Shown here: positions 1 through 64,000 of the stretch, in pieces
Layout of the letters: each line of letters begins with the position of its first letter
Position numbering within the stretch: the first letter of the stretch is position 1
IMG/VR virus record: IMGVR_UViG_3300021197_001635
Span: 64,001-128,000 of that record
Reading direction: 5' to 3' (one strand)
Source of the DNA: a virus
Length of the DNA: 64,000 bases
Program-made: the position numbers and the translations under genes
The notes under the pieces: generated by a model
What the model saw: the letters and a program-made list of their open reading frames with translations, nothing else
Told to the model about the DNA's origin: nothing
The model's database searches: none

Positions 1-2
1 AT

Positions 3-914
3 AAAGAGATAACTATCACTGGTGCTGATGCCAGCGGCAATGTAGATGGGACTAAAGCAGTCCTCATCGGGGCTGTGGGTGGTTCTTCTGCCATGCTGGA
101 ATTTGAGGCTACTGAAGGAGAAAGACTAGTTATTGCACACCTCCATTTCGATGCGAACGATAACTCGCAAAACTGCATCTTAAGTGCTACAGACAACCAC
201 TATATCCATTTCATAAATTGCAGATTCTCTCAGGCGACTGGTGAAGGAGTGGTGTGGGCAGGTAACAACTATTGGGATTTCTTATATTGCAGATTCGATA
301 ACTGTGCATCGAGCGGACTCAAGATGGATGGTCTAGCCTTTGGTGTTGGATACAGGTGTTTGTTCGATAACAACGGTGGAGATGGATGCGACTCTCATAC
401 TCTAAACGGTTTCAGACATAAATGGATTGAGTGTGTGTTTTACAACAATGCAGCCGATGGAATGGACTGGGTAGGTGCAGGTGGATTTGTAGCAAACTGC
501 GTTTTTGATAGTAACGGAGAGCATGGCATCACTGACAGGTCTTCCAGTATACAATCTTTAAGACTCAATAATATCTACACCAATAACAGCAGTGCAGGTG
601 TGAATGCTAGGGGAAGTACGGACTCGGTAGCATTTAACGAGGTATTCCATGGTAATGATAATGATGTAGAAGATACTGGTGGTGGAGCACAGGCAATATC
701 AGAGCTTGCCCACATGATCAACTACATTCATGGAACGGCTGATAATACCAATCCCATGTACGCAGACGCGGCTAATTTTGACTTCACGCCTACAAACACC
801 CATTTTGCGGGGTTCAACAAAGGCATAGCCACGCCATTCCAGTGGTTCGGATCGACTGCTAGCGATATGGGACTGGGCAAGTTCAAATCTTCAGAAAGCA
901 TATCAACTTTCTGA
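3..914 (+). CDS. Right-handed beta-helix (pectin-lyase-like) protein, 5'-truncated; likely virion/receptor-binding
   Basis: Frame is open from position 3. Repeated CxFxNNxxxG units (CRFDNCASSG, CLFDNNGGDG, CVFYNNAADG, CVFDSNGEHG). Confidence 0.7.
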   Translation, partial: KEITITGADASGNVDGTKAVLIGAVGGSSAMLEFEATEGERLVIAHLHFDANDNSQNCILSATDNHYIHFINCRFSQATGEGVVWAGNNYWDFLYCRFDNCASSGLKMDGLAFGVGYRCLFDNNGGDGCDSHTLNGFRHKWIECVFYNNAADGMDWVGAGGFVANCVFDSNGEHGITDRSSSIQSLRLNNIYTNNSSAGVNARGSTDSVAFNEVFHGNDNDVEDTGGGAQAISELAHMINYIHGTADNTNPMYADAANFDFTPTNTHFAGFNKGIATPFQWFGSTASDMGLGKFKSSESISTF

Positions 915-917
915 GTA

Positions 918-946
918 TTGACAATCAAAAGCCTCAATGGTATAAT
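918..946 (+). promoter_or_regulatory. Sigma70-type early promoter
   Basis: TTGACA(918-923)-17 bp-TATAAT(941-946), extended -10 TG. Confidence 0.85.
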
Positions 947-977
947 GTATTTTTACTTTTAGATATGGAGGTTTGTT

Positions 978-1556
978 ATGGATTTACCAACACTTGGGTA
1001 TTATAGAACGCACAGCAATGCGATCCCACCCAAAATGAGCACAGCGGGGGCAGCCTGCTATGACCTTTCTGCACAACTGGTTGTTGAGGACAACAGTGGC
1101 AGAGTAACCGATTATAGAGAGGTCACAATTTTCACACCAGAAAATGAGACCTACACAGAGACCGCAACCTGCAGGGTTCACCCTACCGAGAATGGAAGAT
1201 TTACACCTTTCAGGGTAACAATCCCACCTAGACACAGAGCCATCATTCCAACTGGAATCATATTCGATATTCCAGACGGTTATTCTGTCAGACTGCACCC
1301 TAGGTCTGGTCTTTCCATCAAAAAGGGATTCATCGTCGCCAATTGCGAGGGTGTCATTGACGAGGACTACTTCCATGAGATCAAATCTTTGATGGTGAAC
1401 ACAAGCGAGATTCCAATCGTAGTCGAGCATGGTGATAGAATCGTTCAGGCAGAGATTGTCAAGACGGTACAGCACTACATTGTAGAGACCCACGTTGAGC
1501 CTTGCCAGAAGACAGATAGAGTGGGTGGTCTTGGTAGCACGGGAGTTAAAGTATGA
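978..1556 (+). CDS. dut: Trimeric dUTPase
   Basis: Motifs AACYDL, PRSGL, GVIDEDY, GDRIVQ, RVGGLGSTG. Confidence 0.95.
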   Translation: MDLPTLGYYRTHSNAIPPKMSTAGAACYDLSAQLVVEDNSGRVTDYREVTIFTPENETYTETATCRVHPTENGRFTPFRVTIPPRHRAIIPTGIIFDIPDGYSVRLHPRSGLSIKKGFIVANCEGVIDEDYFHEIKSLMVNTSEIPIVVEHGDRIVQAEIVKTVQHYIVETHVEPCQKTDRVGGLGSTGVKV

Positions 1557-1942
1557 ACAGAGATGAATTAATACAGCATCATGTAGCATTGTGTGAAGAG
1601 GCTAGATCCCTCATGAGAGTCAAGAATCATGATTATGCAGGCAAGGACACTGATACCCCTTGGATGAACTTCCAGAGATCAGAGATAATGGGTCTTTGCA
1701 AGACCGAGCAAGCATTCATGGTTAGGATTCTGGACAAGATTTCAAGACTAATCACCTACACGACTAGCGGGGAACTGATGGTCAAAGGTGAGGGTGTTAA
1801 GGACTCAATAGTCGATATAATTAATTATATGGTCTTGTTCTCAGCATTCATAGAAGACGGCAATGTGAAGGACGAAGACCCTGACGGCTCGAAAGATACT
1901 GCTATGAATTATGACAACATCGAGAGAGAATCACTCGTATGA
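1553..1942 (+). CDS. DUF1599/Nmad1-like all-alpha protein, possible MazG-like nucleotide hydrolase
   Basis: KNHDYAG..NF, RILDKISRL, DSIVDIINY; translationally coupled between dut and gp43. Confidence 0.6.
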   Translation: MNRDELIQHHVALCEEARSLMRVKNHDYAGKDTDTPWMNFQRSEIMGLCKTEQAFMVRILDKISRLITYTTSGELMVKGEGVKDSIVDIINYMVLFSAFIEDGNVKDEDPDGSKDTAMNYDNIERESLV

Positions 1943-4461
1943 AAGAAATGTACTCCAATGTGGTTACCTATGGTAACACCCTGATGTACAGAGGATACGA
2001 CTCGGAAGGAAATAAAGTCGAGGATAGGGCGGAGTTTAATCCAGTCCTATATGTTCCTAGCAGCAAAGGCAAGGAATTCAAGACTCTGGAAGGCTCCCCT
2101 CTTGAAGAGATTGAGATGGGATGCATCAAGGAATATAGAGACTTTATCAAGCAATATGATGGTGTTGCTGGCATGACAGTATACGGGGATATTAATCTAG
2201 AGTGCCAGTACATAGGCAGAAGGTTCACCGACAAGAAGGTGGACTACGATTATGACCTGCTCAACGTGGTTAGCATCGATATTGAAACCACCTGCGAGTA
2301 CGGATTCCCCGATGTGGAGAACCCAAATGAAGAAGTTATTGCTATCACTATTCGGATTAATGATCAAACTTATAGTTACGGTCTGGGTGATTTCGACATT
2401 GATGGTGTTCATTGTCATCCTTATGCTAGGGATGAAGAGTTAGACCTAATCAATGATTTTCTGGGCAAGTGGGAAGAGATTTCACCAGACATCATCACTG
2501 GTTGGAATATCAGATTCTTCGATATGCCTTATCTTTATAACAGGATCAAGAAGATAGCAGGTCCCAAGCAGGCTAAGAGACTTAGTCCTTGGAAGATAGT
2601 CAAAGAGAAGACCATCCACAGACGAAATCGGGAGCAGAAGGTGTTGGATATTGTGGGTATTGCCACAATGGACTATTATGATCTATACCAGACTTTCACA
2701 TACACCAATCAAGAAAGCTACAGATTGGATCATATAGCATATGTGGAATTGGGTGAGCGGAAGTTGTCCTACTCAGAATTCGGCAGCATCAGAGAATTCT
2801 ATAAGAAGGATTTTCAGAAGTTCATGGAGTACAACGTGATAGACGTGGTACTGGTGGACAGACTGGAAGAGAAGTTGCGACTGATGGAACTAGCCGTCGC
2901 CTTGGCATATGCTGCAAAGGTCAATTTCATGGATGTCTTCAGTCAGGTGAAGATGTGGGACAGCATCATCTACCATCATCTTCATGATAAGAAAATAGCG
3001 GTTCCACCTAGAGTTGTAACCCAGAAGTCAGAGCAGTATGCTGGTGCTTATGTGAAAGACCCTATCGTGGGTATGCATGATTGGATCATGTCTTTCGACC
3101 TCAATTCCCTGTACCCCCATCTGATCATGCAGTATAATATCAGTCCAGAGACCAAGGTACACAATATTGATAACATTCATGCTAGGGATATTATTACACC
3201 CAATGGCATCTTGGACTGTTCTGAGCAGACCGAAAAATACCTAGAAGAATGGAGGAGAAGGGATCTGTCTATTGCTAGCAATGGGATCACCTTCACCAGA
3301 GACTTCCAAGGGTTCCTACCATCGATTATGGAAACGCTCTATGAAGAGAGGAAAATCGCTAAGAAGAAGATGATTCAAGCACAGCAAAAGCAGCAATCAT
3401 CCGACGACCCTCAGATCGCCAGAGATATATCCAAATACAAGAACGAGCAGCTGGTGAGAAAAGTGCAATTGAACTCCGCATATGGTGCTATTGGAAATCA
3501 ATACTGCCGATATTACGATGTGGATATGGCAGAGGCAGTCACAATATCTGGTCAACTTAGCATCAGGTGGATTGAGAGAGAATTGAATGCTCTTATGAAT
3601 AAGATATTGGGAACTGACGACGAGGACTACGTGGTCGCCATTGATACCGACTCTGTTTATATCAATGTGGGTGATCTAGTGAAGAAGATCGGTGGAGGTA
3701 AGAGCAAGCAAGAAGTGGTCGATCTATTGGATCAGTCTGCCAATGATATATTCTTACCTTTCATCGACAAAAAGTATATGGAGATGGCATCTAAAGTCAA
3801 TGCTTATCAGCAAAAGATGAAGATGGGGAGAGAGGTAATAGCAGATAAAGGAATCTGGACTGCTAAGAAGAGATATATCCTCAACGTCATAGACAATGAG
3901 GGCGTTAGATATGATAAGGCTAAGATCAAAGTGGTTGGACTGGAAACCACAAGGTCTTCTACCCCAGAGGCAGTCAGGAACCAGTTGAAAAGCATGATAA
4001 GACTTATATTGGATACTGATGAGGGCACGGTCATTAGAGAGATCGAGAAGGTGAGGGAGATATTTTATGATCTTGAACCCGAGCAAATAGCCTTCCCCAG
4101 AGGGGTGAAAGGACTTGGTAAGTATTCTGATGAAAACAATATATTTGCCAAGCACACCCCCGTCGCAGTCAAGGGTTCCCTCATTTACAATCATTACATA
4201 AATAAATTGGGTCTGGACAAGAAGTATGAGCTAATCAGGGACAATGATAAGGCGAAGTTCATATACCTTAAGGAGCCTAATCCAGTGAGAGACAAAGTTA
4301 TCACCTTTCCTAATGAATTACCAAAGGAATTAGAATTGGATGATTACATCAATTATGAATTACAGTTTGAGAAGTCTTTCCTAGATCCCTTAAAGGCTAT
4401 TTTAGAGGCTATTGGGTGGAAGTCAAGGAAAGAGAGTTCACTAGAAGGTTTGTTTGTTTGA
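1939..4461 (+). CDS. 43: Family B DNA polymerase (T4 gp43-like)
   Basis: ExoI DIETT, DLNSLYPHLI, KVQLNSAYGAIGN, IDTDS, KKRY. Confidence 0.97.
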   Translation: MKEMYSNVVTYGNTLMYRGYDSEGNKVEDRAEFNPVLYVPSSKGKEFKTLEGSPLEEIEMGCIKEYRDFIKQYDGVAGMTVYGDINLECQYIGRRFTDKKVDYDYDLLNVVSIDIETTCEYGFPDVENPNEEVIAITIRINDQTYSYGLGDFDIDGVHCHPYARDEELDLINDFLGKWEEISPDIITGWNIRFFDMPYLYNRIKKIAGPKQAKRLSPWKIVKEKTIHRRNREQKVLDIVGIATMDYYDLYQTFTYTNQESYRLDHIAYVELGERKLSYSEFGSIREFYKKDFQKFMEYNVIDVVLVDRLEEKLRLMELAVALAYAAKVNFMDVFSQVKMWDSIIYHHLHDKKIAVPPRVVTQKSEQYAGAYVKDPIVGMHDWIMSFDLNSLYPHLIMQYNISPETKVHNIDNIHARDIITPNGILDCSEQTEKYLEEWRRRDLSIASNGITFTRDFQGFLPSIMETLYEERKIAKKKMIQAQQKQQSSDDPQIARDISKYKNEQLVRKVQLNSAYGAIGNQYCRYYDVDMAEAVTISGQLSIRWIERELNALMNKILGTDDEDYVVAIDTDSVYINVGDLVKKIGGGKSKQEVVDLLDQSANDIFLPFIDKKYMEMASKVNAYQQKMKMGREVIADKGIWTAKKRYILNVIDNEGVRYDKAKIKVVGLETTRSSTPEAVRNQLKSMIRLILDTDEGTVIREIEKVREIFYDLEPEQIAFPRGVKGLGKYSDENNIFAKHTPVAVKGSLIYNHYINKLGLDKKYELIRDNDKAKFIYLKEPNPVRDKVITFPNELPKELELDDYINYELQFEKSFLDPLKAILEAIGWKSRKESSLEGLFV

Positions 4462-4479
4462 AACGAGAGGTAACGAAAA

Positions 4480-5541
4480 ATGACAGGATTTCTTGAATCG
4501 ATTATTAAAGATTCTGGCAACGAGTATGCCAGCATTGTGGAAGGTGGGGTTGAAGGTAGTGATGTCACTGGTTTCATCAACACTGGTAGTTACGCGTTAA
4601 ATGCACTTCTATCTGGAGATATTTATCAGGGGATGCCAGATAATAAGATTATCGCTTTGGCAGGAGAGAGTGCGACAGGTAAGACCTATTTCGCATTGGA
4701 TATCTGCAAGAAATTCCTTACTGACAAAGAAGATGGGATTGTCTTGTATTTTGATACAGAGCAGGCGATCACTTCAGACATGATTAAGGATAGGGGCATT
4801 GACTCTTCTAGAGTCGCCATATTCCCAGTTGCAACGGTAGAAGATTTCAGACACCAGTGCATTAAGATCGTGGATAAAGTTCTTGAGCTGCCTAAGGAAG
4901 AGCGAAAACCCATGATCATCGTTCTCGATTCTCTTGGCATGTTGTCTACCAACAAAGAGATGGCAGATACGGCAGAAGGCAAAGAGACCAGAGATATGAC
5001 ACGTGCACAACTGGTCAAGGCTACCTTCAGGGTATTGACCCTTAAACTGGGAAGAGCACACATTCCTCTGATCTTGACCAACCATACCTATGATGTGGTG
5101 GGTTCTTATATTCCTATGAAAGAGATGGGTGGTGGTTCTGGTCTCAAGTACGCAGCATCCACAATCGTGTATCTGTCCAAGAAGAAGATTAAAGACGGAA
5201 CAGACATTATAGGCAATATTATCAGATGCAAGTTGTTTAAAAGCAGACTGACCAAGGAAAACAAGCAGGTTGAAGTCCAACTAAGCTACGACTCGGGTCT
5301 CAACCCTTATTATGGTCTTTCTGATCTGGCGATTAAGTATGACATATTCAAGAAGGTAAGCACTAGAATCGAATTGCCCGATGGAAGAAAAGTCTATGAG
5401 AAGCAGTTAAACGCCGACCCAGAAAAATATTATACAGAAGATATCCTCGACAGGATAAACGAGGCCGCTTCCAAAGAATTCAAATATGGAGGATCATCAG
5501 ATGGGGAACTGCAAGAAGTGCGAGAAGAAGAGGATGAGTGA
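4480..5541 (+). CDS. uvsX: UvsX RecA-like recombinase
   Basis: [32 protein letters not shown]. Confidence 0.95.
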
Positions 5542-5704
5542 AGAAGCAGAATCCTCCGCATCAGAGGGCCTAGGAGATACCATCTCCAAGTTTATAAAGA
5601 ACGTCACTATGGGTAAGGCAAAAGAATGCGAACCTTGTAAGAAGAGGAGGGAAGCATTAAATAAGATGTTCCCTTACAAAAACAATGAAGATATTCAGGA
5701 ATAA
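5534..5704 (+). CDS. Small CxxC hypothetical protein
   Basis: [18 protein letters not shown]; start may be 5501. Confidence 0.55.
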
Positions 5705-6020
5705 ACAAGACCCACCCAAGTATAAGTACGCAGACTACCCCAGAGATAGTAAATGGGGTGCGTTAAGGATATTGGATGGGGAGTACGAGGGTATCATCTT
5801 CAAATTCGGAGTAGTTAGTCTGTCTGACGATGATGATCACTGCTCAGTTAATTTCACCTATGATGTGCTTAAAAATCCTAACTATCTGTCAGAAGACGAT
5901 AGCATGAGGTCTGTCATGGGTGAGATATTGGTTGAAATATTGAAGAAGAACTACGGTGGAGAATATGATGACAATGATGACCACGGAAATGCTGATTCTG
6001 TCCAATCTGGTGCAGAATGA
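5685..6020 (+). CDS. Hypothetical protein between uvsX and 41 (T4 gp40 position)
   Basis: Position in the operon; overlaps both neighbours. Confidence 0.6.
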   Translation: MKIFRNKQDPPKYKYADYPRDSKWGALRILDGEYEGIIFKFGVVSLSDDDDHCSVNFTYDVLKNPNYLSEDDSMRSVMGEILVEILKKNYGGEYDDNDDHGNADSVQSGAE

Positions 6021-7365
6021 TAGGTATATGAGGAAGGCACTGCCATTCCTCAAGGAAGACTATTTCTCAGACAGGGTAGAAAGAAAAGTGTTCACCCTGA
6101 TTTCGGATTTTGCAGCAAAGTACAACCAGCCTCCCAATAAGGACGCACTAGGTATTTGCCTAGACAATGCTAGCGGTCTTAGTGAATCAGAGTTCAAGGA
6201 TGCCAGAAGCATTGTAAGAGACATCACCAATAAGGTGGATGACTCCCAAGAAGACCAATGGTTGCTGGACACCACAGAGTCTTTTTGTAAAGACAAGTCC
6301 ATATACAATGCAATCCTAGAATCTATACAGATAATCGATGGTAAGTCTGATATGAGCAAGAATCACCTGCCCAGTCTCTTGCAAGATGCTCTATCTGTAT
6401 CATTCGATGTCTCTGTTGGTCACGACTATATAGAAGACTCCGAGCAGAGGTACGATTTCTACCATAAGAAAGAGAATAAGATTCCTTTCGATCTGGAATT
6501 TTTCAACAGGATCACCAATAGCGGAACTCCGCAGAAGACTCTCAATATATGTCTAGCTGGTACTGGTGTCGGAAAGTCCTTGTTTATGTGTCATCATTCT
6601 GCTAATTGCCTGACTCAGGGTAAAAATGTTCTCTATATCACATGTGAAATGGCAGAAGAGAGGATCGCAGAGAGAATCGATGCCAATCTGATGAATATTA
6701 CGATGGATGAGCTGAAAGACCTACCCAAGAATGTGTATGATAAGAAGATTGAGTCTGTGACGAGTGGCATCTCTGGTAAGTTGATCATCAAAGAATATCC
6801 AACTGCGACCGCAAATGTCAATCACTTTAGATCTCTGCTTGAAGAATTGAAGATGAAGAAGAATTTCGTTCCCGATATCATATTCATTGATTATCTCAAT
6901 ATTTGTGCTGCTGCCAGATTTAAGAATGCTGCAAACGTCAACTCCTACATGTATATCAAGGCGATAGCGGAGGAGCTAAGAGGACTTGCCGTGGAGCAAA
7001 ACGTCCCTATCTTTTCTGCCACCCAGACCAATAGGAGCGGTTTCGCTAATACCGATGTGGGTCTGGAAGACACCTCAGAATCATTCGGACTGCCAGCAAC
7101 AGCAGATTTCATGTTTGCCATAATATCCACAGATGAACTAGATAGTATGAATCAAGTATTGGTAAAGCAGTTGAAGAACAGGTATAATGATACAGCGGTA
7201 AACAAGAAGTTCATAGTGGGCATAAACAGGGCTAAAATGAAGCTATATGATGTGAGTAACAAAGAACAGGACGACCTTGTAGATTCTGGTCAGTCTACAT
7301 ATAGTAGAGATGATCTTAATAGTAAGATCAAACAGGATGGTGTTTTTTCTGATTGGAAAATTTAG
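5968..7365 (+). CDS. 41: DnaB-like replicative helicase (gp41)
   Basis: AGTGVGKS, YITCEMAEERIAERID, IDYLNI, ATQTNR, SESFGLPATAD. Confidence 0.96.
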   Translation: MTMMTTEMLILSNLVQNDRYMRKALPFLKEDYFSDRVERKVFTLISDFAAKYNQPPNKDALGICLDNASGLSESEFKDARSIVRDITNKVDDSQEDQWLLDTTESFCKDKSIYNAILESIQIIDGKSDMSKNHLPSLLQDALSVSFDVSVGHDYIEDSEQRYDFYHKKENKIPFDLEFFNRITNSGTPQKTLNICLAGTGVGKSLFMCHHSANCLTQGKNVLYITCEMAEERIAERIDANLMNITMDELKDLPKNVYDKKIESVTSGISGKLIIKEYPTATANVNHFRSLLEELKMKKNFVPDIIFIDYLNICAAARFKNAANVNSYMYIKAIAEELRGLAVEQNVPIFSATQTNRSGFANTDVGLEDTSESFGLPATADFMFAIISTDELDSMNQVLVKQLKNRYNDTAVNKKFIVGINRAKMKLYDVSNKEQDDLVDSGQSTYSRDDLNSKIKQDGVFSDWKI

Positions 7366-7379
7366 ATTGGGGAAATGCG

Positions 7380-7544
7380 ATGAATAATAGAGAATTGAAA
7401 GAATGGAAAAGATGGGCTGAAGAGTACGAAGCGGATCGACTGCAAAAGAAGGTCGATATTTCGGAGAAATTCTCCAAGTCCGTTGGTAATGAAGACATTA
7501 ATAATGATAGTGATGAAGTGAAAAATGAGCATAATAATAGATAA
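7380..7544 (+). CDS. Small hypothetical protein
   Basis: Fills the gap between helicase and primase. Confidence 0.4.
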   Translation: MNNRELKEWKRWAEEYEADRLQKKVDISEKFSKSVGNEDINNDSDEVKNEHNNR

Positions 7545-8586
7545 GAAGTTTATCAATCTGGTATCACCAGAATTGCGTAATTTCAAATGGAAAAAAGAAA
7601 AGCTTGCCAACTGTTCTTGCCCAATATGCGGTGATAGTAAAAAGAACAGTAGGAAGGCTAGAGGTTATTTCTACGAGAAGCATGGACGATTCTTTTATAA
7701 ATGTCACAACTGTGACTTTTGGTGTAACATATATAGTTTTTTGAAAGAGATTTCTCCTGCACTTTGCAAAGAATACGCAATGGAGGGGTATAGAGAAAGA
7801 ATATCTCAGGGATTTATAAAAGAGAGGGTGAGGGTAGAACCAGAAGAGATGAAGTTTAATTTCAAGAAGCCTAAGAAGACTGTAATCAACAAGGATATGT
7901 TGAAGGATTGCGTTTGTCTAAACGATCTACCCGATGATCATGAGGCAGTCCAATTTGCCAATATCAGAATAATTCCCAAGCAACACTGGAACATCTTGTA
8001 TTATACAGAAGACTTTGGTGCTCTAATGAAGCACATGGATCCTGATTGCCTGAGTGTAGGAAGAGAGTCTAGACTGGTAATACCATTCTTCAACAAGAAG
8101 GGAGATGTGGTAGCAGTTCAGGGAAGATCCTTGAAAATGCAGGATGAATCTAATGCACGCAAGACCGTAAAATACTTAACAGTCAAGTCTGATAAGAGCA
8201 TAGACAGACTATGGTATGGACTTTGGAGGTGTGACACCAATAAGAAAGTGCACGTCGTTGAAGGTCCACTTGACAGTTTGTTCCTCAGCAATTCAGTCGC
8301 CATGGTTGGTGCGGGTGCTGTTGATAACATACCAGATAGGCTGGTTGACAAAGATTTGATTTTTGTGCTAGATAATGAACCAAGAAACAAGCAAATTGTT
8401 CAGTATAATCAGAATTTAATAGATCAAGGTAAGAAGGTGTGCATCTGGCCTAAGACGATCGTAGAGAAAGATATCAATGATATGGCATACAAGATGTCTA
8501 CGAGAAAAATTGAAAAAATCATTAACGAAAATTCTTTTAGTGGGTTGCAAGCGATAGCGAGACTCAGGGAATGGAGAAGAGCATGA
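7525..8586 (+). CDS. 61: DNA primase (gp61)
   Basis: CPICGDS..CHNC Zn finger, VEGPLDS, DNEPRN, KDIND. Confidence 0.95.
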   Translation: MSIIIDKKFINLVSPELRNFKWKKEKLANCSCPICGDSKKNSRKARGYFYEKHGRFFYKCHNCDFWCNIYSFLKEISPALCKEYAMEGYRERISQGFIKERVRVEPEEMKFNFKKPKKTVINKDMLKDCVCLNDLPDDHEAVQFANIRIIPKQHWNILYYTEDFGALMKHMDPDCLSVGRESRLVIPFFNKKGDVVAVQGRSLKMQDESNARKTVKYLTVKSDKSIDRLWYGLWRCDTNKKVHVVEGPLDSLFLSNSVAMVGAGAVDNIPDRLVDKDLIFVLDNEPRNKQIVQYNQNLIDQGKKVCIWPKTIVEKDINDMAYKMSTRKIEKIINENSFSGLQAIARLREWRRA

Positions 8587-9647
8587 GAACTAATTGTAAG
8601 ATGGAATACCTGTGGTTGGATGGATATGAGACACCCAACATCAGAAGCAAGACCCGATACATGACCTTGGAATCTGATGACGAATCTATGACAGTTGAAG
8701 ACATTCCAGAGTGGGGATTTGACGGTTCCAGCACTGAACAGGCATCTGGCAGCGATAGTGATTGCATCCTCAGACCAGTATCAGTATTCTTGAACCCTGT
8801 GGACTCGACATCTTTCCCCAATTCTTATCTGGTATTGTGTGAGGTGTTCAACAAAGATGGCACACCCCATGCATCCAATCACAGATCTTCTCTCAGAGAG
8901 ATTTGTGAGGGTACAGATGATTTAGAAATGTGGATGGGTATTGAGCAAGAATATACAGTGATGGATTCTGAAAAGGGTAGACCGTATGGGTGGCCTGATA
9001 TGGGTTATCCCCAGCCCCAAGGGCGATATTACTGCGGAGTTGGTGGTGATGTAGTTAAGATGAGAGATCTCGCCCATCAACATGCCATGTGTTGTCTGGA
9101 CTCAAAAATACCATTATGTGGAACCAATGCTGAGGTTATGCTATCTCAATGGGAATATCAGATAGGACCAGCATCCCCAATCAATGTATGCGATTTCTTA
9201 TGGGTGTCAAGATACATACTGGAGATTCTAGCAGAGAGTGTGGGTGCATCAATCAGTCTTGACCCTAAGTTAATCAAGGGTGATTGGAACGGGTCTGGAG
9301 CACACATCAACTTCTCCACCAAATTCATGAGAGAAGTTGGAGGCAAGGATTACATCAACGACGTCTGTGAGAGCCTAGGCAAGGCACACGAGGACCACAT
9401 CGTTAATTATGGTGTTGGCAACGAACAGAGACTCACTGGTACTCATGAGACCCAACATATCAATGAATTCACTTATGGGGAGTCCGACAGAGGTGCTAGT
9501 ATTAGGATCCCTCACTCTACTTCGGAAGAATACAGGGGATACCTAGAAGACAGAAGACCAGCATCCAATATGGACCCATACAAGGCAACAAAATGCTTGG
9601 TAGAAACGATGAAGAAGGTAGATTCTAAGGTAGAAATTGAAGTATGA
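8583..9647 (+). CDS. glnII: Glutamine synthetase type II
   Basis: EYLWLDG, WGFDGSSTEQA, PQGRYYCGVG, NAEVMLSQWEYQIGP, DWNGSGAH, GYLEDRRPASNMDPY. Confidence 0.93.
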   Translation: MRTNCKMEYLWLDGYETPNIRSKTRYMTLESDDESMTVEDIPEWGFDGSSTEQASGSDSDCILRPVSVFLNPVDSTSFPNSYLVLCEVFNKDGTPHASNHRSSLREICEGTDDLEMWMGIEQEYTVMDSEKGRPYGWPDMGYPQPQGRYYCGVGGDVVKMRDLAHQHAMCCLDSKIPLCGTNAEVMLSQWEYQIGPASPINVCDFLWVSRYILEILAESVGASISLDPKLIKGDWNGSGAHINFSTKFMREVGGKDYINDVCESLGKAHEDHIVNYGVGNEQRLTGTHETQHINEFTYGESDRGASIRIPHSTSEEYRGYLEDRRPASNMDPYKATKCLVETMKKVDSKVEIEV

Positions 9648-10393
9648 ATGTGCTAGATCATGGTCATGTTGAGTTGGTAGACCACATGGGGTCTGATCTG
9701 ACAGTATGTAACTCCGCCAGAGTATCCTTCGCCAAGGAGACCGAATGGGAGGTCGACAAAGAGGCAGAAGATAGATTGAGAAAATCTGGTTCAAAGTATA
9801 GAGAATCTGATGTTGAAAAGTTATCTACTAAAGACGAACATTTAATCAGATACCTAGCAGAGCACGATCATTGGACCCCCTTTGCACATCCACAAGTCAC
9901 CTTAAGGATCAAGGCCCCAGTATCAATAAGGACACAGTTCTTCAAGCACAAGCAAGGTTTTGTTGAAAATGAGATATCGAGGAGATACGTGGACGAAACA
10001 CCTGAATTCTATCACCCCAACTGGAGGAAAAGACCTTCTAAGGGGATGAAGCAGGGTAGTGACGGCACTCTAGAATGTTCAGGTGGAGGAGATACCTCTG
10101 GGGGGTTTGCCACACACCCTTTGTATCGAAACTACAGCAGTCTGATGAAACAGGCAGAGTGTCTATATGAAGAACTGATTTCTGCAAACGTAGCACCAGA
10201 ACAAGCAAGATTCGCACTGCCTCAATCAATGTATACTGAGTGGTACTGGACTGGATCTTTGTCAGCATATGGAAGATTTTATAAACTTAGGATCGACGCC
10301 CATGCACAATGGGAGATTCAGCAGTATGCTGATGCTATAGGTAAACTTATTAGACCTCTATTCCCAGTGTCTTGGAAATATTTGGTATCATAG
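9644..10393 (+). CDS. thyX: Flavin-dependent thymidylate synthase
   Basis: NSARVSF, HWTPF, NEISRRY, PEQARFALPQ, HAQWEI. Confidence 0.95.
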   Translation: MNVLDHGHVELVDHMGSDLTVCNSARVSFAKETEWEVDKEAEDRLRKSGSKYRESDVEKLSTKDEHLIRYLAEHDHWTPFAHPQVTLRIKAPVSIRTQFFKHKQGFVENEISRRYVDETPEFYHPNWRKRPSKGMKQGSDGTLECSGGGDTSGGFATHPLYRNYSSLMKQAECLYEELISANVAPEQARFALPQSMYTEWYWTGSLSAYGRFYKLRIDAHAQWEIQQYADAIGKLIRPLFPVSWKYLVS

Positions 10394-10420
10394 AATGCAT
10401 ATTTAAGATGGAGAATCATA

Positions 10421-10993
10421 ATGCAAAGAGTAAAAGAAGAAGTACAACTGCTTAAGGGTAAATTCGAGTTCCTTAATTGTCTAGAGACTGGAACAATTAG
10501 AACCTACACAGAAGGTCATGAAAGTACCAGACACATCTCAGAGGTGATAGGCGAAAATGGACACATTAAATCCTTAGAACTAATACCAGCCCATATCGAA
10601 GTGGCTAAGAACATATGTGTCAATTGCTGCGATAACATCACTTGGGTAGAGTGCGACTCTCTAGATCACCTTAAGAACGATGATGAGGAGATATATCACT
10701 TCGTCCTGCTAGACAGTGTAAATGATCCAGTGCATATAATGGAGGAGTTCAAACTCGTTGCCAACAGAATGCATGAGGGTGGATCTATTATGGTAGATGA
10801 CGCTGGCACAGATGAGCAGGGCAACTACACCCCCAACCCCAACGAACAACATCAACCCAAGAAGGGTTGGCATATCTGGGATTGGTGTAAGGAGAAAGGT
10901 GTAGATGCTAAAATTGTCACTGGTGGTCATTCAACACAAATAATGATACCTATGACCGAAGGAAATATGAAGATCTTCTCAGAATCTTTATGA
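10421..10993 (+). CDS. Class I SAM-dependent methyltransferase-like
   Basis: LETGTIR, CDS, LLDS, GGSIMVDD (Methyltransf_24-like pattern). Confidence 0.6.
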   Translation: MQRVKEEVQLLKGKFEFLNCLETGTIRTYTEGHESTRHISEVIGENGHIKSLELIPAHIEVAKNICVNCCDNITWVECDSLDHLKNDDEEIYHFVLLDSVNDPVHIMEEFKLVANRMHEGGSIMVDDAGTDEQGNYTPNPNEQHQPKKGWHIWDWCKEKGVDAKIVTGGHSTQIMIPMTEGNMKIFSESL

Positions 10994-11070
10994 CCCACTT
11001 GCGACACCACACTAACTGAAATAAATATGGATGCGTCTAATAGAATTCGAGCGAACAGGAGACAGAACCA

Positions 11071-13008
11071 ATGATTGAGTTGCCGACACCCTACCAACAG
11101 TTCATCCATCTATCTAGATATAGTAGATGGTTAGATGAAGAAGGAAGAAGAGAGACTTGGAATGAGACTGTTAGTAGATATATGGGGTTCTTCAAGGAGC
11201 ACTTGGAGAAGACTCTGGGTTATAAGATGAGCGTAAATACCGAAAATACGGTTAAAAATGCTGTCCTCAATCTTGAAGTTATGCCCTCAATGCGATGTCT
11301 AATGACTGCTGGTGATGCATTAAAGAAAGATGCGGTTGCAGGATATAACTGTTCTTATCTGGCAATCAATAGAGTCAGAGCATTTGATGAAGTTCTTTAC
11401 GCCCTGATGTGTGGCACTGGTGTCGGTTTTTCTGTGGAGAGAGAGTATGTATCTAAACTACCCACTATTGCAGAAGAATTTGAAGAATCAGATTCTACTA
11501 TTGTTGTTCAAGATTCAAGAATTGGTTGGTGTAAGGCTTACAGGGAGCTTGTCTCCCTACTTATTACAGGTCGTGTACCAAGATGGGACCTGTCACGTGT
11601 GCGTCCTAGTGGGTCGAGACTTAAGACTTTCGGAGGAAGAAGTTCAGGACCAGAAAGTCTGGAAGATCTATTTAGATTCACGGTGGAAGTCTTTAAGAAA
11701 GCATCTGGCAGAAAACTCACGACTATTGAGTGTCACGATCTCGTATGCAAGATTGCAGAAATTGTAGTGGTTGGTGGTGTGAGACGTTCCGCACTCCTTA
11801 GCCTTTCATCCTTGACAGATGAGAGAATGAGAGATGCCAAGCAGGGACAATGGTGGGTGATTGAACCACAACGTGCATTATCCAACAATTCGGTATGTTA
11901 TAAGGAAAAGCCTGAGATTGGGACCTTCATAGAGGAGTGGTTGGCACTCTACAAGTCCAAATCAGGTGAAAGGGGCATCTTTAATAGAGACTCTGCCAAG
12001 ACCACGGTGTCTAAAATCCAAGGTGGAAGAAGAGATCCCGATCATGACTTCGGTACTAATCCTTGCTCCGAGATTATACTTAGAGACAGAGAATTCTGTA
12101 ATTTGTCAGAAGTGGTTGCAAGAGGAGATGACACGGTAGAGACTCTTAAGGAGAAGGTAAGACTTGCGGCAATCATAGGCACATGGCAGTCTACATTAAC
12201 CGACTTTAGGTATCTATCGGCAGAATGGAAGAAGAATTGTGAAGAGGAAAGACTCTTGGGTGTTTCTATCACGGGAATCATGGATTCTGTTCTTCTTAAT
12301 GGAGACAAGAAAACACTTGCTGCATTGCCTGGGCTACTAGAAGAATTAAGAGATATTGCAGTTAAGACCAATAAGGAGTGGGCATCTAGACTAGGTATCA
12401 ATCCCTCTGCTGCTATCACCTGTGTTAAGCCTTCTGGTACTGTTTCTCAGTTGGTGGATTCTGCATCTGGTATTCATGCTAGACATAATCCATACTATAT
12501 TAGAACTGTGCGTGCTAACGTTAAGGACCCGTTATGCAAATTCATGCAGGACAAGGGGTTCCCTTGTGAACCCTGCCACATGAAGCCTGATACAACCATG
12601 GTGTTCTCATTCCCAGTAGAGTCTCCCAAAAAGGCAATATTCAGACAGGATAAATCAGCCATCGAGCAGTTAGACTTATGGTTATTGTACCAAAAGCACT
12701 GGTGTGAACACAAGCCTTCTATCACGGTTTCGGTCATGGAGGGAGAATGGTTGGACGTTGGCACTTGGGTCTATAATAATTTCGACGATGTATGTGGGGT
12801 ATCATTCCTGCCATTTAGCGATCACTCATATAAGCAAGCACCTTATCAGGACTGTTCCAAAGAAGAATACAAGGTCTTGCTTAAGGAAATGCCCAAGGAT
12901 ATTGATTGGGATGAATTGTGTGCATACGAGAAGGAAGATAACACGGCTGGCAGCCAGACGCTAGCATGCTCTGGGACGTCATGCGAGGTGGTTGACCTGA
13001 CCCCATAA
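11071..13008 (+). CDS. nrdJ: Class II (B12-dependent) monomeric ribonucleotide reductase
   Basis: MPSMR, GVRRSA, TNPCSEI, CNLSE, TCVKPSGTVS, EHKPSIT, C-terminal ACSGTSCE. Confidence 0.93.
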   Translation: MIELPTPYQQFIHLSRYSRWLDEEGRRETWNETVSRYMGFFKEHLEKTLGYKMSVNTENTVKNAVLNLEVMPSMRCLMTAGDALKKDAVAGYNCSYLAINRVRAFDEVLYALMCGTGVGFSVEREYVSKLPTIAEEFEESDSTIVVQDSRIGWCKAYRELVSLLITGRVPRWDLSRVRPSGSRLKTFGGRSSGPESLEDLFRFTVEVFKKASGRKLTTIECHDLVCKIAEIVVVGGVRRSALLSLSSLTDERMRDAKQGQWWVIEPQRALSNNSVCYKEKPEIGTFIEEWLALYKSKSGERGIFNRDSAKTTVSKIQGGRRDPDHDFGTNPCSEIILRDREFCNLSEVVARGDDTVETLKEKVRLAAIIGTWQSTLTDFRYLSAEWKKNCEEERLLGVSITGIMDSVLLNGDKKTLAALPGLLEELRDIAVKTNKEWASRLGINPSAAITCVKPSGTVSQLVDSASGIHARHNPYYIRTVRANVKDPLCKFMQDKGFPCEPCHMKPDTTMVFSFPVESPKKAIFRQDKSAIEQLDLWLLYQKHWCEHKPSITVSVMEGEWLDVGTWVYNNFDDVCGVSFLPFSDHSYKQAPYQDCSKEEYKVLLKEMPKDIDWDELCAYEKEDNTAGSQTLACSGTSCEVVDLTP

Positions 13009-13012
13009 ATCT

Positions 13013-13020
13013 TATAAATA
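13013..13020 (+). promoter_or_regulatory. T4-type late promoter
   Basis: TATAAATA upstream of the small membrane protein and porin. Confidence 0.75.
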
Positions 13021-13123
13021 TTCGCTTACGGGTTAAATTAACCCTAGGGGGACACGTTGTCCCCACCATTTTTAAATGGGGACTGGAGTTGGTCCCTATT
13101 GCTCAAACACAAGGAGAAATCTT

Positions 13124-13318
13124 ATGAGCACCAAGAAAGAGTCTTGCCCCGCGATGGGATGCAGCGACGCAGTTACGCGTACCTTAGGTAAGGTCGGAGT
13201 ATGTCGCAGCATGCTAATCACATTAGCACTACTTCCATACTCATGGAACGGTGTAGTCTGGATTGCTGATGCACTTCATTCACTTTGGAATGCTGCCACT
13301 AACGCAGTTGGAACCTGA
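13124..13318 (+). CDS. Small Cys-containing membrane protein
   Basis: AAGGAG RBS; hydrophobic SMLITLALLPYSWNGVVW. Confidence 0.7.
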   Translation: MSTKKESCPAMGCSDAVTRTLGKVGVCRSMLITLALLPYSWNGVVWIADALHSLWNAATNAVGT

Positions 13319-13348
13319 ATCGCTTAAGCGATTCAAGGAGATAATCCT

Positions 13349-14518
13349 ATGAATATTTCAAAGAAAAAGTGGATGATGTACGGTGGTATTGCCGCTGCTA
13401 TTCTAATCGCTTCGGTCGCGGTTGCTGATGGACCTTCATATGAAGACCTTCAGGCCCGTCTAGACGCAGCAGAGGCAAAGATCGCACAGATTGATTCCGA
13501 CCGTGCTCCAAGCTGGTTGGAAAGCAGACGTAGTGAAGAAGTTCAATCGCTAGTGCAAGATGTCCTTGCCGATGCAGAAGCACGAACGATGATGCAGGGA
13601 GACAATTCCCCAGTCACCGTTAATCTTCATGGATTTGCCATCACCCGTTGGGATTACAACAATGGTGGTGGTGTGGCAAGAAATAATGAATTCAGCATTC
13701 CATATGCTCGACTTGAAGTCTCAGGAGAGATCCTAGGCAAGGTTGGGTACTATGTCAGTGGTGAATTCAGTGACTACACGAATGGCAGCATGGATCTTGT
13801 CGACGCCTACCTCACAATGGATGTGGGTCTGGGAGTGGACATGATGGCTGGTCAGTTCGTGACTGCATTCTACCGAGGTTTCACTGATTCACCATTGGAT
13901 CAGATCGCGGGAGAGTACAGTATTCTTGCTACCACTTTTGGTCAAGGACGATCGCAGGGCCTTCAATTCACCAAAGATTTTGGTTGGTTGGATCTCTCTG
14001 CCTCTTATAACGACGGTTTCGACACCAGCAATTCATTCATGATGGACAATGACTATGGTGTCAGTGTTCGTGGTGATGTGGATTTTGGTGCTGGATTCCG
14101 TGCAGGTGCAGCCTATGCTTATCAGTCAGAACTTGAAGACTACGGTACTTACACCGTGGACTTCGGATATTCTACCGATAAGCTAGATGCACAGGTCTCA
14201 TGGGTTTCTGCCGACTATGCTGTCGGTGGATACAGTGACAACTATGGCTTCAACGCTAGTGTTGCTTATCGTTGTGCTGCCGACTTTACTGGTTTTGTTA
14301 ATTATCAATGGGGCAAGCTAGGAGTTGCTTCAGAAGATCTTAACGTGCTAGAAATCGGTGCTAACTACGATATCAACGAATACGTTCGTTGGACCACCAC
14401 CTTGGGTTATGCATTTGATGCTGTAGCCCCAGAGTGGAATACCGCTCGTTCTGGATGGAACAGCGGTTCGGAGAATGGTCAGTATCTACTGCGTACACAA
14501 CTCAGTGTAAGCTTCTGA
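13349..14518 (+). CDS. Outer-membrane beta-barrel porin (OprO/P-like, Planctomycete type)
   Basis: Signal peptide, coiled coil WLESRRSEEVQSLVQDVLADA, amphipathic beta-strands, C-terminal Phe (RTQLSVSF). Confidence 0.85.
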   Translation: MNISKKKWMMYGGIAAAILIASVAVADGPSYEDLQARLDAAEAKIAQIDSDRAPSWLESRRSEEVQSLVQDVLADAEARTMMQGDNSPVTVNLHGFAITRWDYNNGGGVARNNEFSIPYARLEVSGEILGKVGYYVSGEFSDYTNGSMDLVDAYLTMDVGLGVDMMAGQFVTAFYRGFTDSPLDQIAGEYSILATTFGQGRSQGLQFTKDFGWLDLSASYNDGFDTSNSFMMDNDYGVSVRGDVDFGAGFRAGAAYAYQSELEDYGTYTVDFGYSTDKLDAQVSWVSADYAVGGYSDNYGFNASVAYRCAADFTGFVNYQWGKLGVASEDLNVLEIGANYDINEYVRWTTTLGYAFDAVAPEWNTARSGWNSGSENGQYLLRTQLSVSF

Positions 14519-14552
14519 TCTGTACGGGGGTCTCACCCTCGACACTTCACAG

Positions 14553-14586
14553 GAAGACCCCTGGCTCAGGCTGGGGGTCTTCTTTT
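14553..14586 (+). terminator. Intrinsic terminator
   Basis: GAAGACCCCTGGC-tcag-GCTGGGGGTCTTC followed by TTTT. Confidence 0.85.
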
Positions 14587-14713
14587 ATATACCCTAACGC
14601 CTGTTAGGTATTTCTAGATATGCCCCTTCCTGATATCCCCCTTTTGATATCAGGAAGGGGTATTGATACCACCCGTTGTATATCTCCTAGGGGGTATACC
14701 ACCCGTTGTATAT
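14586..14713. repeat. Upstream cassette copy 1 (inverted repeat plus two 18-bp direct repeats)
   Basis: CCCCTTCCTGATATC(14623-37)/GATATCAGGAAGGGG(14646-60); ATACCACCCGTTGTATAT at 14666 and 14696; matches 44625-44716. Confidence 0.9.
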
Positions 14714-14736
14714 GAAGCCTTTTGGTAGGTAATATA

Positions 14737-14765
14737 TTGACAGAAGAATCCGCCTGTGGTACAAT
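14737..14765 (+). promoter_or_regulatory. Sigma70-type early promoter
   Basis: TTGACA-17-TACAAT; ATG starts 7 nt after the -10 box (probably leaderless). Confidence 0.85.
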
Positions 14766-14771
14766 GGAAAT

Positions 14772-17039
14772 ATGGAAAAAACCGCTTTGAATACCAATCG
14801 TGACTCTAAGGATATCCTCGCTCGACTGCTGGCGACCGAGAATATCTGTGTCGAACACCAACCAGTACCAACAGCATACTTCGATACAGTCGAACGTCGA
14901 CTGGTCCTCCCAGTCTGGGAAAATATGGATAATGACCTTTACGACATGCTCGTTGGTCATGAAGTTGGTCATGCACTGTTCACCCCACATGGCAACGACT
15001 ACACCAAGGCCGCAATCGAGCGAATCGATGCTGCTGCGCCTGATAGTCGAGTCATGCCATACCTGAATGTGGTCGAAGATGTCCGCATCGAGAAGGCAAT
15101 CAAGGACAAGTTCCCAGGCCTTCGTCGCAATTTCATCAAGGCATACAAGGGCCTTGTTGACAGTGACTTCTTTGGAATCGCTGACAAGAATATCGATGAA
15201 ATGTCGCTCATCGATCGAGTTAATGTACACTACAAGGTGGGCAACCACGTGGAAGTGGCATTTTCTTCCGAGGAGCAGGTCATCGTCGATCAGATCGATC
15301 AGGTCACCACATGGGATGAGATGGTCGATGCCGCTGACGCATTGTACTCGCTCGCCAAAGAGCAGAAGCAGCAAGAGAAGCAGCAGGATCCTGATGATCA
15401 GGAAGAGTCTGCTTCTGCTGGTGACCACATGGACAACGAAGGTCAGTCCAGTTCTGCTGCCGATGAGGGCGACCAGTCCGACCAGACCGAGAACACCGAT
15501 GGTGAAGGTGGAGAGCAGGGTGGTGAAGAGCAGGGTGATGACTCTGGTGACTCGATGGACGATGATACCGACGATGGTGAGTCTGCTGATAGTCAGATGT
15601 CTGACAGCAGCAGCGATTCTCAGGATGGTGGAAATCAGACAGTCGACCAGATGGTTGATATGTCAGATCTTCCTGATGAATGTGAGACACAGAAGTCGAT
15701 GGAGAATGCCATCGAGAAGATGACCGATCAGATTGATGACCGTCGTCGAGTCTATATCACAATGCCCAAGCCTGACCTCGATGCGATCGTCATTCCAGTG
15801 GGCAAGGTGATGGATGACTTCCGCAAGCACCTTGCTCGTGACCGATACGATAGTTATCGCGATGACTATCTTTCCGCTTGCTACAACATCTTCACCTCCT
15901 TCCAGAAGGATGTGTCCAAGACCGTCAACAAGATGGCACAGCAGTTCGAGATGAAGAAAGCAGCAGACCAGTACAAGAGACGTGCAGTTACCGATTCTGG
16001 TGTGCTCGACACAATCAAGATGGTGAACTACCGATGGTCAGATGACGTGTTCCTGAAGAATACAGTCGTCCCTGGCGCTAAGAGTCACGGCATGATCATG
16101 TTCATCGACTGGAGTGGTTCGATGACTGATAAGATGTCCGATACCCTCAAGCAGTTGATGACTCTGATCATGTTCTGCAAGAAGGTCAACATCCCATACG
16201 ATGTCTATGCCTTCACGAGCAGCTACGTAGAAGATCCTGACCGCTGCTCCGCTACCAGCCGCAGCTACAAGGAAGGAGATGGTTTGATTGGTGACCTCCG
16301 CCTTCTCAATCTCATGTCTTCCTCGATGAAGAATCGCGATTGGACAGAGATGATGACTTACATGACCATGCTCACCAATGCATATGCTAACACTAACGAC
16401 AAGCACTTCACCACTTCATATCGGGTGGTCCCACAGGGTTACCATCTGGGTTGCACACCTCTTGACGATGCAATCGTCTGTGCTGCTGCAGTTGCCAAGG
16501 ATTTCAAGAATACGTACAATACTCAGATTGTCAACACCATCTTCTTGACTGACGGTTGTACCTCCAGTAGTCCTCTTTCTGGTTATTATAGCGGTGCGAA
16601 GCATTACAAGAACGGCCAGATGATCCATATTGATGGCATCGCTGTCCTCCGTGGCAAGCATGGCAAGATCTTCAACAATCACAAGACCACGACAGACAAT
16701 CTGCTTGAATGGTTCACAGCAGAGACTGGTATCCCAGTGCTGGGCATCTACGTTTGCCGCGACCGAGAGCTATACTACCTCTGCAATGAAGTCACCGATG
16801 AGATGTACACGAAGTTCAAGGCAGAAAAGAGCCTGGTGCTTGAGAATAGCGGTGGTTACAAGTCATTGTACGTGATGAATTCGACGAACACCAAGAAGGT
16901 CAAAGGCATCGATGATCTTTCTGGAGTAGTCAAGCCCGTGATGGTCAAGAATGCCATGGTCCGCGAGGCAAAGGCACGTAAGGCACAGCAGCGGATCATG
17001 GACACATTTGTCGCTAATATCTCCAAGGAGACAGTTTGA
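14772..17039 (+). CDS. CobT-like protein: HExxH metallopeptidase-like domain, acidic linker, VWA domain
   Basis: HEVGH, NVVEDVRIE, D/E/S-rich linker, MIDAS DWSGSM, LTDG. Confidence 0.85.
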   Translation: MEKTALNTNRDSKDILARLLATENICVEHQPVPTAYFDTVERRLVLPVWENMDNDLYDMLVGHEVGHALFTPHGNDYTKAAIERIDAAAPDSRVMPYLNVVEDVRIEKAIKDKFPGLRRNFIKAYKGLVDSDFFGIADKNIDEMSLIDRVNVHYKVGNHVEVAFSSEEQVIVDQIDQVTTWDEMVDAADALYSLAKEQKQQEKQQDPDDQEESASAGDHMDNEGQSSSAADEGDQSDQTENTDGEGGEQGGEEQGDDSGDSMDDDTDDGESADSQMSDSSSDSQDGGNQTVDQMVDMSDLPDECETQKSMENAIEKMTDQIDDRRRVYITMPKPDLDAIVIPVGKVMDDFRKHLARDRYDSYRDDYLSACYNIFTSFQKDVSKTVNKMAQQFEMKKAADQYKRRAVTDSGVLDTIKMVNYRWSDDVFLKNTVVPGAKSHGMIMFIDWSGSMTDKMSDTLKQLMTLIMFCKKVNIPYDVYAFTSSYVEDPDRCSATSRSYKEGDGLIGDLRLLNLMSSSMKNRDWTEMMTYMTMLTNAYANTNDKHFTTSYRVVPQGYHLGCTPLDDAIVCAAAVAKDFKNTYNTQIVNTIFLTDGCTSSSPLSGYYSGAKHYKNGQMIHIDGIAVLRGKHGKIFNNHKTTTDNLLEWFTAETGIPVLGIYVCRDRELYYLCNEVTDEMYTKFKAEKSLVLENSGGYKSLYVMNSTNTKKVKGIDDLSGVVKPVMVKNAMVREAKARKAQQRIMDTFVANISKETV

Positions 17040-17533
17040 TGGATCTTTTCGAAAGAGCATTAGTAGTCATAGTTTTTTCCTTTATGACTTGGTTCGCCAT
17101 AGCCTCCACTGCGTATGCGGTGGAGGTGGGCGACATCAAAAAGCAGAATAAGTCCCTTCGCAAGCTGCTCGACGCAATTTGTGAGGTGGAATCAGGCTGC
17201 GATTCTTCCGCAGTTGGTGATAATGGAAAAGCCATCGGTGCTTATCAGATTTGGGAGAGTTATTGGATCGATGCCTGCAATTATAGCAGGAACGACGACT
17301 TGAGTCTTGACGACGGTTATGAAAGTTGCCTAGATAAGGAATACGCAGAGAAAGTAGTGTTGACTTATTGGGAACGATATGCCAACGAGAAAAGACTTGG
17401 ACGCAAACCAACACTCGAAGACAGAGCACGAATGCACAATGGTGGACCTCGTGCTGTATGGGCGAAGGGCAAGAAGAAGGAGAATCTTGACCTGTATTGG
17501 GAGAAGGTAAGTGAGGTACTTAACGGAGGCTGA
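17036..17533 (+). CDS. Lysozyme with invertebrate-type/destabilase motifs and N-terminal TM/signal
   Basis: ICEVESGC, YQIWESYWIDA, ARMHNGGP. Confidence 0.75.
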   Translation: MMDLFERALVVIVFSFMTWFAIASTAYAVEVGDIKKQNKSLRKLLDAICEVESGCDSSAVGDNGKAIGAYQIWESYWIDACNYSRNDDLSLDDGYESCLDKEYAEKVVLTYWERYANEKRLGRKPTLEDRARMHNGGPRAVWAKGKKKENLDLYWEKVSEVLNGG

Positions 17534-17536
17534 ACG

Positions 17537-17680
17537 ATGTCCGAAGGAGCAGGGAAGGGAGACAGGTTTAGACCAGTTGACCAAAAGAAATATGACGAGG
17601 GTTGGGAGTCCGCCTTCGGTGACAAGAAGAAAAAGAAAAAGAAGCATGTCGTAAAACGGCAGAAGGGCAAGAAAAAATGA
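17537..17680 (+). CDS. Small basic protein
   Basis: MSEGAGKGDRFRPVDQKKYDEGWESAFG plus poly-Lys tail; GGAGG RBS. Confidence 0.6.
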   Translation: MSEGAGKGDRFRPVDQKKYDEGWESAFGDKKKKKKKHVVKRQKGKKK

Positions 17681-17835
17681 GTTATACAGATGGAACCCCT
17701 CTGGGGAATTTAATCGACCGATGTGTTGATGGATGGGCTAACATTCTTGGTTTCACCCAAAAGGGCAAAAATACCAAGAAGAAGGTCACAGTTAAAAAGA
17801 AAGCCGTAAATAAGAAGGTGAAGAAAAATGGATGA
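17677..17835 (+). CDS. Small basic protein
   Basis: ATGA coupling; Lys-rich C-terminus. Confidence 0.5.
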   Translation: MSYTDGTPLGNLIDRCVDGWANILGFTQKGKNTKKKVTVKKKAVNKKVKKNG

Positions 17836-18142
17836 TCCAAAATTGATTCGAACGAGTGCTGGTGAAGAAATCCTATGTAAGGTAGAGTACAATGGCGACT
17901 CTTATACTATGAAGGATCCTCTGGTGATGATCCCTGCTGGAGACCGTCAACTGGGGTTTGTACCTTGGTTGCCATACTGTGATTGGACTAATGGCCTTAC
18001 AGTGGACAAGTCATTCGTGTCCTTCATCGCAGAACCCAGCAAGGTATTGATTTCTGAATACCACTCCAGCATGACTGGTCTTGTGGTTCCCACAGAGAAG
18101 TCTGTAACCACCAGCATCCCAACATTGAAGATCACGGAGTAG
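17828..18142 (+). CDS. Conserved T4-like hypothetical protein (Sm-like fold suspected)
   Basis: KLIRTSAGEEIL..GFVPWLPY..GLVVP. Confidence 0.65.
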   Translation: MDDPKLIRTSAGEEILCKVEYNGDSYTMKDPLVMIPAGDRQLGFVPWLPYCDWTNGLTVDKSFVSFIAEPSKVLISEYHSSMTGLVVPTEKSVTTSIPTLKITE

Positions 18143-18146
18143 AACA

Positions 18147-18278
18147 ATGGCTAAGAGAGGGCACGACCCGACAGTACAGAACCGCATCAAGGCAGGCTCA
18201 CCTAGGACCTCCAAAAGGAAGAAGGGCAACGCCCCTTCAAGGACGTCTAGGAAGGGAAACGGAACGAGGATCCGATGA
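18147..18278 (+). CDS. Small Arg/Lys-rich protein
   Basis: MAKRGHDPTVQNRIKAGSPRTSKRKKG; GGAG upstream. Confidence 0.45.
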   Translation: MAKRGHDPTVQNRIKAGSPRTSKRKKGNAPSRTSRKGNGTRIR

Positions 18279-18285
18279 CCCCCAC

Positions 18286-18359
18286 GCGTCTGTAGCTCAA
18301 ATGGACAGAGCAACGGCCTTCTAAGCCGTAGGTTGCAGGTTCGAGTCCTGCCAGACGTG
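18286..18359 (+). tRNA. tRNA-Arg(TCT)
   Basis: Cloverleaf GCGTCTG/CAGACGT, ACGGC-CTTCTAA-GCCGT, T-loop TTCGAGT. Confidence 0.93.
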
Positions 18360-18385
18360 CTTCAAAATGTAAGACCCCAGTGATT

Positions 18386-18769
18386 ATGTCAATCAGCATT
18401 ACAAATAGATTTCTGAAGTACGCCGATACTGCCCTTGGGATATCGAGAGAGATATGTCGTTCCAAAAGGCATGTGAGTCTCATAACCACCAAGAAGGGTT
18501 CTGTGCTCGCATGCGGGACGAACCAGTTCCGAACGCATCCTCTGGCAAAGCAATATGGCTATCGATACGATGAGGTACATTCAGAATTGGATGCCCTCCT
18601 GAAGCTACCCAAGGGTGCTGATAGGAACGACCTCGTTCTCCTCAATTTTCGATTTAATAGATTCGGAGATATGAGGATCAGCAAGCCATGTTGTCTTTGT
18701 CTACCTTGGTGCAGGGTGGTATTCAGTGACATTTTTTATAGCACCGATGAAGGAATGATGAGGCTATGA
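18386..18769 (+). CDS. Cytidine/dCMP deaminase-fold Zn protein
   Basis: HSE..KPCCLC. Confidence 0.75.
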   Translation: MSISITNRFLKYADTALGISREICRSKRHVSLITTKKGSVLACGTNQFRTHPLAKQYGYRYDEVHSELDALLKLPKGADRNDLVLLNFRFNRFGDMRISKPCCLCLPWCRVVFSDIFYSTDEGMMRL

Positions 18770-19251
18770 ATATTTTTGCAGTACATAAAGATCCTAAGAT
18801 CTCAGCACGTATGCTTTGTGACAAGCACATCTGCAAGATGATCCTAGAGTCGGTGCAGATGCTATGCACTGCGTTTCCTGATGGTGACGCACCAAAGACT
18901 TGCGGTGCTAGCCATGTTAATCATCCTTGCTCACGTTGGGCAAGAGAGACATCCAGCAACTATGATTGGTTGTCTGAGCATGTCATCACCCTGTGTGATG
19001 AATATACTAAGCGGTATGGCAAGGTCCATGCTTGGGATGATGCGGTTAAATGGTTGTATGATAACAACCCTCTCCCCAAGGGAGACATTACCCAACACCC
19101 CCAATGCATGCCTGCCTACTGTAAGGTAGATGGAGACCCCATCGAGGCATACCGAAATTATTATGTCCACGAGAAAGCCTACATGGCAAAGTGGAAGAAC
19201 AGTGATACTCCTAGGTGGTATCTCACCGCAATCGAGGAAGTGAAGAAGTGA
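18766..19251 (+). CDS. Pyrimidine-dimer DNA glycosylase (DenV-like family)
   Basis: MNIF..CDKHICKMILESVQML, NHPCSRW, EYTKRYGKVH, AYRNYY. Confidence 0.75.
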   Translation: MNIFAVHKDPKISARMLCDKHICKMILESVQMLCTAFPDGDAPKTCGASHVNHPCSRWARETSSNYDWLSEHVITLCDEYTKRYGKVHAWDDAVKWLYDNNPLPKGDITQHPQCMPAYCKVDGDPIEAYRNYYVHEKAYMAKWKNSDTPRWYLTAIEEVKK

Positions 19252-19418
19252 TTGATTTTCTTGTAAAAGCACTACCCCTTATATCTGCCATCCTTTACAT
19301 GGTAGTCGGCATTGGATACGGGATTAGGAAAGAGTGGGCATGGTGTCTGGTGTGGATGTCTTACGCCCTTGCCAATGTTGGACTCGTACTGGCGGCTATC
19401 GCAGGAGAGGCTAAATGA
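19248..19418 (+). CDS. Small two-TM membrane protein
   Basis: Two hydrophobic segments; GTGA/ATGA coupling. Confidence 0.6.
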   Translation: MIDFLVKALPLISAILYMVVGIGYGIRKEWAWCLVWMSYALANVGLVLAAIAGEAK

Positions 19419-19759
19419 CTTACGTTTCCGTGCGTGGTGGATACGAGAGAGGCGAAATCGCCGTGAAGGTGGCAGAGTGGTGTGTTGAGCATTTTGACAT
19501 TGAACCGAAGAGGGTGGACATCCAAGTCAACCATGCATACAGGGATTGCTGGGGGGCCTGTGATGAGGTGTCTAGAGGAGAATACTCGATAATTGTAGTC
19601 GCTAGGCAGTCTCTAAGAGACTTTATTGCCACTGTCACACACGAGATGGTGCATGTCAAGCAGTGGGAGACTGGCAGATGGTCTGGTGACGGTGAAAAGG
19701 AAGCAGAGAGATTGCAGTACAAGCTTGCTGACAAGATCTGGAAAGAAGATGTGATTTGA
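19415..19759 (+). CDS. Small HExxH metalloprotease-like protein
   Basis: TVTHEMVHVKQ..EKEA. Confidence 0.7.
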   Translation: MTYVSVRGGYERGEIAVKVAEWCVEHFDIEPKRVDIQVNHAYRDCWGACDEVSRGEYSIIVVARQSLRDFIATVTHEMVHVKQWETGRWSGDGEKEAERLQYKLADKIWKEDVI

Positions 19760-19766
19760 CAACTAT

Positions 19767-19839
19767 GCGCCTGTAGCTCAATTGGTAGAGCGTTAGATTT
19801 CCAATCTAAATGTTGACGGTTCGAGTCCGTCCAGGCGCT
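19767..19839 (+). tRNA. tRNA-Gly(TCC)
   Basis: GCGCCTG/CAGGCGC, TTAGA-TTTCCAA-TCTAA. Confidence 0.93.
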
Positions 19840-19843
19840 TTAA

Positions 19844-19916
19844 GCGAGTGTAGCCCAACGGCAGAGGCAGTGGACTTAAAATCCATACAGTGTGGGTTCG
19901 AATCCCACCACTCGTA
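19844..19916 (+). tRNA. tRNA-Leu(TAA) with short variable loop
   Basis: GCGAGTG/CACTCGT, GTGGA-CTTAAAA-TCCAT, 5-nt variable region. Confidence 0.85.
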
Positions 19917-19933
19917 TTTTCGAGAGGAAGATA

Positions 19934-20192
19934 ATGAAGAATAAAATCGTACTTGAAATCACATTAGAGAGCGAGGCCTATGTGGATGAGTTCAAATCGG
20001 ACCCCAACCGCACCATGGATCTATGCCCTATTGATATGATGAAAATGATTGCAGGACAATGTAGACTTCCTTGGATGACCCACGGTATTAAAACGGTCAG
20101 ATGGAAAGAGCAGAGTCAGGATGAACAATATGAATTCGATGTGTATCGACTTCAGTATGCATATGATGATATAGGACAAAAGGACAAGACCA

Positions 20193-20215
<23 letters not shown>
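19934..20215 (+). CDS. Hypothetical protein
   Basis: GAGG RBS; overlaps the guaB start. Confidence 0.55.
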
Positions 20216-22296
<2,081 letters not shown>

Positions 22297-22885
22297 TAGT
22301 ATTCTGAGATATATTCAGCAGCCATGTATGTGCATTCCCAGTATTGGGAGCCATAGCCGTCCCAGTGATTTAGACAGCCGCTAGTGTGCAACACGAGATT
22401 ATGCTAATAGCTCGGCATATCGTGTAACAAATCAAACAAATTTAAATACGTGCAAACGCCTCACGCCGCAAAGCCGCTGTGTGGGCGTTTGTTGTATCAT
22501 GAGCTAGAACAAATCAAATCAAATCGAAGTGCTCATGGATTTTACCAGGTGAACTGTTTGTGCATGTGTGCAAATCTGTGCACATTAGCTTTTGTGTAAT
22601 TAAGAATGCAACGCCGCATGCACGGCTGTTAGTACTGTCAGAATCAATTGAATCAGTGCAACATGGCTGCGGGCGCATAACCTTTATAATAATTGCAATA
22701 ATAAAAACAAAAAAAAATAGAGACTGGTGTATCCATGTATATCTGCAGTATGGATGTATATCTGGTGTATTTGAATGTAATGCACGCCTACGAAATATAT
22801 GGGGGGATATTCGCGGAGCGAGATATATACCCCTAGGGAACCCCCCCAACTAAACCACCCGATTCTCTGTGAGGCTCTGATTCCT

Positions 22886-22893
22886 TATAAATA
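22886..22893 (+). promoter_or_regulatory. T4-type late promoter
   Basis: TATAAATA at the start of the internal-protein-like array. Confidence 0.75.
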
Positions 22894-22984
22894 CATGCAG
22901 AAGACAATATACACCCCCTCGGCGGGGGGAAAACATATACTACCCAAGGGACCCACAATTTTTCCTAAAAAGGATATTTGAAAA

Positions 22985-23626
22985 ATGACAATCCAAAACA
23001 GAATTTACATGCAGAAGTTAATGGATAGCTTGAAAAGAGCAGAAGAAGATTTACTAAAGGAAAATATCGCGGGTATGCCCCCTGCTGGCGGTGGATCTCC
23101 TTTAGGTTCGATGCCCCCAGGCGGAATGAGACGTATCCCTGGAATGGGTAGTACACCATTCCGTAGTAAAAGGAATCCTGGAAGTAATACCGATCAAGTA
23201 CAGGGTGATAGATTCCCTGATAAGATGGATGTGATCAGTCAAGATGGTGGAGTAGGATTCCCACCATCATGGTGGTCAGAAGAAAACGGACCTTTCCAAG
23301 ATCAGACGCACCAGATGGCTGCATGGTTCCAGTGGTTGCATAATCATGGTGGACTCGAAGCATTCTTGCAGGGATACCAAGGTCAAGTCACCCCCGCTAT
23401 GGAATATTTCTGGGAGAACCTTGGTTATCTCTTGAATAACATGGAAAACTATTACGGGTGGGATCCAGATGGATGGAGTCCTTACATAACTGGTTATTTC
23501 AATCAGTTAATGGGTGCTATTAATAACTACAATGCTCATATGGCTGGTGGTTACATAGATAATCCCGATCCTTCCATCGACGGTGGGTTGACCAATGGAC
23601 TTGGTGCACCTCCTGCTGGTGGTTGA
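22985..23626 (+). CDS. Gly/Pro/Trp-rich low-complexity protein, candidate head internal protein
   Basis: Helical N-terminus ending LLKE, then M/P/G-rich and W/Y/N-rich segments. Confidence 0.65.
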   Translation: MTIQNRIYMQKLMDSLKRAEEDLLKENIAGMPPAGGGSPLGSMPPGGMRRIPGMGSTPFRSKRNPGSNTDQVQGDRFPDKMDVISQDGGVGFPPSWWSEENGPFQDQTHQMAAWFQWLHNHGGLEAFLQGYQGQVTPAMEYFWENLGYLLNNMENYYGWDPDGWSPYITGYFNQLMGAINNYNAHMAGGYIDNPDPSIDGGLTNGLGAPPAGG

Positions 23627-23677
23627 TAACCCCTTTCCTCTTCCGAAAGATTCGACCTTTAAAAAGGATGCTGAGAT

Positions 23678-24193
23678 ATGGGAATGTTCTTCGAAAACTT
23701 CGACCCAGTTGCGGGTGTTGCCGTGCCCGCAACTGGGGGATTGACTGTCAATGAAGCAAAGGGAGTGCCTATGAATCATAGGCAGACCTATCCTGGGAGA
23801 GAGAACCACCCCGCAGTTCCGCCTCCTTCCCAACAAGTGGATCGCTTCCGCTATGATGTCGAGTCAAGGCCAGATACGCCTGGCTCTCTAGATTGGTTAC
23901 AACAACTTCGGAAGCCCGACGCTCAACAGTGGTATGAGTTTCTGGTTCCAATAGAGTTCAGGGATCCGAGGTTCACGCTCGAAAGATTGCCACCCATGCC
24001 ACCAATCCCTCCCCAACAGCAGTTTAGTAACCCTGGACCTCTCCTACCCGATGACCCTTCAGATATTGGTGAGCCTGGACCACCACGTTTACCATATCAG
24101 CAACTTACACCGCCAGGAAATCAGGTAAATCCTACACCCATGACACCACAAGAAGTAAAAAACATGCTTAAAGACATGATGAGGAGAAAATAG
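23678..24193 (+). CDS. Pro-rich hypothetical protein
   Basis: AAGGA RBS; TVNE-A then P/Q-rich body. Confidence 0.6.
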   Translation: MGMFFENFDPVAGVAVPATGGLTVNEAKGVPMNHRQTYPGRENHPAVPPPSQQVDRFRYDVESRPDTPGSLDWLQQLRKPDAQQWYEFLVPIEFRDPRFTLERLPPMPPIPPQQQFSNPGPLLPDDPSDIGEPGPPRLPYQQLTPPGNQVNPTPMTPQEVKNMLKDMMRRK

Positions 24194-24194
24194 A

Positions 24195-24638
24195 ATGAGC
24201 ATCTATAGGAAAAATGATAATATCAAAAGCCTAACAGAGGCATACAAGGGAATGTTCTCCCCTGAGAAATCGAACGATCCCATCGCAGATGATTATGCAG
24301 CATCGCAAAATGAAACATATATGGCGCCCAACGCAAATTCACCAATGATGAATGATAAACCAGCATCACTCTCTAAGGGTGATATGGGTTCTAAGATGCC
24401 TGATCAATCCGTCTCCCAACCCCCAGAAGGCGGTTTGGACATGTTAGGTACATACACTGAGTCTTTCTTGGACTGGTTCTTATGGTTTATGGAAAATCAG
24501 GACTCTCTTGATTTTAACAACATGGGTTCTTACATGCAGCAAATATACAATATAATTGGTAATTCTGTTCCAAACGGTCAGTTTAACCAAGATTCATTGA
24601 ACCACATACTAGCAAACTGGGGGCAACCTTACGTATGA
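24195..24638 (+). CDS. Low-complexity protein with MSIYRKNDNIKSLTEAY leader
   Basis: First 50 nt identical to those of 24635. Confidence 0.7.
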   Translation: MSIYRKNDNIKSLTEAYKGMFSPEKSNDPIADDYAASQNETYMAPNANSPMMNDKPASLSKGDMGSKMPDQSVSQPPEGGLDMLGTYTESFLDWFLWFMENQDSLDFNNMGSYMQQIYNIIGNSVPNGQFNQDSLNHILANWGQPYV

Positions 24639-24976
24639 GCATCTATAGGAAAAATGATAATATCAAAAGCCTAACAGAGGCATATAATAAAATGTATTCT
24701 TCTGATGAAGATGTTCAGGGCATTGAAGAAATTCATGATATGCCAGACCGTCTAGGTCCAGATGGAGTGCCGAATTCACCTAGCACCCCACAAACACCCA
24801 AGAGGATTAAAGAGCCTGGAGTTCCTAGACCACCCATTAGTCCTATTACCAATCCAACTCATCCGAACGCACCCCCACCACCAGTGATTAAACCACAACT
24901 CCCGTTGGATCGACTAATCCCAGACCTGCTGGACCTTTGGGACAAGATGACCAGTCCATACCGTTTTAGGCGATAG
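24635..24976 (+). CDS. Pro-rich protein with MSIYRKNDNIKSLTEAY leader
   Basis: Duplicated leader, ATGA coupling. Confidence 0.7.
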   Translation: MSIYRKNDNIKSLTEAYNKMYSSDEDVQGIEEIHDMPDRLGPDGVPNSPSTPQTPKRIKEPGVPRPPISPITNPTHPNAPPPPVIKPQLPLDRLIPDLLDLWDKMTSPYRFRR

Positions 24977-24997
24977 GGTATTCAAACCTATTGAGAT

Positions 24998-25005
24998 TAT
25001 AAATA
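24998..25005 (+). promoter_or_regulatory. T4-type late promoter
   Basis: TATAAATA. Confidence 0.7.
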
Positions 25006-25009
25006 ATGT

Positions 25010-25282
25010 GTGAAAGGAAACAATAATAATCAATGATTAGAGATACCTCTTCACAATCAAATACCATAACAAGACAGGACGGTGTGCCATGCGAAAGCGG
25101 GTACGCCGTCCTTTCTTATAAGGATTTCTCCTACGGTCCGAGCAAGATAGGCAGTGCGCCAGTCGTTACGCTATCCATGCAAGGTGAGGGTGTATCAGAC
25201 CCTCACTAAGGAACTTCGCTACCTTTGGACCGTCATTCATAGTAGGCAACCCCTTGACCTTTGTCAGGGGGTTGTCTTTTTT
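25010..25282 (+). ncRNA. Candidate structured late sRNA
   Basis: Bounded by a late promoter and a terminator; GAAA-capped hairpin 25076-25112; multibranch domain closed by 25133-41/25225-33. Confidence 0.45.
25244..25282 (+). terminator. Intrinsic terminator
   Basis: AGGCAACCCCTTGAC-cttt-GTCAGGGGGTTGTCT plus T run. Confidence 0.8.
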
Positions 25283-25319
25283 ATATATAAAGGAGAACAT
25301 ACCCTAGGAGACTCCCTAT

Positions 25320-26690
25320 ATGAAGAATTTCAAACAGTTTGTCTTGACAGAGGCTAGAGGATTCTTCATGGGTCACCACATAGGTGATGATGTGGTGTTC
25401 AAATCAGGATCTTATGCTAGTGCTGGGTCTTTCACCATTGTTTCTCATGACATGGTATCGGACATTCACTCCAAGGTGGATGGTTATGTTCAAAAAGGTT
25501 ATGAGGTTGCACAACAATGGACTGGTCCAGATAAAGAGATCACTGATACTAGTAAGGTAGATAGTTATAATGATGGTAGAATCATAGTATTAGATAGCCA
25601 GAAGAAAAAAGTCATAGTGGTCATATTTGGCAAGGGTAAAAATTCTGGTGCATCACCTAGAAGATTCAACCTTAGATACTCAACAAGCACAGAATCGCTA
25701 GACCTTAAACCTCAATCATTGGGTCTGAAAGAGAAGCCCTATGGTATGGATTCTTTCGCTAATACTGTAATAAATGCGGTCCTCGACAGGAAAGATTTAG
25801 ACCCAGCAGTCAAGGGTTATCTCGAACTTCTAGTTGAGTATTATTGGAATAATTATAGCAATGAAGTGGCAAACGACATCAAGAATGAGTATGGTGATGT
25901 CCTCAGTAGCATGCCCATGGGTCAGATTAAGAAGAACTTCGGTGAAATAATAGGTCCCTTAGCAATTCTTGCAAGCAAATCCGTACTGTTCAAATCAATG
26001 AAATTCAATAAAAGAGACAAAATACTCTTGCCTTTAAGGGGTAACGAGGAACTGGTAGACTTCTATCTTGTGAAAGACGGGAGACAAATACCTTTCTCTG
26101 CCAAGTCTGGAAGATCTACTACCAACTTGGTAAAGCCAGGCAATATAGTGTCACTGATTGATGCTAACCCCTCCTTCAAGAGGAAATACGGTAGGTCTCT
26201 GGAAGTCAAGGTTATGAAAGACCTTGCCAGCAACGTAGCAACTGATGGACCCATGGTAGCAGCATATAACCTTAACAAATCTATCAAGGAATTCAAGAAG
26301 ATCTCCAAGGAGATGCTAGACCATTGGACTTCTACCTCCAGTAGGAAGGGCAGAGATTGGAAGTATATCCCCGAGTTATATGATGACTATGCTTCGGCTA
26401 TCGGATTGAACACCAGCGGAAGAAAGAAACCAACGTTTGGTGAAATACTCTATTACACCGAAACAACCCTCGCTAGAGCAAGCAAGGGTGGGATATTAGA
26501 CTACTCAGAGATGTTCAATGAGGTGGTAGGTGGTGCAGTCAACTACATCAACCTAGTCAAGATGGATAAAAACGGTCTACCAGTGTGGGAGACCTCAGAA
26601 GGTGGAAGATCAACTGCCCATTTGAGAACTAAAAATGGAACTACTAGGATCGCAACAGACAAAGTTGGTTTACAAGTACATACAGGGTAA
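25320..26690 (+). CDS. PD-(D/E)xK restriction-like nuclease with capsid-targeting-like leader
   Basis: MKNFKQFVLTE-A; FGEIIGP..ELVDFYL..PFSAKSG. Confidence 0.6.
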   Translation: MKNFKQFVLTEARGFFMGHHIGDDVVFKSGSYASAGSFTIVSHDMVSDIHSKVDGYVQKGYEVAQQWTGPDKEITDTSKVDSYNDGRIIVLDSQKKKVIVVIFGKGKNSGASPRRFNLRYSTSTESLDLKPQSLGLKEKPYGMDSFANTVINAVLDRKDLDPAVKGYLELLVEYYWNNYSNEVANDIKNEYGDVLSSMPMGQIKKNFGEIIGPLAILASKSVLFKSMKFNKRDKILLPLRGNEELVDFYLVKDGRQIPFSAKSGRSTTNLVKPGNIVSLIDANPSFKRKYGRSLEVKVMKDLASNVATDGPMVAAYNLNKSIKEFKKISKEMLDHWTSTSSRKGRDWKYIPELYDDYASAIGLNTSGRKKPTFGEILYYTETTLARASKGGILDYSEMFNEVVGGAVNYINLVKMDKNGLPVWETSEGGRSTAHLRTKNGTTRIATDKVGLQVHTG

Positions 26691-26693
26691 TAA

Positions 26694-27239
26694 ATGAATA
26701 GATTTATATGGTTCAATACTGACGAAGAGACTATAACACTTGAAACAAGATCTTATAAATCTCATATGGCTGGATGGCATGCATTAGTGGCAGTTCAAAA
26801 TCCTGATTCTATGGGTTTTGACCAGTCTGTGATTATGGATTTGCTGGGAGAGGAAAGATATAATACACTAGCAGGAATACCGATCGAAAGTGCATTCTCT
26901 GGTGATAACAAGAAGAAATTGCAACAAATGGAAGATTATGAGAGACCGATAGAATCCTTGATTTACAAAGAAAGACCAATGATGGTGAAGGCTAGGAGAT
27001 CTTTAGATTCTCACAGCGGTAAAAACTGCTGGTTTATCACATCCACAGATAAGGATAAGGCTAGAATATTTCTAAAGCGGATGGGTGGAGAGATGAAAGA
27101 CAGAGATATTATTATGATATCTACCCTGTCTAAGGAAGTGGATAAAGAGTTCACATGTAGAGAATCGGCGATAAGACATCTAGAAGGAAGAAAGAGATCT
27201 ATTATAGGTGAAAGAATGGAACAGATAAGGAACTTATAG
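26694..27239 (+). CDS. Hypothetical protein, similar to the N-terminal domain of 27244
   Basis: HALVAVQNPDSM vs HVQYIANNPSKF; IIGERMEQIR vs EIGRTMKMFR. Confidence 0.6.
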   Translation: MNRFIWFNTDEETITLETRSYKSHMAGWHALVAVQNPDSMGFDQSVIMDLLGEERYNTLAGIPIESAFSGDNKKKLQQMEDYERPIESLIYKERPMMVKARRSLDSHSGKNCWFITSTDKDKARIFLKRMGGEMKDRDIIMISTLSKEVDKEFTCRESAIRHLEGRKRSIIGERMEQIRNL

Positions 27240-27243
27240 CACT

Positions 27244-28608
27244 ATGAATGAGAATCTCAATAAAGGCACAAATAAAGACCACGGTTCCTCATCGGGCAAA
27301 TTCGTCAAAGGTTGGGTTCATCCCTCTGGTAAGGTATATGTGTGGAACAAGATGGAACCGTATCATGTTCAGTATATTGCTAATAATCCTAGCAAGTTTA
27401 GACTCAAAGAGCAAGATATACTAGACCATCTAATAGAAAGATATGAAGACTATGGTGTTAACCAACCAGCTACATCAGCAAGAAGCGAGATGATCAATCT
27501 TAAGAATGGTCGTACTGATATTGATAGAAAAGTAGAATTGATGGTGATAAAAAAGGGTTGGTGTAGATTTGTGCTTGATGATGACTGGGGGGGTCTCAGA
27601 GGTATCAAAAATAAAGACATACACAAATGTGCCAAGATATTGTTCGACAAGATGGAAAGAAGGTTCACCAAAAGTTTTGGACTAGAGGTGAATATAATAG
27701 ATGCTAGGCTTGGGGACTATAATTACCGAAAAGGTAAATATCTGGCCCACGACATGCTAAGGGCATGGGTAAACGGTAAACAACCAGACCCCCATAGTGT
27801 TCAATTAAGGAAGCATACCGAAATAGGAAGGACTATGAAAATGTTCAGGGGTCATGACTGGGACGAGCCAGTAAAGATTTATAGTAGTCACATACCTTTA
27901 TCGTTCAAAGAATGGTTGAAAGAATCCGTGGAAATGAAAGACGGAAAGTATGTTACCGTGAAGCAGTTTAACTCTGAGGATGCGGCTATGGCATCTATAG
28001 AGAATGCAGAAGGTCTTATTGACCACATGAAGATTATGGATTCTGTATATACTATGGTGTTCGATAGTGAAGACCACAAAGAGAAGTTCGTAAAAGATCA
28101 TGAATTTAATCTTATGGGGGAATCAACCACACATGATTCTAACTCAATTAGTGAGAAGAGCAGTAGAGCAGAGATAGAAGGTGCTATGGAGTGGTGGCAT
28201 GGCGAAATCACTGCATCCAGTAAGAGAGATAGAGCCGCTATGGGGTATGGTAGACCTGAGCATATTAGGGAACTAATCAAAAGACCTGTGCCTAATCTTA
28301 AATATCATATTAAGATGTATAATGCTTACCTAGACGAATACGGTCCTTTTGATGAAGTACCATCCAGATTAGAAGAGGCAAGAAGATTTACACCATCTGG
28401 TACATTCCAATTTCCTAGTGCAAACCAAGCAAAAGATTTCATGAGTGATATTTCAAGAGAAGGAAGAGGGAATATCCAAACTCAACACAGATTTGAACAA
28501 GGTTATGGCAGGAAGAATATAATCGATGTAAAATGGTCAGGCACTATGGATAGAGTAGTATATGACGTTCTTAGAAAATATAATGGCCGTGCATGGACTC
28601 AAGGGTAG
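27244..28608 (+). CDS. Multi-module putative internal polyprotein
   Basis: Internal LSFKEWLKE-S, LMGE-S, ISE-K and RLEE-A sites. Confidence 0.6.
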   Translation: MNENLNKGTNKDHGSSSGKFVKGWVHPSGKVYVWNKMEPYHVQYIANNPSKFRLKEQDILDHLIERYEDYGVNQPATSARSEMINLKNGRTDIDRKVELMVIKKGWCRFVLDDDWGGLRGIKNKDIHKCAKILFDKMERRFTKSFGLEVNIIDARLGDYNYRKGKYLAHDMLRAWVNGKQPDPHSVQLRKHTEIGRTMKMFRGHDWDEPVKIYSSHIPLSFKEWLKESVEMKDGKYVTVKQFNSEDAAMASIENAEGLIDHMKIMDSVYTMVFDSEDHKEKFVKDHEFNLMGESTTHDSNSISEKSSRAEIEGAMEWWHGEITASSKRDRAAMGYGRPEHIRELIKRPVPNLKYHIKMYNAYLDEYGPFDEVPSRLEEARRFTPSGTFQFPSANQAKDFMSDISREGRGNIQTQHRFEQGYGRKNIIDVKWSGTMDRVVYDVLRKYNGRAWTQG

Positions 28609-28615
28609 GACCTTA

Positions 28616-29275
28616 ATGAAATCATTTAAGCAATTCATACTAGAGACATATGCTGATTCTGGCATAGGCAAGTGGATGAGACAGTCTGCTGGGGGATCAC
28701 CAGGCTGGGATAGGTATGGTACTAGCGGACAAAAACTGGGTAAATGTGGGGATGCAAAAGAGGGAGATGCATACTCTGCATGCTTATCTGCTAGCAAGGC
28801 TAAGAAATTGGGTAAAGATGGAATAGCATCATATGTTAGAAGAAAAAGGGATGCACAGAAGAAGTCTGGCGACTCTTCCAAAGGTGGTGAGGAAAAGAAG
28901 GGTCAGAAACCAGTATATGTCAAGACAGAGAGTAAAGAGCCTGGTAAGGACTATCATGAAAAGATGGCAGATAAGTTGAGGAAAGCAGGATTTGACCTGA
29001 GGAAACCAATCAGCAGGAAAAAAGCATGGGATGTCATCGGAAGTATGGCAGTTAGCAGGCTTGCTGACAAAGGATATATAGATATAGAGGGTGGTGAGGG
29101 TAGACAGAAAAGAGAATCTGTTATAGAGTCTGACAACAAGCCTACCAACCCATCTCTATGGAAGAAAGCATTATCTAAGGCTAGATCTAAATTCGATGTA
29201 TTCCCATCAGCATATGCTAGTGCTTGGGCATCAAAGTGGTACAAAGAACAAGGTGGAGGTTGGAAAAAGAAATGA
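28616..29275 (+). CDS. Basic protein with capsid-targeting-like leader and DUF5872-like C-terminal module
   Basis: MKSFKQFILE-T; KPTNPSLW..PSAYASAWASKWYKEQGGGW. Confidence 0.7.
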   Translation: MKSFKQFILETYADSGIGKWMRQSAGGSPGWDRYGTSGQKLGKCGDAKEGDAYSACLSASKAKKLGKDGIASYVRRKRDAQKKSGDSSKGGEEKKGQKPVYVKTESKEPGKDYHEKMADKLRKAGFDLRKPISRKKAWDVIGSMAVSRLADKGYIDIEGGEGRQKRESVIESDNKPTNPSLWKKALSKARSKFDVFPSAYASAWASKWYKEQGGGWKKK

Positions 29276-29931
29276 AATCATTTAAGCAATTCATAAAAGA
29301 GCAGCAAATGGGTGGTGGACCTCCAGGCGGTTTCCCAGACGATTTGCCTGATTGGCCAGAAGAAGATATGTGGGATACTATAAACGATGATGGGACTTGG
29401 ACTTCTGGAGGATATACTTGGTATATTCGAGATGGTCAACTATATGTATACATAGATGGAGAATGGTACTTGCGTGGTGCTTCACTAGACACTGGTGAAG
29501 ACGAAGATTCGACCGCAAATGGACGAGATGGGATAGACTGGCGTGATAGTTATGGTCTCCTGTTCCAGATTCTTATAGATTTGGGATATAGTATTAAAGA
29601 AATACGTGAACTGGGCATTCCAGTCCCTGAACATGAGCCATGGGAGGACCCCAAGGACGACCCTGATTACGACCCAAATGTGGATGGGATACCACCTTGG
29701 TGGGACCAACCAAATAACCCCCCACCACCTCTCCCCGATGGAACTGATCCTGTTTATCTAGAGGATGGTCCATATGGACCAGGCTGGTACTATGATGATG
29801 AATTTACTCCAGTTCTTCCAGAAGATTATGAATCAGGCATGATGTCTAATTATGGACCATCTGGGGTAGCGGCCATGCCTTCATCTATACCATCGCTTAC
29901 ACCTAATATCAAGGGTGGAGGACCCAAATGA
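29272..29931 (+). CDS. Acidic Pro/Trp-rich protein with capsid-targeting-like leader
   Basis: MKSFKQFIKE-Q; D/P/W/G-rich body. Confidence 0.7.
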   Translation: MKSFKQFIKEQQMGGGPPGGFPDDLPDWPEEDMWDTINDDGTWTSGGYTWYIRDGQLYVYIDGEWYLRGASLDTGEDEDSTANGRDGIDWRDSYGLLFQILIDLGYSIKEIRELGIPVPEHEPWEDPKDDPDYDPNVDGIPPWWDQPNNPPPPLPDGTDPVYLEDGPYGPGWYYDDEFTPVLPEDYESGMMSNYGPSGVAAMPSSIPSLTPNIKGGGPK

Positions 29932-30884
29932 AGTCATTTAAGCAATTCATCATAACTAAGGCAGATATAGACAGTATCACATATGGTACTCCTACCGTCC
30001 AACAGCAAGAGAGAATGGACAAGGAACTGGAGTATTTTGATGACAGTATATATGACCTAGTTACGATGGGGTGTGCACCGAGCAATACCAGCGACACTAC
30101 CAAGAAAGAATTGTATTACCTACACAGGGTAGAAAAAAACGAAGAAATGTTTGAAAAGTATGACATGCATTTTTCTCCCTCTATATTCGGTTATGCTAGA
30201 GATAATGGTCTAGACTTTGATGAAGAAGAACTTAGACGGATAAAAAGAGAAGCATCTAACATATTGCTACACGTAAAATTCCACTTTAACAGGCCTAGAC
30301 CTTATCAGATAGCGGACTCCCTTGGTATGGAGCTAGACCACATGAATACCGAATCTGGTCACACACCCTCATACCCCAGCGGGCATGCAGGTTTGGCAAG
30401 GCTATTGGCACTGCTGATTGCTAAAGACAACCCAGATTATAAAGACGAACTAATCGCCATCGCGGATGAGATAGCCTTATCTAGAGAGATAGGCGCTGTT
30501 CATTTTCCCTCAGACAATGATTTTGGTAAAGAAGTTGCCAATATAATGTATAGCGAACTCACTGGTGAGGAATTGCAGGAATGTGATTGCGGTTGTGATG
30601 AGCGTTTAGATGAGGCAGAATACCAAGGCAAGAAGGTAACATTAAATAAGCCTTTTAGAACGCCTGGAGAATCTAAGAAATTTGCAGTTTATGCCAAGAA
30701 TGATAAAGATAAAGTGGTAATTGTTCGATTTGGTGACCCGAATATGGAAATCAAGAGGGATGACCCGAAGAGATTAAAAGCATATCGCTCAAGAATGGGT
30801 TGCGACACCGATCCAGGACCCAAATGGAAAGCAAACTACTGGTCTTGTTATCAGTGGAGAGCTGGTGCAAAAGTAGACGACTAA
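29928..30884 (+). CDS. PAP2/haloperoxidase-family phosphatase plus basic C-terminal module, with capsid-targeting-like leader
   Basis: MKSFKQFI; KFHFNRPRP, PSYPSGH, SREIGAVHFPSD; after RLDE-A a module VRFGDPNM..ANYWSC. Confidence 0.8.
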   Translation: MKSFKQFIITKADIDSITYGTPTVQQQERMDKELEYFDDSIYDLVTMGCAPSNTSDTTKKELYYLHRVEKNEEMFEKYDMHFSPSIFGYARDNGLDFDEEELRRIKREASNILLHVKFHFNRPRPYQIADSLGMELDHMNTESGHTPSYPSGHAGLARLLALLIAKDNPDYKDELIAIADEIALSREIGAVHFPSDNDFGKEVANIMYSELTGEELQECDCGCDERLDEAEYQGKKVTLNKPFRTPGESKKFAVYAKNDKDKVVIVRFGDPNMEIKRDDPKRLKAYRSRMGCDTDPGPKWKANYWSCYQWRAGAKVDD

Positions 30885-30925
30885 TTCGGAGGTAGGTGAT
30901 ATGTTCATCATGAAAAAAGAATCAT

Positions 30926-31144
30926 ATGACAATAGACTGGATAGACGTAGCACTAACACTCCTAACTACGGGGTTTTTTTCCCTAATAGGGTTTGTATGG
31001 AAATACTCACATAAGGTAACAGCATTGGAAAAAGATGTTGCTGATAATAAGAGAAGAATAAGGAAAATGGAATCTGACCACGACAAGGTAATGGACAAAA
31101 TGTATTCTATTGTGAAATCCCGTGGGGACTTTCAAATCAAATAG
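30926..31144 (+). CDS. Small TM plus coiled-coil protein (holin/XhlA-like)
   Basis: N-terminal TM, C-terminal heptads. Confidence 0.55.
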   Translation: MTIDWIDVALTLLTTGFFSLIGFVWKYSHKVTALEKDVADNKRRIRKMESDHDKVMDKMYSIVKSRGDFQIK

Positions 31145-31154
31145 GGGTACTCAA

Positions 31155-31499
31155 ATGGAAAAATCAACCAATAAAGAAGAATGTTCAGTGTGTCGTGAAA
31201 AAGATGTAGAGAGACTCAAGTTCGAACTACATAAATGTAAAGATGCAGGTAAGGTTAAAGATAAGAAGATTAAACAGTTAGACAAAAAGGTGTTCGTACT
31301 CACTTTCATAGCAGTCGCTATTGGTGCTATTTTTGGTAAGGAAGTGTTAGATACAGTCATTGAATGGTTGGAATCAATCGGCAGTTTTAATTCTGGTGTT
31401 AATCACATAACTCATACTGGGGTATATCCAGCGCCTGGAACATTGGCAGTATTTGCACTACCAGTAATCATGGGAAGAAGAAGCAGGAAGAGAAAATGA
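31155..31499 (+). CDS. Membrane protein with PEP-CTERM-like (PAPG) sorting tail
   Basis: Central TM; C-terminus VYPAPGTLAVFALPVIMGRRSRKRK. Confidence 0.7.
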   Translation: MEKSTNKEECSVCREKDVERLKFELHKCKDAGKVKDKKIKQLDKKVFVLTFIAVAIGAIFGKEVLDTVIEWLESIGSFNSGVNHITHTGVYPAPGTLAVFALPVIMGRRSRKRK

Positions 31500-31948
31500 A
31501 ATCATTTAAACAATATATTGACGAAGCAGTGACCGATGATCGCAAGGAAGTCGCTAAAGGGCTTAAGAAGTGGGCAAAGCAATATGTGAGCGGATCTATA
31601 TCGGTTAAATCGGGTAGTGGTAAAACTCCCTTTGTCCAGTTGACGGCAAGAGGAGGGGAGATCAGCAATGACCTCCGCAAGATGGTAATCGACAAAATAT
31701 TCACAGATGCTAAAGTACGCGACATGAATGATATTAGTTACGGTAACGTCACTAAGAATTATATCGCTATCACCTCTGATCAATGGAAGAAGGTGATGGG
31801 ACTGGATGAGACTATAGTTAAGAGCGGTGACAAGTGGAAGGTCATGAACAAGGACAAGTCAAAGACCTTAGGTACTCACGACTCTAAAAAGATGGCCCTC
31901 AAGCAGTTAGCAGCCGTAGAAATAAGCAAAGCGAGCAGAGGGAAATGA
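31496..31948 (+). CDS. Two-module basic protein with capsid-targeting-like leader
   Basis: MKSFKQYIDE-A; internal GLDE-T; LGTHDSKKMALKQLAAVEISK. Confidence 0.7.
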   Translation: MKSFKQYIDEAVTDDRKEVAKGLKKWAKQYVSGSISVKSGSGKTPFVQLTARGGEISNDLRKMVIDKIFTDAKVRDMNDISYGNVTKNYIAITSDQWKKVMGLDETIVKSGDKWKVMNKDKSKTLGTHDSKKMALKQLAAVEISKASRGK

Positions 31949-32151
31949 AATCTTTCAAAGAATATATAATAGAGAGGCTTAGGATCAACTACAAAAAAGG
32001 TAGAAAATTGGTGGCTACCAAGGGTAGTAAAGAAGGCGAGACTGGAACTGTGGTGTCTATGGGTCCCAATGCGGCATTTGTACGAATCAAACTGGATAAG
32101 AACGATCAGGTAATACAGCAGAATCCTAAATTCTGGAAAGTTATGAAATGA
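31945..32151 (+). CDS. Small basic KOW/SH3-like protein with capsid-targeting-like leader
   Basis: MKSFKEYIIE-R; KGSKEGETGTVV. Confidence 0.65.
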   Translation: MKSFKEYIIERLRINYKKGRKLVATKGSKEGETGTVVSMGPNAAFVRIKLDKNDQVIQQNPKFWKVMK

Positions 32152-32882
32152 AATCATTTAAACAATATCTAGAAGAGAACTTGGGTTCAGGTTCTAAAAT
32201 TAGTCTTTCCCCAAGTTCTAGTATGGGGAATTTCAGAAGCACTCCATCACCTCCACCAGAAGGTGAAGGAGAAGGTGAAGAAGGACCAGTAAAACTCGTA
32301 CCAACCACAGACCCAACTCAATGGGTGGATCCCGATGGGAACCACTATTGGGATTCAGATGGAGATGGTGTTCCAGACATGATTTGGAACGGAGATGCAT
32401 GGGTGGTAATACCACCTGGATTAGAATTTGAAGATGGAGAAGAACCAGACGAAGATGAAGATGAAGATGAAGAACCAGATGAAGGTGAGGACGAGGATGA
32501 GGACGAGGATGAAGATGAAGAACCAGATGAAGAAGATGATGATTTAGTAGAAATACCATGGGAGCTTTGGCAACAACTTCAATTATTGCAGCCAGCATTC
32601 AATCCTGGCTTATACTTCAAACCTCCAGGCGGTGAGGGTGGTGGAGATGGTGGTGGTGGAGGTGGCAATATAAATTGGTATAAAGAAACTCCATGGAAAC
32701 CAGGCTACCCACATCCAAGTGATGGTAGTCCCAGTCCTTCAACTCCAGGTAACTGGATTCCCCTACCCTATGGTAACTGGTGGAATACAGATGAACGTCG
32801 ACCACGAGGTAGACAAGAGTACGACGAATTAGAATGGTACTATGACCCATCGAACATCGGTGGTGGTGGGAGCATGCCATAA
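32148..32882 (+). CDS. Acidic Pro/Gly/Trp-rich protein with capsid-targeting-like leader
   Basis: MKSFKQYLEE-N; poly-D/E tract; first 81 nt nearly identical to 32888. Confidence 0.7.
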   Translation: MKSFKQYLEENLGSGSKISLSPSSSMGNFRSTPSPPPEGEGEGEEGPVKLVPTTDPTQWVDPDGNHYWDSDGDGVPDMIWNGDAWVVIPPGLEFEDGEEPDEDEDEDEEPDEGEDEDEDEDEDEEPDEEDDDLVEIPWELWQQLQLLQPAFNPGLYFKPPGGEGGGDGGGGGGNINWYKETPWKPGYPHPSDGSPSPSTPGNWIPLPYGNWWNTDERRPRGRQEYDELEWYYDPSNIGGGGSMP

Positions 32883-32887
32883 ATCCA

Positions 32888-33601
32888 ATGAAATCATTTA
32901 AACAATATCTAAAAGAGAACTTGGGTTCAGGTTCTAAAATTAGTCTTTCCCCAAGTCCTAATATGGGGATGGGAGATTTTAGAAGTAACCCAACACCTCC
33001 ACCACCACCAGAAGGCGAAAGTTCTCTGGGGTGGAGTCCTTGCGGTGGTTGTGGACCCGATGGACAGCCTGGTGAGTTTATACCTGATGGTCAGGGTGGG
33101 ACATATTTTTATGACCCCGCAACTGGTGATACCTACTATTACAACCCAGCAACTGGTGAGTGGTCGAATTTCTCCGATGGGGACGACAATGACTCCATCA
33201 CACCACCAGACCCAGAACCAGGCCCATCACCAGACCCATTTAAACCAGTTGTTGTACCCAGAGAGAAATATGACAAATGGGATAACTGGTGGGATGAAAA
33301 TATGCCACCTGAATATCCGCCGTTTGATTTCTGGTTCCATCCAGACGATGAAGAATATGAAGACCCAGCAGACATTCCTGCACCATCAGGATGGCCACCA
33401 AATGTACCGTGGCCACCACCAGACTTTCCTCCTGGAATGGACCCTGCAAACTACAACGATATGCCTCCTGCGGGCAATGGTTGGTATCAGTTCTGGGACC
33501 CAAATAATGAACCGTTCTATTACAACCCAGGCCCACCACCTTCATATCAGTATGGTGAACCTTACAATGTGGACCCATCTGTACCACCTTGGGAAGCATA
33601 A
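32888..33601 (+). CDS. Pro/Trp/Tyr-rich protein with capsid-targeting-like leader
   Basis: MKSFKQYLKE-N; YFYDPATG/YYYNPATG repeats. Confidence 0.7.
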   Translation: MKSFKQYLKENLGSGSKISLSPSPNMGMGDFRSNPTPPPPPEGESSLGWSPCGGCGPDGQPGEFIPDGQGGTYFYDPATGDTYYYNPATGEWSNFSDGDDNDSITPPDPEPGPSPDPFKPVVVPREKYDKWDNWWDENMPPEYPPFDFWFHPDDEEYEDPADIPAPSGWPPNVPWPPPDFPPGMDPANYNDMPPAGNGWYQFWDPNNEPFYYNPGPPPSYQYGEPYNVDPSVPPWEA

Positions 33602-34810
33602 ATGAAATCATATAAGCAATTCATCAACGAAGGTAAGAACACTCACCTAGAGCATCTAGAAGATGAACTCTGGAACGAGGGTTCCGCAGGCGTAGAGAAC
33701 GCACTACGTTTCGTGGGTGAGGTTGCTTCTATGTTATCTGGTAATGCTGATTCTTCTATTAATATCACCACTAAATGGGATGGTGCACCTGCTATTTTCT
33801 GTGGTATCAACCCTGAAAACGGCAAATTCTTTGTTGGTACTAAGAGTGTGTTCAATACTGGTCAGCCTAAGATCAACTACACCAATGCAGATATCAACAA
33901 GAATCATGGTGGGGGATTGGCAGAAAAACTGAAGATAGCACTCAAACATCTACCTTCATTAGGTATTAAAGGTGTCCTTCAGGGAGACCTGATGTTCACA
34001 TCCAGTGATCTAAGCAGCATGAAGGTAGACGGGAAATCCCATGTCACCTTCACACCCAACACTATCACCTATGCTATCCCAGAAGGGTCGGATGCTGCCA
34101 AAGAGGTTAAGTCCGCTAAAATGGGTATAGTATTCCACACCAAATATTCTGGAAGGAAGATGTCAGACATGAAGGCATCATTCAACCCCAAGGTGAAATC
34201 TCTCAGGAAAAACAAGGCTGTTTGGTTCAGGGATGCCGATTTCAAAGACGAAAGTGGTAGTTCCACTCTAACATCCAGTGAAAAGGATGTTATAATGTCT
34301 AAAGTGAAGGATGCTAAATCCCTACTGTCCAGTACATCTAAGACAATAGAGTCCTTCAGATCCAACAGGCAGATAATACCTTTCGTCAAGATATACATGA
34401 ATAGTATGGTAAAAGAAGGCAGCACCGTAGGCAATACTGACGGTCTCATTAGTCACATATCTGCTAAGTTCGATAATGACATAAATAAATTGAAGACAGA
34501 CGCTGCTAAAGAAAGAAAGAATGCTATAAGAGAAGAGATAGTCAAATACCTCAGATCAGAAGAGGCTAGGCTAGATAAAATATTTAAATTGCATTCTGTT
34601 CTTACCGATATCAAAATAATGCTGGTAAGAAAATTGGAGAGGATTAAGGGTATAGGAACCTTTATTAGAGATGATAAAGGTTTCAGGGCTACGTCTCCAG
34701 AAGGATTTGTGGCAGTAGATAGGATTTCCAATAAGGCACTTAAACTGGTCGATAGACTAGAATTCAGCAGGTCTAATTTTACGGTTGCTAAAAACTGGGT
34801 AAAGGGATAA
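33602..34810 (+). CDS. Conserved T4-like protein (KNTHLEHLED family, DUF6267-like) with capsid-targeting-like leader
   Basis: MKSYKQFINE-G; TTKWDGAPA, FVGTKSVFN, QGDLMF, PEGFVA, KLVDRLEFS. Confidence 0.8.
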   Translation: MKSYKQFINEGKNTHLEHLEDELWNEGSAGVENALRFVGEVASMLSGNADSSINITTKWDGAPAIFCGINPENGKFFVGTKSVFNTGQPKINYTNADINKNHGGGLAEKLKIALKHLPSLGIKGVLQGDLMFTSSDLSSMKVDGKSHVTFTPNTITYAIPEGSDAAKEVKSAKMGIVFHTKYSGRKMSDMKASFNPKVKSLRKNKAVWFRDADFKDESGSSTLTSSEKDVIMSKVKDAKSLLSSTSKTIESFRSNRQIIPFVKIYMNSMVKEGSTVGNTDGLISHISAKFDNDINKLKTDAAKERKNAIREEIVKYLRSEEARLDKIFKLHSVLTDIKIMLVRKLERIKGIGTFIRDDKGFRATSPEGFVAVDRISNKALKLVDRLEFSRSNFTVAKNWVKG

Positions 34811-34815
34811 AAAAA

Positions 34816-35883
34816 ATGAGCGATAAAACATTATCTGAGGCAATAAGACAAGACTTAATGTCTAACATATTCGAGGCTAAAATGTCGTCTTCGGCGAGTG
34901 ACCCGACTGGAAATACCTCTAGTTTCTCAGGCGGCATAGCAGCATTGTCCCAAGATGTTGAATCTGGGGGTAGTCCGATCACCCCTGCATACACTAGGAT
35001 GGCATTGGATAGAGCAGCGGCTAAGAGTATGAATCCCCTATACAGGTCTATGATGAACTGGTTAAGGAGAACATCCAAGAAGAGGGACGACGAAGAAATG
35101 GGAATGAGGAGAGAATCTGCCGAGATCTATGAGAATCTAGGTTATTCTAATCCATACTCCATGAAACAACCACAGAAACCCGAGGATGACTCAGATATGC
35201 AAGAGATTCCTATGTGGGATTCTTTGACTGGCAGGAAGAAGAAATTCAAGGCTATAATGACTCCTCCCCAAGATGATGCTCTCAGAAGTTCTAGAGAAAT
35301 AAATCAAGACATGAGAGACGGATATATGCAAGCAGCAGCAGCCCAAAGAATAACACAACCTTCTGGTGGTTCTGATCCCAGAGGATTCGAGGTTCCTTAT
35401 GGATTCCGCATACCAGTGGGTGCAAATAAAGACGAATTGGACTTTGGTATGAGTTATCATGAGTATGAGACGAGGAAGAAAGAACATGATCAAAACCCCA
35501 CCAACATGAACAGTGCATATGCTGACCATCCAGCGGTAATGAAGCATCTGGACCAACAGAAGCAGCTCCAGCAAGTCCAGCAGGCAGACCAAATGAATGC
35601 TCAGGGTGGTGAAGAGCAACAACAGCCTGGTGGAATGCCTGGAATGGGTGCTGGTGGAGACCAAATGCAGCAGATGATGCAGCAAATGATGGGTGGTATG
35701 CAAGGTGGTGGACAGCCCCAGATGCCTCCTATGGGTGGGATGGGCAAAAAGCCCCAGATGCCTCCTATGGGTGGGATGGGCAAAAAGCCCCAGATGCCTC
35801 CTATGGGCAAAAAAGACGACACGGCGCAAGACATCATGAAACTACTCAGAGGTATGGGTGGTAGAGACAAGAGAAGAAGATAA
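34816..35883 (+). CDS. Met/Gln/Gly/Pro-rich low-complexity protein
   Basis: TLSE-A, IFE-A sites; QQMMQQMMGG and PQMPPMGGMGKK repeats. Confidence 0.65.
   Translation: MSDKTLSEAIRQDLMSNIFEAKMSSSASDPTGNTSSFSGGIAALSQDVESGGSPITPAYTRMALDRAAAKSMNPLYRSMMNWLRRTSKKRDDEEMGMRRESAEIYENLGYSNPYSMKQPQKPEDDSDMQEIPMWDSLTGRKKKFKAIMTPPQDDALRSSREINQDMRDGYMQAAAAQRITQPSGGSDPRGFEVPYGFRIPVGANKDELDFGMSYHEYETRKKEHDQNPTNMNSAYADHPAVMKHLDQQKQLQQVQQADQMNAQGGEEQQQPGGMPGMGAGGDQMQQMMQQMMGGMQGGGQPQMPPMGGMGKKPQMPPMGGMGKKPQMPPMGKKDDTAQDIMKLLRGMGGRDKRRR
35714..35807 (+). repeat. 36-bp tandem repeat, about 2.6 copies
   Basis: AGCCCCAGATGCCTCCTATGGGTGGGATGGGCAAAA. Confidence 0.9.
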
Positions 35884-35906
35884 TCAATTAAAAAGGAGAA
35901 TATAAA

Positions 35907-36026
35907 ATGGACGGATTTTTAGGAACTATTTGGTGGTCGGTACTCATGTTCGTAGCAGGAGCACTAATTGGAACTCCTCTTTGGGGATGGGTTAAGAGTT
36001 TCATGCCTTGGAACAATAAGGACTGA
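35907..36026 (+). CDS. 39-aa membrane peptide
   Basis: AAGGAG RBS; MDGFLGTIWWSVLMFVAGALIGTPLWGWVKSFMPWNNKD; absent from the ORF track. Confidence 0.7.
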   Translation: MDGFLGTIWWSVLMFVAGALIGTPLWGWVKSFMPWNNKD

Positions 36027-36027
36027 T

Positions 36028-38163
36028 ATGGTGACAAGAGGCGGCTCGTATATTAGCGAAGCAAATGGTAAGGGAATGGTATTTACCTTCGGTAGATTCA
36101 ACCCTCCCCATGGTGGTCATGAATTATTGATCAATAAGGTAATATCTACTGCTAAAAAATATGGTCACGAGCATTCGATATATGCCAGTCAGTCTCAAGA
36201 TTCAAACAAAAACCCCTTGGGGTATAATGATAAAATCAAATATATGAAGGCAGCCTTTAAACAGGCTAATGTTGTTAAAGACCCCAAGATGAAAAATCCT
36301 TTTTTCGTAGCGAAGAAGCTAAGCGATGAAGGTTACAAGCACGTAATTCTAGTAGTAGGTGGGGACCGTGTAAAAGATCTTGAGAGAGAAATCAGGAAAT
36401 ACATTGGTCACAAGGATCCAAACAAATCATTCAACTTCGACACTTTTAGTGTGGTGAGTGCTGGGAAAAGAGATCCAGATTCCGATGATGTCACTGGTAT
36501 GTCCGCTTCTAAGATGCGATCACTAGCATCTGATGGAGACTTTGATGGATTTAGCAAAGGCGTTCCTTCCTCAATGTCCTCATCCAATACCAGAAAAATG
36601 TATGATTCCATAAGAAAATCTATGGGTGTCAGAGAAGACATATCTAGTCTATTTGACCAACTGGATGTAGGGATATCAGAAGAAGAACTGAATAGGCAGG
36701 CAATCAATAGATTGGACCTAGACTCTTTGCAACTCCTAGGAATCATGGAACAGGTAGAAGAAGAGCCTACTGTAATAATACTTTCTATCTTCGATGAAGA
36801 GGGAGAGTACAGCGATACCACAGACAAATTGGTGAAATCTTGTGACAAGATTGGGTTAACTAACTATGTGGTGTCGGTAGAAGACGCTTATGTGGTAGAC
36901 GAAGACATGGATGATAACATCATTACTATCCATAACTACAACGGCAACGGCAAGAAACTAAATCTGAATACTAGTAACACGGTGTGTTTCCCCAGAGGAA
37001 GTGTGCTGAAGAACTATTCTGGTATAGGTATACTCAGCATAATACAAGACACTGATATATTCTCTGTTAACAAACTAAGTAGCATGGAATTAGCACAGAA
37101 CAAGTTTGCTACTGCTATAGCACTGGAAAGAGCTAGCATTAACTCACCAAGGACGGCATTGGTTGCCAACGAGGATGCGATAGAGATAGCATTAGAGAAG
37201 ATAGGTGGAAAATTCCCCGTAGTAGTCAAGACAATCACTGGAGCAGAAGGAATTGGTGTTTCACTAGTAGAATCAAGAGAGTCGTTGACTGGTGTTCTGC
37301 AGTCCTTGTGGAAATTCGAAGCAGAAGTCATCATACAGGAATATTTCAAGATAGACTATGATATCAGATCCATAGTCCTCGACGGCAAGGTTATTGCCAG
37401 TGCTAAGAGATTGAAAGGGCAAGGAGATTTTAGGACTAACAAATCTCTAGGAAATGAAACAGAACCTTATGTCTTGTCAGAAGAAGAAATAGAAATAGTT
37501 GAAAAGGCTGCCAGCGTCATTAAATGCTATTGGTGTGGTGTAGACCACATGGTGGTGGATGGAGAAGACGGTGAGGAATATAAGGTATTGGAAGTGAACG
37601 GTTCGCCTGGAAGCGGAGCAGAACCATTTCACTCATACTTTGGTGATGGTGGAGAGGTAAGCGGTCAAGGCATGATAGATTATGTAGTGGACTATGTCTC
37701 AGATAGAGAAAACTGGGTGTCATCTACCACCGAAATCGGAGCGGTAGAAGAGATAGAGATAATAGGAATGGGCAAGGCAGATGCCAGAATAGACACGGGC
37801 AACGAGTCTTATAATGTCCTTCATGTGGATAGTGCCGAGTACAGCACCGAAGACAAAGATATGGTCAGATTTTCCACCATGGGTGAAACCAAGCAACTAC
37901 CAGTAGAAGAGGTGGTGACCATAAATACGGGAAGCGGCAACAAAGAAAAGAGGATGGTGGTCAAGCTTGACCTGAAGATAGGAAGCAAGACCATCAAAAA
38001 TGTCAAGTTCTCTCTTGCAGATAGAGAAGACAATGACTATCCAATACTAATAGGTAAGGTATTTTTAAAGAATCACCACTTTTCAGTGGACGTAGCCAAA
38101 GAGCACGTGATGAAGGAATCTTTAGAAACACTAAATAATAAGTTCACCAATCTCGCTATTTGA
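36028..38163 (+). CDS. Fusion: cytidyltransferase + RimK-type ATP-grasp ligase + RimB-like retropepsin-type protease
   Basis: FGRFNPPHGGH, VVGGDRV, MSASKMR; FPVVVK, GAEGIGV, IIQEY, DFRTN, LEVNGSPG; ARIDTGN, LADRE..ILIGK. Confidence 0.85.
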   Translation: MVTRGGSYISEANGKGMVFTFGRFNPPHGGHELLINKVISTAKKYGHEHSIYASQSQDSNKNPLGYNDKIKYMKAAFKQANVVKDPKMKNPFFVAKKLSDEGYKHVILVVGGDRVKDLEREIRKYIGHKDPNKSFNFDTFSVVSAGKRDPDSDDVTGMSASKMRSLASDGDFDGFSKGVPSSMSSSNTRKMYDSIRKSMGVREDISSLFDQLDVGISEEELNRQAINRLDLDSLQLLGIMEQVEEEPTVIILSIFDEEGEYSDTTDKLVKSCDKIGLTNYVVSVEDAYVVDEDMDDNIITIHNYNGNGKKLNLNTSNTVCFPRGSVLKNYSGIGILSIIQDTDIFSVNKLSSMELAQNKFATAIALERASINSPRTALVANEDAIEIALEKIGGKFPVVVKTITGAEGIGVSLVESRESLTGVLQSLWKFEAEVIIQEYFKIDYDIRSIVLDGKVIASAKRLKGQGDFRTNKSLGNETEPYVLSEEEIEIVEKAASVIKCYWCGVDHMVVDGEDGEEYKVLEVNGSPGSGAEPFHSYFGDGGEVSGQGMIDYVVDYVSDRENWVSSTTEIGAVEEIEIIGMGKADARIDTGNESYNVLHVDSAEYSTEDKDMVRFSTMGETKQLPVEEVVTINTGSGNKEKRMVVKLDLKIGSKTIKNVKFSLADREDNDYPILIGKVFLKNHHFSVDVAKEHVMKESLETLNNKFTNLAI

Positions 38164-38178
38164 TCAGGGAGTATCAAA

Positions 38179-39141
38179 ATGAAATCGTTCAAAGATCTTA
38201 GAAATAAAATATCCAAAGTGTTGTCGGAGCATCACGATGGTAACGGAATGGGTCTGCAAGTCCCAAACATGAATGCACCATACGCATCTGACGGTGGAGT
38301 AAACATGTTCATGGTTGAAGACCCAGAAGTCTTAAATAGACTCAACCTAGCACTCAAGAACGTCCTAGAGTCTTCTAGAGGTGCAAGCACCAATACTCAG
38401 ATGGTAGCAATCAAGACGGCATTAGTTCAATGTGGACTTGACTTCGATACCTCTGAAATCACCATATCAGAGTCAGAAGGTGGATCCCAAGAATTGCAGT
38501 TAAAGCAGTTTGGTGGAAGAACTGGCATGACTCCTGAAGAAGGATTCGTCGATGATGATGGCATCTCCCATAGGAACGATGGTAAGGGCATGGTAGTTAG
38601 AATCGAGATGAAGGTAGACAATGGATCTAAGGATATCAGTGCCGTGGTTATGCCTAAGGCAATGTCTGAGTCCTTTATATTTGAATCACCTATGGGGATG
38701 GGTGGTATGGGTATGGGTGCTCAGCAAATAAATCAACCACAGCAGAAACCTAAGCCTCTAGGTTTGGGTAAGGGAGACACACGGCTTACACCACCTGCGG
38801 ATGATAATGCAGTTGATTGGGACGCGTGGTATGAGGAATGGTTAGAAAATAATGGTGGTAATGCCAGCTATTGGGGTCAACTAGGTAACTTCTGGGATTA
38901 TACTGGTCTCGGTCCCCCATCTTGGGCAGAATTAGTGGGTGTATCACAAGGAAACCCCGACTTTAATTGGGGAACTTTCCTACAAAACTTCTCAGATAAC
39001 TTCCCTGCAGTAGACGATATTGTAGAAACAACCATGTTTGGTAATCCAGCATTTCTCATGGGATTTGTGAGCGGTGGAGGTTTCGGATTCTATTATGACC
39101 AAGATGCTGGTCAATGGGTCATAAACGATTTCGGTGGCTGA
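38179..39141 (+). CDS. Protein with capsid-targeting-like leader: globular domain plus low-complexity Trp-rich tail
   Basis: MKSFKDL..VLSE-H; QFGGRTG..DDGISH; FIFE-S then M/G/W/N-rich; CTAAATA at 38131. Confidence 0.65.
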   Translation: MKSFKDLRNKISKVLSEHHDGNGMGLQVPNMNAPYASDGGVNMFMVEDPEVLNRLNLALKNVLESSRGASTNTQMVAIKTALVQCGLDFDTSEITISESEGGSQELQLKQFGGRTGMTPEEGFVDDDGISHRNDGKGMVVRIEMKVDNGSKDISAVVMPKAMSESFIFESPMGMGGMGMGAQQINQPQQKPKPLGLGKGDTRLTPPADDNAVDWDAWYEEWLENNGGNASYWGQLGNFWDYTGLGPPSWAELVGVSQGNPDFNWGTFLQNFSDNFPAVDDIVETTMFGNPAFLMGFVSGGGFGFYYDQDAGQWVINDFGG

Positions 39142-39172
39142 TAATCCCTGATATAAAAGAGAATTTTTGTTA

Positions 39173-39568
39173 ATGAAGAATTTTGAAACATTGAACTCTG
39201 GTAATTATATGATGTTTGCCATGAAGAATTATGACAATCCTCAGTGCTTAGACATGGATGAATTCAACGCAGATCTCAATAGGATAAAATACCTTAAGAG
39301 ATTGTTCAGAAGATACCATACTACTGAGGATTTAAAGGAAAGATTGATACTTAATCACCTGATCATATTATATAATGTTTTTGGCATTATACCCGCGACC
39401 AGACTCCTATTTCATAGAATGGACGTTGAGTACCATTCACTGCTGAAGACTTTTATAGTATTTTTGAACTTCTTGCCCGAGCTTGACAGAGTAAACGAGA
39501 TTAGAGAAGCGGATTTGATTTCCATACCGCTTGACCAAAAGGTAATAAAGACACTAAGGAAGATCTGA
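39173..39568 (+). CDS. Conserved T4-like hypothetical protein
   Basis: FAMKNYDNPQC..EFNADLNRIKYLKRL..ERLILNHLIILYNVFG. Confidence 0.8.
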   Translation: MKNFETLNSGNYMMFAMKNYDNPQCLDMDEFNADLNRIKYLKRLFRRYHTTEDLKERLILNHLIILYNVFGIIPATRLLFHRMDVEYHSLLKTFIVFLNFLPELDRVNEIREADLISIPLDQKVIKTLRKI

Positions 39569-39570
39569 AC

Positions 39571-40140
39571 ATGGCTGGAGCACTTGACATTTTTGTTGCC
39601 TACAAGTTCATAAAGATCTTGACCACCCCTTATAAAAAGACCAAGGCCTATCAACTGGGAATAATTGGCGACAAAGGACAGATCTTAAAAAAGAGGAAAG
39701 ATCTGAAATCTGGAGAGAAGCAGCACTACACTGCTATCCATGGTCTAATATGGAATCTCAAGAAGAAAATATTAGATAAATTGCCTCCGACTAGGACCAG
39801 ATTGGGATCTTTTGCCACTGGTCTATGGCTGCTTAAAGAAGAACTCAGTATGACTGACTCCAGTCTGATTGAAGATACTTTCCTTGAGCATATTGGAGAG
39901 GAGAGGGTCACCCTCAACGAGATGTTCTCCAACGCAACCAGCAAGAGTATCAAAAAGGGCGATTACATCATTAAAGAAGGATGCACCCCAGCATATGATT
40001 TCGTGAAGCCAGGGGATCTGATCAATATAAATAATACCAGATCGATTGCCAATATACTGGGAACACCCATATACGAAGGCACACACAAACTGACCAACGA
40101 AAGGGTGGTTATAACAAATGAAGAACTTCTCAGAATTTAG
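39571..40140 (+). CDS. Conserved T4-like hypothetical protein
   Basis: DIFVAYKFIKILTTPY..AYQLGIIGDKG..LWLLKE. Confidence 0.75.
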   Translation: MAGALDIFVAYKFIKILTTPYKKTKAYQLGIIGDKGQILKKRKDLKSGEKQHYTAIHGLIWNLKKKILDKLPPTRTRLGSFATGLWLLKEELSMTDSSLIEDTFLEHIGEERVTLNEMFSNATSKSIKKGDYIIKEGCTPAYDFVKPGDLININNTRSIANILGTPIYEGTHKLTNERVVITNEELLRI

Positions 40141-41758
40141 AAAAGAATTAGGTGAGGCTAGAATCGCCAGAGGCTACAGGTCTGGTGGTATGCCCACTGG
40201 GGATGACAGAGCATCTGATGATAAGCCCCTCCTTATCTGGTTGGACAAGTTAGAGAGAGAACTGAAGAAATTCAGAAAGACCTATGCCAACGTAGATTCA
40301 GTAGATGCTGTGAAGCTCTATAATAGAGGTGTGATTCCTAGACAGGCTGCTAAAGATCTGCTTAGTGGAAAAGAGATCAAAGAAGAGACTCTACACTGGG
40401 AAAAGATGGGCGATGACGAGAAGCAAGAGATTGTTAAAGGCGCTGGACTTCCCAAGAGGATGTCCAATGATGCTTGGAAAGAATTGGATAGACGTGCCAA
40501 GGAGAAGCTGGGCAAGTATATCAACAAAACCACTGGTGGTGAATTTAATCTTAAAGAGAACGTTGATGAAGCACGCAGTAGGAGTGGGCGTGGAGTTCCA
40601 GCACCTCTCCCCAAGGCAACCAATTTCGCTATAAGAATGCCCATCAAAGATAAGAAGCATGACACTGAGCTTGCAAAAATTGTTGGTGCTGAGACAGACA
40701 GTAAAGGCATGGTTCAGAGTGGACAAAAGCAAGGGGACACATACGTCTTCTACTTCAAGAATGCTAGAGACAGAACCAGATTCAGAGACAAGTATCTAAG
40801 AAATGAAGATGCACCACCAGTTAATACAGGTGGGGTGTCTGGTTTGACACCAGACACAGTTGGTGTCAGAAAGAAGAAGAAGAGAAGGCGACATAACGAT
40901 ACCCACAACCCCGTCTTGTTTGACATGGCAAGAAGGAATGAGTCTGTCGAACTAGATGAGGCGATGGATCACAACAAGCGACATAAAGAGGCATTAAAAC
41001 TGATTAAGATGATCGGTGGCAATAATTGGATAGACTCTTTCGGCGACATGGTGAAGAGCAGACCTAACCCATCAATAGATCCCAATGATTCTAAACCTGT
41101 CGACTATATGCAAGACAGAGGCAGGGGAGAATGGGATTTCGCGATTAGAGCAGACGGTTCCGTTGAGTACAACCACCTTGGAAGGTCTGGTAAATCCAAT
41201 AGCATTGCGGGTTTTAAGAAGCACGTGTCTATCTTCAAAGAGTCTGTCGAGCTTGATGAAGTTACACGGATAGCTGTAGACAAAGAATTCAATAAGGTGA
41301 CCCGTTCTGGAAAAATGGACACGATGGCTGCAACTCGCCATATCGAGAAAAAATTCGGTATCAAGGATGTAAAAATACAGAAAGATAGGAATGGCAAGAC
41401 ACATGTCACCTCTTTCTTAGAAGAGGGAAGATTAGAGAAATCCCTAAGAATGATAAGAAATGGAGATGAGGCCCCAGCATTCCATAAAGAGTATTGTGGT
41501 CATCCAGTTTTCAAGGTGTCTGAACAAGAATTTGGTAACTGTAAGAGCAGACGGAGAAAAGGTGATAAATGGGGTAAATATTTCGACGGAGAGTCGCCCA
41601 ATCTTGAATCCATCAGGAAGTATTCGCTCAAGAACCCCAATAGACCACTAGTTATTCAAAACGAGGTGACTGGGCAGATGTCAATCTTCAGAAGAAGACT
41701 TAATGACGGAAGACTCAAGCACAATAAGAAAAATAAAAAGATGATGGGCGGATATTGA
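40118..41758 (+). CDS. Putative internal polyprotein with capsid-targeting-like leader
   Basis: MKNFSEF..LGE-A; linkers IKEE-T, ENVDE-A, RNE-D, ESVELDE-A, ESVELDE-V, FLEE-G. Confidence 0.7.
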   Translation: MKNFSEFRKELGEARIARGYRSGGMPTGDDRASDDKPLLIWLDKLERELKKFRKTYANVDSVDAVKLYNRGVIPRQAAKDLLSGKEIKEETLHWEKMGDDEKQEIVKGAGLPKRMSNDAWKELDRRAKEKLGKYINKTTGGEFNLKENVDEARSRSGRGVPAPLPKATNFAIRMPIKDKKHDTELAKIVGAETDSKGMVQSGQKQGDTYVFYFKNARDRTRFRDKYLRNEDAPPVNTGGVSGLTPDTVGVRKKKKRRRHNDTHNPVLFDMARRNESVELDEAMDHNKRHKEALKLIKMIGGNNWIDSFGDMVKSRPNPSIDPNDSKPVDYMQDRGRGEWDFAIRADGSVEYNHLGRSGKSNSIAGFKKHVSIFKESVELDEVTRIAVDKEFNKVTRSGKMDTMAATRHIEKKFGIKDVKIQKDRNGKTHVTSFLEEGRLEKSLRMIRNGDEAPAFHKEYCGHPVFKVSEQEFGNCKSRRRKGDKWGKYFDGESPNLESIRKYSLKNPNRPLVIQNEVTGQMSIFRRRLNDGRLKHNKKNKKMMGGY

Positions 41759-41830
41759 TGAAAAGTCTGGTCATGACAACATTGATGACTTTGCTAATGA
41801 GCAGTGGATTGATTGCATCGGAGACTAATT

Positions 41831-42748
41831 ATGAAATCAATAATGGCAGTGACCATACTACTATCTTCTCTATTATGCATGACGGCATGCGTGACTACAC
41901 GGGGTATAGATTCCCATCCAGAGAACACAGCATCCACGGTCGTGGACAGTGTAAGAGAGCAGAAAGAGCAGACAGAAGAGATAACGGATGCCTCAAACGA
42001 AATAAGTGGGAGTCTGGAGAAGATAGACAACCACGCAGATTCGATTTTAGACGAGATAGCACTTGCCCCAGAGGATCGGGACCCAAGCATCGACCCAACA
42101 TTGAACTCGATAGAGGATTCAGCGGAGTCGATCAAGGAAGAGGTAGATTCGGCCCAGAAGGAGCAGGTGAGGATAGACGAGGCATTAGAGGACCTAGAAT
42201 CCGCAAATGCAAGGGTATCCGCTGCCGTAGGTCAAATAAAGCAGTTAGAAGATCTGGTAGCAGACTACGAGCAATCCGATAGGGAAGTTCGTAAAGAAGC
42301 ACTAGAGAACCTACATAGTTTCATCACCCTATTCTTCGTGATAGGGTTTGGTATGCTTATTGGTGGTGCATTCCTAACATTCTGGGTGAATAGTAAACTG
42401 GGTGGTGTAGTCTTAGCAATAGGTGTTCTTACCGTTGGGTTCGCAGCCGCATCACAATATTACCTTGAAGAGATAGCGGTGGTCGGTCTTATTGTGTTGA
42501 TAATAGGATTCTTAGCATCTTTAGGTGTGGTAGGATGGATGCTAATCGATGGTAGGAACGATAAGAAGGCGATTGCCGAGATAGTGGAATTGATTGAAGA
42601 GACTAAGGACCATCTGACACTGGAAGAGAGACAAGAAATCTTCGGTCGCGATGGTTTCGCCTCTAGGATGACCAGTGACTTGACCAAGAAGATAATAGCA
42701 CAGGTCAAGATTAAGAACGGCTTCAAAAACCTAACGAGACATAAATAA
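41831..42748 (+). CDS. Lipoprotein with long acidic coiled coil and about three TM helices
   Basis: Lipobox MTAC, ~130-aa heptad region, hydrophobic C-terminal segments. Confidence 0.7.
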   Translation: MKSIMAVTILLSSLLCMTACVTTRGIDSHPENTASTVVDSVREQKEQTEEITDASNEISGSLEKIDNHADSILDEIALAPEDRDPSIDPTLNSIEDSAESIKEEVDSAQKEQVRIDEALEDLESANARVSAAVGQIKQLEDLVADYEQSDREVRKEALENLHSFITLFFVIGFGMLIGGAFLTFWVNSKLGGVVLAIGVLTVGFAAASQYYLEEIAVVGLIVLIIGFLASLGVVGWMLIDGRNDKKAIAEIVELIEETKDHLTLEERQEIFGRDGFASRMTSDLTKKIIAQVKIKNGFKNLTRHK

Positions 42749-42782
42749 GAAAACTAACCGACCCTTTAGAGGAACCTAACTC

Positions 42783-43154
42783 ATGCCAGACAAAACACCC
42801 AATGACAAGATAAAGAGCCTAGTAGAGGCTGCCAGTATGATTACTAGAGGCATGCCACCAAAACAGAGTGGTATGATGACTGGAATGTCACCTGCTGGTG
42901 ACCGTGGTCAGACTAGAAGCGGTGGCGACGGCGACGCACCACCAGAAGACAAAGAACCTGACTTCCCTCCACCAAGACCTGCAAAGGATTATAAAGATAA
43001 AGAAGACCTTGAAGGACGACCCATTCCCGAAAACGAATGGATAGATTATTGGTGGAATACTGGTCAAGGACCTTTCGGTCCAGGCGGTGGTATGTATCAA
43101 CTGCACCAGAAAGAGTTCGACAAACTGGGTAGGGGTGGTTGGATAATGCTTTAG
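42783..43154 (+). CDS. Pro/Gly-rich protein with NDKIKSLVEA leader
   Basis: Leader resembles NDNIKSLTEA of 24195/24635; CATAAATA at 42740. Confidence 0.65.
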   Translation: MPDKTPNDKIKSLVEAASMITRGMPPKQSGMMTGMSPAGDRGQTRSGGDGDAPPEDKEPDFPPPRPAKDYKDKEDLEGRPIPENEWIDYWWNTGQGPFGPGGGMYQLHQKEFDKLGRGGWIML

Positions 43155-43705
43155 GGATTTAAGACGTTAAAATACAAATACTTGCAGATGAAGTAGGCAT
43201 CCACGATATCACTGACTGGATTGCCTACTTTTTCTCTTTTTGGGGTCAACTCTTCATGCAGGTTGATTCCTGTCTCGCTGACCCATGCATCATGCATCTT
43301 GTCTTTGGTGGCAGCCCCACTGCCCGTGGCAAATTTCTTCACCTGTGGGGGAGTGACAGTCCCGAATTTGGTGTCTGAACTCCACAACTTATGTTTAAGA
43401 AGACCCGTATTCTCTGCCACGTCAAATACCCTACCAGTGGCAGCGAAAGCATATCCTTCTAGGAGAACGTGGTCGAACATCATTACCCTCTTCATCGCCC
43501 AATGGGATATTCTTTCAAATCTCTCTTCTTGGCATTTATACTCCTTAATAGAGCAACCCTGAATAGATCCGTTCAGGTGCTTACATGCCAGTCTCTTAGT
43601 TTTGGTAAGGAAGTAGAAGTTGCAGTTCTTGATATCCCATTTGTCACCTATATGGGTGCAAATTGCTGGACTAGTCATACTGTAATCAATGCCTGCTATT
43701 CTCAT
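43151..43705 (-). CDS. RuvC-like Holliday junction resolvase
   Basis: IAGIDYS, LEGYAF, AENTGLLK, KKFATGSG..KDKM, DIVDAY. Confidence 0.8.
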   Translation of the reverse strand: MRIAGIDYSMTSPAICTHIGDKWDIKNCNFYFLTKTKRLACKHLNGSIQGCSIKEYKCQEERFERISHWAMKRVMMFDHVLLEGYAFAATGRVFDVAENTGLLKHKLWSSDTKFGTVTPPQVKKFATGSGAATKDKMHDAWVSETGINLHEELTPKREKVGNPVSDIVDAYFICKYLYFNVLNP

Positions 43706-43733
43706 ATATTATTTATTAAGGCTATTGGGCTGC

Positions 43734-43856
43734 TTACAATACTGATTTCCCTATCATCACCCCTATCACGAAACCCATCACAACTGTGATCATGCCCGCT
43801 GGGGTTTGAATCAATTCCATTTTTCTAGATACCCAATATACTATTTCTTCTTTCAT
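43734..43856 (-). CDS. 40-aa membrane peptide
   Basis: MKEEIVYW..GMITVVMGFVIGVMIGKSVL; GAGG RBS. Confidence 0.45.
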   Translation of the reverse strand: MKEEIVYWVSRKMELIQTPAGMITVVMGFVIGVMIGKSVL

Positions 43857-44586
43857 TCTTAATTTCCTCTTCGATCCAATCATAGACAATATCTACTCTA
43901 GTAGCAGAGTTTTCATAAATCATGTCTTTATACATGCTAAATGCGGATATAATACCTACGACGTAAAAGTCGCCGTCAATAAGCATAAACAATGGTCCAC
44001 CCGAGTCTCCGAACCATACAGAGCCTCCTATGGGAAGCATCTTAAGGTTGGTAGGTTCGCTTTCTAGTGTGCCGTAATAGAAAAGGGTGTCTAGTTTGCT
44101 TCTCTTTTTGAACCCTCTGGAATATCCGACAGATACTATTGGTGTGCCCTTCATGGTATCAACCAGCGATTTGGAGTTAATATTGGAAGGTCTTATCCCA
44201 CGCACATAGGTGTCTAGGAATATAATAGCCACGTCGTGTTCTATTTTCAAAAATGCACTATACTCAGGATGCTTTAGGGAGCACTTAATACTATACAACT
44301 CGTCCCCGAATTGTACAAAAGACTCATCATTCCTGATGCAGTGGGCAGCAGTTAATACCACGTCTTCTTCAATCAGCACTACGGAACATTTAGGACGCAA
44401 GTCGTCATCCAATAATCTACCCACTGATGGGAATTCGCCCTCAGATATGGTGACAAACCCTTCTACATTGGGTGTTACTTCTATTTTTGGTGGGGGTGGA
44501 CTTTCTGTCTTGGGTGGAACCACTTTAGTGGCACACCCTGCTGCACATAACAAAATAGCTGATAGATGAACTATCTTTCTTAACAT
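43825..44586 (-). CDS. Trypsin-like (S1) serine protease lipoprotein
   Basis: Lipobox AAGC, Pro linker, LTAAHC, HDVAII, GDSGGP. Confidence 0.9.
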   Translation of the reverse strand: MLRKIVHLSAILLCAAGCATKVVPPKTESPPPPKIEVTPNVEGFVTISEGEFPSVGRLLDDDLRPKCSVVLIEEDVVLTAAHCIRNDESFVQFGDELYSIKCSLKHPEYSAFLKIEHDVAIIFLDTYVRGIRPSNINSKSLVDTMKGTPIVSVGYSRGFKKRSKLDTLFYYGTLESEPTNLKMLPIGGSVWFGDSGGPLFMLIDGDFYVVGIISAFSMYKDMIYENSATRVDIVYDWIEEEIKNERRNSILGI

Positions 44587-44594
44587 GTCCTCTT

Positions 44595-44602
44595 TATTTA
44601 TA
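44595..44602 (-). promoter_or_regulatory. T4-type late promoter
   Basis: TATAAATA on the minus strand just upstream of the protease start. Confidence 0.7.
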
Positions 44603-44624
44603 AGAACCAGAGGTTCCAGCCATA

Positions 44625-44716
44625 CCCCTTCCTGATATCAAGAAGGCATATACCACCCCTTGTATATCTCCTAGGGGGTATACCACCCGTTGTATATACC
44701 CTAACGTGACCCTAAC
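44625..44716. repeat. Upstream cassette copy 2
   Basis: 44650-44697 equals 14666-14713 with 1 mismatch; also CCCCTTCCTGATATC and two ACCCTAACG. Confidence 0.9.
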
Positions 44717-44753
44717 GTCATGTTAAGGTTTTGTTTAGATACTAGGCAATATA

Positions 44754-44782
44754 TTGACAGATAGGCTAGCCTGTGGTACAAT
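44754..44782 (+). promoter_or_regulatory. Sigma70-type early promoter
   Basis: TTGACA-17-TACAAT. Confidence 0.85.
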
Positions 44783-44832
44783 GGGTTATAAGGTTGGGGA
44801 TCGTCCCACCCATTTCAGGAGATATGCCCAAT

Positions 44833-46203
44833 ATGGCAACAAAGCAATCAATCAAGGCACGCGAAGACTTCATCAAGGCGATGAAGGATGCGGGTCTTTC
44901 TGGCATCGTGACCAGAAGTCAGATCAAGGATCTTTGCAAGAGCACTGGCATCTATGCCTGTCCTCCTTCTTGGATCTCACAGGACCATTCTCGCCGAACT
45001 GGTGTTGTCGGTGAATACATCATGCCAGAGCTTGATGATGCCCCAGCACCAAAGGCAGCACCAGTTGCCACTGCCACTGCCACCATCCCCAGTGGAGAGG
45101 TGAAGACTGCAGACACCTGCAGTGCTACTATGGCACTCGCCATGACTGGTGGTGCAAGTGAGTCCCTCGTGCCCGATAAGATCGACACCTACGTCCAGTG
45201 GGGTCACTTCAAGGACATCGAGACGATCATTCGCACCAAGATGTTCTACCCTTGCTTCATCACTGGTCTCTCTGGCAACGGCAAGACCACCATGGTCGAT
45301 CAGGTCTGTGCGAAGCTCAGACGCGAGCTGTTCCGAGTGAATATCACCACGCAGACTGATGAAGATGATCTGCTGGGTGGGTTCCGCCTCATCAATGGCG
45401 AGACCATCTGGACTGATGGTCCCGTGGTCAGAGCGATGAAGCAGGGTGGGATTCTTCTTCTGGACGAGATCGACCTTGCGTCACATGCGATCATGTGTCT
45501 CCAGCCTGTGCTGGAAGGCAAGGGTGTCTTCCTCAAGAAGATTGGTCAGTGGGTCAAGCCCGCGCCTGGTTTCCAGATTTTCGCTACTGCCAATACCAAG
45601 GGCAAGGGTAGCGACGACGGTCGATTCATTGGTACGAATGTCCTCAATGAGGCATTCCTTGACCGATTCTCCGTGTGCTACGAGCAGGAATATGCTCCGA
45701 AGTCCACCGAGCAGAAGATCCTCACCAAGGCGATGCAGTCGCTCGGCTGCGAGGACAAGGAGTTCACCAAGAATCTGGTTACTTGGGCAGATATGATCCG
45801 CAAGTGCTACTATGAAGATGCGGTTGATGAGATCATCACTACTCGACGCCTGGTCAATGTCGCTACGGCATTCTCCATCTTTGGTGATCGTGCCAAGGCA
45901 ATCGAAATGGCAGTCACCCGATTTGATGACTCCACCAAGGAAGCCTTCCTCACGATGTATGGCAAGATTGATGCCAAGGTGGACATGTCGGATGCTGAAG
46001 ATCAGCCTGATCCCAGCACTGCTGTCCGATTTAACCTCAGTTGCAGCTACGACGACAAGGATGAGGCTAAGCGTGCGGGTGCTCAGTGGGATAAGAAGAC
46101 CAAGACTTGGTGGATCACTGGGGACGAGTACAGGAATAATCCCACGACATGGGACAAGTGGAGTCCAGCCCCAGTTGCTGACCTCCAAGAATGCCCGTTC
46201 TGA
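44833..46203 (+). CDS. cobS: CobS/MoxR-type AAA+ ATPase with C-terminal DUF5710-like domain
   Basis: GLSGNGKT, TDEDDLLGG, LLDEID, TANTKGKG, LNEAFLDRF, TTRRLV; YDDKDEAKRAGAQWD..WW. Confidence 0.9.
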   Translation: MATKQSIKAREDFIKAMKDAGLSGIVTRSQIKDLCKSTGIYACPPSWISQDHSRRTGVVGEYIMPELDDAPAPKAAPVATATATIPSGEVKTADTCSATMALAMTGGASESLVPDKIDTYVQWGHFKDIETIIRTKMFYPCFITGLSGNGKTTMVDQVCAKLRRELFRVNITTQTDEDDLLGGFRLINGETIWTDGPVVRAMKQGGILLLDEIDLASHAIMCLQPVLEGKGVFLKKIGQWVKPAPGFQIFATANTKGKGSDDGRFIGTNVLNEAFLDRFSVCYEQEYAPKSTEQKILTKAMQSLGCEDKEFTKNLVTWADMIRKCYYEDAVDEIITTRRLVNVATAFSIFGDRAKAIEMAVTRFDDSTKEAFLTMYGKIDAKVDMSDAEDQPDPSTAVRFNLSCSYDDKDEAKRAGAQWDKKTKTWWITGDEYRNNPTTWDKWSPAPVADLQECPF

Positions 46204-46211
46204 ACAGGGCC

Positions 46212-46240
46212 TTGACAGAAGTAAGGAGCCATGGTACAAT
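46212..46240 (+). promoter_or_regulatory. Sigma70-type early promoter
   Basis: TTGACA-17-TACAAT; ATG at 46248 (probably leaderless). Confidence 0.85.
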
Positions 46241-46247
46241 GGGTGCT

Positions 46248-46382
46248 ATGAAAGAATTTTTGATGTGGTGTGAGGAAAATGGTCATTGTGAATGGTCTGA
46301 CCTCAAGGATGATTGGGTATGGTCTACGGGCAAGACCCAATCCGAGTTGATGAGCGAATGGACCAAGGAGATCCGCAAGTGA
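46248..46382 (+). CDS. Small early hypothetical protein
   Basis: Starts at the predicted TSS; GTGA-coupled to the next ORF. Confidence 0.55.
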   Translation: MKEFLMWCEENGHCEWSDLKDDWVWSTGKTQSELMSEWTKEIRK

Positions 46383-46699
46383 AAATCGTCGTTGAGCAGG
46401 AGTACGGCTTTCGTTACTGGTTATGGGAGGTCAAAGCAAGCTCCCGTACTGGAGTCAAGGGATACTTCCGCAAGCAGACAGCCGATCGTGGCGATCAATG
46501 GTATTGCACTGGGAATCCAGAGGATCACCTGACTATCGGTGAGTGGAAGAAGATCAGCTATGACGACTACAAGACTATGGTCGACAGCGGTGAATACGAT
46601 GCTCACGCCCATATTCATCAGGGAGACGACAGCCATCTGGTCTTCAAGGAAGAGATTGAACGTTTGGGTGGTATTGATTCGGAAGAGGTGATTTTATGA
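46379..46699 (+). CDS. Early hypothetical protein
   Basis: AAGGAG RBS, GTG start. Confidence 0.6.
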   Translation: MKIVVEQEYGFRYWLWEVKASSRTGVKGYFRKQTADRGDQWYCTGNPEDHLTIGEWKKISYDDYKTMVDSGEYDAHAHIHQGDDSHLVFKEEIERLGGIDSEEVIL

Positions 46700-46836
46700 A
46701 ACACGACGATTTTGATACGCAGATCCAATGTGAAGAGCTATACGGTTCAGAGGAACTGTTGCTCGATGAAGGCGGCATTACTGCCGCAGGTTATGAGCTG
46801 CTAGCCGATAGGGATGCAGCAAGAGAATTGATTTGA
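46696..46836 (+). CDS. Small acidic protein
   Basis: MKHDDFDTQIQCEELY; GAGG RBS; ATGA coupling. Confidence 0.55.
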   Translation: MKHDDFDTQIQCEELYGSEELLLDEGGITAAGYELLADRDAARELI

Positions 46837-46849
46837 AAGGTAAAATGAT

Positions 46850-47170
46850 ATGAGTAGTTACAACGAATTGAGCAGCAAGAGACAAATGTATATTGAAGCC
46901 ATCGTGAAGCATGGTGGAGATTTGGGAATCGACGTCACGAAGACGCAGTACAATAGGACTGAACTGCGATCGATCTCGATGACACATAAGGGCAAGAAGT
47001 GGATCCCCAATTGGATCACCCATGACAAGGATCGTCGTGCTGGAGTTGGTGTCTTCTTCATTCCTGAGGTACGAGACTATTATGGTCTGCATGTCGGATT
47101 CGAGCCTGAGACAGACGAAGGGGTCGATTTCGATTCGGTGGTAGAGACCGCCGATACAGCAGGGGTCTGA
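46850..47170 (+). CDS. Stand-alone paralog of the AAA+ N-terminal domain
   Basis: PNWITHDKDRRAGVGVFFIPE vs PSWISQDHSRRTGVVGEYIMPE. Confidence 0.7.
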   Translation: MSSYNELSSKRQMYIEAIVKHGGDLGIDVTKTQYNRTELRSISMTHKGKKWIPNWITHDKDRRAGVGVFFIPEVRDYYGLHVGFEPETDEGVDFDSVVETADTAGV

Positions 47171-47183
47171 GCACCCCTGTAAG

Positions 47184-47256
47184 GGGCTGGTAGCTCAGCG
47201 GTTAGAGCACCCGACTCATAATCGGTTAGTCGTCGGTTCGAATCCGACCCAGCCTA
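47184..47256 (+). tRNA. tRNA with CAT anticodon, probably Ile2 (lysidine type)
   Basis: GGGCTGG/CCAGCCT; anticodon arm CGACTCATAATCG as in bacterial Ile2; lacks initiator features. Confidence 0.85.
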
Positions 47257-47270
47257 TTTTGGAGAAAAAA

Positions 47271-47516
47271 ATGGAAACCACACAGAAGCAAGTAAACGAA
47301 TTTCTCGACCAACTTCGGATCGCAGGTAAGACCAATATGTTTGGTGCGGTTCCTTACCTTCAAAAGAGATTCGGAATCAACAAGTACGATGCACACAGAT
47401 TTCTGGTGAATTGGATGGCTATCGTTTCACAGGATGAATGGGATAGTATGAAGGGTGTTCTTGAAGACAGACTGGTCAAAGAGGCAGAAGAGGAGGCAGA
47501 GAATGAATCCAGATGA
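47271..47516 (+). CDS. Conserved phage hypothetical protein
   Basis: FLDQLRIAGKTNMFGAVPYLQKRFG. Confidence 0.7.
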   Translation: METTQKQVNEFLDQLRIAGKTNMFGAVPYLQKRFGINKYDAHRFLVNWMAIVSQDEWDSMKGVLEDRLVKEAEEEAENESR

Positions 47517-47892
47517 ATATCAGACTAAAGTATCCTGTTGTATATCCAAATGGACTTTGACCAAGGACGGTCTTGTATACGTTTTCAGACGATACACCTC
47601 CTCAGACAAAACAATTGAGATATGCGAGCCTGATGGCAACATAATCAATGTAGCTGTTGAATCTGCTAGGGCGGTTTGGGAAACCCTGATCAACAACGGA
47701 TTCGTGATCAAGAAAGAGGAACCACCAGTCCCGAAGAAAAAGCAGATTCGACGACAGGATTCTCGGAAGATGAAATGGGCAGAAGCGGTACGGATGACTC
47801 TCCAAGAGAAAGAACGACACGACCGCTTTGAGAAAGCTATTGAGATGGTGGACAAGACGTTTGGTAAAAAGAATTATGCAATGGAGGCATGA
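47503..47892 (+). CDS. Hypothetical protein
   Basis: GGAGG RBS. Confidence 0.6.
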   Translation: MNPDEYQTKVSCCISKWTLTKDGLVYVFRRYTSSDKTIEICEPDGNIINVAVESARAVWETLINNGFVIKKEEPPVPKKKQIRRQDSRKMKWAEAVRMTLQEKERHDRFEKAIEMVDKTFGKKNYAMEA

Positions 47893-47893
47893 A

Positions 47894-48157
47894 ATGAACA
47901 ACAACGATGCTTATACAACTTTTGTGCTCAGCGACGCGATCGATGCATTGCGTATTTCTGAGGAGAGAATGCAAGACCCATTCGCCCCAGCAGAACAGAT
48001 GATTGGAATGCTACAGGCAACTCTAGCAATCATCATCAGGTTAACCAATGGGTATGATGAGTCCAATTTCACCGATGATGAGGTGAAACTGGTGCATAGG
48101 GTGACCGAACTTGCCAATGAAGTGGCAGAAGAGATTTACACAGGAGGCAATCAGTAA
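47894..48157 (+). CDS. Hypothetical protein
   Basis: GGAGG RBS. Confidence 0.6.
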   Translation: MNNNDAYTTFVLSDAIDALRISEERMQDPFAPAEQMIGMLQATLAIIIRLTNGYDESNFTDDEVKLVHRVTELANEVAEEIYTGGNQ

Positions 48158-48486
48158 TGGCTGGAAACGCAATTTTCGTATTTAACAACAACGAGCAGAG
48201 GGAGAAGTTCTTCTCCCATAGCATCCTAGAGAAGCACTCTATCAACGAAGACACAATGGAGACTGACACCAATTGCAGAATCCGTGTACCTTCTGGTGAC
48301 TGGAAGTCCAGTGACAACCCGCTTAAGATACAGAAAAGGCTGTCAGAAGTAGCAGAAGTAGCTAAGACGTTCGGCGCTGAATGTCATATGGATTGTGGCG
48401 GTGACAATATGACCGACTGCGGAGACCATGAAAGAAGCTGCGGACAATTATGCGACTTCTGTATGTTCTCTGAGAACAGGGGTTGA
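48157..48486 (+). CDS. Hypothetical protein with Cys-rich C-terminus
   Basis: GGAGG RBS, TAATG coupling. Confidence 0.6.
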   Translation: MAGNAIFVFNNNEQREKFFSHSILEKHSINEDTMETDTNCRIRVPSGDWKSSDNPLKIQKRLSEVAEVAKTFGAECHMDCGGDNMTDCGDHERSCGQLCDFCMFSENRG

Positions 48487-48511
48487 CAGAAGAAAAAAGC
48501 CATGGTATAAT
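48483..48511 (+). promoter_or_regulatory. Sigma70-type early promoter
   Basis: TTGACA-17-TATAAT. Confidence 0.85.
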
Positions 48512-48537
48512 GGGGTTTCAACAGTGAAGGAAAGACA

Positions 48538-48885
48538 ATGACAGCAGTACTAAAAGAATTCAAAAAAGAAGTGAAGATGGCTGGTCCCACCAGACTTCTG
48601 AACATGGAAGAGATATCGATTTCAGACCTATATAATTGCCTAGGTGAAGGCATTTGTGAGATCAAGTACCTAGGTCCCGATGGAGTGGAGGAGATTAAGT
48701 CCTGCACCCTAAGAGGATCGTGGGTCGAGATCGACAAAAAGGATGACTGGATTGACCATGAATACGAAAAAGGAATCATGGTAGTCTGGGACATGAGTGG
48801 AGATGAATGGAGGGGTGGTTCTTGGATACAGATTCCAATTGATCGGATCACCTTTTTTGAGCAACTTACTGGAGTGCACCGATGA
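48538..48885 (+). CDS. WYL_2/SH3-like beta-barrel protein
   Basis: EIKY..DG..CTL..VVWD..WR pattern. Confidence 0.55.
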   Translation: MTAVLKEFKKEVKMAGPTRLLNMEEISISDLYNCLGEGICEIKYLGPDGVEEIKSCTLRGSWVEIDKKDDWIDHEYEKGIMVVWDMSGDEWRGGSWIQIPIDRITFFEQLTGVHR

Positions 48886-49082
48886 GCAGTTTTGAATATA
48901 ATATAGGTGACAAGGTAGCAGACAGGCAGTCTATGAGAATGGGTACTGTGATGGATCTGGTGGAAGAAAGAGACCCCAATGGTAAATTGACCTATATGGG
49001 TGTGAAAATGGCATTCGAAGATGGAACTTCAGACTGGATAGCTGGTGATAGAGTGGTGAAAATGCTCCTCGAAGACGGATGA
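48882..49082 (+). CDS. Small SH3/KOW-like protein
   Basis: YNIGDKV..GTV..FEDG. Confidence 0.55.
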   Translation: MSSFEYNIGDKVADRQSMRMGTVMDLVEERDPNGKLTYMGVKMAFEDGTSDWIAGDRVVKMLLEDG

Positions 49083-49133
49083 GAATAACTTTCTCTCCTA
49101 AATAAGGTAGGAACCTGAAAAGGGGAGGTAGGA

Positions 49134-49337
49134 ATGCCTAGAGAAGAAAAAGATATGGTCTGGAAAGAACCAGTGGATAAGACTCAATGGCTTTTAGATC
49201 TAATAGATGCTGGAGAAGCAGTAGTGCTTGGATATGAGAAATACCTATTGAACAGGCTTGATCACAACGATCTTGCTAGAATAATGTCTGAACTGCATTC
49301 TCTATTGCCAATGTCTTTGAAAGATAAAAACGATTGA
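49134..49337 (+). CDS. Hypothetical protein
   Basis: GGAGG RBS; CCTAAATA late-like motif upstream. Confidence 0.55.
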   Translation: MPREEKDMVWKEPVDKTQWLLDLIDAGEAVVLGYEKYLLNRLDHNDLARIMSELHSLLPMSLKDKND

Positions 49338-49357
49338 ACGCTCCTTTTCGTTATGAA

Positions 49358-49430
49358 GGGAACGTAGCTCAGTCGGTAGAGCATCCGCCTTTTAAGCGGG
49401 TGGTCGTGAGTTCGAGTCTCACCGTTCCCA
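49358..49430 (+). tRNA. tRNA-Lys(TTT)
   Basis: GGGAACG/CGTTCCC, TCCGC-CTTTTAA-GCGGG. Confidence 0.93.
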
Positions 49431-49501
49431 CTTTTTGTGCGTGGCGTTCAGAACGCCACGTTAGGCCACAACGACTTCTATAGTACTTGACAAAAGAATA
49501 C

Positions 49502-49530
49502 TTGACAGAATAGATAGTCTGTGGTATAAT
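49502..49530 (+). promoter_or_regulatory. Sigma70-type early promoter
   Basis: TTGACA-17-TATAAT. Confidence 0.85.
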
Positions 49531-49623
49531 GGTTTTTGTAAAAGCATCAATAAGATCCAACCCGATGGGGTATGAGATGCAAATGTGAATTGAAACATCG
49601 GGAATTTTAAGGAGAAATGGAAT

Positions 49624-49902
49624 ATGCCTCTAGCACCCGTTTCTAAGCGTCGTCAGGTCATCAACTTCCTCACTAACCACCCAACCAAGGGTCTTACCAT
49701 CGCAGAAGCGAAGAGCAAGTTCGGAATTTCCAATCTTGCTTCGACCATGCGTGGTGTGAAGAATCAAGTTGAGGCCTTCGGTAACTGGGAGATCACCAAG
49801 ATGCGTACGCCTCGCAACAAGGTTCGTTACTACATGAACGATACCCATCCAGGCATGCGTACCTACGGCTTCGATCGCGAAGGTAACCGTTACACGATCT
49901 GA
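49624..49902 (+). CDS. Winged-HTH DNA-binding protein
   Basis: GLTIAEAKSKFGISNLAS..VRYYM; AAGGAG RBS. Confidence 0.7.
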   Translation: MPLAPVSKRRQVINFLTNHPTKGLTIAEAKSKFGISNLASTMRGVKNQVEAFGNWEITKMRTPRNKVRYYMNDTHPGMRTYGFDREGNRYTI

Positions 49903-49904
49903 TT

Positions 49905-50019
49905 CCTAACGGAGTCACCCCTACAATTCAAGTCTTTTGGTGGGTTAATTCCCATCGAAAGACATTCTTGACAAGTGAATAAAGTCTCAGAAGAGGTGGT
50001 TCGAGTCCATCCATTAGGG
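49905..50019 (+). ncRNA. tRNA-like small RNA (acceptor stem and T-arm, atypical interior)
   Basis: CCTAACG/CATTAGG; GGTGG-TTCGAGT-CCATC; internal 13-bp hairpin. Confidence 0.5.
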
Positions 50020-50247
50020 CTTCAGTAAGACCCTGTAGTGTATGTCAGAGTTTAGCACGCTGAGACACGATTTTTCGTTTTTTGTTTGGAACTACCTACC
50101 AAAGGAGACCTGCTATGGAGACCTAAGATTTTATTAATAAGATAGGATTTTAAGATTATAGCACGTCGATTGACAGACTCAAAACAGCAACACAACCTAG
50201 CAGGGACTGGTCTTCCTCTTGGGTCGAGAACCAAAGGCCAGCGTCCT

Positions 50248-50272
50248 GACCCCGTACGTAACGGGGTCTTTT
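50248..50272 (+). terminator. Intrinsic terminator
   Basis: GACCCCGT-acgta-ACGGGGTC-TTTT. Confidence 0.8.
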
Positions 50273-50278
50273 CATATA

Positions 50279-50307
50279 TTGACAGAAGATCCAAGCCATG
50301 GTATAAT
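50279..50307 (+). promoter_or_regulatory. Sigma70-type early promoter
   Basis: TTGACA-17-TATAAT. Confidence 0.85.
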
Positions 50308-50333
50308 GGAAATGTCTCCAAAGGAGTGAAAAC

Positions 50334-50525
50334 ATGGCAAAAAGAGTATGGGACAGATTTGATGAAGAGGCAGAAAAAGAAGGCAATGCCTACAGTAGGC
50401 AGGTGATGACTCAGATCATCAAAAAAGGCGGAAGAGAAGGTAAAAAGATCAGGAAGCAAAGAAGTGGAATGCAGGCTGCTCTTAACCGATCCGAAATGCG
50501 TATTATGAGGAAATATTTGGTATGA
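50334..50525 (+). CDS. Small basic protein
   Basis: AAGGAG RBS. Confidence 0.6.
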   Translation: MAKRVWDRFDEEAEKEGNAYSRQVMTQIIKKGGREGKKIRKQRSGMQAALNRSEMRIMRKYLV

Positions 50526-50737
50526 ACAAGTTTTGTCTAGATTGTGGAAATGAAATCCCGATGGCACGTTTGGATGCCGTACCTGACACAGATTATTGTG
50601 TCGGATGTGTGGATAAGAATTCGAAGCCAGTTGTGGCTAGGTTGATCTTCAACCACAAGACCGCTGGTGAGGTATTCATCGCCAAGGGTAAAGAAAATGT
50701 GAGGATCCTTGAGAGGGAGTACTCGAGGGGCAGATGA
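50522..50737 (+). CDS. DksA/TraR-type C4 zinc-finger protein
   Basis: CLDCGNEIPMARLDAVPDTDYCVGC. Confidence 0.85.
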   Translation: MNKFCLDCGNEIPMARLDAVPDTDYCVGCVDKNSKPVVARLIFNHKTAGEVFIAKGKENVRILEREYSRGR

Positions 50738-50742
50738 TTCTT

Positions 50743-50750
50743 TATAAATA
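50743..50750 (+). promoter_or_regulatory. T4-type late promoter
   Basis: TATAAATA. Confidence 0.7.
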
Positions 50751-50768
50751 ATTATAAAGGGACACCCC

Positions 50769-51029
50769 ATGAGAATCGTGAAAGTAACTTGGATAGATGC
50801 AGAAGAATATGGTGAAATCGGTTGGAACTCCCTAAAATCGATCAAAACTTATGCCAAGAAACCATGCCCCACTATGATTAGTGTTGGGCATGTGTTGTAT
50901 GAAGATGATAACCATATATCATTGATCAGCACTCTTGGTGATAAAGAGTCCAGCAGCCTTGAGAAAATACCAAAGAGCTTCATCAATAAGATAGAAGAAC
51001 TAGTAGAGAAGGTGAAAAAAGATGCCTAG
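50769..51029 (+). CDS. Conserved phage hypothetical protein
   Basis: VKVTWIDA..GW..SVG..IPKSFI. Confidence 0.65.
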   Translation: MRIVKVTWIDAEEYGEIGWNSLKSIKTYAKKPCPTMISVGHVLYEDDNHISLISTLGDKESSSLEKIPKSFINKIEELVEKVKKDA

Positions 51030-51315
51030 TTATGAATATGCATGCAAGGAATGTAAGGTGGTGTGGGAAGAGGACAGGTCAATCGCTAAATGCCTTGTAC
51101 CCACCAATAAAAAATGCCCACACTGCGATGCTAAAAGGGGCAGCATTTATAGGCACTTCAGCTCTGCGCCTGGAATGAAGATGGATGCTAATATGGATTT
51201 GACGAAAACTCATAATCATGGTGGATTCCAAGACGCGATGAGGAGAGTTGCAAACTCCCCAGGCGTAAAGGGGACTTACGCAGAGAAAATTATCAAAGAT
51301 AAACACATAAGTTGA
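51022..51315 (+). CDS. FmdB-family zinc-ribbon protein
   Basis: MPSYEYACKEC..CPHC. Confidence 0.8.
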   Translation: MPSYEYACKECKVVWEEDRSIAKCLVPTNKKCPHCDAKRGSIYRHFSSAPGMKMDANMDLTKTHNHGGFQDAMRRVANSPGVKGTYAEKIIKDKHIS

Positions 51316-51546
51316 GGCCTGAGAAATGAAAGAAGAAGACAAGAAAATAATGATGCAAGATACCTTATCAATGCATATAGATAAGGTTCCAACCGATCAC
51401 GAGAAAGAAGGGGAAGAGGAATCAGATGCTTCCCCTCCAGCGAACAGTTCTAAAAACATTAGTCTCGATACTTGATAGGGTATAGACTCGCTAATAAATA
51501 AACATACACTATCACCATTAATCCCGAATGCAGGAGTATTTTCGTT

Positions 51547-52620
51547 ATGATTGAATCTGGTAAAGTGAATTTTCTAATCGATGGTCAGTGGGGAAGCACT
51601 GGCAAGGGCAAACTTGCTGGTTACATGTACAGCAAGCATGACAACCTGAGAATGGCAATTAGCGATAATATGCCAAATGCGGGTCACACCTTCACAAGAG
51701 ACGGCAAGAATTTCATCTTCAAGGCACTTCCCACTGGTGTTCTTTTCGATAATGTGACGTCGCTCATCGGTCCACAAGCAGTAATGGGCGAAGAACAGTT
51801 CCAATACGAGATGGAAATGGTGAAAAACGAAATCGGTCATTACCCCAAGGTAATTATCCACCCGATGGCGACGGTTGTCACCGCCAGTGACAAAGATGCT
51901 GAGGCAGGAATCGTCAGCAAGATGGCAAGCACTGGTCAGGGATCATGTTCTGCTACAGTTAAGAAGATGTGGAGACGAGGAGAGGCAAATCTTGCCAAGA
52001 ACAGCAAGGTATTCGGAGAGTACGTAGGAGATACGCACAATTTCTTGCATATGGGACTTAAGAAAGGTGATGCAGCACTTTCAGAAGGCAGTCAAGGTTT
52101 TGATCTTTCTATGAACTGCGGACACGCCTATCCACACACCACATCACGCGATTGCCTGATCGGCAGAATGATGGACAATGCTGGTTGTCCAGTTAAATCA
52201 GTGGGCAGCATCATCGCTTGTCTGAGGACACTGCCAATCCGAGTGGGTAGCACTGAGAACACCAGTGGTCCTTATTATGATGATCAGAACGAGATAGACT
52301 GGAAGATGGTATCTGAAATGTGCGGTCAAGACGTAGAAGAGAGAACCACAGTCACCCAGAGAGTGCGTAGGGTCTTCACCTTCTCCGAAGAGCAGACCAG
52401 AAAATTCTGCGAGTATGTACGTCCAGACTATGCATTCCTGAACTTCGTCAATTATTACAAGGACGAGCAGGAGAGAACGTCAGCAGTAGAATCTGTTGCC
52501 TCCATCTTGACAGAGTATGGTTGTGATCTTACACTGCTTGGGACAGGTGCAGAACTGGAGGATATGGTAGTCACCGATAATGAAACCATCCTCAACAAGC
52601 AGGAAACCTTATTCGCATGA
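51547..52620 (+). CDS. purZ: PurZ-like synthetase (adenylosuccinate synthetase paralog, 2-aminoadenine pathway)
   Basis: QWGSTGKG instead of PurA QWGDEGKG; PNAGHT; RTLPIRV; SGPYYDDQNEIDW; TTVTQRVRRVFTFS; FLNFVNY instead of TKLD; 357 aa. Confidence 0.8.
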   Translation: MIESGKVNFLIDGQWGSTGKGKLAGYMYSKHDNLRMAISDNMPNAGHTFTRDGKNFIFKALPTGVLFDNVTSLIGPQAVMGEEQFQYEMEMVKNEIGHYPKVIIHPMATVVTASDKDAEAGIVSKMASTGQGSCSATVKKMWRRGEANLAKNSKVFGEYVGDTHNFLHMGLKKGDAALSEGSQGFDLSMNCGHAYPHTTSRDCLIGRMMDNAGCPVKSVGSIIACLRTLPIRVGSTENTSGPYYDDQNEIDWKMVSEMCGQDVEERTTVTQRVRRVFTFSEEQTRKFCEYVRPDYAFLNFVNYYKDEQERTSAVESVASILTEYGCDLTLLGTGAELEDMVVTDNETILNKQETLFA

Positions 52621-53174
52621 TAATTAACTGTGTAATAGGTCAGGCTGGAAGTGGAAAATCTACCTTCATAGGACAGAAATTCCCTAGGGACCAGTACATT
52701 TTCTTTGATGTGGGTGACATCCTGAGAGGGATGTTTACCTGCTTCAAGGGCAATCAGGGCAATAAGAATGTCTGGAGCTTTGCTAACCCGTTGGTGTATA
52801 GCATTATGAAGAAGTGCGTCAGCATCTCTTCTAAGACCAATTACCCAGTTGTATTTGATGGATTTCCCAGAAATTCCACTCAAGTCAGGCATCTCCACCG
52901 ATACCTTACCTCCCCTAGATTGGGGAAGGTGGAGGTGCTGGTTCATTGTTTAGACATAAATATGGATGAGCAAATGTCCAGAATTGAGAAACGGAATGGT
53001 GGTCTAGACGAATATCAGATCAAGAGGATCAAGCAGTCTAGGAACGATTTTGAGGGTGTCATAGAAGAAGTAGAGAAACTGATGCTAGACTCCCGAAACC
53101 ATCCAGTATCCTATAAATGCATGTGGTACAAACAGGTAGATGATGGATTCACACTAGAACAACCTAGGAGATAG
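52617..53174 (+). CDS. Adenylate-kinase-family NMP kinase
   Basis: GQAGSGKST, VGDILR, DGFPRNSTQ; ATGA overlap with purZ. Confidence 0.8.
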   Translation: MIINCVIGQAGSGKSTFIGQKFPRDQYIFFDVGDILRGMFTCFKGNQGNKNVWSFANPLVYSIMKKCVSISSKTNYPVVFDGFPRNSTQVRHLHRYLTSPRLGKVEVLVHCLDINMDEQMSRIEKRNGGLDEYQIKRIKQSRNDFEGVIEEVEKLMLDSRNHPVSYKCMWYKQVDDGFTLEQPRR

Positions 53175-53176
53175 AA

Positions 53177-53731
53177 ATGGCATCATTTAATATAGAAATA
53201 CCCGATGAATATCTAGGTGGTGGTGAAGATTTCGGTTTCACCACCGTCGATGCTGATGTTTTCGAGCAGCAGAACCAGCAAGAAAGAGAAGTAGCAGAAG
53301 AAGTTGCTGGTGAGATTTCTTCCAGTCTTACCAATCAGATCAATTCTAAGATGAGCATCTTAGAGGGAAAGATAAATGCTGTCTTATCCAGACTGGAAGA
53401 TAGCACTGGGGAAGATGCCATAGATTCATCCATAGACGTGAATAGGATCGAAGACAAAATAGATAAGATCCTAGCTATGGAGAACACTGAACTCGCACAG
53501 TCGATACAAGACCAAGGTGCAAGTATACGTGCTGTAATCGATGAGGTAGAAGAGAGAAAGAACCAACTAGAGACTCTGCATGCAGAGAAAATGATAGATC
53601 TAGAGAAACTGGTATTACCTCTGCTCATTAACCTCACTAAGAATCCAGAGAAAGAATACCTATACTGGCCTGATAGAGTTAGTAAAGTTCAAGATCAGAT
53701 CAAGAGGGTTCTGGAAGTAACCAGAGGGTAA
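53177..53731 (+). CDS. Conserved T4-like coiled-coil hypothetical protein
   Basis: DFGFTTVD..PLLINLTKNPEKEYLYWPDR. Confidence 0.7.
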   Translation: MASFNIEIPDEYLGGGEDFGFTTVDADVFEQQNQQEREVAEEVAGEISSSLTNQINSKMSILEGKINAVLSRLEDSTGEDAIDSSIDVNRIEDKIDKILAMENTELAQSIQDQGASIRAVIDEVEERKNQLETLHAEKMIDLEKLVLPLLINLTKNPEKEYLYWPDRVSKVQDQIKRVLEVTRG

Positions 53732-53737
53732 TAAGTC

Positions 53738-54409
53738 ATGCGTGAATTATTTGAACATGTGGGTCTTCCAGACCAACTGATGGGAACCGATTTGGGTGTT
53801 ACCAACAAGAGCGGTAAGAGGTTCTATAAGGCGCCTGGTGGTGAACTACTGCCTAGCGTAACCACTGTGACTGGATGGGAGAAAAGACAATTTTTCGCAG
53901 AGTGGAGAAGGAAAAATCCGCAAGAGTCGAAGAGGGTTCTGTCTCAAGGAACTTCGCTGCATAAAGTGATTGAAGACTATCTTAATAATGATGCTGATTA
54001 TATGGGCAATGCTAAACCCAAAGTAATGAATCTATTTAACTACATCAAGCCTTTGCTTCATAAAATCAAGAAGATAAGAGCACAAGAAGTGGCATTGTGG
54101 AGCACCAAGATAGGTCTAGCAGGTAGGGTAGACTGCATTGCTGAATATGACGGAAAACTGTCTGTCATAGACTTCAAGAGTAGCAAAAGAGAGAAGAAAG
54201 TAGAATATATTGATAACTACTTCGCTCAGGCTACTGCATACTCTCTAATGTGGCAAGAAATCACTGGTATACCGATTGAGCAGATAGTAATACTGATATC
54301 TAGCGAAGACGGTACTATACAAGAATTCACGGATAAACCGATAAGCCATGTTGCAAGACTTAAAGAGATGATCGATGCCTACAACTTGGACTGTGGTGTC
54401 ACCTTGTAG
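53738..54409 (+). CDS. PD-(D/E)xK (Cas4/lambda-exo-like) exonuclease
   Basis: PSVTTV, GTSLH, AGRVDCIAE, IDFKSS, YFAQATAY. Confidence 0.88.
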   Translation: MRELFEHVGLPDQLMGTDLGVTNKSGKRFYKAPGGELLPSVTTVTGWEKRQFFAEWRRKNPQESKRVLSQGTSLHKVIEDYLNNDADYMGNAKPKVMNLFNYIKPLLHKIKKIRAQEVALWSTKIGLAGRVDCIAEYDGKLSVIDFKSSKREKKVEYIDNYFAQATAYSLMWQEITGIPIEQIVILISSEDGTIQEFTDKPISHVARLKEMIDAYNLDCGVTL

Positions 54410-57400
54410 GTAGTCGTGTCGGCAGCGGTAGATCCAGGATTTAAGTATACCGCTTTGCCCTTTCTCTTGGGGACCGTGCCAGTGAACTTGCTGGGGGGAT
54501 TGGGGTTGGTATGATCGGTGAAGCTAGCAGCAGTAGTGATCGTTGTATCACTTGAAGCACCATCGGTATTCTTCTGGAGGATCTTGACATTAGCACCAGT
54601 GGTTGTTACTATGAGTCTGCCATCAGTCCTGAAGGATCTACCGTCTTCAAAGCAATTACTATCAAAGACACTAGTACCAAATGTGAACCCGTCTCCAGTT
54701 CCACTAGAAGCGGTGATCAAACATATATCTCCAGAGGGACCCCTAGCAACTCCTTGTTTCAGATATACACCCCCAGTTCCACCAGTCCATCCAGCAGTGC
54801 CCGTGTGTTCATTGACATATACCTCAATTAAACCGCGATGCCCTCCGCTTGACCCTATAGCTCTCGCTAAATTAGAGGCTCTATTCTTTGCACTAAGCAA
54901 ACTGCTGGTGGCATTAGTGCCCCTTCCGAACATGACGGGTATCGCAAATCCTACGACAGTGGCATGTGCTGATGTCACTCCAGAAGCAGATCCAGATATA
55001 CCACTCATATTATAACCACCGACACCATCTCCAGTTATGCTCTGGGTCAGTTTTATTGCCGATTTGTTGACGAAGTTTGCAGGATCATGATCTGCAGTAA
55101 TACTAAGATGTCCATTTATCGTGGCGAGTTCAATGGCGTTGTAGATATTGGTAGCCATCTGGTCATTGGTGAAAGTACCACCAGCAACAAATGCATAAGA
55201 ATTAACACCCAGTATGGGCATACCTGCACTACACGTCGCTCCAGTTCCACCAGTGGGACCAGCATCTGCTGATCTGCCCCCATCCCCTGTGAAGGTAATA
55301 GTTCTGGGACCCGAAAAACCTTGACCATTATATAGATTGTAATTATCTGTAATAATGAGGGTCTTCTTGCCCCAATTACCCACACTGGCATTAGTACCAC
55401 CACTGGCTTGATTCAATATAACATCTATATAGGCTGATGCGGTTGTTCCGAATGGTTCACCAGTGTTTAGATAACCTCCGCTGAAACCAGTCGCTCCATA
55501 ACCCCCATACTCTATTGATAGTAGACCTGAGGATAGGGTAGCACCTATTGGGGTATTACCCTTCGCACCTAGATTTCTACTTTGGATCAGTTCCACATAT
55601 GAAGTCACACCAGCTGGATCAGTTGCGGACAGGGAGATATCTTTATTAACGATTGCCATGCTGATCGCATCGAAGATACTGTCTGCTATCCCAGTAGGAC
55701 CTGAAGCACCATAGGTAGAAAATGCATATGCGTTGGGACCTAAAACTGGCATCCCCACCCCAGCAGAAGCACCAGTGCCTCCAGTTGCGGATGTAATGAT
55801 TCCACTTGAATAGAATCTGATGCTGCCAGTAGAACCAGTGTTACCGTCACTCAATGAGAACGAAACTAATCCACCAGTGGGTCCTTTCCACTCAGGGTCT
55901 GCTCCACCGTGGAATCCGAATGCTGATCCCTTAGAGGGCGCAATATTAGATGAAAAACTAGTGGAGTCATACTCGCTGAATCTAGCACCACTTATTCCTC
56001 TATTACCCTCTTGCCCTTTAACTACTTGGGCTAGATTTATAGTATAGGGGTTGGCAAACGTGGTGGTTATATTCAGGTCTCTATCTGCTATTGCTAGGGC
56101 TAATGCTTCACCTATTCTGGTTGCCACCCCAGCAGTGCCCAAGTTATGGGATCCAGATGATACAATCCCTCCAGTAAATGCTGTTGGTCCAGCACTACCA
56201 TTGAAATCTTGAGATATGGGGGTATCACCAGCAGTGCCCAAAATGGTTTGTGTTAGTATCAGTGCTCCTAATCCCCCAGTAGGACCACCCTCTGTTCCTG
56301 CAGTTGTCCCTGCTTCTACAGATATGCTGCCGCTGTGACCCCCAGTGCCCACTGCATCTGAAGAATCTGTTCCTCTGATTGCTTTCACCAAAGATGCCAC
56401 TGCAGATGCCGAACTTCCAGATGATGCTATGAACTTGTTCGTGATGAAATCTTGGAATGTAGCACCAGTATAGGTAATCCCGAATCCACTAGCATTGATG
56501 AGATGAAGGGTATCTCCAACAGTCGGTCCAGTTCCCCCAATAGTGAGGGTGGCGGCTGCAAACCTTTCAGAGGCTAAATCTCCCTGTATTCCGATCACAT
56601 ATCTTTTATGTCCAGATATGGTGGATGTGGGAGTAGATGAATCGAAATGGAAGGCAACTTCATTGCTGGAAGTGCCACCTCCAGAGAAGTTAGCACTATA
56701 AGTTATTCCTTGTGCGGTTGATCCACTGTCAGATATTGTTGTATTACCAACATTACCAGCTGTGGCTTGGGTCAGCAAAATTCCATATCCCCCAATGCCA
56801 CCAGTGATGGAAGAGTCGTAAGACAACGCGGAGCTTGTGCTACCGCTATTGCTAATAACTGTATTACCTTGGAAACCCACTGTTTCTTGTTCCAGATAGA
56901 TATTATAACTTCCAGTGGTTCCTACAATGCTTCCCTTCTGGGATGCTTTTATATCCAACTGGGTCATAGTATTAATACTTCTGGTCACCACTCCAGCTAT
57001 ACCGCTAGCGGTCAACCCCCCTATGGGCATGGTAGCGCCCATTACTCCGTGGGTCAGACCTGAACTAGCACCAGCATTAAAGGTGAACGTTATCCCAACA
57101 CCCGCAGAGTCTAATAAGTGGAATGTTCTATTACCAACTGTATCTGAAGAAGCACCTGAATTAATTGCTATTATGCCCTCAGCAGCGATCGCACCAGAGA
57201 CAGCAGAGGAGGTAGCACCTATATTGAGTGAAGTTAGGTTGATACCAGCTACTATATTGTCCCTAATCTTGCTAGAATTTAGACCGTCAACACCTATGGT
57301 CATGCCAGGCGCAGTCGATACCGATCCGTTGAAGGTGAATGTGAGTCCAGTCCCAGTATCATCTATTAGATGGAATGTCCTATTGGCAAGATTGACCTCA

Positions 57401-58932
57401 GCACCAGTCTGCCCAACCACTATTGTAGCAGTAGCCCTAGAGGGACCAGCATCCCTTAACACTAGATCAGATCCACCCCAATTTCCTTCTGCAGAAACTG
57501 CTGTGGAATCCAATTTTCCATTGCCTTCATTGATGATTAGTTGTGCGGTAGCACCAGTCCCAGCACTGTTATTTCCAACCAGAACCGATAATTTTGCATT
57601 AGCGGTTGTGCCATCATCCTTGGCGATATATACCTTGGATGTACCCTCAATTGAGTTGATACCTATCACAGAATTATCAGGCATATAACCAGTTGAACCT
57701 GTATGCATATTGAAAGTTAAACCAGCATTTAACAATACCCTATTATGTCCGTTCCTAGAATTGATAGCACTTTTTAAGTGACCAGCAGCGAGTATTGCCT
57801 TAGCCCCAGCATCCGAGCCACCACTGCCGTCTTGGAATACCACGTTTGTGCCACTTAGATCACCATCGGCAGCCGCACCATCTGCTACTGCTTTATATGT
57901 GACATCCGTTCCATCAGTAGATATCATCCTTATTGTACCATTCACCTCGGCAGCATTATCGAACGCGAATTCCGATGATGATCTAGCAGCAAAGTTCGGT
58001 TGTCCTCTATATTTAACTATCAGTTTGGGTCGATCAGTAGGTTCGGTAGCATTCACACTGTGGAACACATGAGCATTAAAATATTCACCAGCAGTTAGGT
58101 CTTGGTCTCTAACGATCATGAATCTACAGACGGATTGCTCGTTGGCAACAGCATGCTGAACCAAAGGAGTCACATCTATATTTAATTCAGAAACCCCATC
58201 TATACTTCCAGGATCATTAGAAATGCTATCTCCGAAAGAGGCTGTGACAAATAATGGGTTGTTGAAGTGTTGGGACGGACCAGCCTGCACATAGTCGTTT
58301 GCACCAGTTCCTTCTGTAGTCCAAGGTACACCTGATATTGAGTCAAACGCTTTCCAGAAATACCAGTCCATCTGCTTGATATCTGCTAGTTCGTTTGCAG
58401 ACCCATCTGCATTGGTAGTAATACCCGATATATCATGGTTAAGCAGGTAAACCTTTGCGCCATACTCTCTGGTCGTAACGCTTTGCTGTCTTCCAAATCC
58501 AAATATGTTTTTTATTTTCAACCTCAAAATGGCATTATCTATCTCAGTATCTGTGCGGAATTCTGGTAAACCGTCTGCCTCAGTGTTGGAGAGAGCAGTA
58601 TTCATATCAACTACTACCACACCCCTGCTAATCTGGGCACTATAGGAAGGCTCTAGATAGCAAGTACTAAGAGCATCACCAAATTTCCATTGACCAACCG
58701 TGAATTTTGCAAGATCCCATCTATCATTCTCCGACACAGGTGGTTCTTCACCAGCCCCATCCCACCACAAATGGCTGCAATATTCATCCCTTAGATAGGG
58801 TATAGAGGTATCCTCTTCAACATCTAAGACAACATTGTATTCCCGCGTTTGATCACGAGAAACACCACCTAAGACAGTATTCTGTCTGCCAGTTAATCTA
58901 TGCCTGGCTTTTTCACTCATGTAGCAATCCAC
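54379..58932 (-). CDS. Large Gly/Thr/Ser-rich virion fibre/decoration protein with DNRLRE-like N-terminal domain
   Basis: AILRLK..PWTTEG..IDVTPLVQ..FHSVNA..RPKLIVKY; internal repeats NRTFHL, MPxLGxNxYAF, LTQ..GxxGNT; start likely 58920. Confidence 0.7.
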   Translation of the reverse strand: MDCYMSEKARHRLTGRQNTVLGGVSRDQTREYNVVLDVEEDTSIPYLRDEYCSHLWWDGAGEEPPVSENDRWDLAKFTVGQWKFGDALSTCYLEPSYSAQISRGVVVVDMNTALSNTEADGLPEFRTDTEIDNAILRLKIKNIFGFGRQQSVTTREYGAKVYLLNHDISGITTNADGSANELADIKQMDWYFWKAFDSISGVPWTTEGTGANDYVQAGPSQHFNNPLFVTASFGDSISNDPGSIDGVSELNIDVTPLVQHAVANEQSVCRFMIVRDQDLTAGEYFNAHVFHSVNATEPTDRPKLIVKYRGQPNFAARSSSEFAFDNAAEVNGTIRMISTDGTDVTYKAVADGAAADGDLSGTNVVFQDGSGGSDAGAKAILAAGHLKSAINSRNGHNRVLLNAGLTFNMHTGSTGYMPDNSVIGINSIEGTSKVYIAKDDGTTANAKLSVLVGNNSAGTGATAQLIINEGNGKLDSTAVSAEGNWGGSDLVLRDAGPSRATATIVVGQTGAEVNLANRTFHLIDDTGTGLTFTFNGSVSTAPGMTIGVDGLNSSKIRDNIVAGINLTSLNIGATSSAVSGAIAAEGIIAINSGASSDTVGNRTFHLLDSAGVGITFTFNAGASSGLTHGVMGATMPIGGLTASGIAGVVTRSINTMTQLDIKASQKGSIVGTTGSYNIYLEQETVGFQGNTVISNSGSTSSALSYDSSITGGIGGYGILLTQATAGNVGNTTISDSGSTAQGITYSANFSGGGTSSNEVAFHFDSSTPTSTISGHKRYVIGIQGDLASERFAAATLTIGGTGPTVGDTLHLINASGFGITYTGATFQDFITNKFIASSGSSASAVASLVKAIRGTDSSDAVGTGGHSGSISVEAGTTAGTEGGPTGGLGALILTQTILGTAGDTPISQDFNGSAGPTAFTGGIVSSGSHNLGTAGVATRIGEALALAIADRDLNITTTFANPYTINLAQVVKGQEGNRGISGARFSEYDSTSFSSNIAPSKGSAFGFHGGADPEWKGPTGGLVSFSLSDGNTGSTGSIRFYSSGIITSATGGTGASAGVGMPVLGPNAYAFSTYGASGPTGIADSIFDAISMAIVNKDISLSATDPAGVTSYVELIQSRNLGAKGNTPIGATLSSGLLSIEYGGYGATGFSGGYLNTGEPFGTTASAYIDVILNQASGGTNASVGNWGKKTLIITDNYNLYNGQGFSGPRTITFTGDGGRSADAGPTGGTGATCSAGMPILGVNSYAFVAGGTFTNDQMATNIYNAIELATINGHLSITADHDPANFVNKSAIKLTQSITGDGVGGYNMSGISGSASGVTSAHATVVGFAIPVMFGRGTNATSSLLSAKNRASNLARAIGSSGGHRGLIEVYVNEHTGTAGWTGGTGGVYLKQGVARGPSGDICLITASSGTGDGFTFGTSVFDSNCFEDGRSFRTDGRLIVTTTGANVKILQKNTDGASSDTTITTAASFTDHTNPNPPSKFTGTVPKRKGKAVYLNPGSTAADTTTYKVTPQSKL

Positions 58933-59663
58933 CTAACATCTGCGGTAACACCAGCAATAGTTACAACGTTGCATGCAGTTCCATGACTGACCTCTAAGAA
59001 TATAGTATCTAGAGGGAGCAATGGGTATGCATTATTAGTTGATGCCCCTGTCGGACCTCCAACATATACCACATTGGTGGAATCGAAGTTAGTAACCCTA
59101 ACACCACTTAAGAATGCTAGCTCACATAAGGGTTGACCCATTCCAGTTCCAGCACAAGCGCCATGGTTGCCGAAAACTATACCAGCAGGAGCGGCAACCG
59201 TAACCACATCCACGTTGCCTATATTGTTGTCACTAGGTAGAATTTTAACATCACCAGTGACCCCTACGATTGTACCACTCTTTATAGATTGGATCTCGGT
59301 GTGTAGTGTGACACCGCTTTCTATAGACTGGATGTGCATCGAAGCACCATTGATATGATGGAGAGTACCACCACCAATAGTGATTCCTATCACCGTAAGT
59401 GCTGCACCACCAGAAATGGAGACTGGCACTGCCATAGTTCCCAGAGTATTACCTCTAACTGGTACATAAGGCATGCCAGTGTTAGGTGAATACTTAACGG
59501 GGATGGGGGTCGAATCTCCCAGAAGGGAATCAACGCCATCAGCACCTGTGTTGATCTTAATTACTTGAAAATGCTTTCCTGTAGAGGTGTGCAGATCCGT
59601 TGCTATGGTTGCTCCAGAAGGTGAGCTGGATACTACCTGAATGTTGTCAGAGGTAATGGTCAT
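58917..59663 (-). CDS. Putative virion structural protein
   Basis: GATIATD..HFQVIK; beta-rich; GGAG RBS. Confidence 0.6.
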   Translation of the reverse strand: MTITSDNIQVVSSSPSGATIATDLHTSTGKHFQVIKINTGADGVDSLLGDSTPIPVKYSPNTGMPYVPVRGNTLGTMAVPVSISGGAALTVIGITIGGGTLHHINGASMHIQSIESGVTLHTEIQSIKSGTIVGVTGDVKILPSDNNIGNVDVVTVAAPAGIVFGNHGACAGTGMGQPLCELAFLSGVRVTNFDSTNVVYVGGPTGASTNNAYPLLPLDTIFLEVSHGTACNVVTIAGVTADVRWIAT

Positions 59664-59760
59664 TTGGTTATATTCTCCCTAGGGCAATTGACATGGGTCT
59701 GTTCATTTTTATATATAAGAGGTGGGAAGTGGTAAATGTTTCATTATGGGGGCTTCTAGA

Positions 59761-59988
59761 ATGGAAATAATAGAAGAAGGCTTAGAATTTTGTAAAATGG
59801 TAGAGTCCTTGATTCTAGAGGAGACTTTCGATAACTATATCGACGCCGTTCTTCATCTATGTGAAGAGATTAATATAGAGCCTTTTGTAGCCGCAAAATT
59901 CCTCACAAAGCCTATTAAAGAGAAAATCAAAAAAGAAGGGCAAGATATCAATCTCCTGCCCAAGAAGACTAGGCTGCCCATGAAATGA
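59761..59988 (+). CDS. 33: Late-transcription coactivator gp33
   Basis: YIDAVLHLCEE..IE..LTKPIKEKI..INLLPK; adjacent to gp32. Confidence 0.85.
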   Translation: MEIIEEGLEFCKMVESLILEETFDNYIDAVLHLCEEINIEPFVAAKFLTKPIKEKIKKEGQDINLLPKKTRLPMK

Positions 59989-59999
59989 TGGGATATATA

Positions 60000-60028
60000 T
60001 TGACGGAATCCAGCCTCCGTGGTATAAT
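60000..60028 (+). promoter_or_regulatory. Sigma70-type promoter of gene 32
   Basis: TTGACG-17-TATAAT. Confidence 0.75.
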
Positions 60029-60076
60029 AATAAAATACTCAGTCACACAAAACGCATTATATAAAGGAAATGCACC

Positions 60077-60982
60077 ATGAGTTTTAGTAACATGAAGAAG
60101 TCATCAGGCGACAACAGCCGCATGATGGAAGAACTTAACAAGATCAGCACTGGTGAATCTGCCAGTTACAAGGATGATCGATTCTGGAAGCCTGAACGAG
60201 ACAAATCCGATAACGGATTTGCAGTAATTCGGTTCCTCCCACCAGTAGACGGTGAGGACACACCTTGGGTACGGATGTTCTCCCATGGTTTCAAGGGCAA
60301 GGGCGGATGGTTCATCGAGAACTGCCCAACCACCATCGGTCGCAAGTGTCCTCTTTGCGAGGCTAACAGCGAACTGTGGAACAGTGGTCTCGAATCTGAC
60401 AAGGATGTTGCACGCAACCGAAAGCGACGACTCAGTTATATCTCCAATATTATGGTGATCAGCGACCCCAAGAATCCGCAGAATGAAGGAAAGGTCTTCC
60501 TCTACAAGTTCGGTAAGAAGATCTTCGATAAGGTAATGGAATCTCTTCAACCAGAATTCGCTGATGAAGAGGCAGTGAACCCATTCGACTTCTGGAAGGG
60601 TGCTAACTTCAAGCTCAAGATTCGCAAGGTGGCAGGATTTGTCAACTACGACAAGAGCGAATTCGATGCACCCTCACCCATCCTCGATGGAGACGATGAA
60701 AAGCTGGAAGAACTGTGGGGCAAGCAGTACCCTCTTCAACCAGAGGTCGCCGAAGATAAGTTCAAGAGTTATGATGAGCTTAAGTCACGTCTAATGCAGG
60801 TCCTAGGAGGCGGTTCGTCCCGTGCTAAGACTGCAGAAGAGATGACCGACATCGGGGAGAACACTAATAACAAGACTGAAGATACTTCTTCCGACACTAG
60901 TGCAGATGTGTACGAGTCTAGCAGCTCGGAAGGTGAAGATGATGCTTTGAGTTACTTCGAGAAGCTCGCTAGCGAAGATTGA
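60077..60982 (+). CDS. 32: ssDNA-binding protein gp32
   Basis: DDRFWKP, AVIRFLP, ENCPTT..CPLC, GKKIFDK, GANFKLKIR, NYDKSEF, acidic tail YFEKLA. Confidence 0.96.
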   Translation: MSFSNMKKSSGDNSRMMEELNKISTGESASYKDDRFWKPERDKSDNGFAVIRFLPPVDGEDTPWVRMFSHGFKGKGGWFIENCPTTIGRKCPLCEANSELWNSGLESDKDVARNRKRRLSYISNIMVISDPKNPQNEGKVFLYKFGKKIFDKVMESLQPEFADEEAVNPFDFWKGANFKLKIRKVAGFVNYDKSEFDAPSPILDGDDEKLEELWGKQYPLQPEVAEDKFKSYDELKSRLMQVLGGGSSRAKTAEEMTDIGENTNNKTEDTSSDTSADVYESSSSEGEDDALSYFEKLASED

Positions 60983-61013
60983 TTTAGATCGGTATCTTCA
61001 ACTTGTAAAGGTG

Positions 61014-61037
61014 GGAAGCCCTCTTCGGAGGGCTTCC
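61014..61037. terminator. Hairpin/terminator between convergent genes with cUUCGg loop
   Basis: GGAAGCCCTC-TTCG-GAGGGCTTCC. Confidence 0.75.
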
Positions 61038-61043
61038 TGCTTA

Positions 61044-63125
61044 TTATGCCATCTTCAACTTATGCTGTATCCCACTGCCAAGCCTCACCATCTTGCTTGG
61101 TGAAGGGTATGTGTTATTCTGGTTGCTTAGAACGGTGCTGGTCACTAAATTAGGTGCTGGGGCGGGTCTATTTGGAGCACCTCCAGAGAGATTGGACATC
61201 ATGCCCTGTAGTTGCACCTGTTGACCGCTGAGATTTTTGGATGCCTTAGCAAGGACCTCCGCAATGATGTCTGGTGCTCTGTTTAGGGGTAGCACTACCT
61301 CTGGACCTGCTTCTCCTAGAAGACTTCTAACTGGTCCTTTCACTAGACCACCCTTTGCGAAGGGAACATCGCTTGGAAGTTCATGCCACTGTTTACCCAT
61401 GAAAGCCTTGCCACCACCCATTGAGGTCCACTTTGAGCCTGGTCTACTACCATAATACTCTTGCATTTCTGGGTAGAGTACATCATCAAATGCGCCGTTT
61501 AGGAATAGTTTATTATCACCATCGTAGGTAACATCGTGCCCTGCCCATTCCGATAAAAGGGGGAAAGCATCCCTAAGTTTTTCACTATCAGAATGGTATA
61601 GAGTTTTCCCTCCTCCTAACACGTCTGAAGAAATGCCCTCTAATCTATCCCATTCTGTTTCGGCATTTTCTAGAACACCTGCTGCTGTATAAGATGCTGC
61701 TTTTGCAGATTCTTTATCTTTGTATTTCCTACTTATCAGATTGTGCATTTGTTGTTCCATATCGAAAAAGGCCTGTGCAGCCCTCATAATATGTTGTTTT
61801 CTCGTTGCTGCGGCCCTTTCTTCTGCAGAGATACCTCTCTGTTCTCCAGTTTCTTCATCTATTGTGAAACCAGATGACATTCTCGTCAGGGCCTGTCTCT
61901 CCTTTGCAGCTCTTTCCGCCCCCGCAAGTTGTTCTATGGTCATATCTTCCTTCAATCCACCCATTTTAGAAGTACCTTGTGCTGTCTGCATTGCTACAGC
62001 TGCTCTGATATTTCCTTCTTTCATAAGTGCTTCAACAGTTTGACCTTTGGATTCTGCATACTGTGCTAGTTCAGACTGGGTGATGAATTCTTTACCATCA
62101 AATGCTTTTGCTAGCTCATCGTTTGATCTGTAGACCTTTTCTCTTCCTTTTTCAGTCATTACTGTGACTTCTTTGGCAACGTTCCTAGATGCCTCATTAG
62201 CACCCTCCCGCTCCATCTTATAGTAATCATCTATCCAAGGTCCAACAAGATTCTTATATAACCAATCTCCTGCCGCAAAACCCAGTAGTCCAGCACCAGC
62301 AATCAGACCCAAAGGTGAAGTTAGGAGACTAAGCGCTCCCTTGGCAAGAACCCCACCTACTCCCAGAATGCCAGTTAATCCACTCATCAGGAGACTGCCG
62401 CTACCAAATAGCATAGTACCTATCGCTGGTAAAAAGCCTTTTAGACCCCCTATTATCAGGCCTGGTAGTGCTGATACACCGAGAAGCAAAGATGAGAAGA
62501 AACCCCCACCTTCGTCTGGTCTATTGGCAATCACCGACTTATTGATTTTATTCAGTTTCTCGCCCAGACCCTCAAATAGTGATTGTCTCTTCTCTTGGTC
62601 GTCTGCCCTAGCCTTCTGCCCTTCTTTTTCAGCCTCTTTACCAGACAAACTAGAGGCAGGAGTCTTCTTACTTGCCAACATTTTGCCGCTTGGTCGGTTT
62701 CCTAAGGCCTTATTAATGGCAGTTATATCTTTTACAATGCTCTTTCTATCTTTTCTACTTACGGTTGCTAACTTCTTGATGCTATCTGCATACTGATCTA
62801 GAGCCTGAGCACCCTCACCCAGACCCTTACCACCACTGAATTTCTTAATAGAAATACCTATGGTATCCATGGTATTCACTACATTTTTACGCTCTTTTTT
62901 GCCTATCTTGGCTAATTTTTCTACACCATCTCCCAGACCATCCATCCCCTGAACGCTAGCACTTGTATCTTTCCCATTCATCTTTTTAGCGAACTTAGTC
63001 AAACTATCAGATAGATAGGCTAGATTCTTACTAGCGCTCTTTGTTTCGGACTTGCTGATCTTACCTAGCTTGGATATAGCATCTGATAGATCATTGATGT
63101 CTCTTGGATTGGGTTTGTCTGCCAT
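61044..63125 (-). CDS. Tape-measure/baseplate-hub-like protein (gp29 position)
   Basis: Helical repeats, Gly/Leu-rich hydrophobic stretch, FAKGGLV..GEAGPEVVLPL; downstream of 26/51. Confidence 0.7.
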   Translation of the reverse strand: MADKPNPRDINDLSDAISKLGKISKSETKSASKNLAYLSDSLTKFAKKMNGKDTSASVQGMDGLGDGVEKLAKIGKKERKNVVNTMDTIGISIKKFSGGKGLGEGAQALDQYADSIKKLATVSRKDRKSIVKDITAINKALGNRPSGKMLASKKTPASSLSGKEAEKEGQKARADDQEKRQSLFEGLGEKLNKINKSVIANRPDEGGGFFSSLLLGVSALPGLIIGGLKGFLPAIGTMLFGSGSLLMSGLTGILGVGGVLAKGALSLLTSPLGLIAGAGLLGFAAGDWLYKNLVGPWIDDYYKMEREGANEASRNVAKEVTVMTEKGREKVYRSNDELAKAFDGKEFITQSELAQYAESKGQTVEALMKEGNIRAAVAMQTAQGTSKMGGLKEDMTIEQLAGAERAAKERQALTRMSSGFTIDEETGEQRGISAEERAAATRKQHIMRAAQAFFDMEQQMHNLISRKYKDKESAKAASYTAAGVLENAETEWDRLEGISSDVLGGGKTLYHSDSEKLRDAFPLLSEWAGHDVTYDGDNKLFLNGAFDDVLYPEMQEYYGSRPGSKWTSMGGGKAFMGKQWHELPSDVPFAKGGLVKGPVRSLLGEAGPEVVLPLNRAPDIIAEVLAKASKNLSGQQVQLQGMMSNLSGGAPNRPAPAPNLVTSTVLSNQNNTYPSPSKMVRLGSGIQHKLKMA

Positions 63126-63126
63126 T

Positions 63127-63288
63127 TTATTTCATCCCTGCTGTCATTGCCTCTTTGGCCTGTTTCTGTTTTTCCATCTCTTGTATAACCAATGTTAGGT
63201 ATATTTGCCTTTCCCATGGGATCAGATTCTCAATCATTTCAAGAGGCATTCTATGATAGTACATTAGATTAAAATTGGAACGTATCAT
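63127..63288 (-). CDS. 51: gp51-like baseplate hub assembly protein, probably the -1 frameshift extension of gp26
   Basis: NFNLMYYH..IENLIPWERQIY; absent from the ORF track. Confidence 0.8.
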   Translation of the reverse strand: MIRSNFNLMYYHRMPLEMIENLIPWERQIYLTLVIQEMEKQKQAKEAMTAGMK

Positions 63289-63314
63289 GCCTTCTAGAGT
63301 GTCATGACAAAGGC

Positions 63315-64000
63315 TTAACCAAAAAAATTCTCTATCCCTTCCACATCTATCGAGTCTTTATGTCCACATGCTGGGCATTTATATTCAACTGTCTTCTCCA
63401 GCTTGGGCATGGTCTCGAAAAAATTGGACAACTTATCAAAATTTTCCTTGGTTAGTTCGTCGACGAACCCCTTTAGTTCTTCATCTGTGAAGTCTTTCCT
63501 ACTATAAACAGTCTTCTCATCATATACACTGTCGATGCAATCAACTAGTATATTCATCGCTAACTGGGACTCGTCGTCGCTCTTTTGAATATTGGGACCT
63601 ACGTCCTCTAGACTGGGGTATTTCATCATCACTCCCACCCCGTCAGATAGCAATATATTTGTGTCGTGATCTTCTTTCTTCACAATTTTTATCTCAGACA
63701 GGTCCACTGGCACTTCAAATTTATTTTTGCATTCAGAGCACACCATCGAAGGCTTGACTACTTCTCCTATCGATTTCGATCTGATTTGCAAGAAGCAGTA
63801 CTCGATGTCAAATATAGGCATCCCTCTCACTGCTTCCTTATCATAGTCTTCTAAGCAAGATGCTACTGATTCTACCACAGAATTAATTTTAGAATCAGTA
63901 TCTCCTGCCTCCATTGCCATATGTAACACCTTCTCCTCTTTCACTAGGAAAGGTCTGAAATTCACATTCTTGCCGTCTGATGGCATAGACATACTATAGG
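63315..64000 (-). CDS. 26: gp26-like baseplate hub/assembly protein, 5'-truncated
   Basis: FRPFLVKEEK, FDIEYCFLQIRSKSIGE, MKYPS, FFETMPKL, CPACG..EGIENFF. Confidence 0.9.
   Translation of the reverse strand, partial: YSMSMPSDGKNVNFRPFLVKEEKVLHMAMEAGDTDSKINSVVESVASCLEDYDKEAVRGMPIFDIEYCFLQIRSKSIGEVVKPSMVCSECKNKFEVPVDLSEIKIVKKEDHDTNILLSDGVGVMMKYPSLEDVGPNIQKSDDESQLAMNILVDCIDSVYDEKTVYSRKDFTDEELKGFVDELTKENFDKLSNFFETMPKLEKTVEYKCPACGHKDSIDVEGIENFFG

Follow-up and report, generated by a model that had tools for sequence, protein, structure and literature searches.

Z-genomes have been documented so far in small siphoviruses and podoviruses with either a PolA-type DpoZ or a PrimPol, and the main texts of PMC12884076 and of the preprint 10.1101/2025.10.22.683976 describe these phages as relying on their host for PurB and for a kinase, which the preprint text names as GMP kinase. 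In the Z-clusters of phiVC8 and S-2L, PurZ is accompanied by MazZ/DUF550 and DatZ, together with DpoZ or PrimPol. Arthrobacter phage Wayne and Gordonia phage Ghobes have PurZ0 systems made up of PurZ0, DutZ and DmtZ according to the main text of PMC12884076, which also reports a conservation of 99% for the catalytic Asp within the PurA clade, and Ser in 147/147 members of the phage PurZ group. Here we describe an uncultured marine T4-like phage in which a PurZ-type gene is coupled to a kinase gene. The best explanation, which we hold with moderate confidence, is that this pair was transplanted into the phage as the working core of a pathway for 2-aminoadenine (Z) nucleotides.

The window, which is the whole stretch of 64,000 nucleotides that was analysed, belongs to a 136-kb contig, and synteny with two relatives (G001 and G002) suggests that this contig is nearly a whole genome. 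All genes of the window described below lie on its + strand. The initial annotation had proposed a T4-like phage with a family-B polymerase. We could substantiate this, as a gp43-like polymerase (1939–4461; PF00136, 94.6 bits) having 48–49% identity to cyanomyovirus gp43 is present along with UvsX, gp41, gp32, large terminase, sheath, portal, major head protein and baseplate genes. This PolB was the sole DNA polymerase found in the contig; neither a family-A DpoZ (PolA) nor a PrimPol was matched anywhere in the 136 kb. Family matches also identified a GlnII-type glutamine synthetase (8571–9647), ThyX (9644–10393) and a class II ribonucleotide reductase (11071–13008), and a 190-aa ORF is present between the latter two (within 8571–13008). 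Twelve public sequencing runs (all Logan contigs, none listed as RNA) had small shares of the sampled words (0.05–0.16); next to none was in a 13th.

The gene at 51547–52620 encodes a protein of 357 aa, which ORF, family, structure, residue and tree evidence identify as a homologue of the PurZ-type N6-succino-2-amino-2'-deoxyadenylate synthase. It matched PHROG 1211 (PurZ) at 8.3e-63, and the best solved structure was that of phiVC8 PurZ (6fko, 2.3e-56). The NCBIfam PurZ model, NF038379, was the top family with 215 bits, yet under its 300-bit cut-off, while the competing archaeal-type PurA and bacterial purA models gave 145 and 115 bits, respectively.

We examined the residues that had been taken as PurZ signatures in the initial annotation, and found all of them in the translation. 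G16-S17-T18-G19-K20-G21 stands where E. coli PurA has G-D-E-G-K-G, so that Ser occupies the site of the catalytic Asp13; S17 is present in 13/13 members of the window clade and in 42/42 rows of the sister clade. The TKLD motif is replaced by NFxN, with N299-F300-V301-N302-Y303 aligned to T331/K332/D334 of E. coli PurA (numbering with Met). The ATP-type pocket residues F300, N302 and Y303, equal to F295, N297 and Y298 of phiVC8, are kept in 13/13 clade members, and N302 is Asn as in the ATP-using PurZ, the corresponding residue being Asp in PurZ0 and PurA. The SGPxYxDQxE motif reads S240-G-P-Y-Y-D-D-Q-N-E249. Moreover, of the 12 residues that the preprint text (10.1101/2025.10.22.683976) lists as separating the PurZ of dZ-modified contigs from PurA, nine are in the PurZ state (S17, I38, P230, Y244, W252, T267, T278, F300 and Y303), and these are invariant in 13/13 clade members, save T278 (12/13).

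Some positions are closer to PurA. The equivalent of Arg303 had been noted as retained (TVTQR), and R272 of the motif T267-T-V-T-Q-R272 does align with E. coli PurA Arg303 (R304 counting Met), but this position is Arg in two of the six reference phage PurZ as well (Leu in three, Lys in one). Among the residues around dGMP at its 2-amino group and at C2' (phiVC8 F12, T262 and V236, and the TTVT loop), T267, V233 and TTVT are kept, and F12 is replaced by W15, as in E. coli PurA and not the Phe/Tyr of known PurZ. S256, H197, A127 and A335 are unlike all six aligned reference phage PurZ.

It could be argued from W15, R272 and the PurZ model score under its cut-off (215 vs 300 bits) that the locus is a set of ordinary purine auxiliary genes, in which the PurA-like enzyme, a PurB-like lyase and the kinase would restore an IMP to AMP to ADP branch and IMP dehydrogenase a GMP branch, raising the canonical supply, and the DNA would be normal ATGC. 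The Ser in place of a catalytic Asp that is nearly invariant in the PurA clade, and the presence of an ATP-type rather than a GTP-type NTP pocket, go against this proposal.

The phylogeny also bears on this point. In two quick IQ-TREE runs, rooted with E. coli PurA as the single PurA outgroup and without archaeal PurA, PurZ0 branched off first, and the window clade (100% support) was inside the Ser-bearing PurZ group with 95–96% SH-aLRT. Around the clade is a group of 34 rows, in which all but the window clade bear PolA, PurZ, kinase and Dut-like genes; it nests among such clusters and not with PurA, which again argues against auxiliary purine genes. A scan of genome contigs for archaeal PurA yielded five loci only, bacterial or MAG, with PurZ-like genes. 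The window protein is thus placed in the PurZ group, apart from both PurZ0 and PurA. Flavobacterium phage MaF61, which is cultured, has a Ser-bearing PurA/PurZ homologue of 447 aa that belongs to another sub-branch. Because of its residues, HMM scores and trees, we conclude at the level of sequence that the 357-aa window protein belongs to the PurA superfamily as a PurZ type and is not an ordinary PurA; best family, best structure and tree placement all bear out its original designation as PurZ.

Immediately downstream, at 52617–53174, is a gene for an adenylate-kinase-fold NMP kinase of 185 aa, which is a candidate dZMP kinase. Its ATG (52617–52619) overlaps the TGA of purZ (52618–52620), which confirms the ATGA overlap described earlier; we read the two genes as translationally coupled. 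The sequence scores were low: 26.4 bits against Pfam ADK (cut-off 26.8), 35 bits against TIGR01351 adk, and far under the cut-offs of the NCBIfam adk models. The AlphaFold (AF2) model has a pLDDT of 91, and its top Foldseek matches were short adenylate kinases (E about 5e-7, TM about 0.6), supporting the adenylate-kinase-like fold. The protein resembles AK1-like adenylate kinase and UMP/CMP kinases in its P-loop, G-x-x-L/I-R and D-G-F-P-R-x-x-x-Q motifs, while it differs from E. coli Adk, with only about 26% identity over 96 residues, and from adenylate kinase in general by a genomic role tied to PurZ. G13, K14, R37, P84, R85 and Q89 are invariant in 23 homologues. The alignment with E. coli Adk R36, R88 and Q92 shows that the P-loop and the Arg, Arg and Gln of the NMP site are kept. 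In adenylate kinase this retained Gln serves to read adenine, so that AMP, dAMP and dZMP would fit equally well, and the proposal of auxiliary purine genes gains from these equivalents.

We assessed how often the two genes occur together. The kinase adjoins PurZ in 10/10 assessable records of the window clade and in 36/39 other non-classical records from uncultured sister lineages (46/49 when pooled with the 10 of the window clade), as well as in 3/17 records on the classical side, some of them clusters that contain DatZ and MazZ. A tblastn search of the kinase against 50,697 phage records gave no hit. A profile search gave 531 representatives at E <= 1e-10, some of them long proteins with several kinase-like stretches. 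In six of the eight long forms tested, an all-alpha dUTPase_2 domain is fused to the kinase (27–36 bits against a 22.9-bit cut-off), with E86, E89, E112 and D115 of this domain invariant. These sequence data indicate that the kinase is a real, conserved partner of PurZ. The coupling and its conservation hold, but the kinase is not peculiar to this phage: in uncultured PolA phages it is the usual gene to accompany PurZ.

The pair might alternatively be what is left of a Z-cluster gained by horizontal transfer, now decaying or without function, as the usual partners PolA, Dut-like and DatZ were co-acquired in 0/10 assessable records. The ORFs, however, are intact in all 10 assessable relatives, PurZ is 73–93% identical across the clade with a dN/dS of about 0.04, the dN/dS of the kinase is 0.06–0.11, and the catalytic residues of both proteins are invariant. 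A relic is thus already disfavoured, and we regard it as extremely improbable.

The pair ends an operon-like run, upstream of which is a sigma-70-type promoter match on the + strand (TTGACA-17-TATAAT with TG, 12/12, 50279–50307); a second match is at 49502–49530, and both are matches to the consensus only. Downstream of the kinase are a 184-aa acidic protein of no family (53177–53731) and a PD-(D/E)XK/Cas4-like exonuclease (53738–54409), the latter conserved after the kinase in relatives.

Further purine genes are present elsewhere in the genome. An IMP dehydrogenase without the CBS subdomain (20193–21290; PF00478, 5e-125) scored 390.6 bits with TIGR01302 against about 160–200 bits with GMP reductase models, and it is also present in G001 (98% identity) and G002 (60%). 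Beside it is an adenosine/adenine deaminase family enzyme (21238–22296; PF00962, 7e-92; NF006850, 556 bits against a 419-bit cut-off), which is closest to the PDB entries 3ou8/3pao/3rys (3ou8 group 3.8e-128, 3rys 1e-112; classical adenosine deaminases about 1e-33). We take 3ou8 and 3rys to be adenine deaminases. Outside the window, at 35846–37306 of contig G000:C1, is a PurB-like lyase (TIGR00928, 284 bits; human ADSL, 7.6e-97), and each of the three large contigs has this lyase. In addition, PurB-like genes accompany PurZ0-type genes in Streptomyces phages (Hiyaa-type), with further matches in three Gordonia phage records. No GMP synthase was found by family search. The proposal of auxiliary genes draws on the fact that the four enzymes make up exactly the two branches from IMP; an adenine-destroying deaminase beside the IMP dehydrogenase, on the other hand, would oppose the making of more A. 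Taking both sides together, we consider an ordinary purine supply with normal DNA to be quite unlikely.

We therefore return to the transplanted Z pathway. It is somewhat probable, in our estimate, that the phage makes dZMP and then dZDP with its own enzymes, and that dZTP is incorporated by its T4-type replisome. The PurZ-type enzyme would convert dGMP, aspartate and ATP or dATP to N6-succino-2-amino-dAMP, from which the phage PurB-like lyase would release dZMP; the coupled kinase would then phosphorylate dZMP to dZDP, the host nucleoside-diphosphate kinase would form dZTP, and the family-B replisome would place it opposite T. The adenine-deaminase-like enzyme and IMP dehydrogenase could shift the purine pool away from adenine and towards guanine, and so feed PurZ. 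The substrates, the order of these steps and Z in the virion DNA are what we infer here. According to the passages of PMC8342488 that deal with this point, most polymerases accept dZTP.

The initial annotation reported no DatZ HD dATPase in the window; this holds, and extends to the 136-kb contig and two relatives. The datZ and mazZ genes, sought in the rest of the genome and in relatives, were not found there. Specifically, there was no match in the 136-kb contig to HD/HD_3 (DatZ), MazG (PF03819), DUF550 (PF04447), NUDIX or NDT, or to custom DatZ and MazZ profiles, and tblastn with phiVC8 and S-2L proteins likewise gave none; HD_3 and DUF550 were also without a match in G001–G003, and NUDIX and NDT in G001 and G002. 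Ten further small ORFs yielded nothing nucleotide-related in family searches. As the contig looks nearly complete, the absence of a dATP-clearing enzyme is probably real.

Two genes of the window were considered for this role. The dUTPase at 978–1556 is canonical and is extended at its N-terminus (PF00692, 1.2e-17; TIGR00576, 109 bits against 102.55). The main text of PMC12884076 reports that a Ghobes Dut-like enzyme, presumably gp55, hydrolyses dATP and dGTP. Ghobes gp55 and all 31 PurZ-linked Dut-like proteins of other loci have a common two-residue gap in a hairpin that the window dUTPase retains at its full E. coli Dut length. Dut-like proteins next to PurZ-kinase in the sister lineages were matched by gp55, and none by gp53. 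The canonical hairpin and the passing of the dut model cut-off exclude the window dUTPase as a DutZ. Between dut and gp43, at 1553–1942, is a 129-aa helical Nmad1/DUF1599-like protein (AF2 pLDDT 75.5), which scored 19.8 bits with DUF1599, under the 25-bit cut-off. In VIA-align its top seven matches were all-alpha NTP pyrophosphatases, at Z 5.7–6.3, which is in the chance range for helical folds; Foldseek gave nothing at E <= 0.001, and profile-profile comparison with the kinase-fused dUTPase_2-like domains gave a probability of 0.12%. Its homologues occur in marine T4-like phages without a PurZ match, and are present in Pelagibacter phage HTVC008M and Methylophilales phage Melnitz. The sub-threshold DUF1599 score, the chance-level fold matches and these homologues led us to reject it as the MazZ that the genome lacks; as an NTP pyrophosphatase it is a weak candidate, and it is not specific to PurZ phages.

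The absence of a known dATP-clearing enzyme from a genome that looks nearly complete counts against full A replacement, and was a further point for the auxiliary-gene proposal. Because no such enzyme is present, A may be replaced only in part, or an unrecognised activity may be involved. In one such case, dZ nucleotides would be made but Z would replace only part of A, the replisome drawing on a mixed dATP/dZTP pool, or the nucleotides would serve another end, e.g. disturbing host replication or transcription, or blunting restriction at some sites. This shares the PurZ, lyase and kinase evidence with the transplanted-core explanation, and it accommodates the lack of DatZ, MazZ, DutZ and NDT. 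The relevant passages of PMC8342488 report that the non-selective S-2L polymerase needs DatZ to exclude A, and that the S-2L Z-cluster alone gave Z incorporation in E. coli. The same passages state, however, that S-2L PurZ can itself burn dATP; furthermore, the adenine-deaminase-like enzyme and IMP dehydrogenase resemble a deliberate adenine drain, and the many genome ORFs without a family leave room for an unrecognised dATPase. We regard partial or alternative use of dZ as unlikely.

A more far-reaching form of the Z pathway is that this lineage replaces all or most A by means of its family-B replisome and a self-contained line running from adenine deaminase and IMP dehydrogenase, through host steps to dGMP, to PurZ, phage PurB and phage dZMP kinase. 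Here A would be kept out by draining of the purine pool, without a dATP hydrolase of the DatZ, MazZ or DutZ type, and the kinase would be PurZ's ancestral core partner, not described before, throughout most of the uncultured Z phages. We put this forward tentatively, as a possible but doubtful extension.

The literature searched contained no published account of such a T4-like PurZ lineage, and neither a phage kinase gene nor a myovirus is mentioned in the main text of PMC12884076 or of the preprint 10.1101/2025.10.22.683976, the supplements of which may bear on novelty. The early suggestion of a possible new Z-DNA lineage stands in that the phage is T4-like, with PurZ-type and PolB genes, without DpoZ or PrimPol, and with no published description found; its picture was too narrow, as the kinase is common in PolA phages and a PurB-like lyase, IMP dehydrogenase and an adenine-deaminase-like enzyme are also encoded. 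The phage probably puts Z into its DNA, by a route not described before. What is new is that the kinase follows PurZ (46/49), that it is fused to dUTPase_2 in six of eight long forms tested, that the lyase, IMP dehydrogenase and deaminase are present in the genome, and that no DatZ, MazZ/DUF550, DutZ-type, NDT or NUDIX gene was found. If the proposed pathway is true, Z-DNA is also copied by T4-type replisomes, which among phage replication machines have been studied best; a phage kinase dedicated to dZMP exists together with a phage lyase, and would be useful for dZTP and Z-DNA production in cells; A can be kept out by a logic other than dATP hydrolysis; and Z-DNA in abundant marine myoviruses would bear on restriction evasion and on the reading of viromes. 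The kinase–PurZ linkage and the fusions to an NTP pyrophosphatase domain stand independently of this, and the enzyme is immediately testable.

Compared with the known systems, the window protein is like phiVC8 PurZ (6FKO; about 39–40% identity) and S-2L PurZ (7ODX; 2.5e-30) in fold and family. It has in common with them a Ser in place of Asp13, the TTVT loop, a Val close to C2' (V233) and the F/N/Y ATP-type pocket, whereas W15, S256, H197, A127 and A335 differ. The phages themselves are unlike: in place of a PurZ-MazZ/DUF550-DatZ cluster with DpoZ or PrimPol, the 136-kb T4-like myovirus has PolB, no DatZ, MazZ/DUF550 or PolA, a kinase as the neighbour of PurZ, and a phage-encoded lyase. With the PurZ0 systems of Wayne and Ghobes, as described in the main text of PMC12884076, it would share a Z pathway without DatZ/MazZ, in its own case a proposed one. 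A PurB-like lyase is present both in Streptomyces phages of the PurZ0 branch and in the window phage, and the sister lineages of the window clade share the hairpin gap of Ghobes gp55 in their Dut-like gene. The window protein is nevertheless not a PurZ0, which splits first in both trees and has Asp at the N302 position; and, in contrast to Wayne and Ghobes, the dUTPase of the window is canonical and an NDT-like gene was not found. Finally, T4 gp1 is a phage deoxynucleoside-monophosphate kinase; it acts on a monophosphate that carries a non-canonical base and makes it usable by a T4-type replisome. The window kinase, a candidate for such a role with another non-canonical base, would resemble gp1 in this respect, and is set apart by its adenylate-kinase fold and its linkage to PurZ.

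Both overlapping genes of the initial annotation were borne out on the window, which spans bases 64001–128000 of a 136,012-bp IMG/VR viral contig. A PurZ-type ORF of 357 aa (51547–52620, + strand) and a kinase ORF of 185 aa (52617–53174, + strand) overlap by the ATGA at 52617–52620. Upstream of purZ, on the same strand, two perfect matches to the sigma-70 consensus (by pattern match only) lie at 49502–49530 and 50279–50307. The 357-aa protein matched PHROG 1211 (8.3e-63). It scored 215 bits with the NCBIfam PurZ model, which is below the 300-bit cut-off of that model, and 145 and 115 bits with the archaeal-type PurA and bacterial purA models, respectively. Among the solved structures it matched phiVC8 PurZ (2.3e-56), S-2L PurZ (2.5e-30) and the 5k7x/2d7u chains (2e-24); the latter are deposited as adenylosuccinate synthetase and we take them to be Pyrococcus horikoshii PurA. 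By these HMM and structure-sequence searches, the protein is nearest to PurZ.

Next, we aligned the protein with six phage PurZ, three PurZ0-type proteins and E. coli PurA. The catalytic Asp site of PurA is Ser (S17), the equivalent of phiVC8 T262 is T267, the TTVT loop is present and the C2′ contact is Val (V233). The pocket is of the ATP type (F300, N302 and Y303); the same positions hold Asp in PurZ0 and Lys and Asp in E. coli PurA. The retained Arg, which the initial annotation had raised as a caveat, is real (R272), and two of the six reference PurZ also have Arg there. A preprint (10.1101/2025.10.22.683976) gives 12 residues that set the PurZ of dZ-modified contigs apart from PurA; at these, the window protein has nine in the PurZ state, one in the PurA state (W15), one unlike both (S256) and one gap. 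The residue states are kept in 13/13 members of the window clade (the close PurZ relatives of the 357-aa protein), except T278 (12/13). The dN/dS of purZ, taken only where dS was not saturated, is ∼0.04.

We found 954 relatives of the window PurZ among 5.8 billion proteins, 29 of them with 68–96% identity and from marine contigs, the longest of 133 kb. The proposed phylogeny against PurA, PurZ and PurZ0 was run as two quick maximum-likelihood trees, rooted with E. coli PurA as the single PurA outgroup (no archaeal PurA in the set). In both, the PurZ0-type proteins branch off first, and all the Ser-bearing ATP-type sequences, including the window clade, form one group (95–96% SH-aLRT). Within it, both trees place the window clade (100%) inside a 34-row group (96%), the rest of which comes from contigs with a kinase and a dUTPase-like gene in addition to PolA and PurZ. 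The DatZ-bearing classical PurZ (phiVC8, S-2L, Acinetobacter and Salmonella phages) is, in the second tree, a derived branch among kinase-bearing lineages.

PurZ-like genes also occur in the myxobacteria Sorangium sp. So ce131 (chromosome, L024) and Chondromyces apiculatus (contig, L025), which group with that of Flavobacterium phage MaF61 (PQ858689.1) in the first tree. This cultured 167.8-kb phage has T4-like structural and replication genes; its 447-aa 'adenosuccinate synthetase' (L013:8986-10329), having Ser at the Asp13 site and an F/N/Y ATP-type pocket, is flanked by the genes for the prohead scaffold and the terminase. MaF61 is a possible laboratory handle on Z in large phages.

The contig is a T4-like phage with a family-B polymerase, as first read: the polymerase (1939–4461) has 48–49% identity to cyanomyovirus gp43, and UvsX, gp41, gp32, ThyX, class II RNR, a UvsW-like helicase, large terminase, sheath, portal, major head and baseplate proteins are present. 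A DNA-level search of 50,697 phage records found nothing close to the window. The contig also encodes a destabilase-type lysozyme (17036–17533, +), a DenV-like pyrimidine-dimer glycosylase (18766–19251, +), a trypsin-like protease (43825–44586, −) and a MoxR/AAA_5 ATPase with DUF5710 (44773–46203, +). A 389-aa ORF (13349–14518) weakly matches phosphate-selective porin O/P (PF07396, 30.7 bits). A Gly/Thr/Ser-rich ORF of 1517 aa (54379–58932, −), probably a fibre-like structural protein, overlaps at its 3′ end the end of an exonuclease gene on the opposite strand.

CheckV gave a completeness of 75% for the 136,012-bp contig. The gene orders of this contig (G000) and two large relatives (G001 and G002) are circular permutations of one ∼130–136-kb genome, and the two ends of G000 are neighbours in both relatives; the end (135593) and start (773) genes are separated by ∼1 kb in G001 (at 98735 and 99788). 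Judged by this synteny, G000 probably misses little or nothing, and the 75% is probably an underestimate. The absence of DatZ noted for the window extends to all of G000, where BLAST or local profiles found no PolA, PrimPol, DatZ or MazZ; the proposed search for datZ and mazZ in the rest of the genome thus found neither. There was also no match to the HD family or MazG in G000, to HD_3 or DUF550 in G000–G003 (G003 being a further contig), or to NUDIX, NDT or the GMP synthase C domain in G000–G002.

The kinase bears adenylate kinase motifs (P-loop, G-x-x-L/I-R and D-G-F-P-R-x-x-x-Q). G13, K14, R37, P84, R85 and Q89 are invariant across 23 homologues, and the invariant residues align with R36, R88 and Q92 of E. 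coli Adk. Its predicted model (pLDDT 91, pTM 0.86) best resembles short adenylate kinases and UMP/CMP kinases. A profile search gave 531 representative clusters at E ≤ 1e-10; no PHROG family was found, nor any tblastn match in the 50,697 phage records. We measured linkage in the contig of the window and in 71 IMG/VR loci selected for their similarity to PurZ, counting only records with enough DNA downstream of PurZ. The kinase adjoins PurZ in 10/10 records of the window clade, 36/39 other non-classical and 3/17 classical-side records (two of these three are identical). The corresponding values were 0/10, 0/38 and 11/17 for DatZ, 0/10, 24/38 and 6/17 for Dut-like genes, and 0/10, 35/41 and 8/17 for PolA.

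Eight PurZ-adjacent kinases are far longer than the others, and six of them carry, as a C-terminal extension, a dUTPase_2 (all-alpha NTP pyrophosphatase) domain that passes the Pfam cut-off (L052:11093-12235, L055:3271-4299, L056:11137-12690, L060:11131-12144, L061:11014-12153 and L062:8854-9825), in which E86, E89, E112 and D115 are invariant when aligned. Such a fusion to a dNTP pyrophosphatase beside PurZ is the best evidence obtained that the kinase is part of the Z-nucleotide pathway. Z-clusters with this bifunctional architecture were not met in the literature searched. In other loci, the Dut-like genes after the kinase show, as gp55 of Gordonia phage Ghobes does, a gap of two residues in the hairpin that recognises the base. 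According to PMC12884076, both dATP and dGTP are hydrolysed by the Dut-like enzyme of Ghobes; the enzyme assayed is presumably gp55, and the gap may confer purine specificity. In the window, dut and gp43 each overlap an Nmad1/DUF1599-like ORF of 129 aa (1553–1942), the predicted structure of which weakly resembles MazG/HisE-type pyrophosphatases. Its family is common in marine T4-like phages, HTVC008M and Melnitz among them.

Other purine genes bear on the main rival explanation, an ordinary auxiliary set converting IMP to AMP/ADP and to GMP. All three large contigs have a PurB-like adenylosuccinate lyase outside the window (G000:C1:35846-37306, adjoining a Rad50-like gene; 284 bits with TIGR00928, cut-off 326; human ADSL, 7.6e-97). 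PurB-like genes also occur in the Streptomyces phages represented in both trees by the PurA-like protein of Hiyaa, which falls with PurZ0, and three Gordonia phage records match the lyase. An IMP dehydrogenase without CBS domains (20193–21290), also in G001 (98% identity) and G002 (60%), overlaps a deaminase (21238–22296) found in G001 and not in G002. The nearest solved relatives of the latter by far are 3ou8/3pao and 3rys, which we take to be adenine deaminases (the depositors' name is adenosine deaminase). This gene list is consistent with an auxiliary set, but the Ser-for-Asp change, the ATP-type pocket, the PurZ phylogeny and a putative adenine-destroying enzyme do not fit it.

Identity between G000 and G001 is mosaic (IMP dehydrogenase 98%, porin-like ORF 97%, PurZ 92%, deaminase 67% and kinase 55%), which suggests recent swapping of some genes among close relatives. 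A GlnII-type glutamine synthetase (8571–9647; NF041605, 403 bits, cut-off 500) lies directly upstream of thyX. Its role may be to provide glutamine for making GMP, or it may be an auxiliary gene with no such link.

In the literature outside subscription papers, neither a myovirus PurZ nor a phage dZMP kinase turned up, and neither topic is in the main text of two recent surveys (PMC12884076 and preprint 10.1101/2025.10.22.683976). New here are the distribution of the kinase over the PurZ lineages, the kinase–pyrophosphatase fusions, the canonical nature of the phage dUTPase, the probable near-completeness of the genome and the residue-by-residue test of PurZ.

On the most parsimonious reading, a T4-like lineage took the PurZ–kinase core from a PolA-type Z phage. 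This core would work with the phage's own lyase and purine-funnelling enzymes, and the resulting dZTP would feed the family-B replisome. According to PMC8342488, dZTP is a substrate for most polymerases, and S-2L depends on DatZ to keep A out. As the present phage has no known dATP-clearing enzyme, full and partial replacement of A would both fit.
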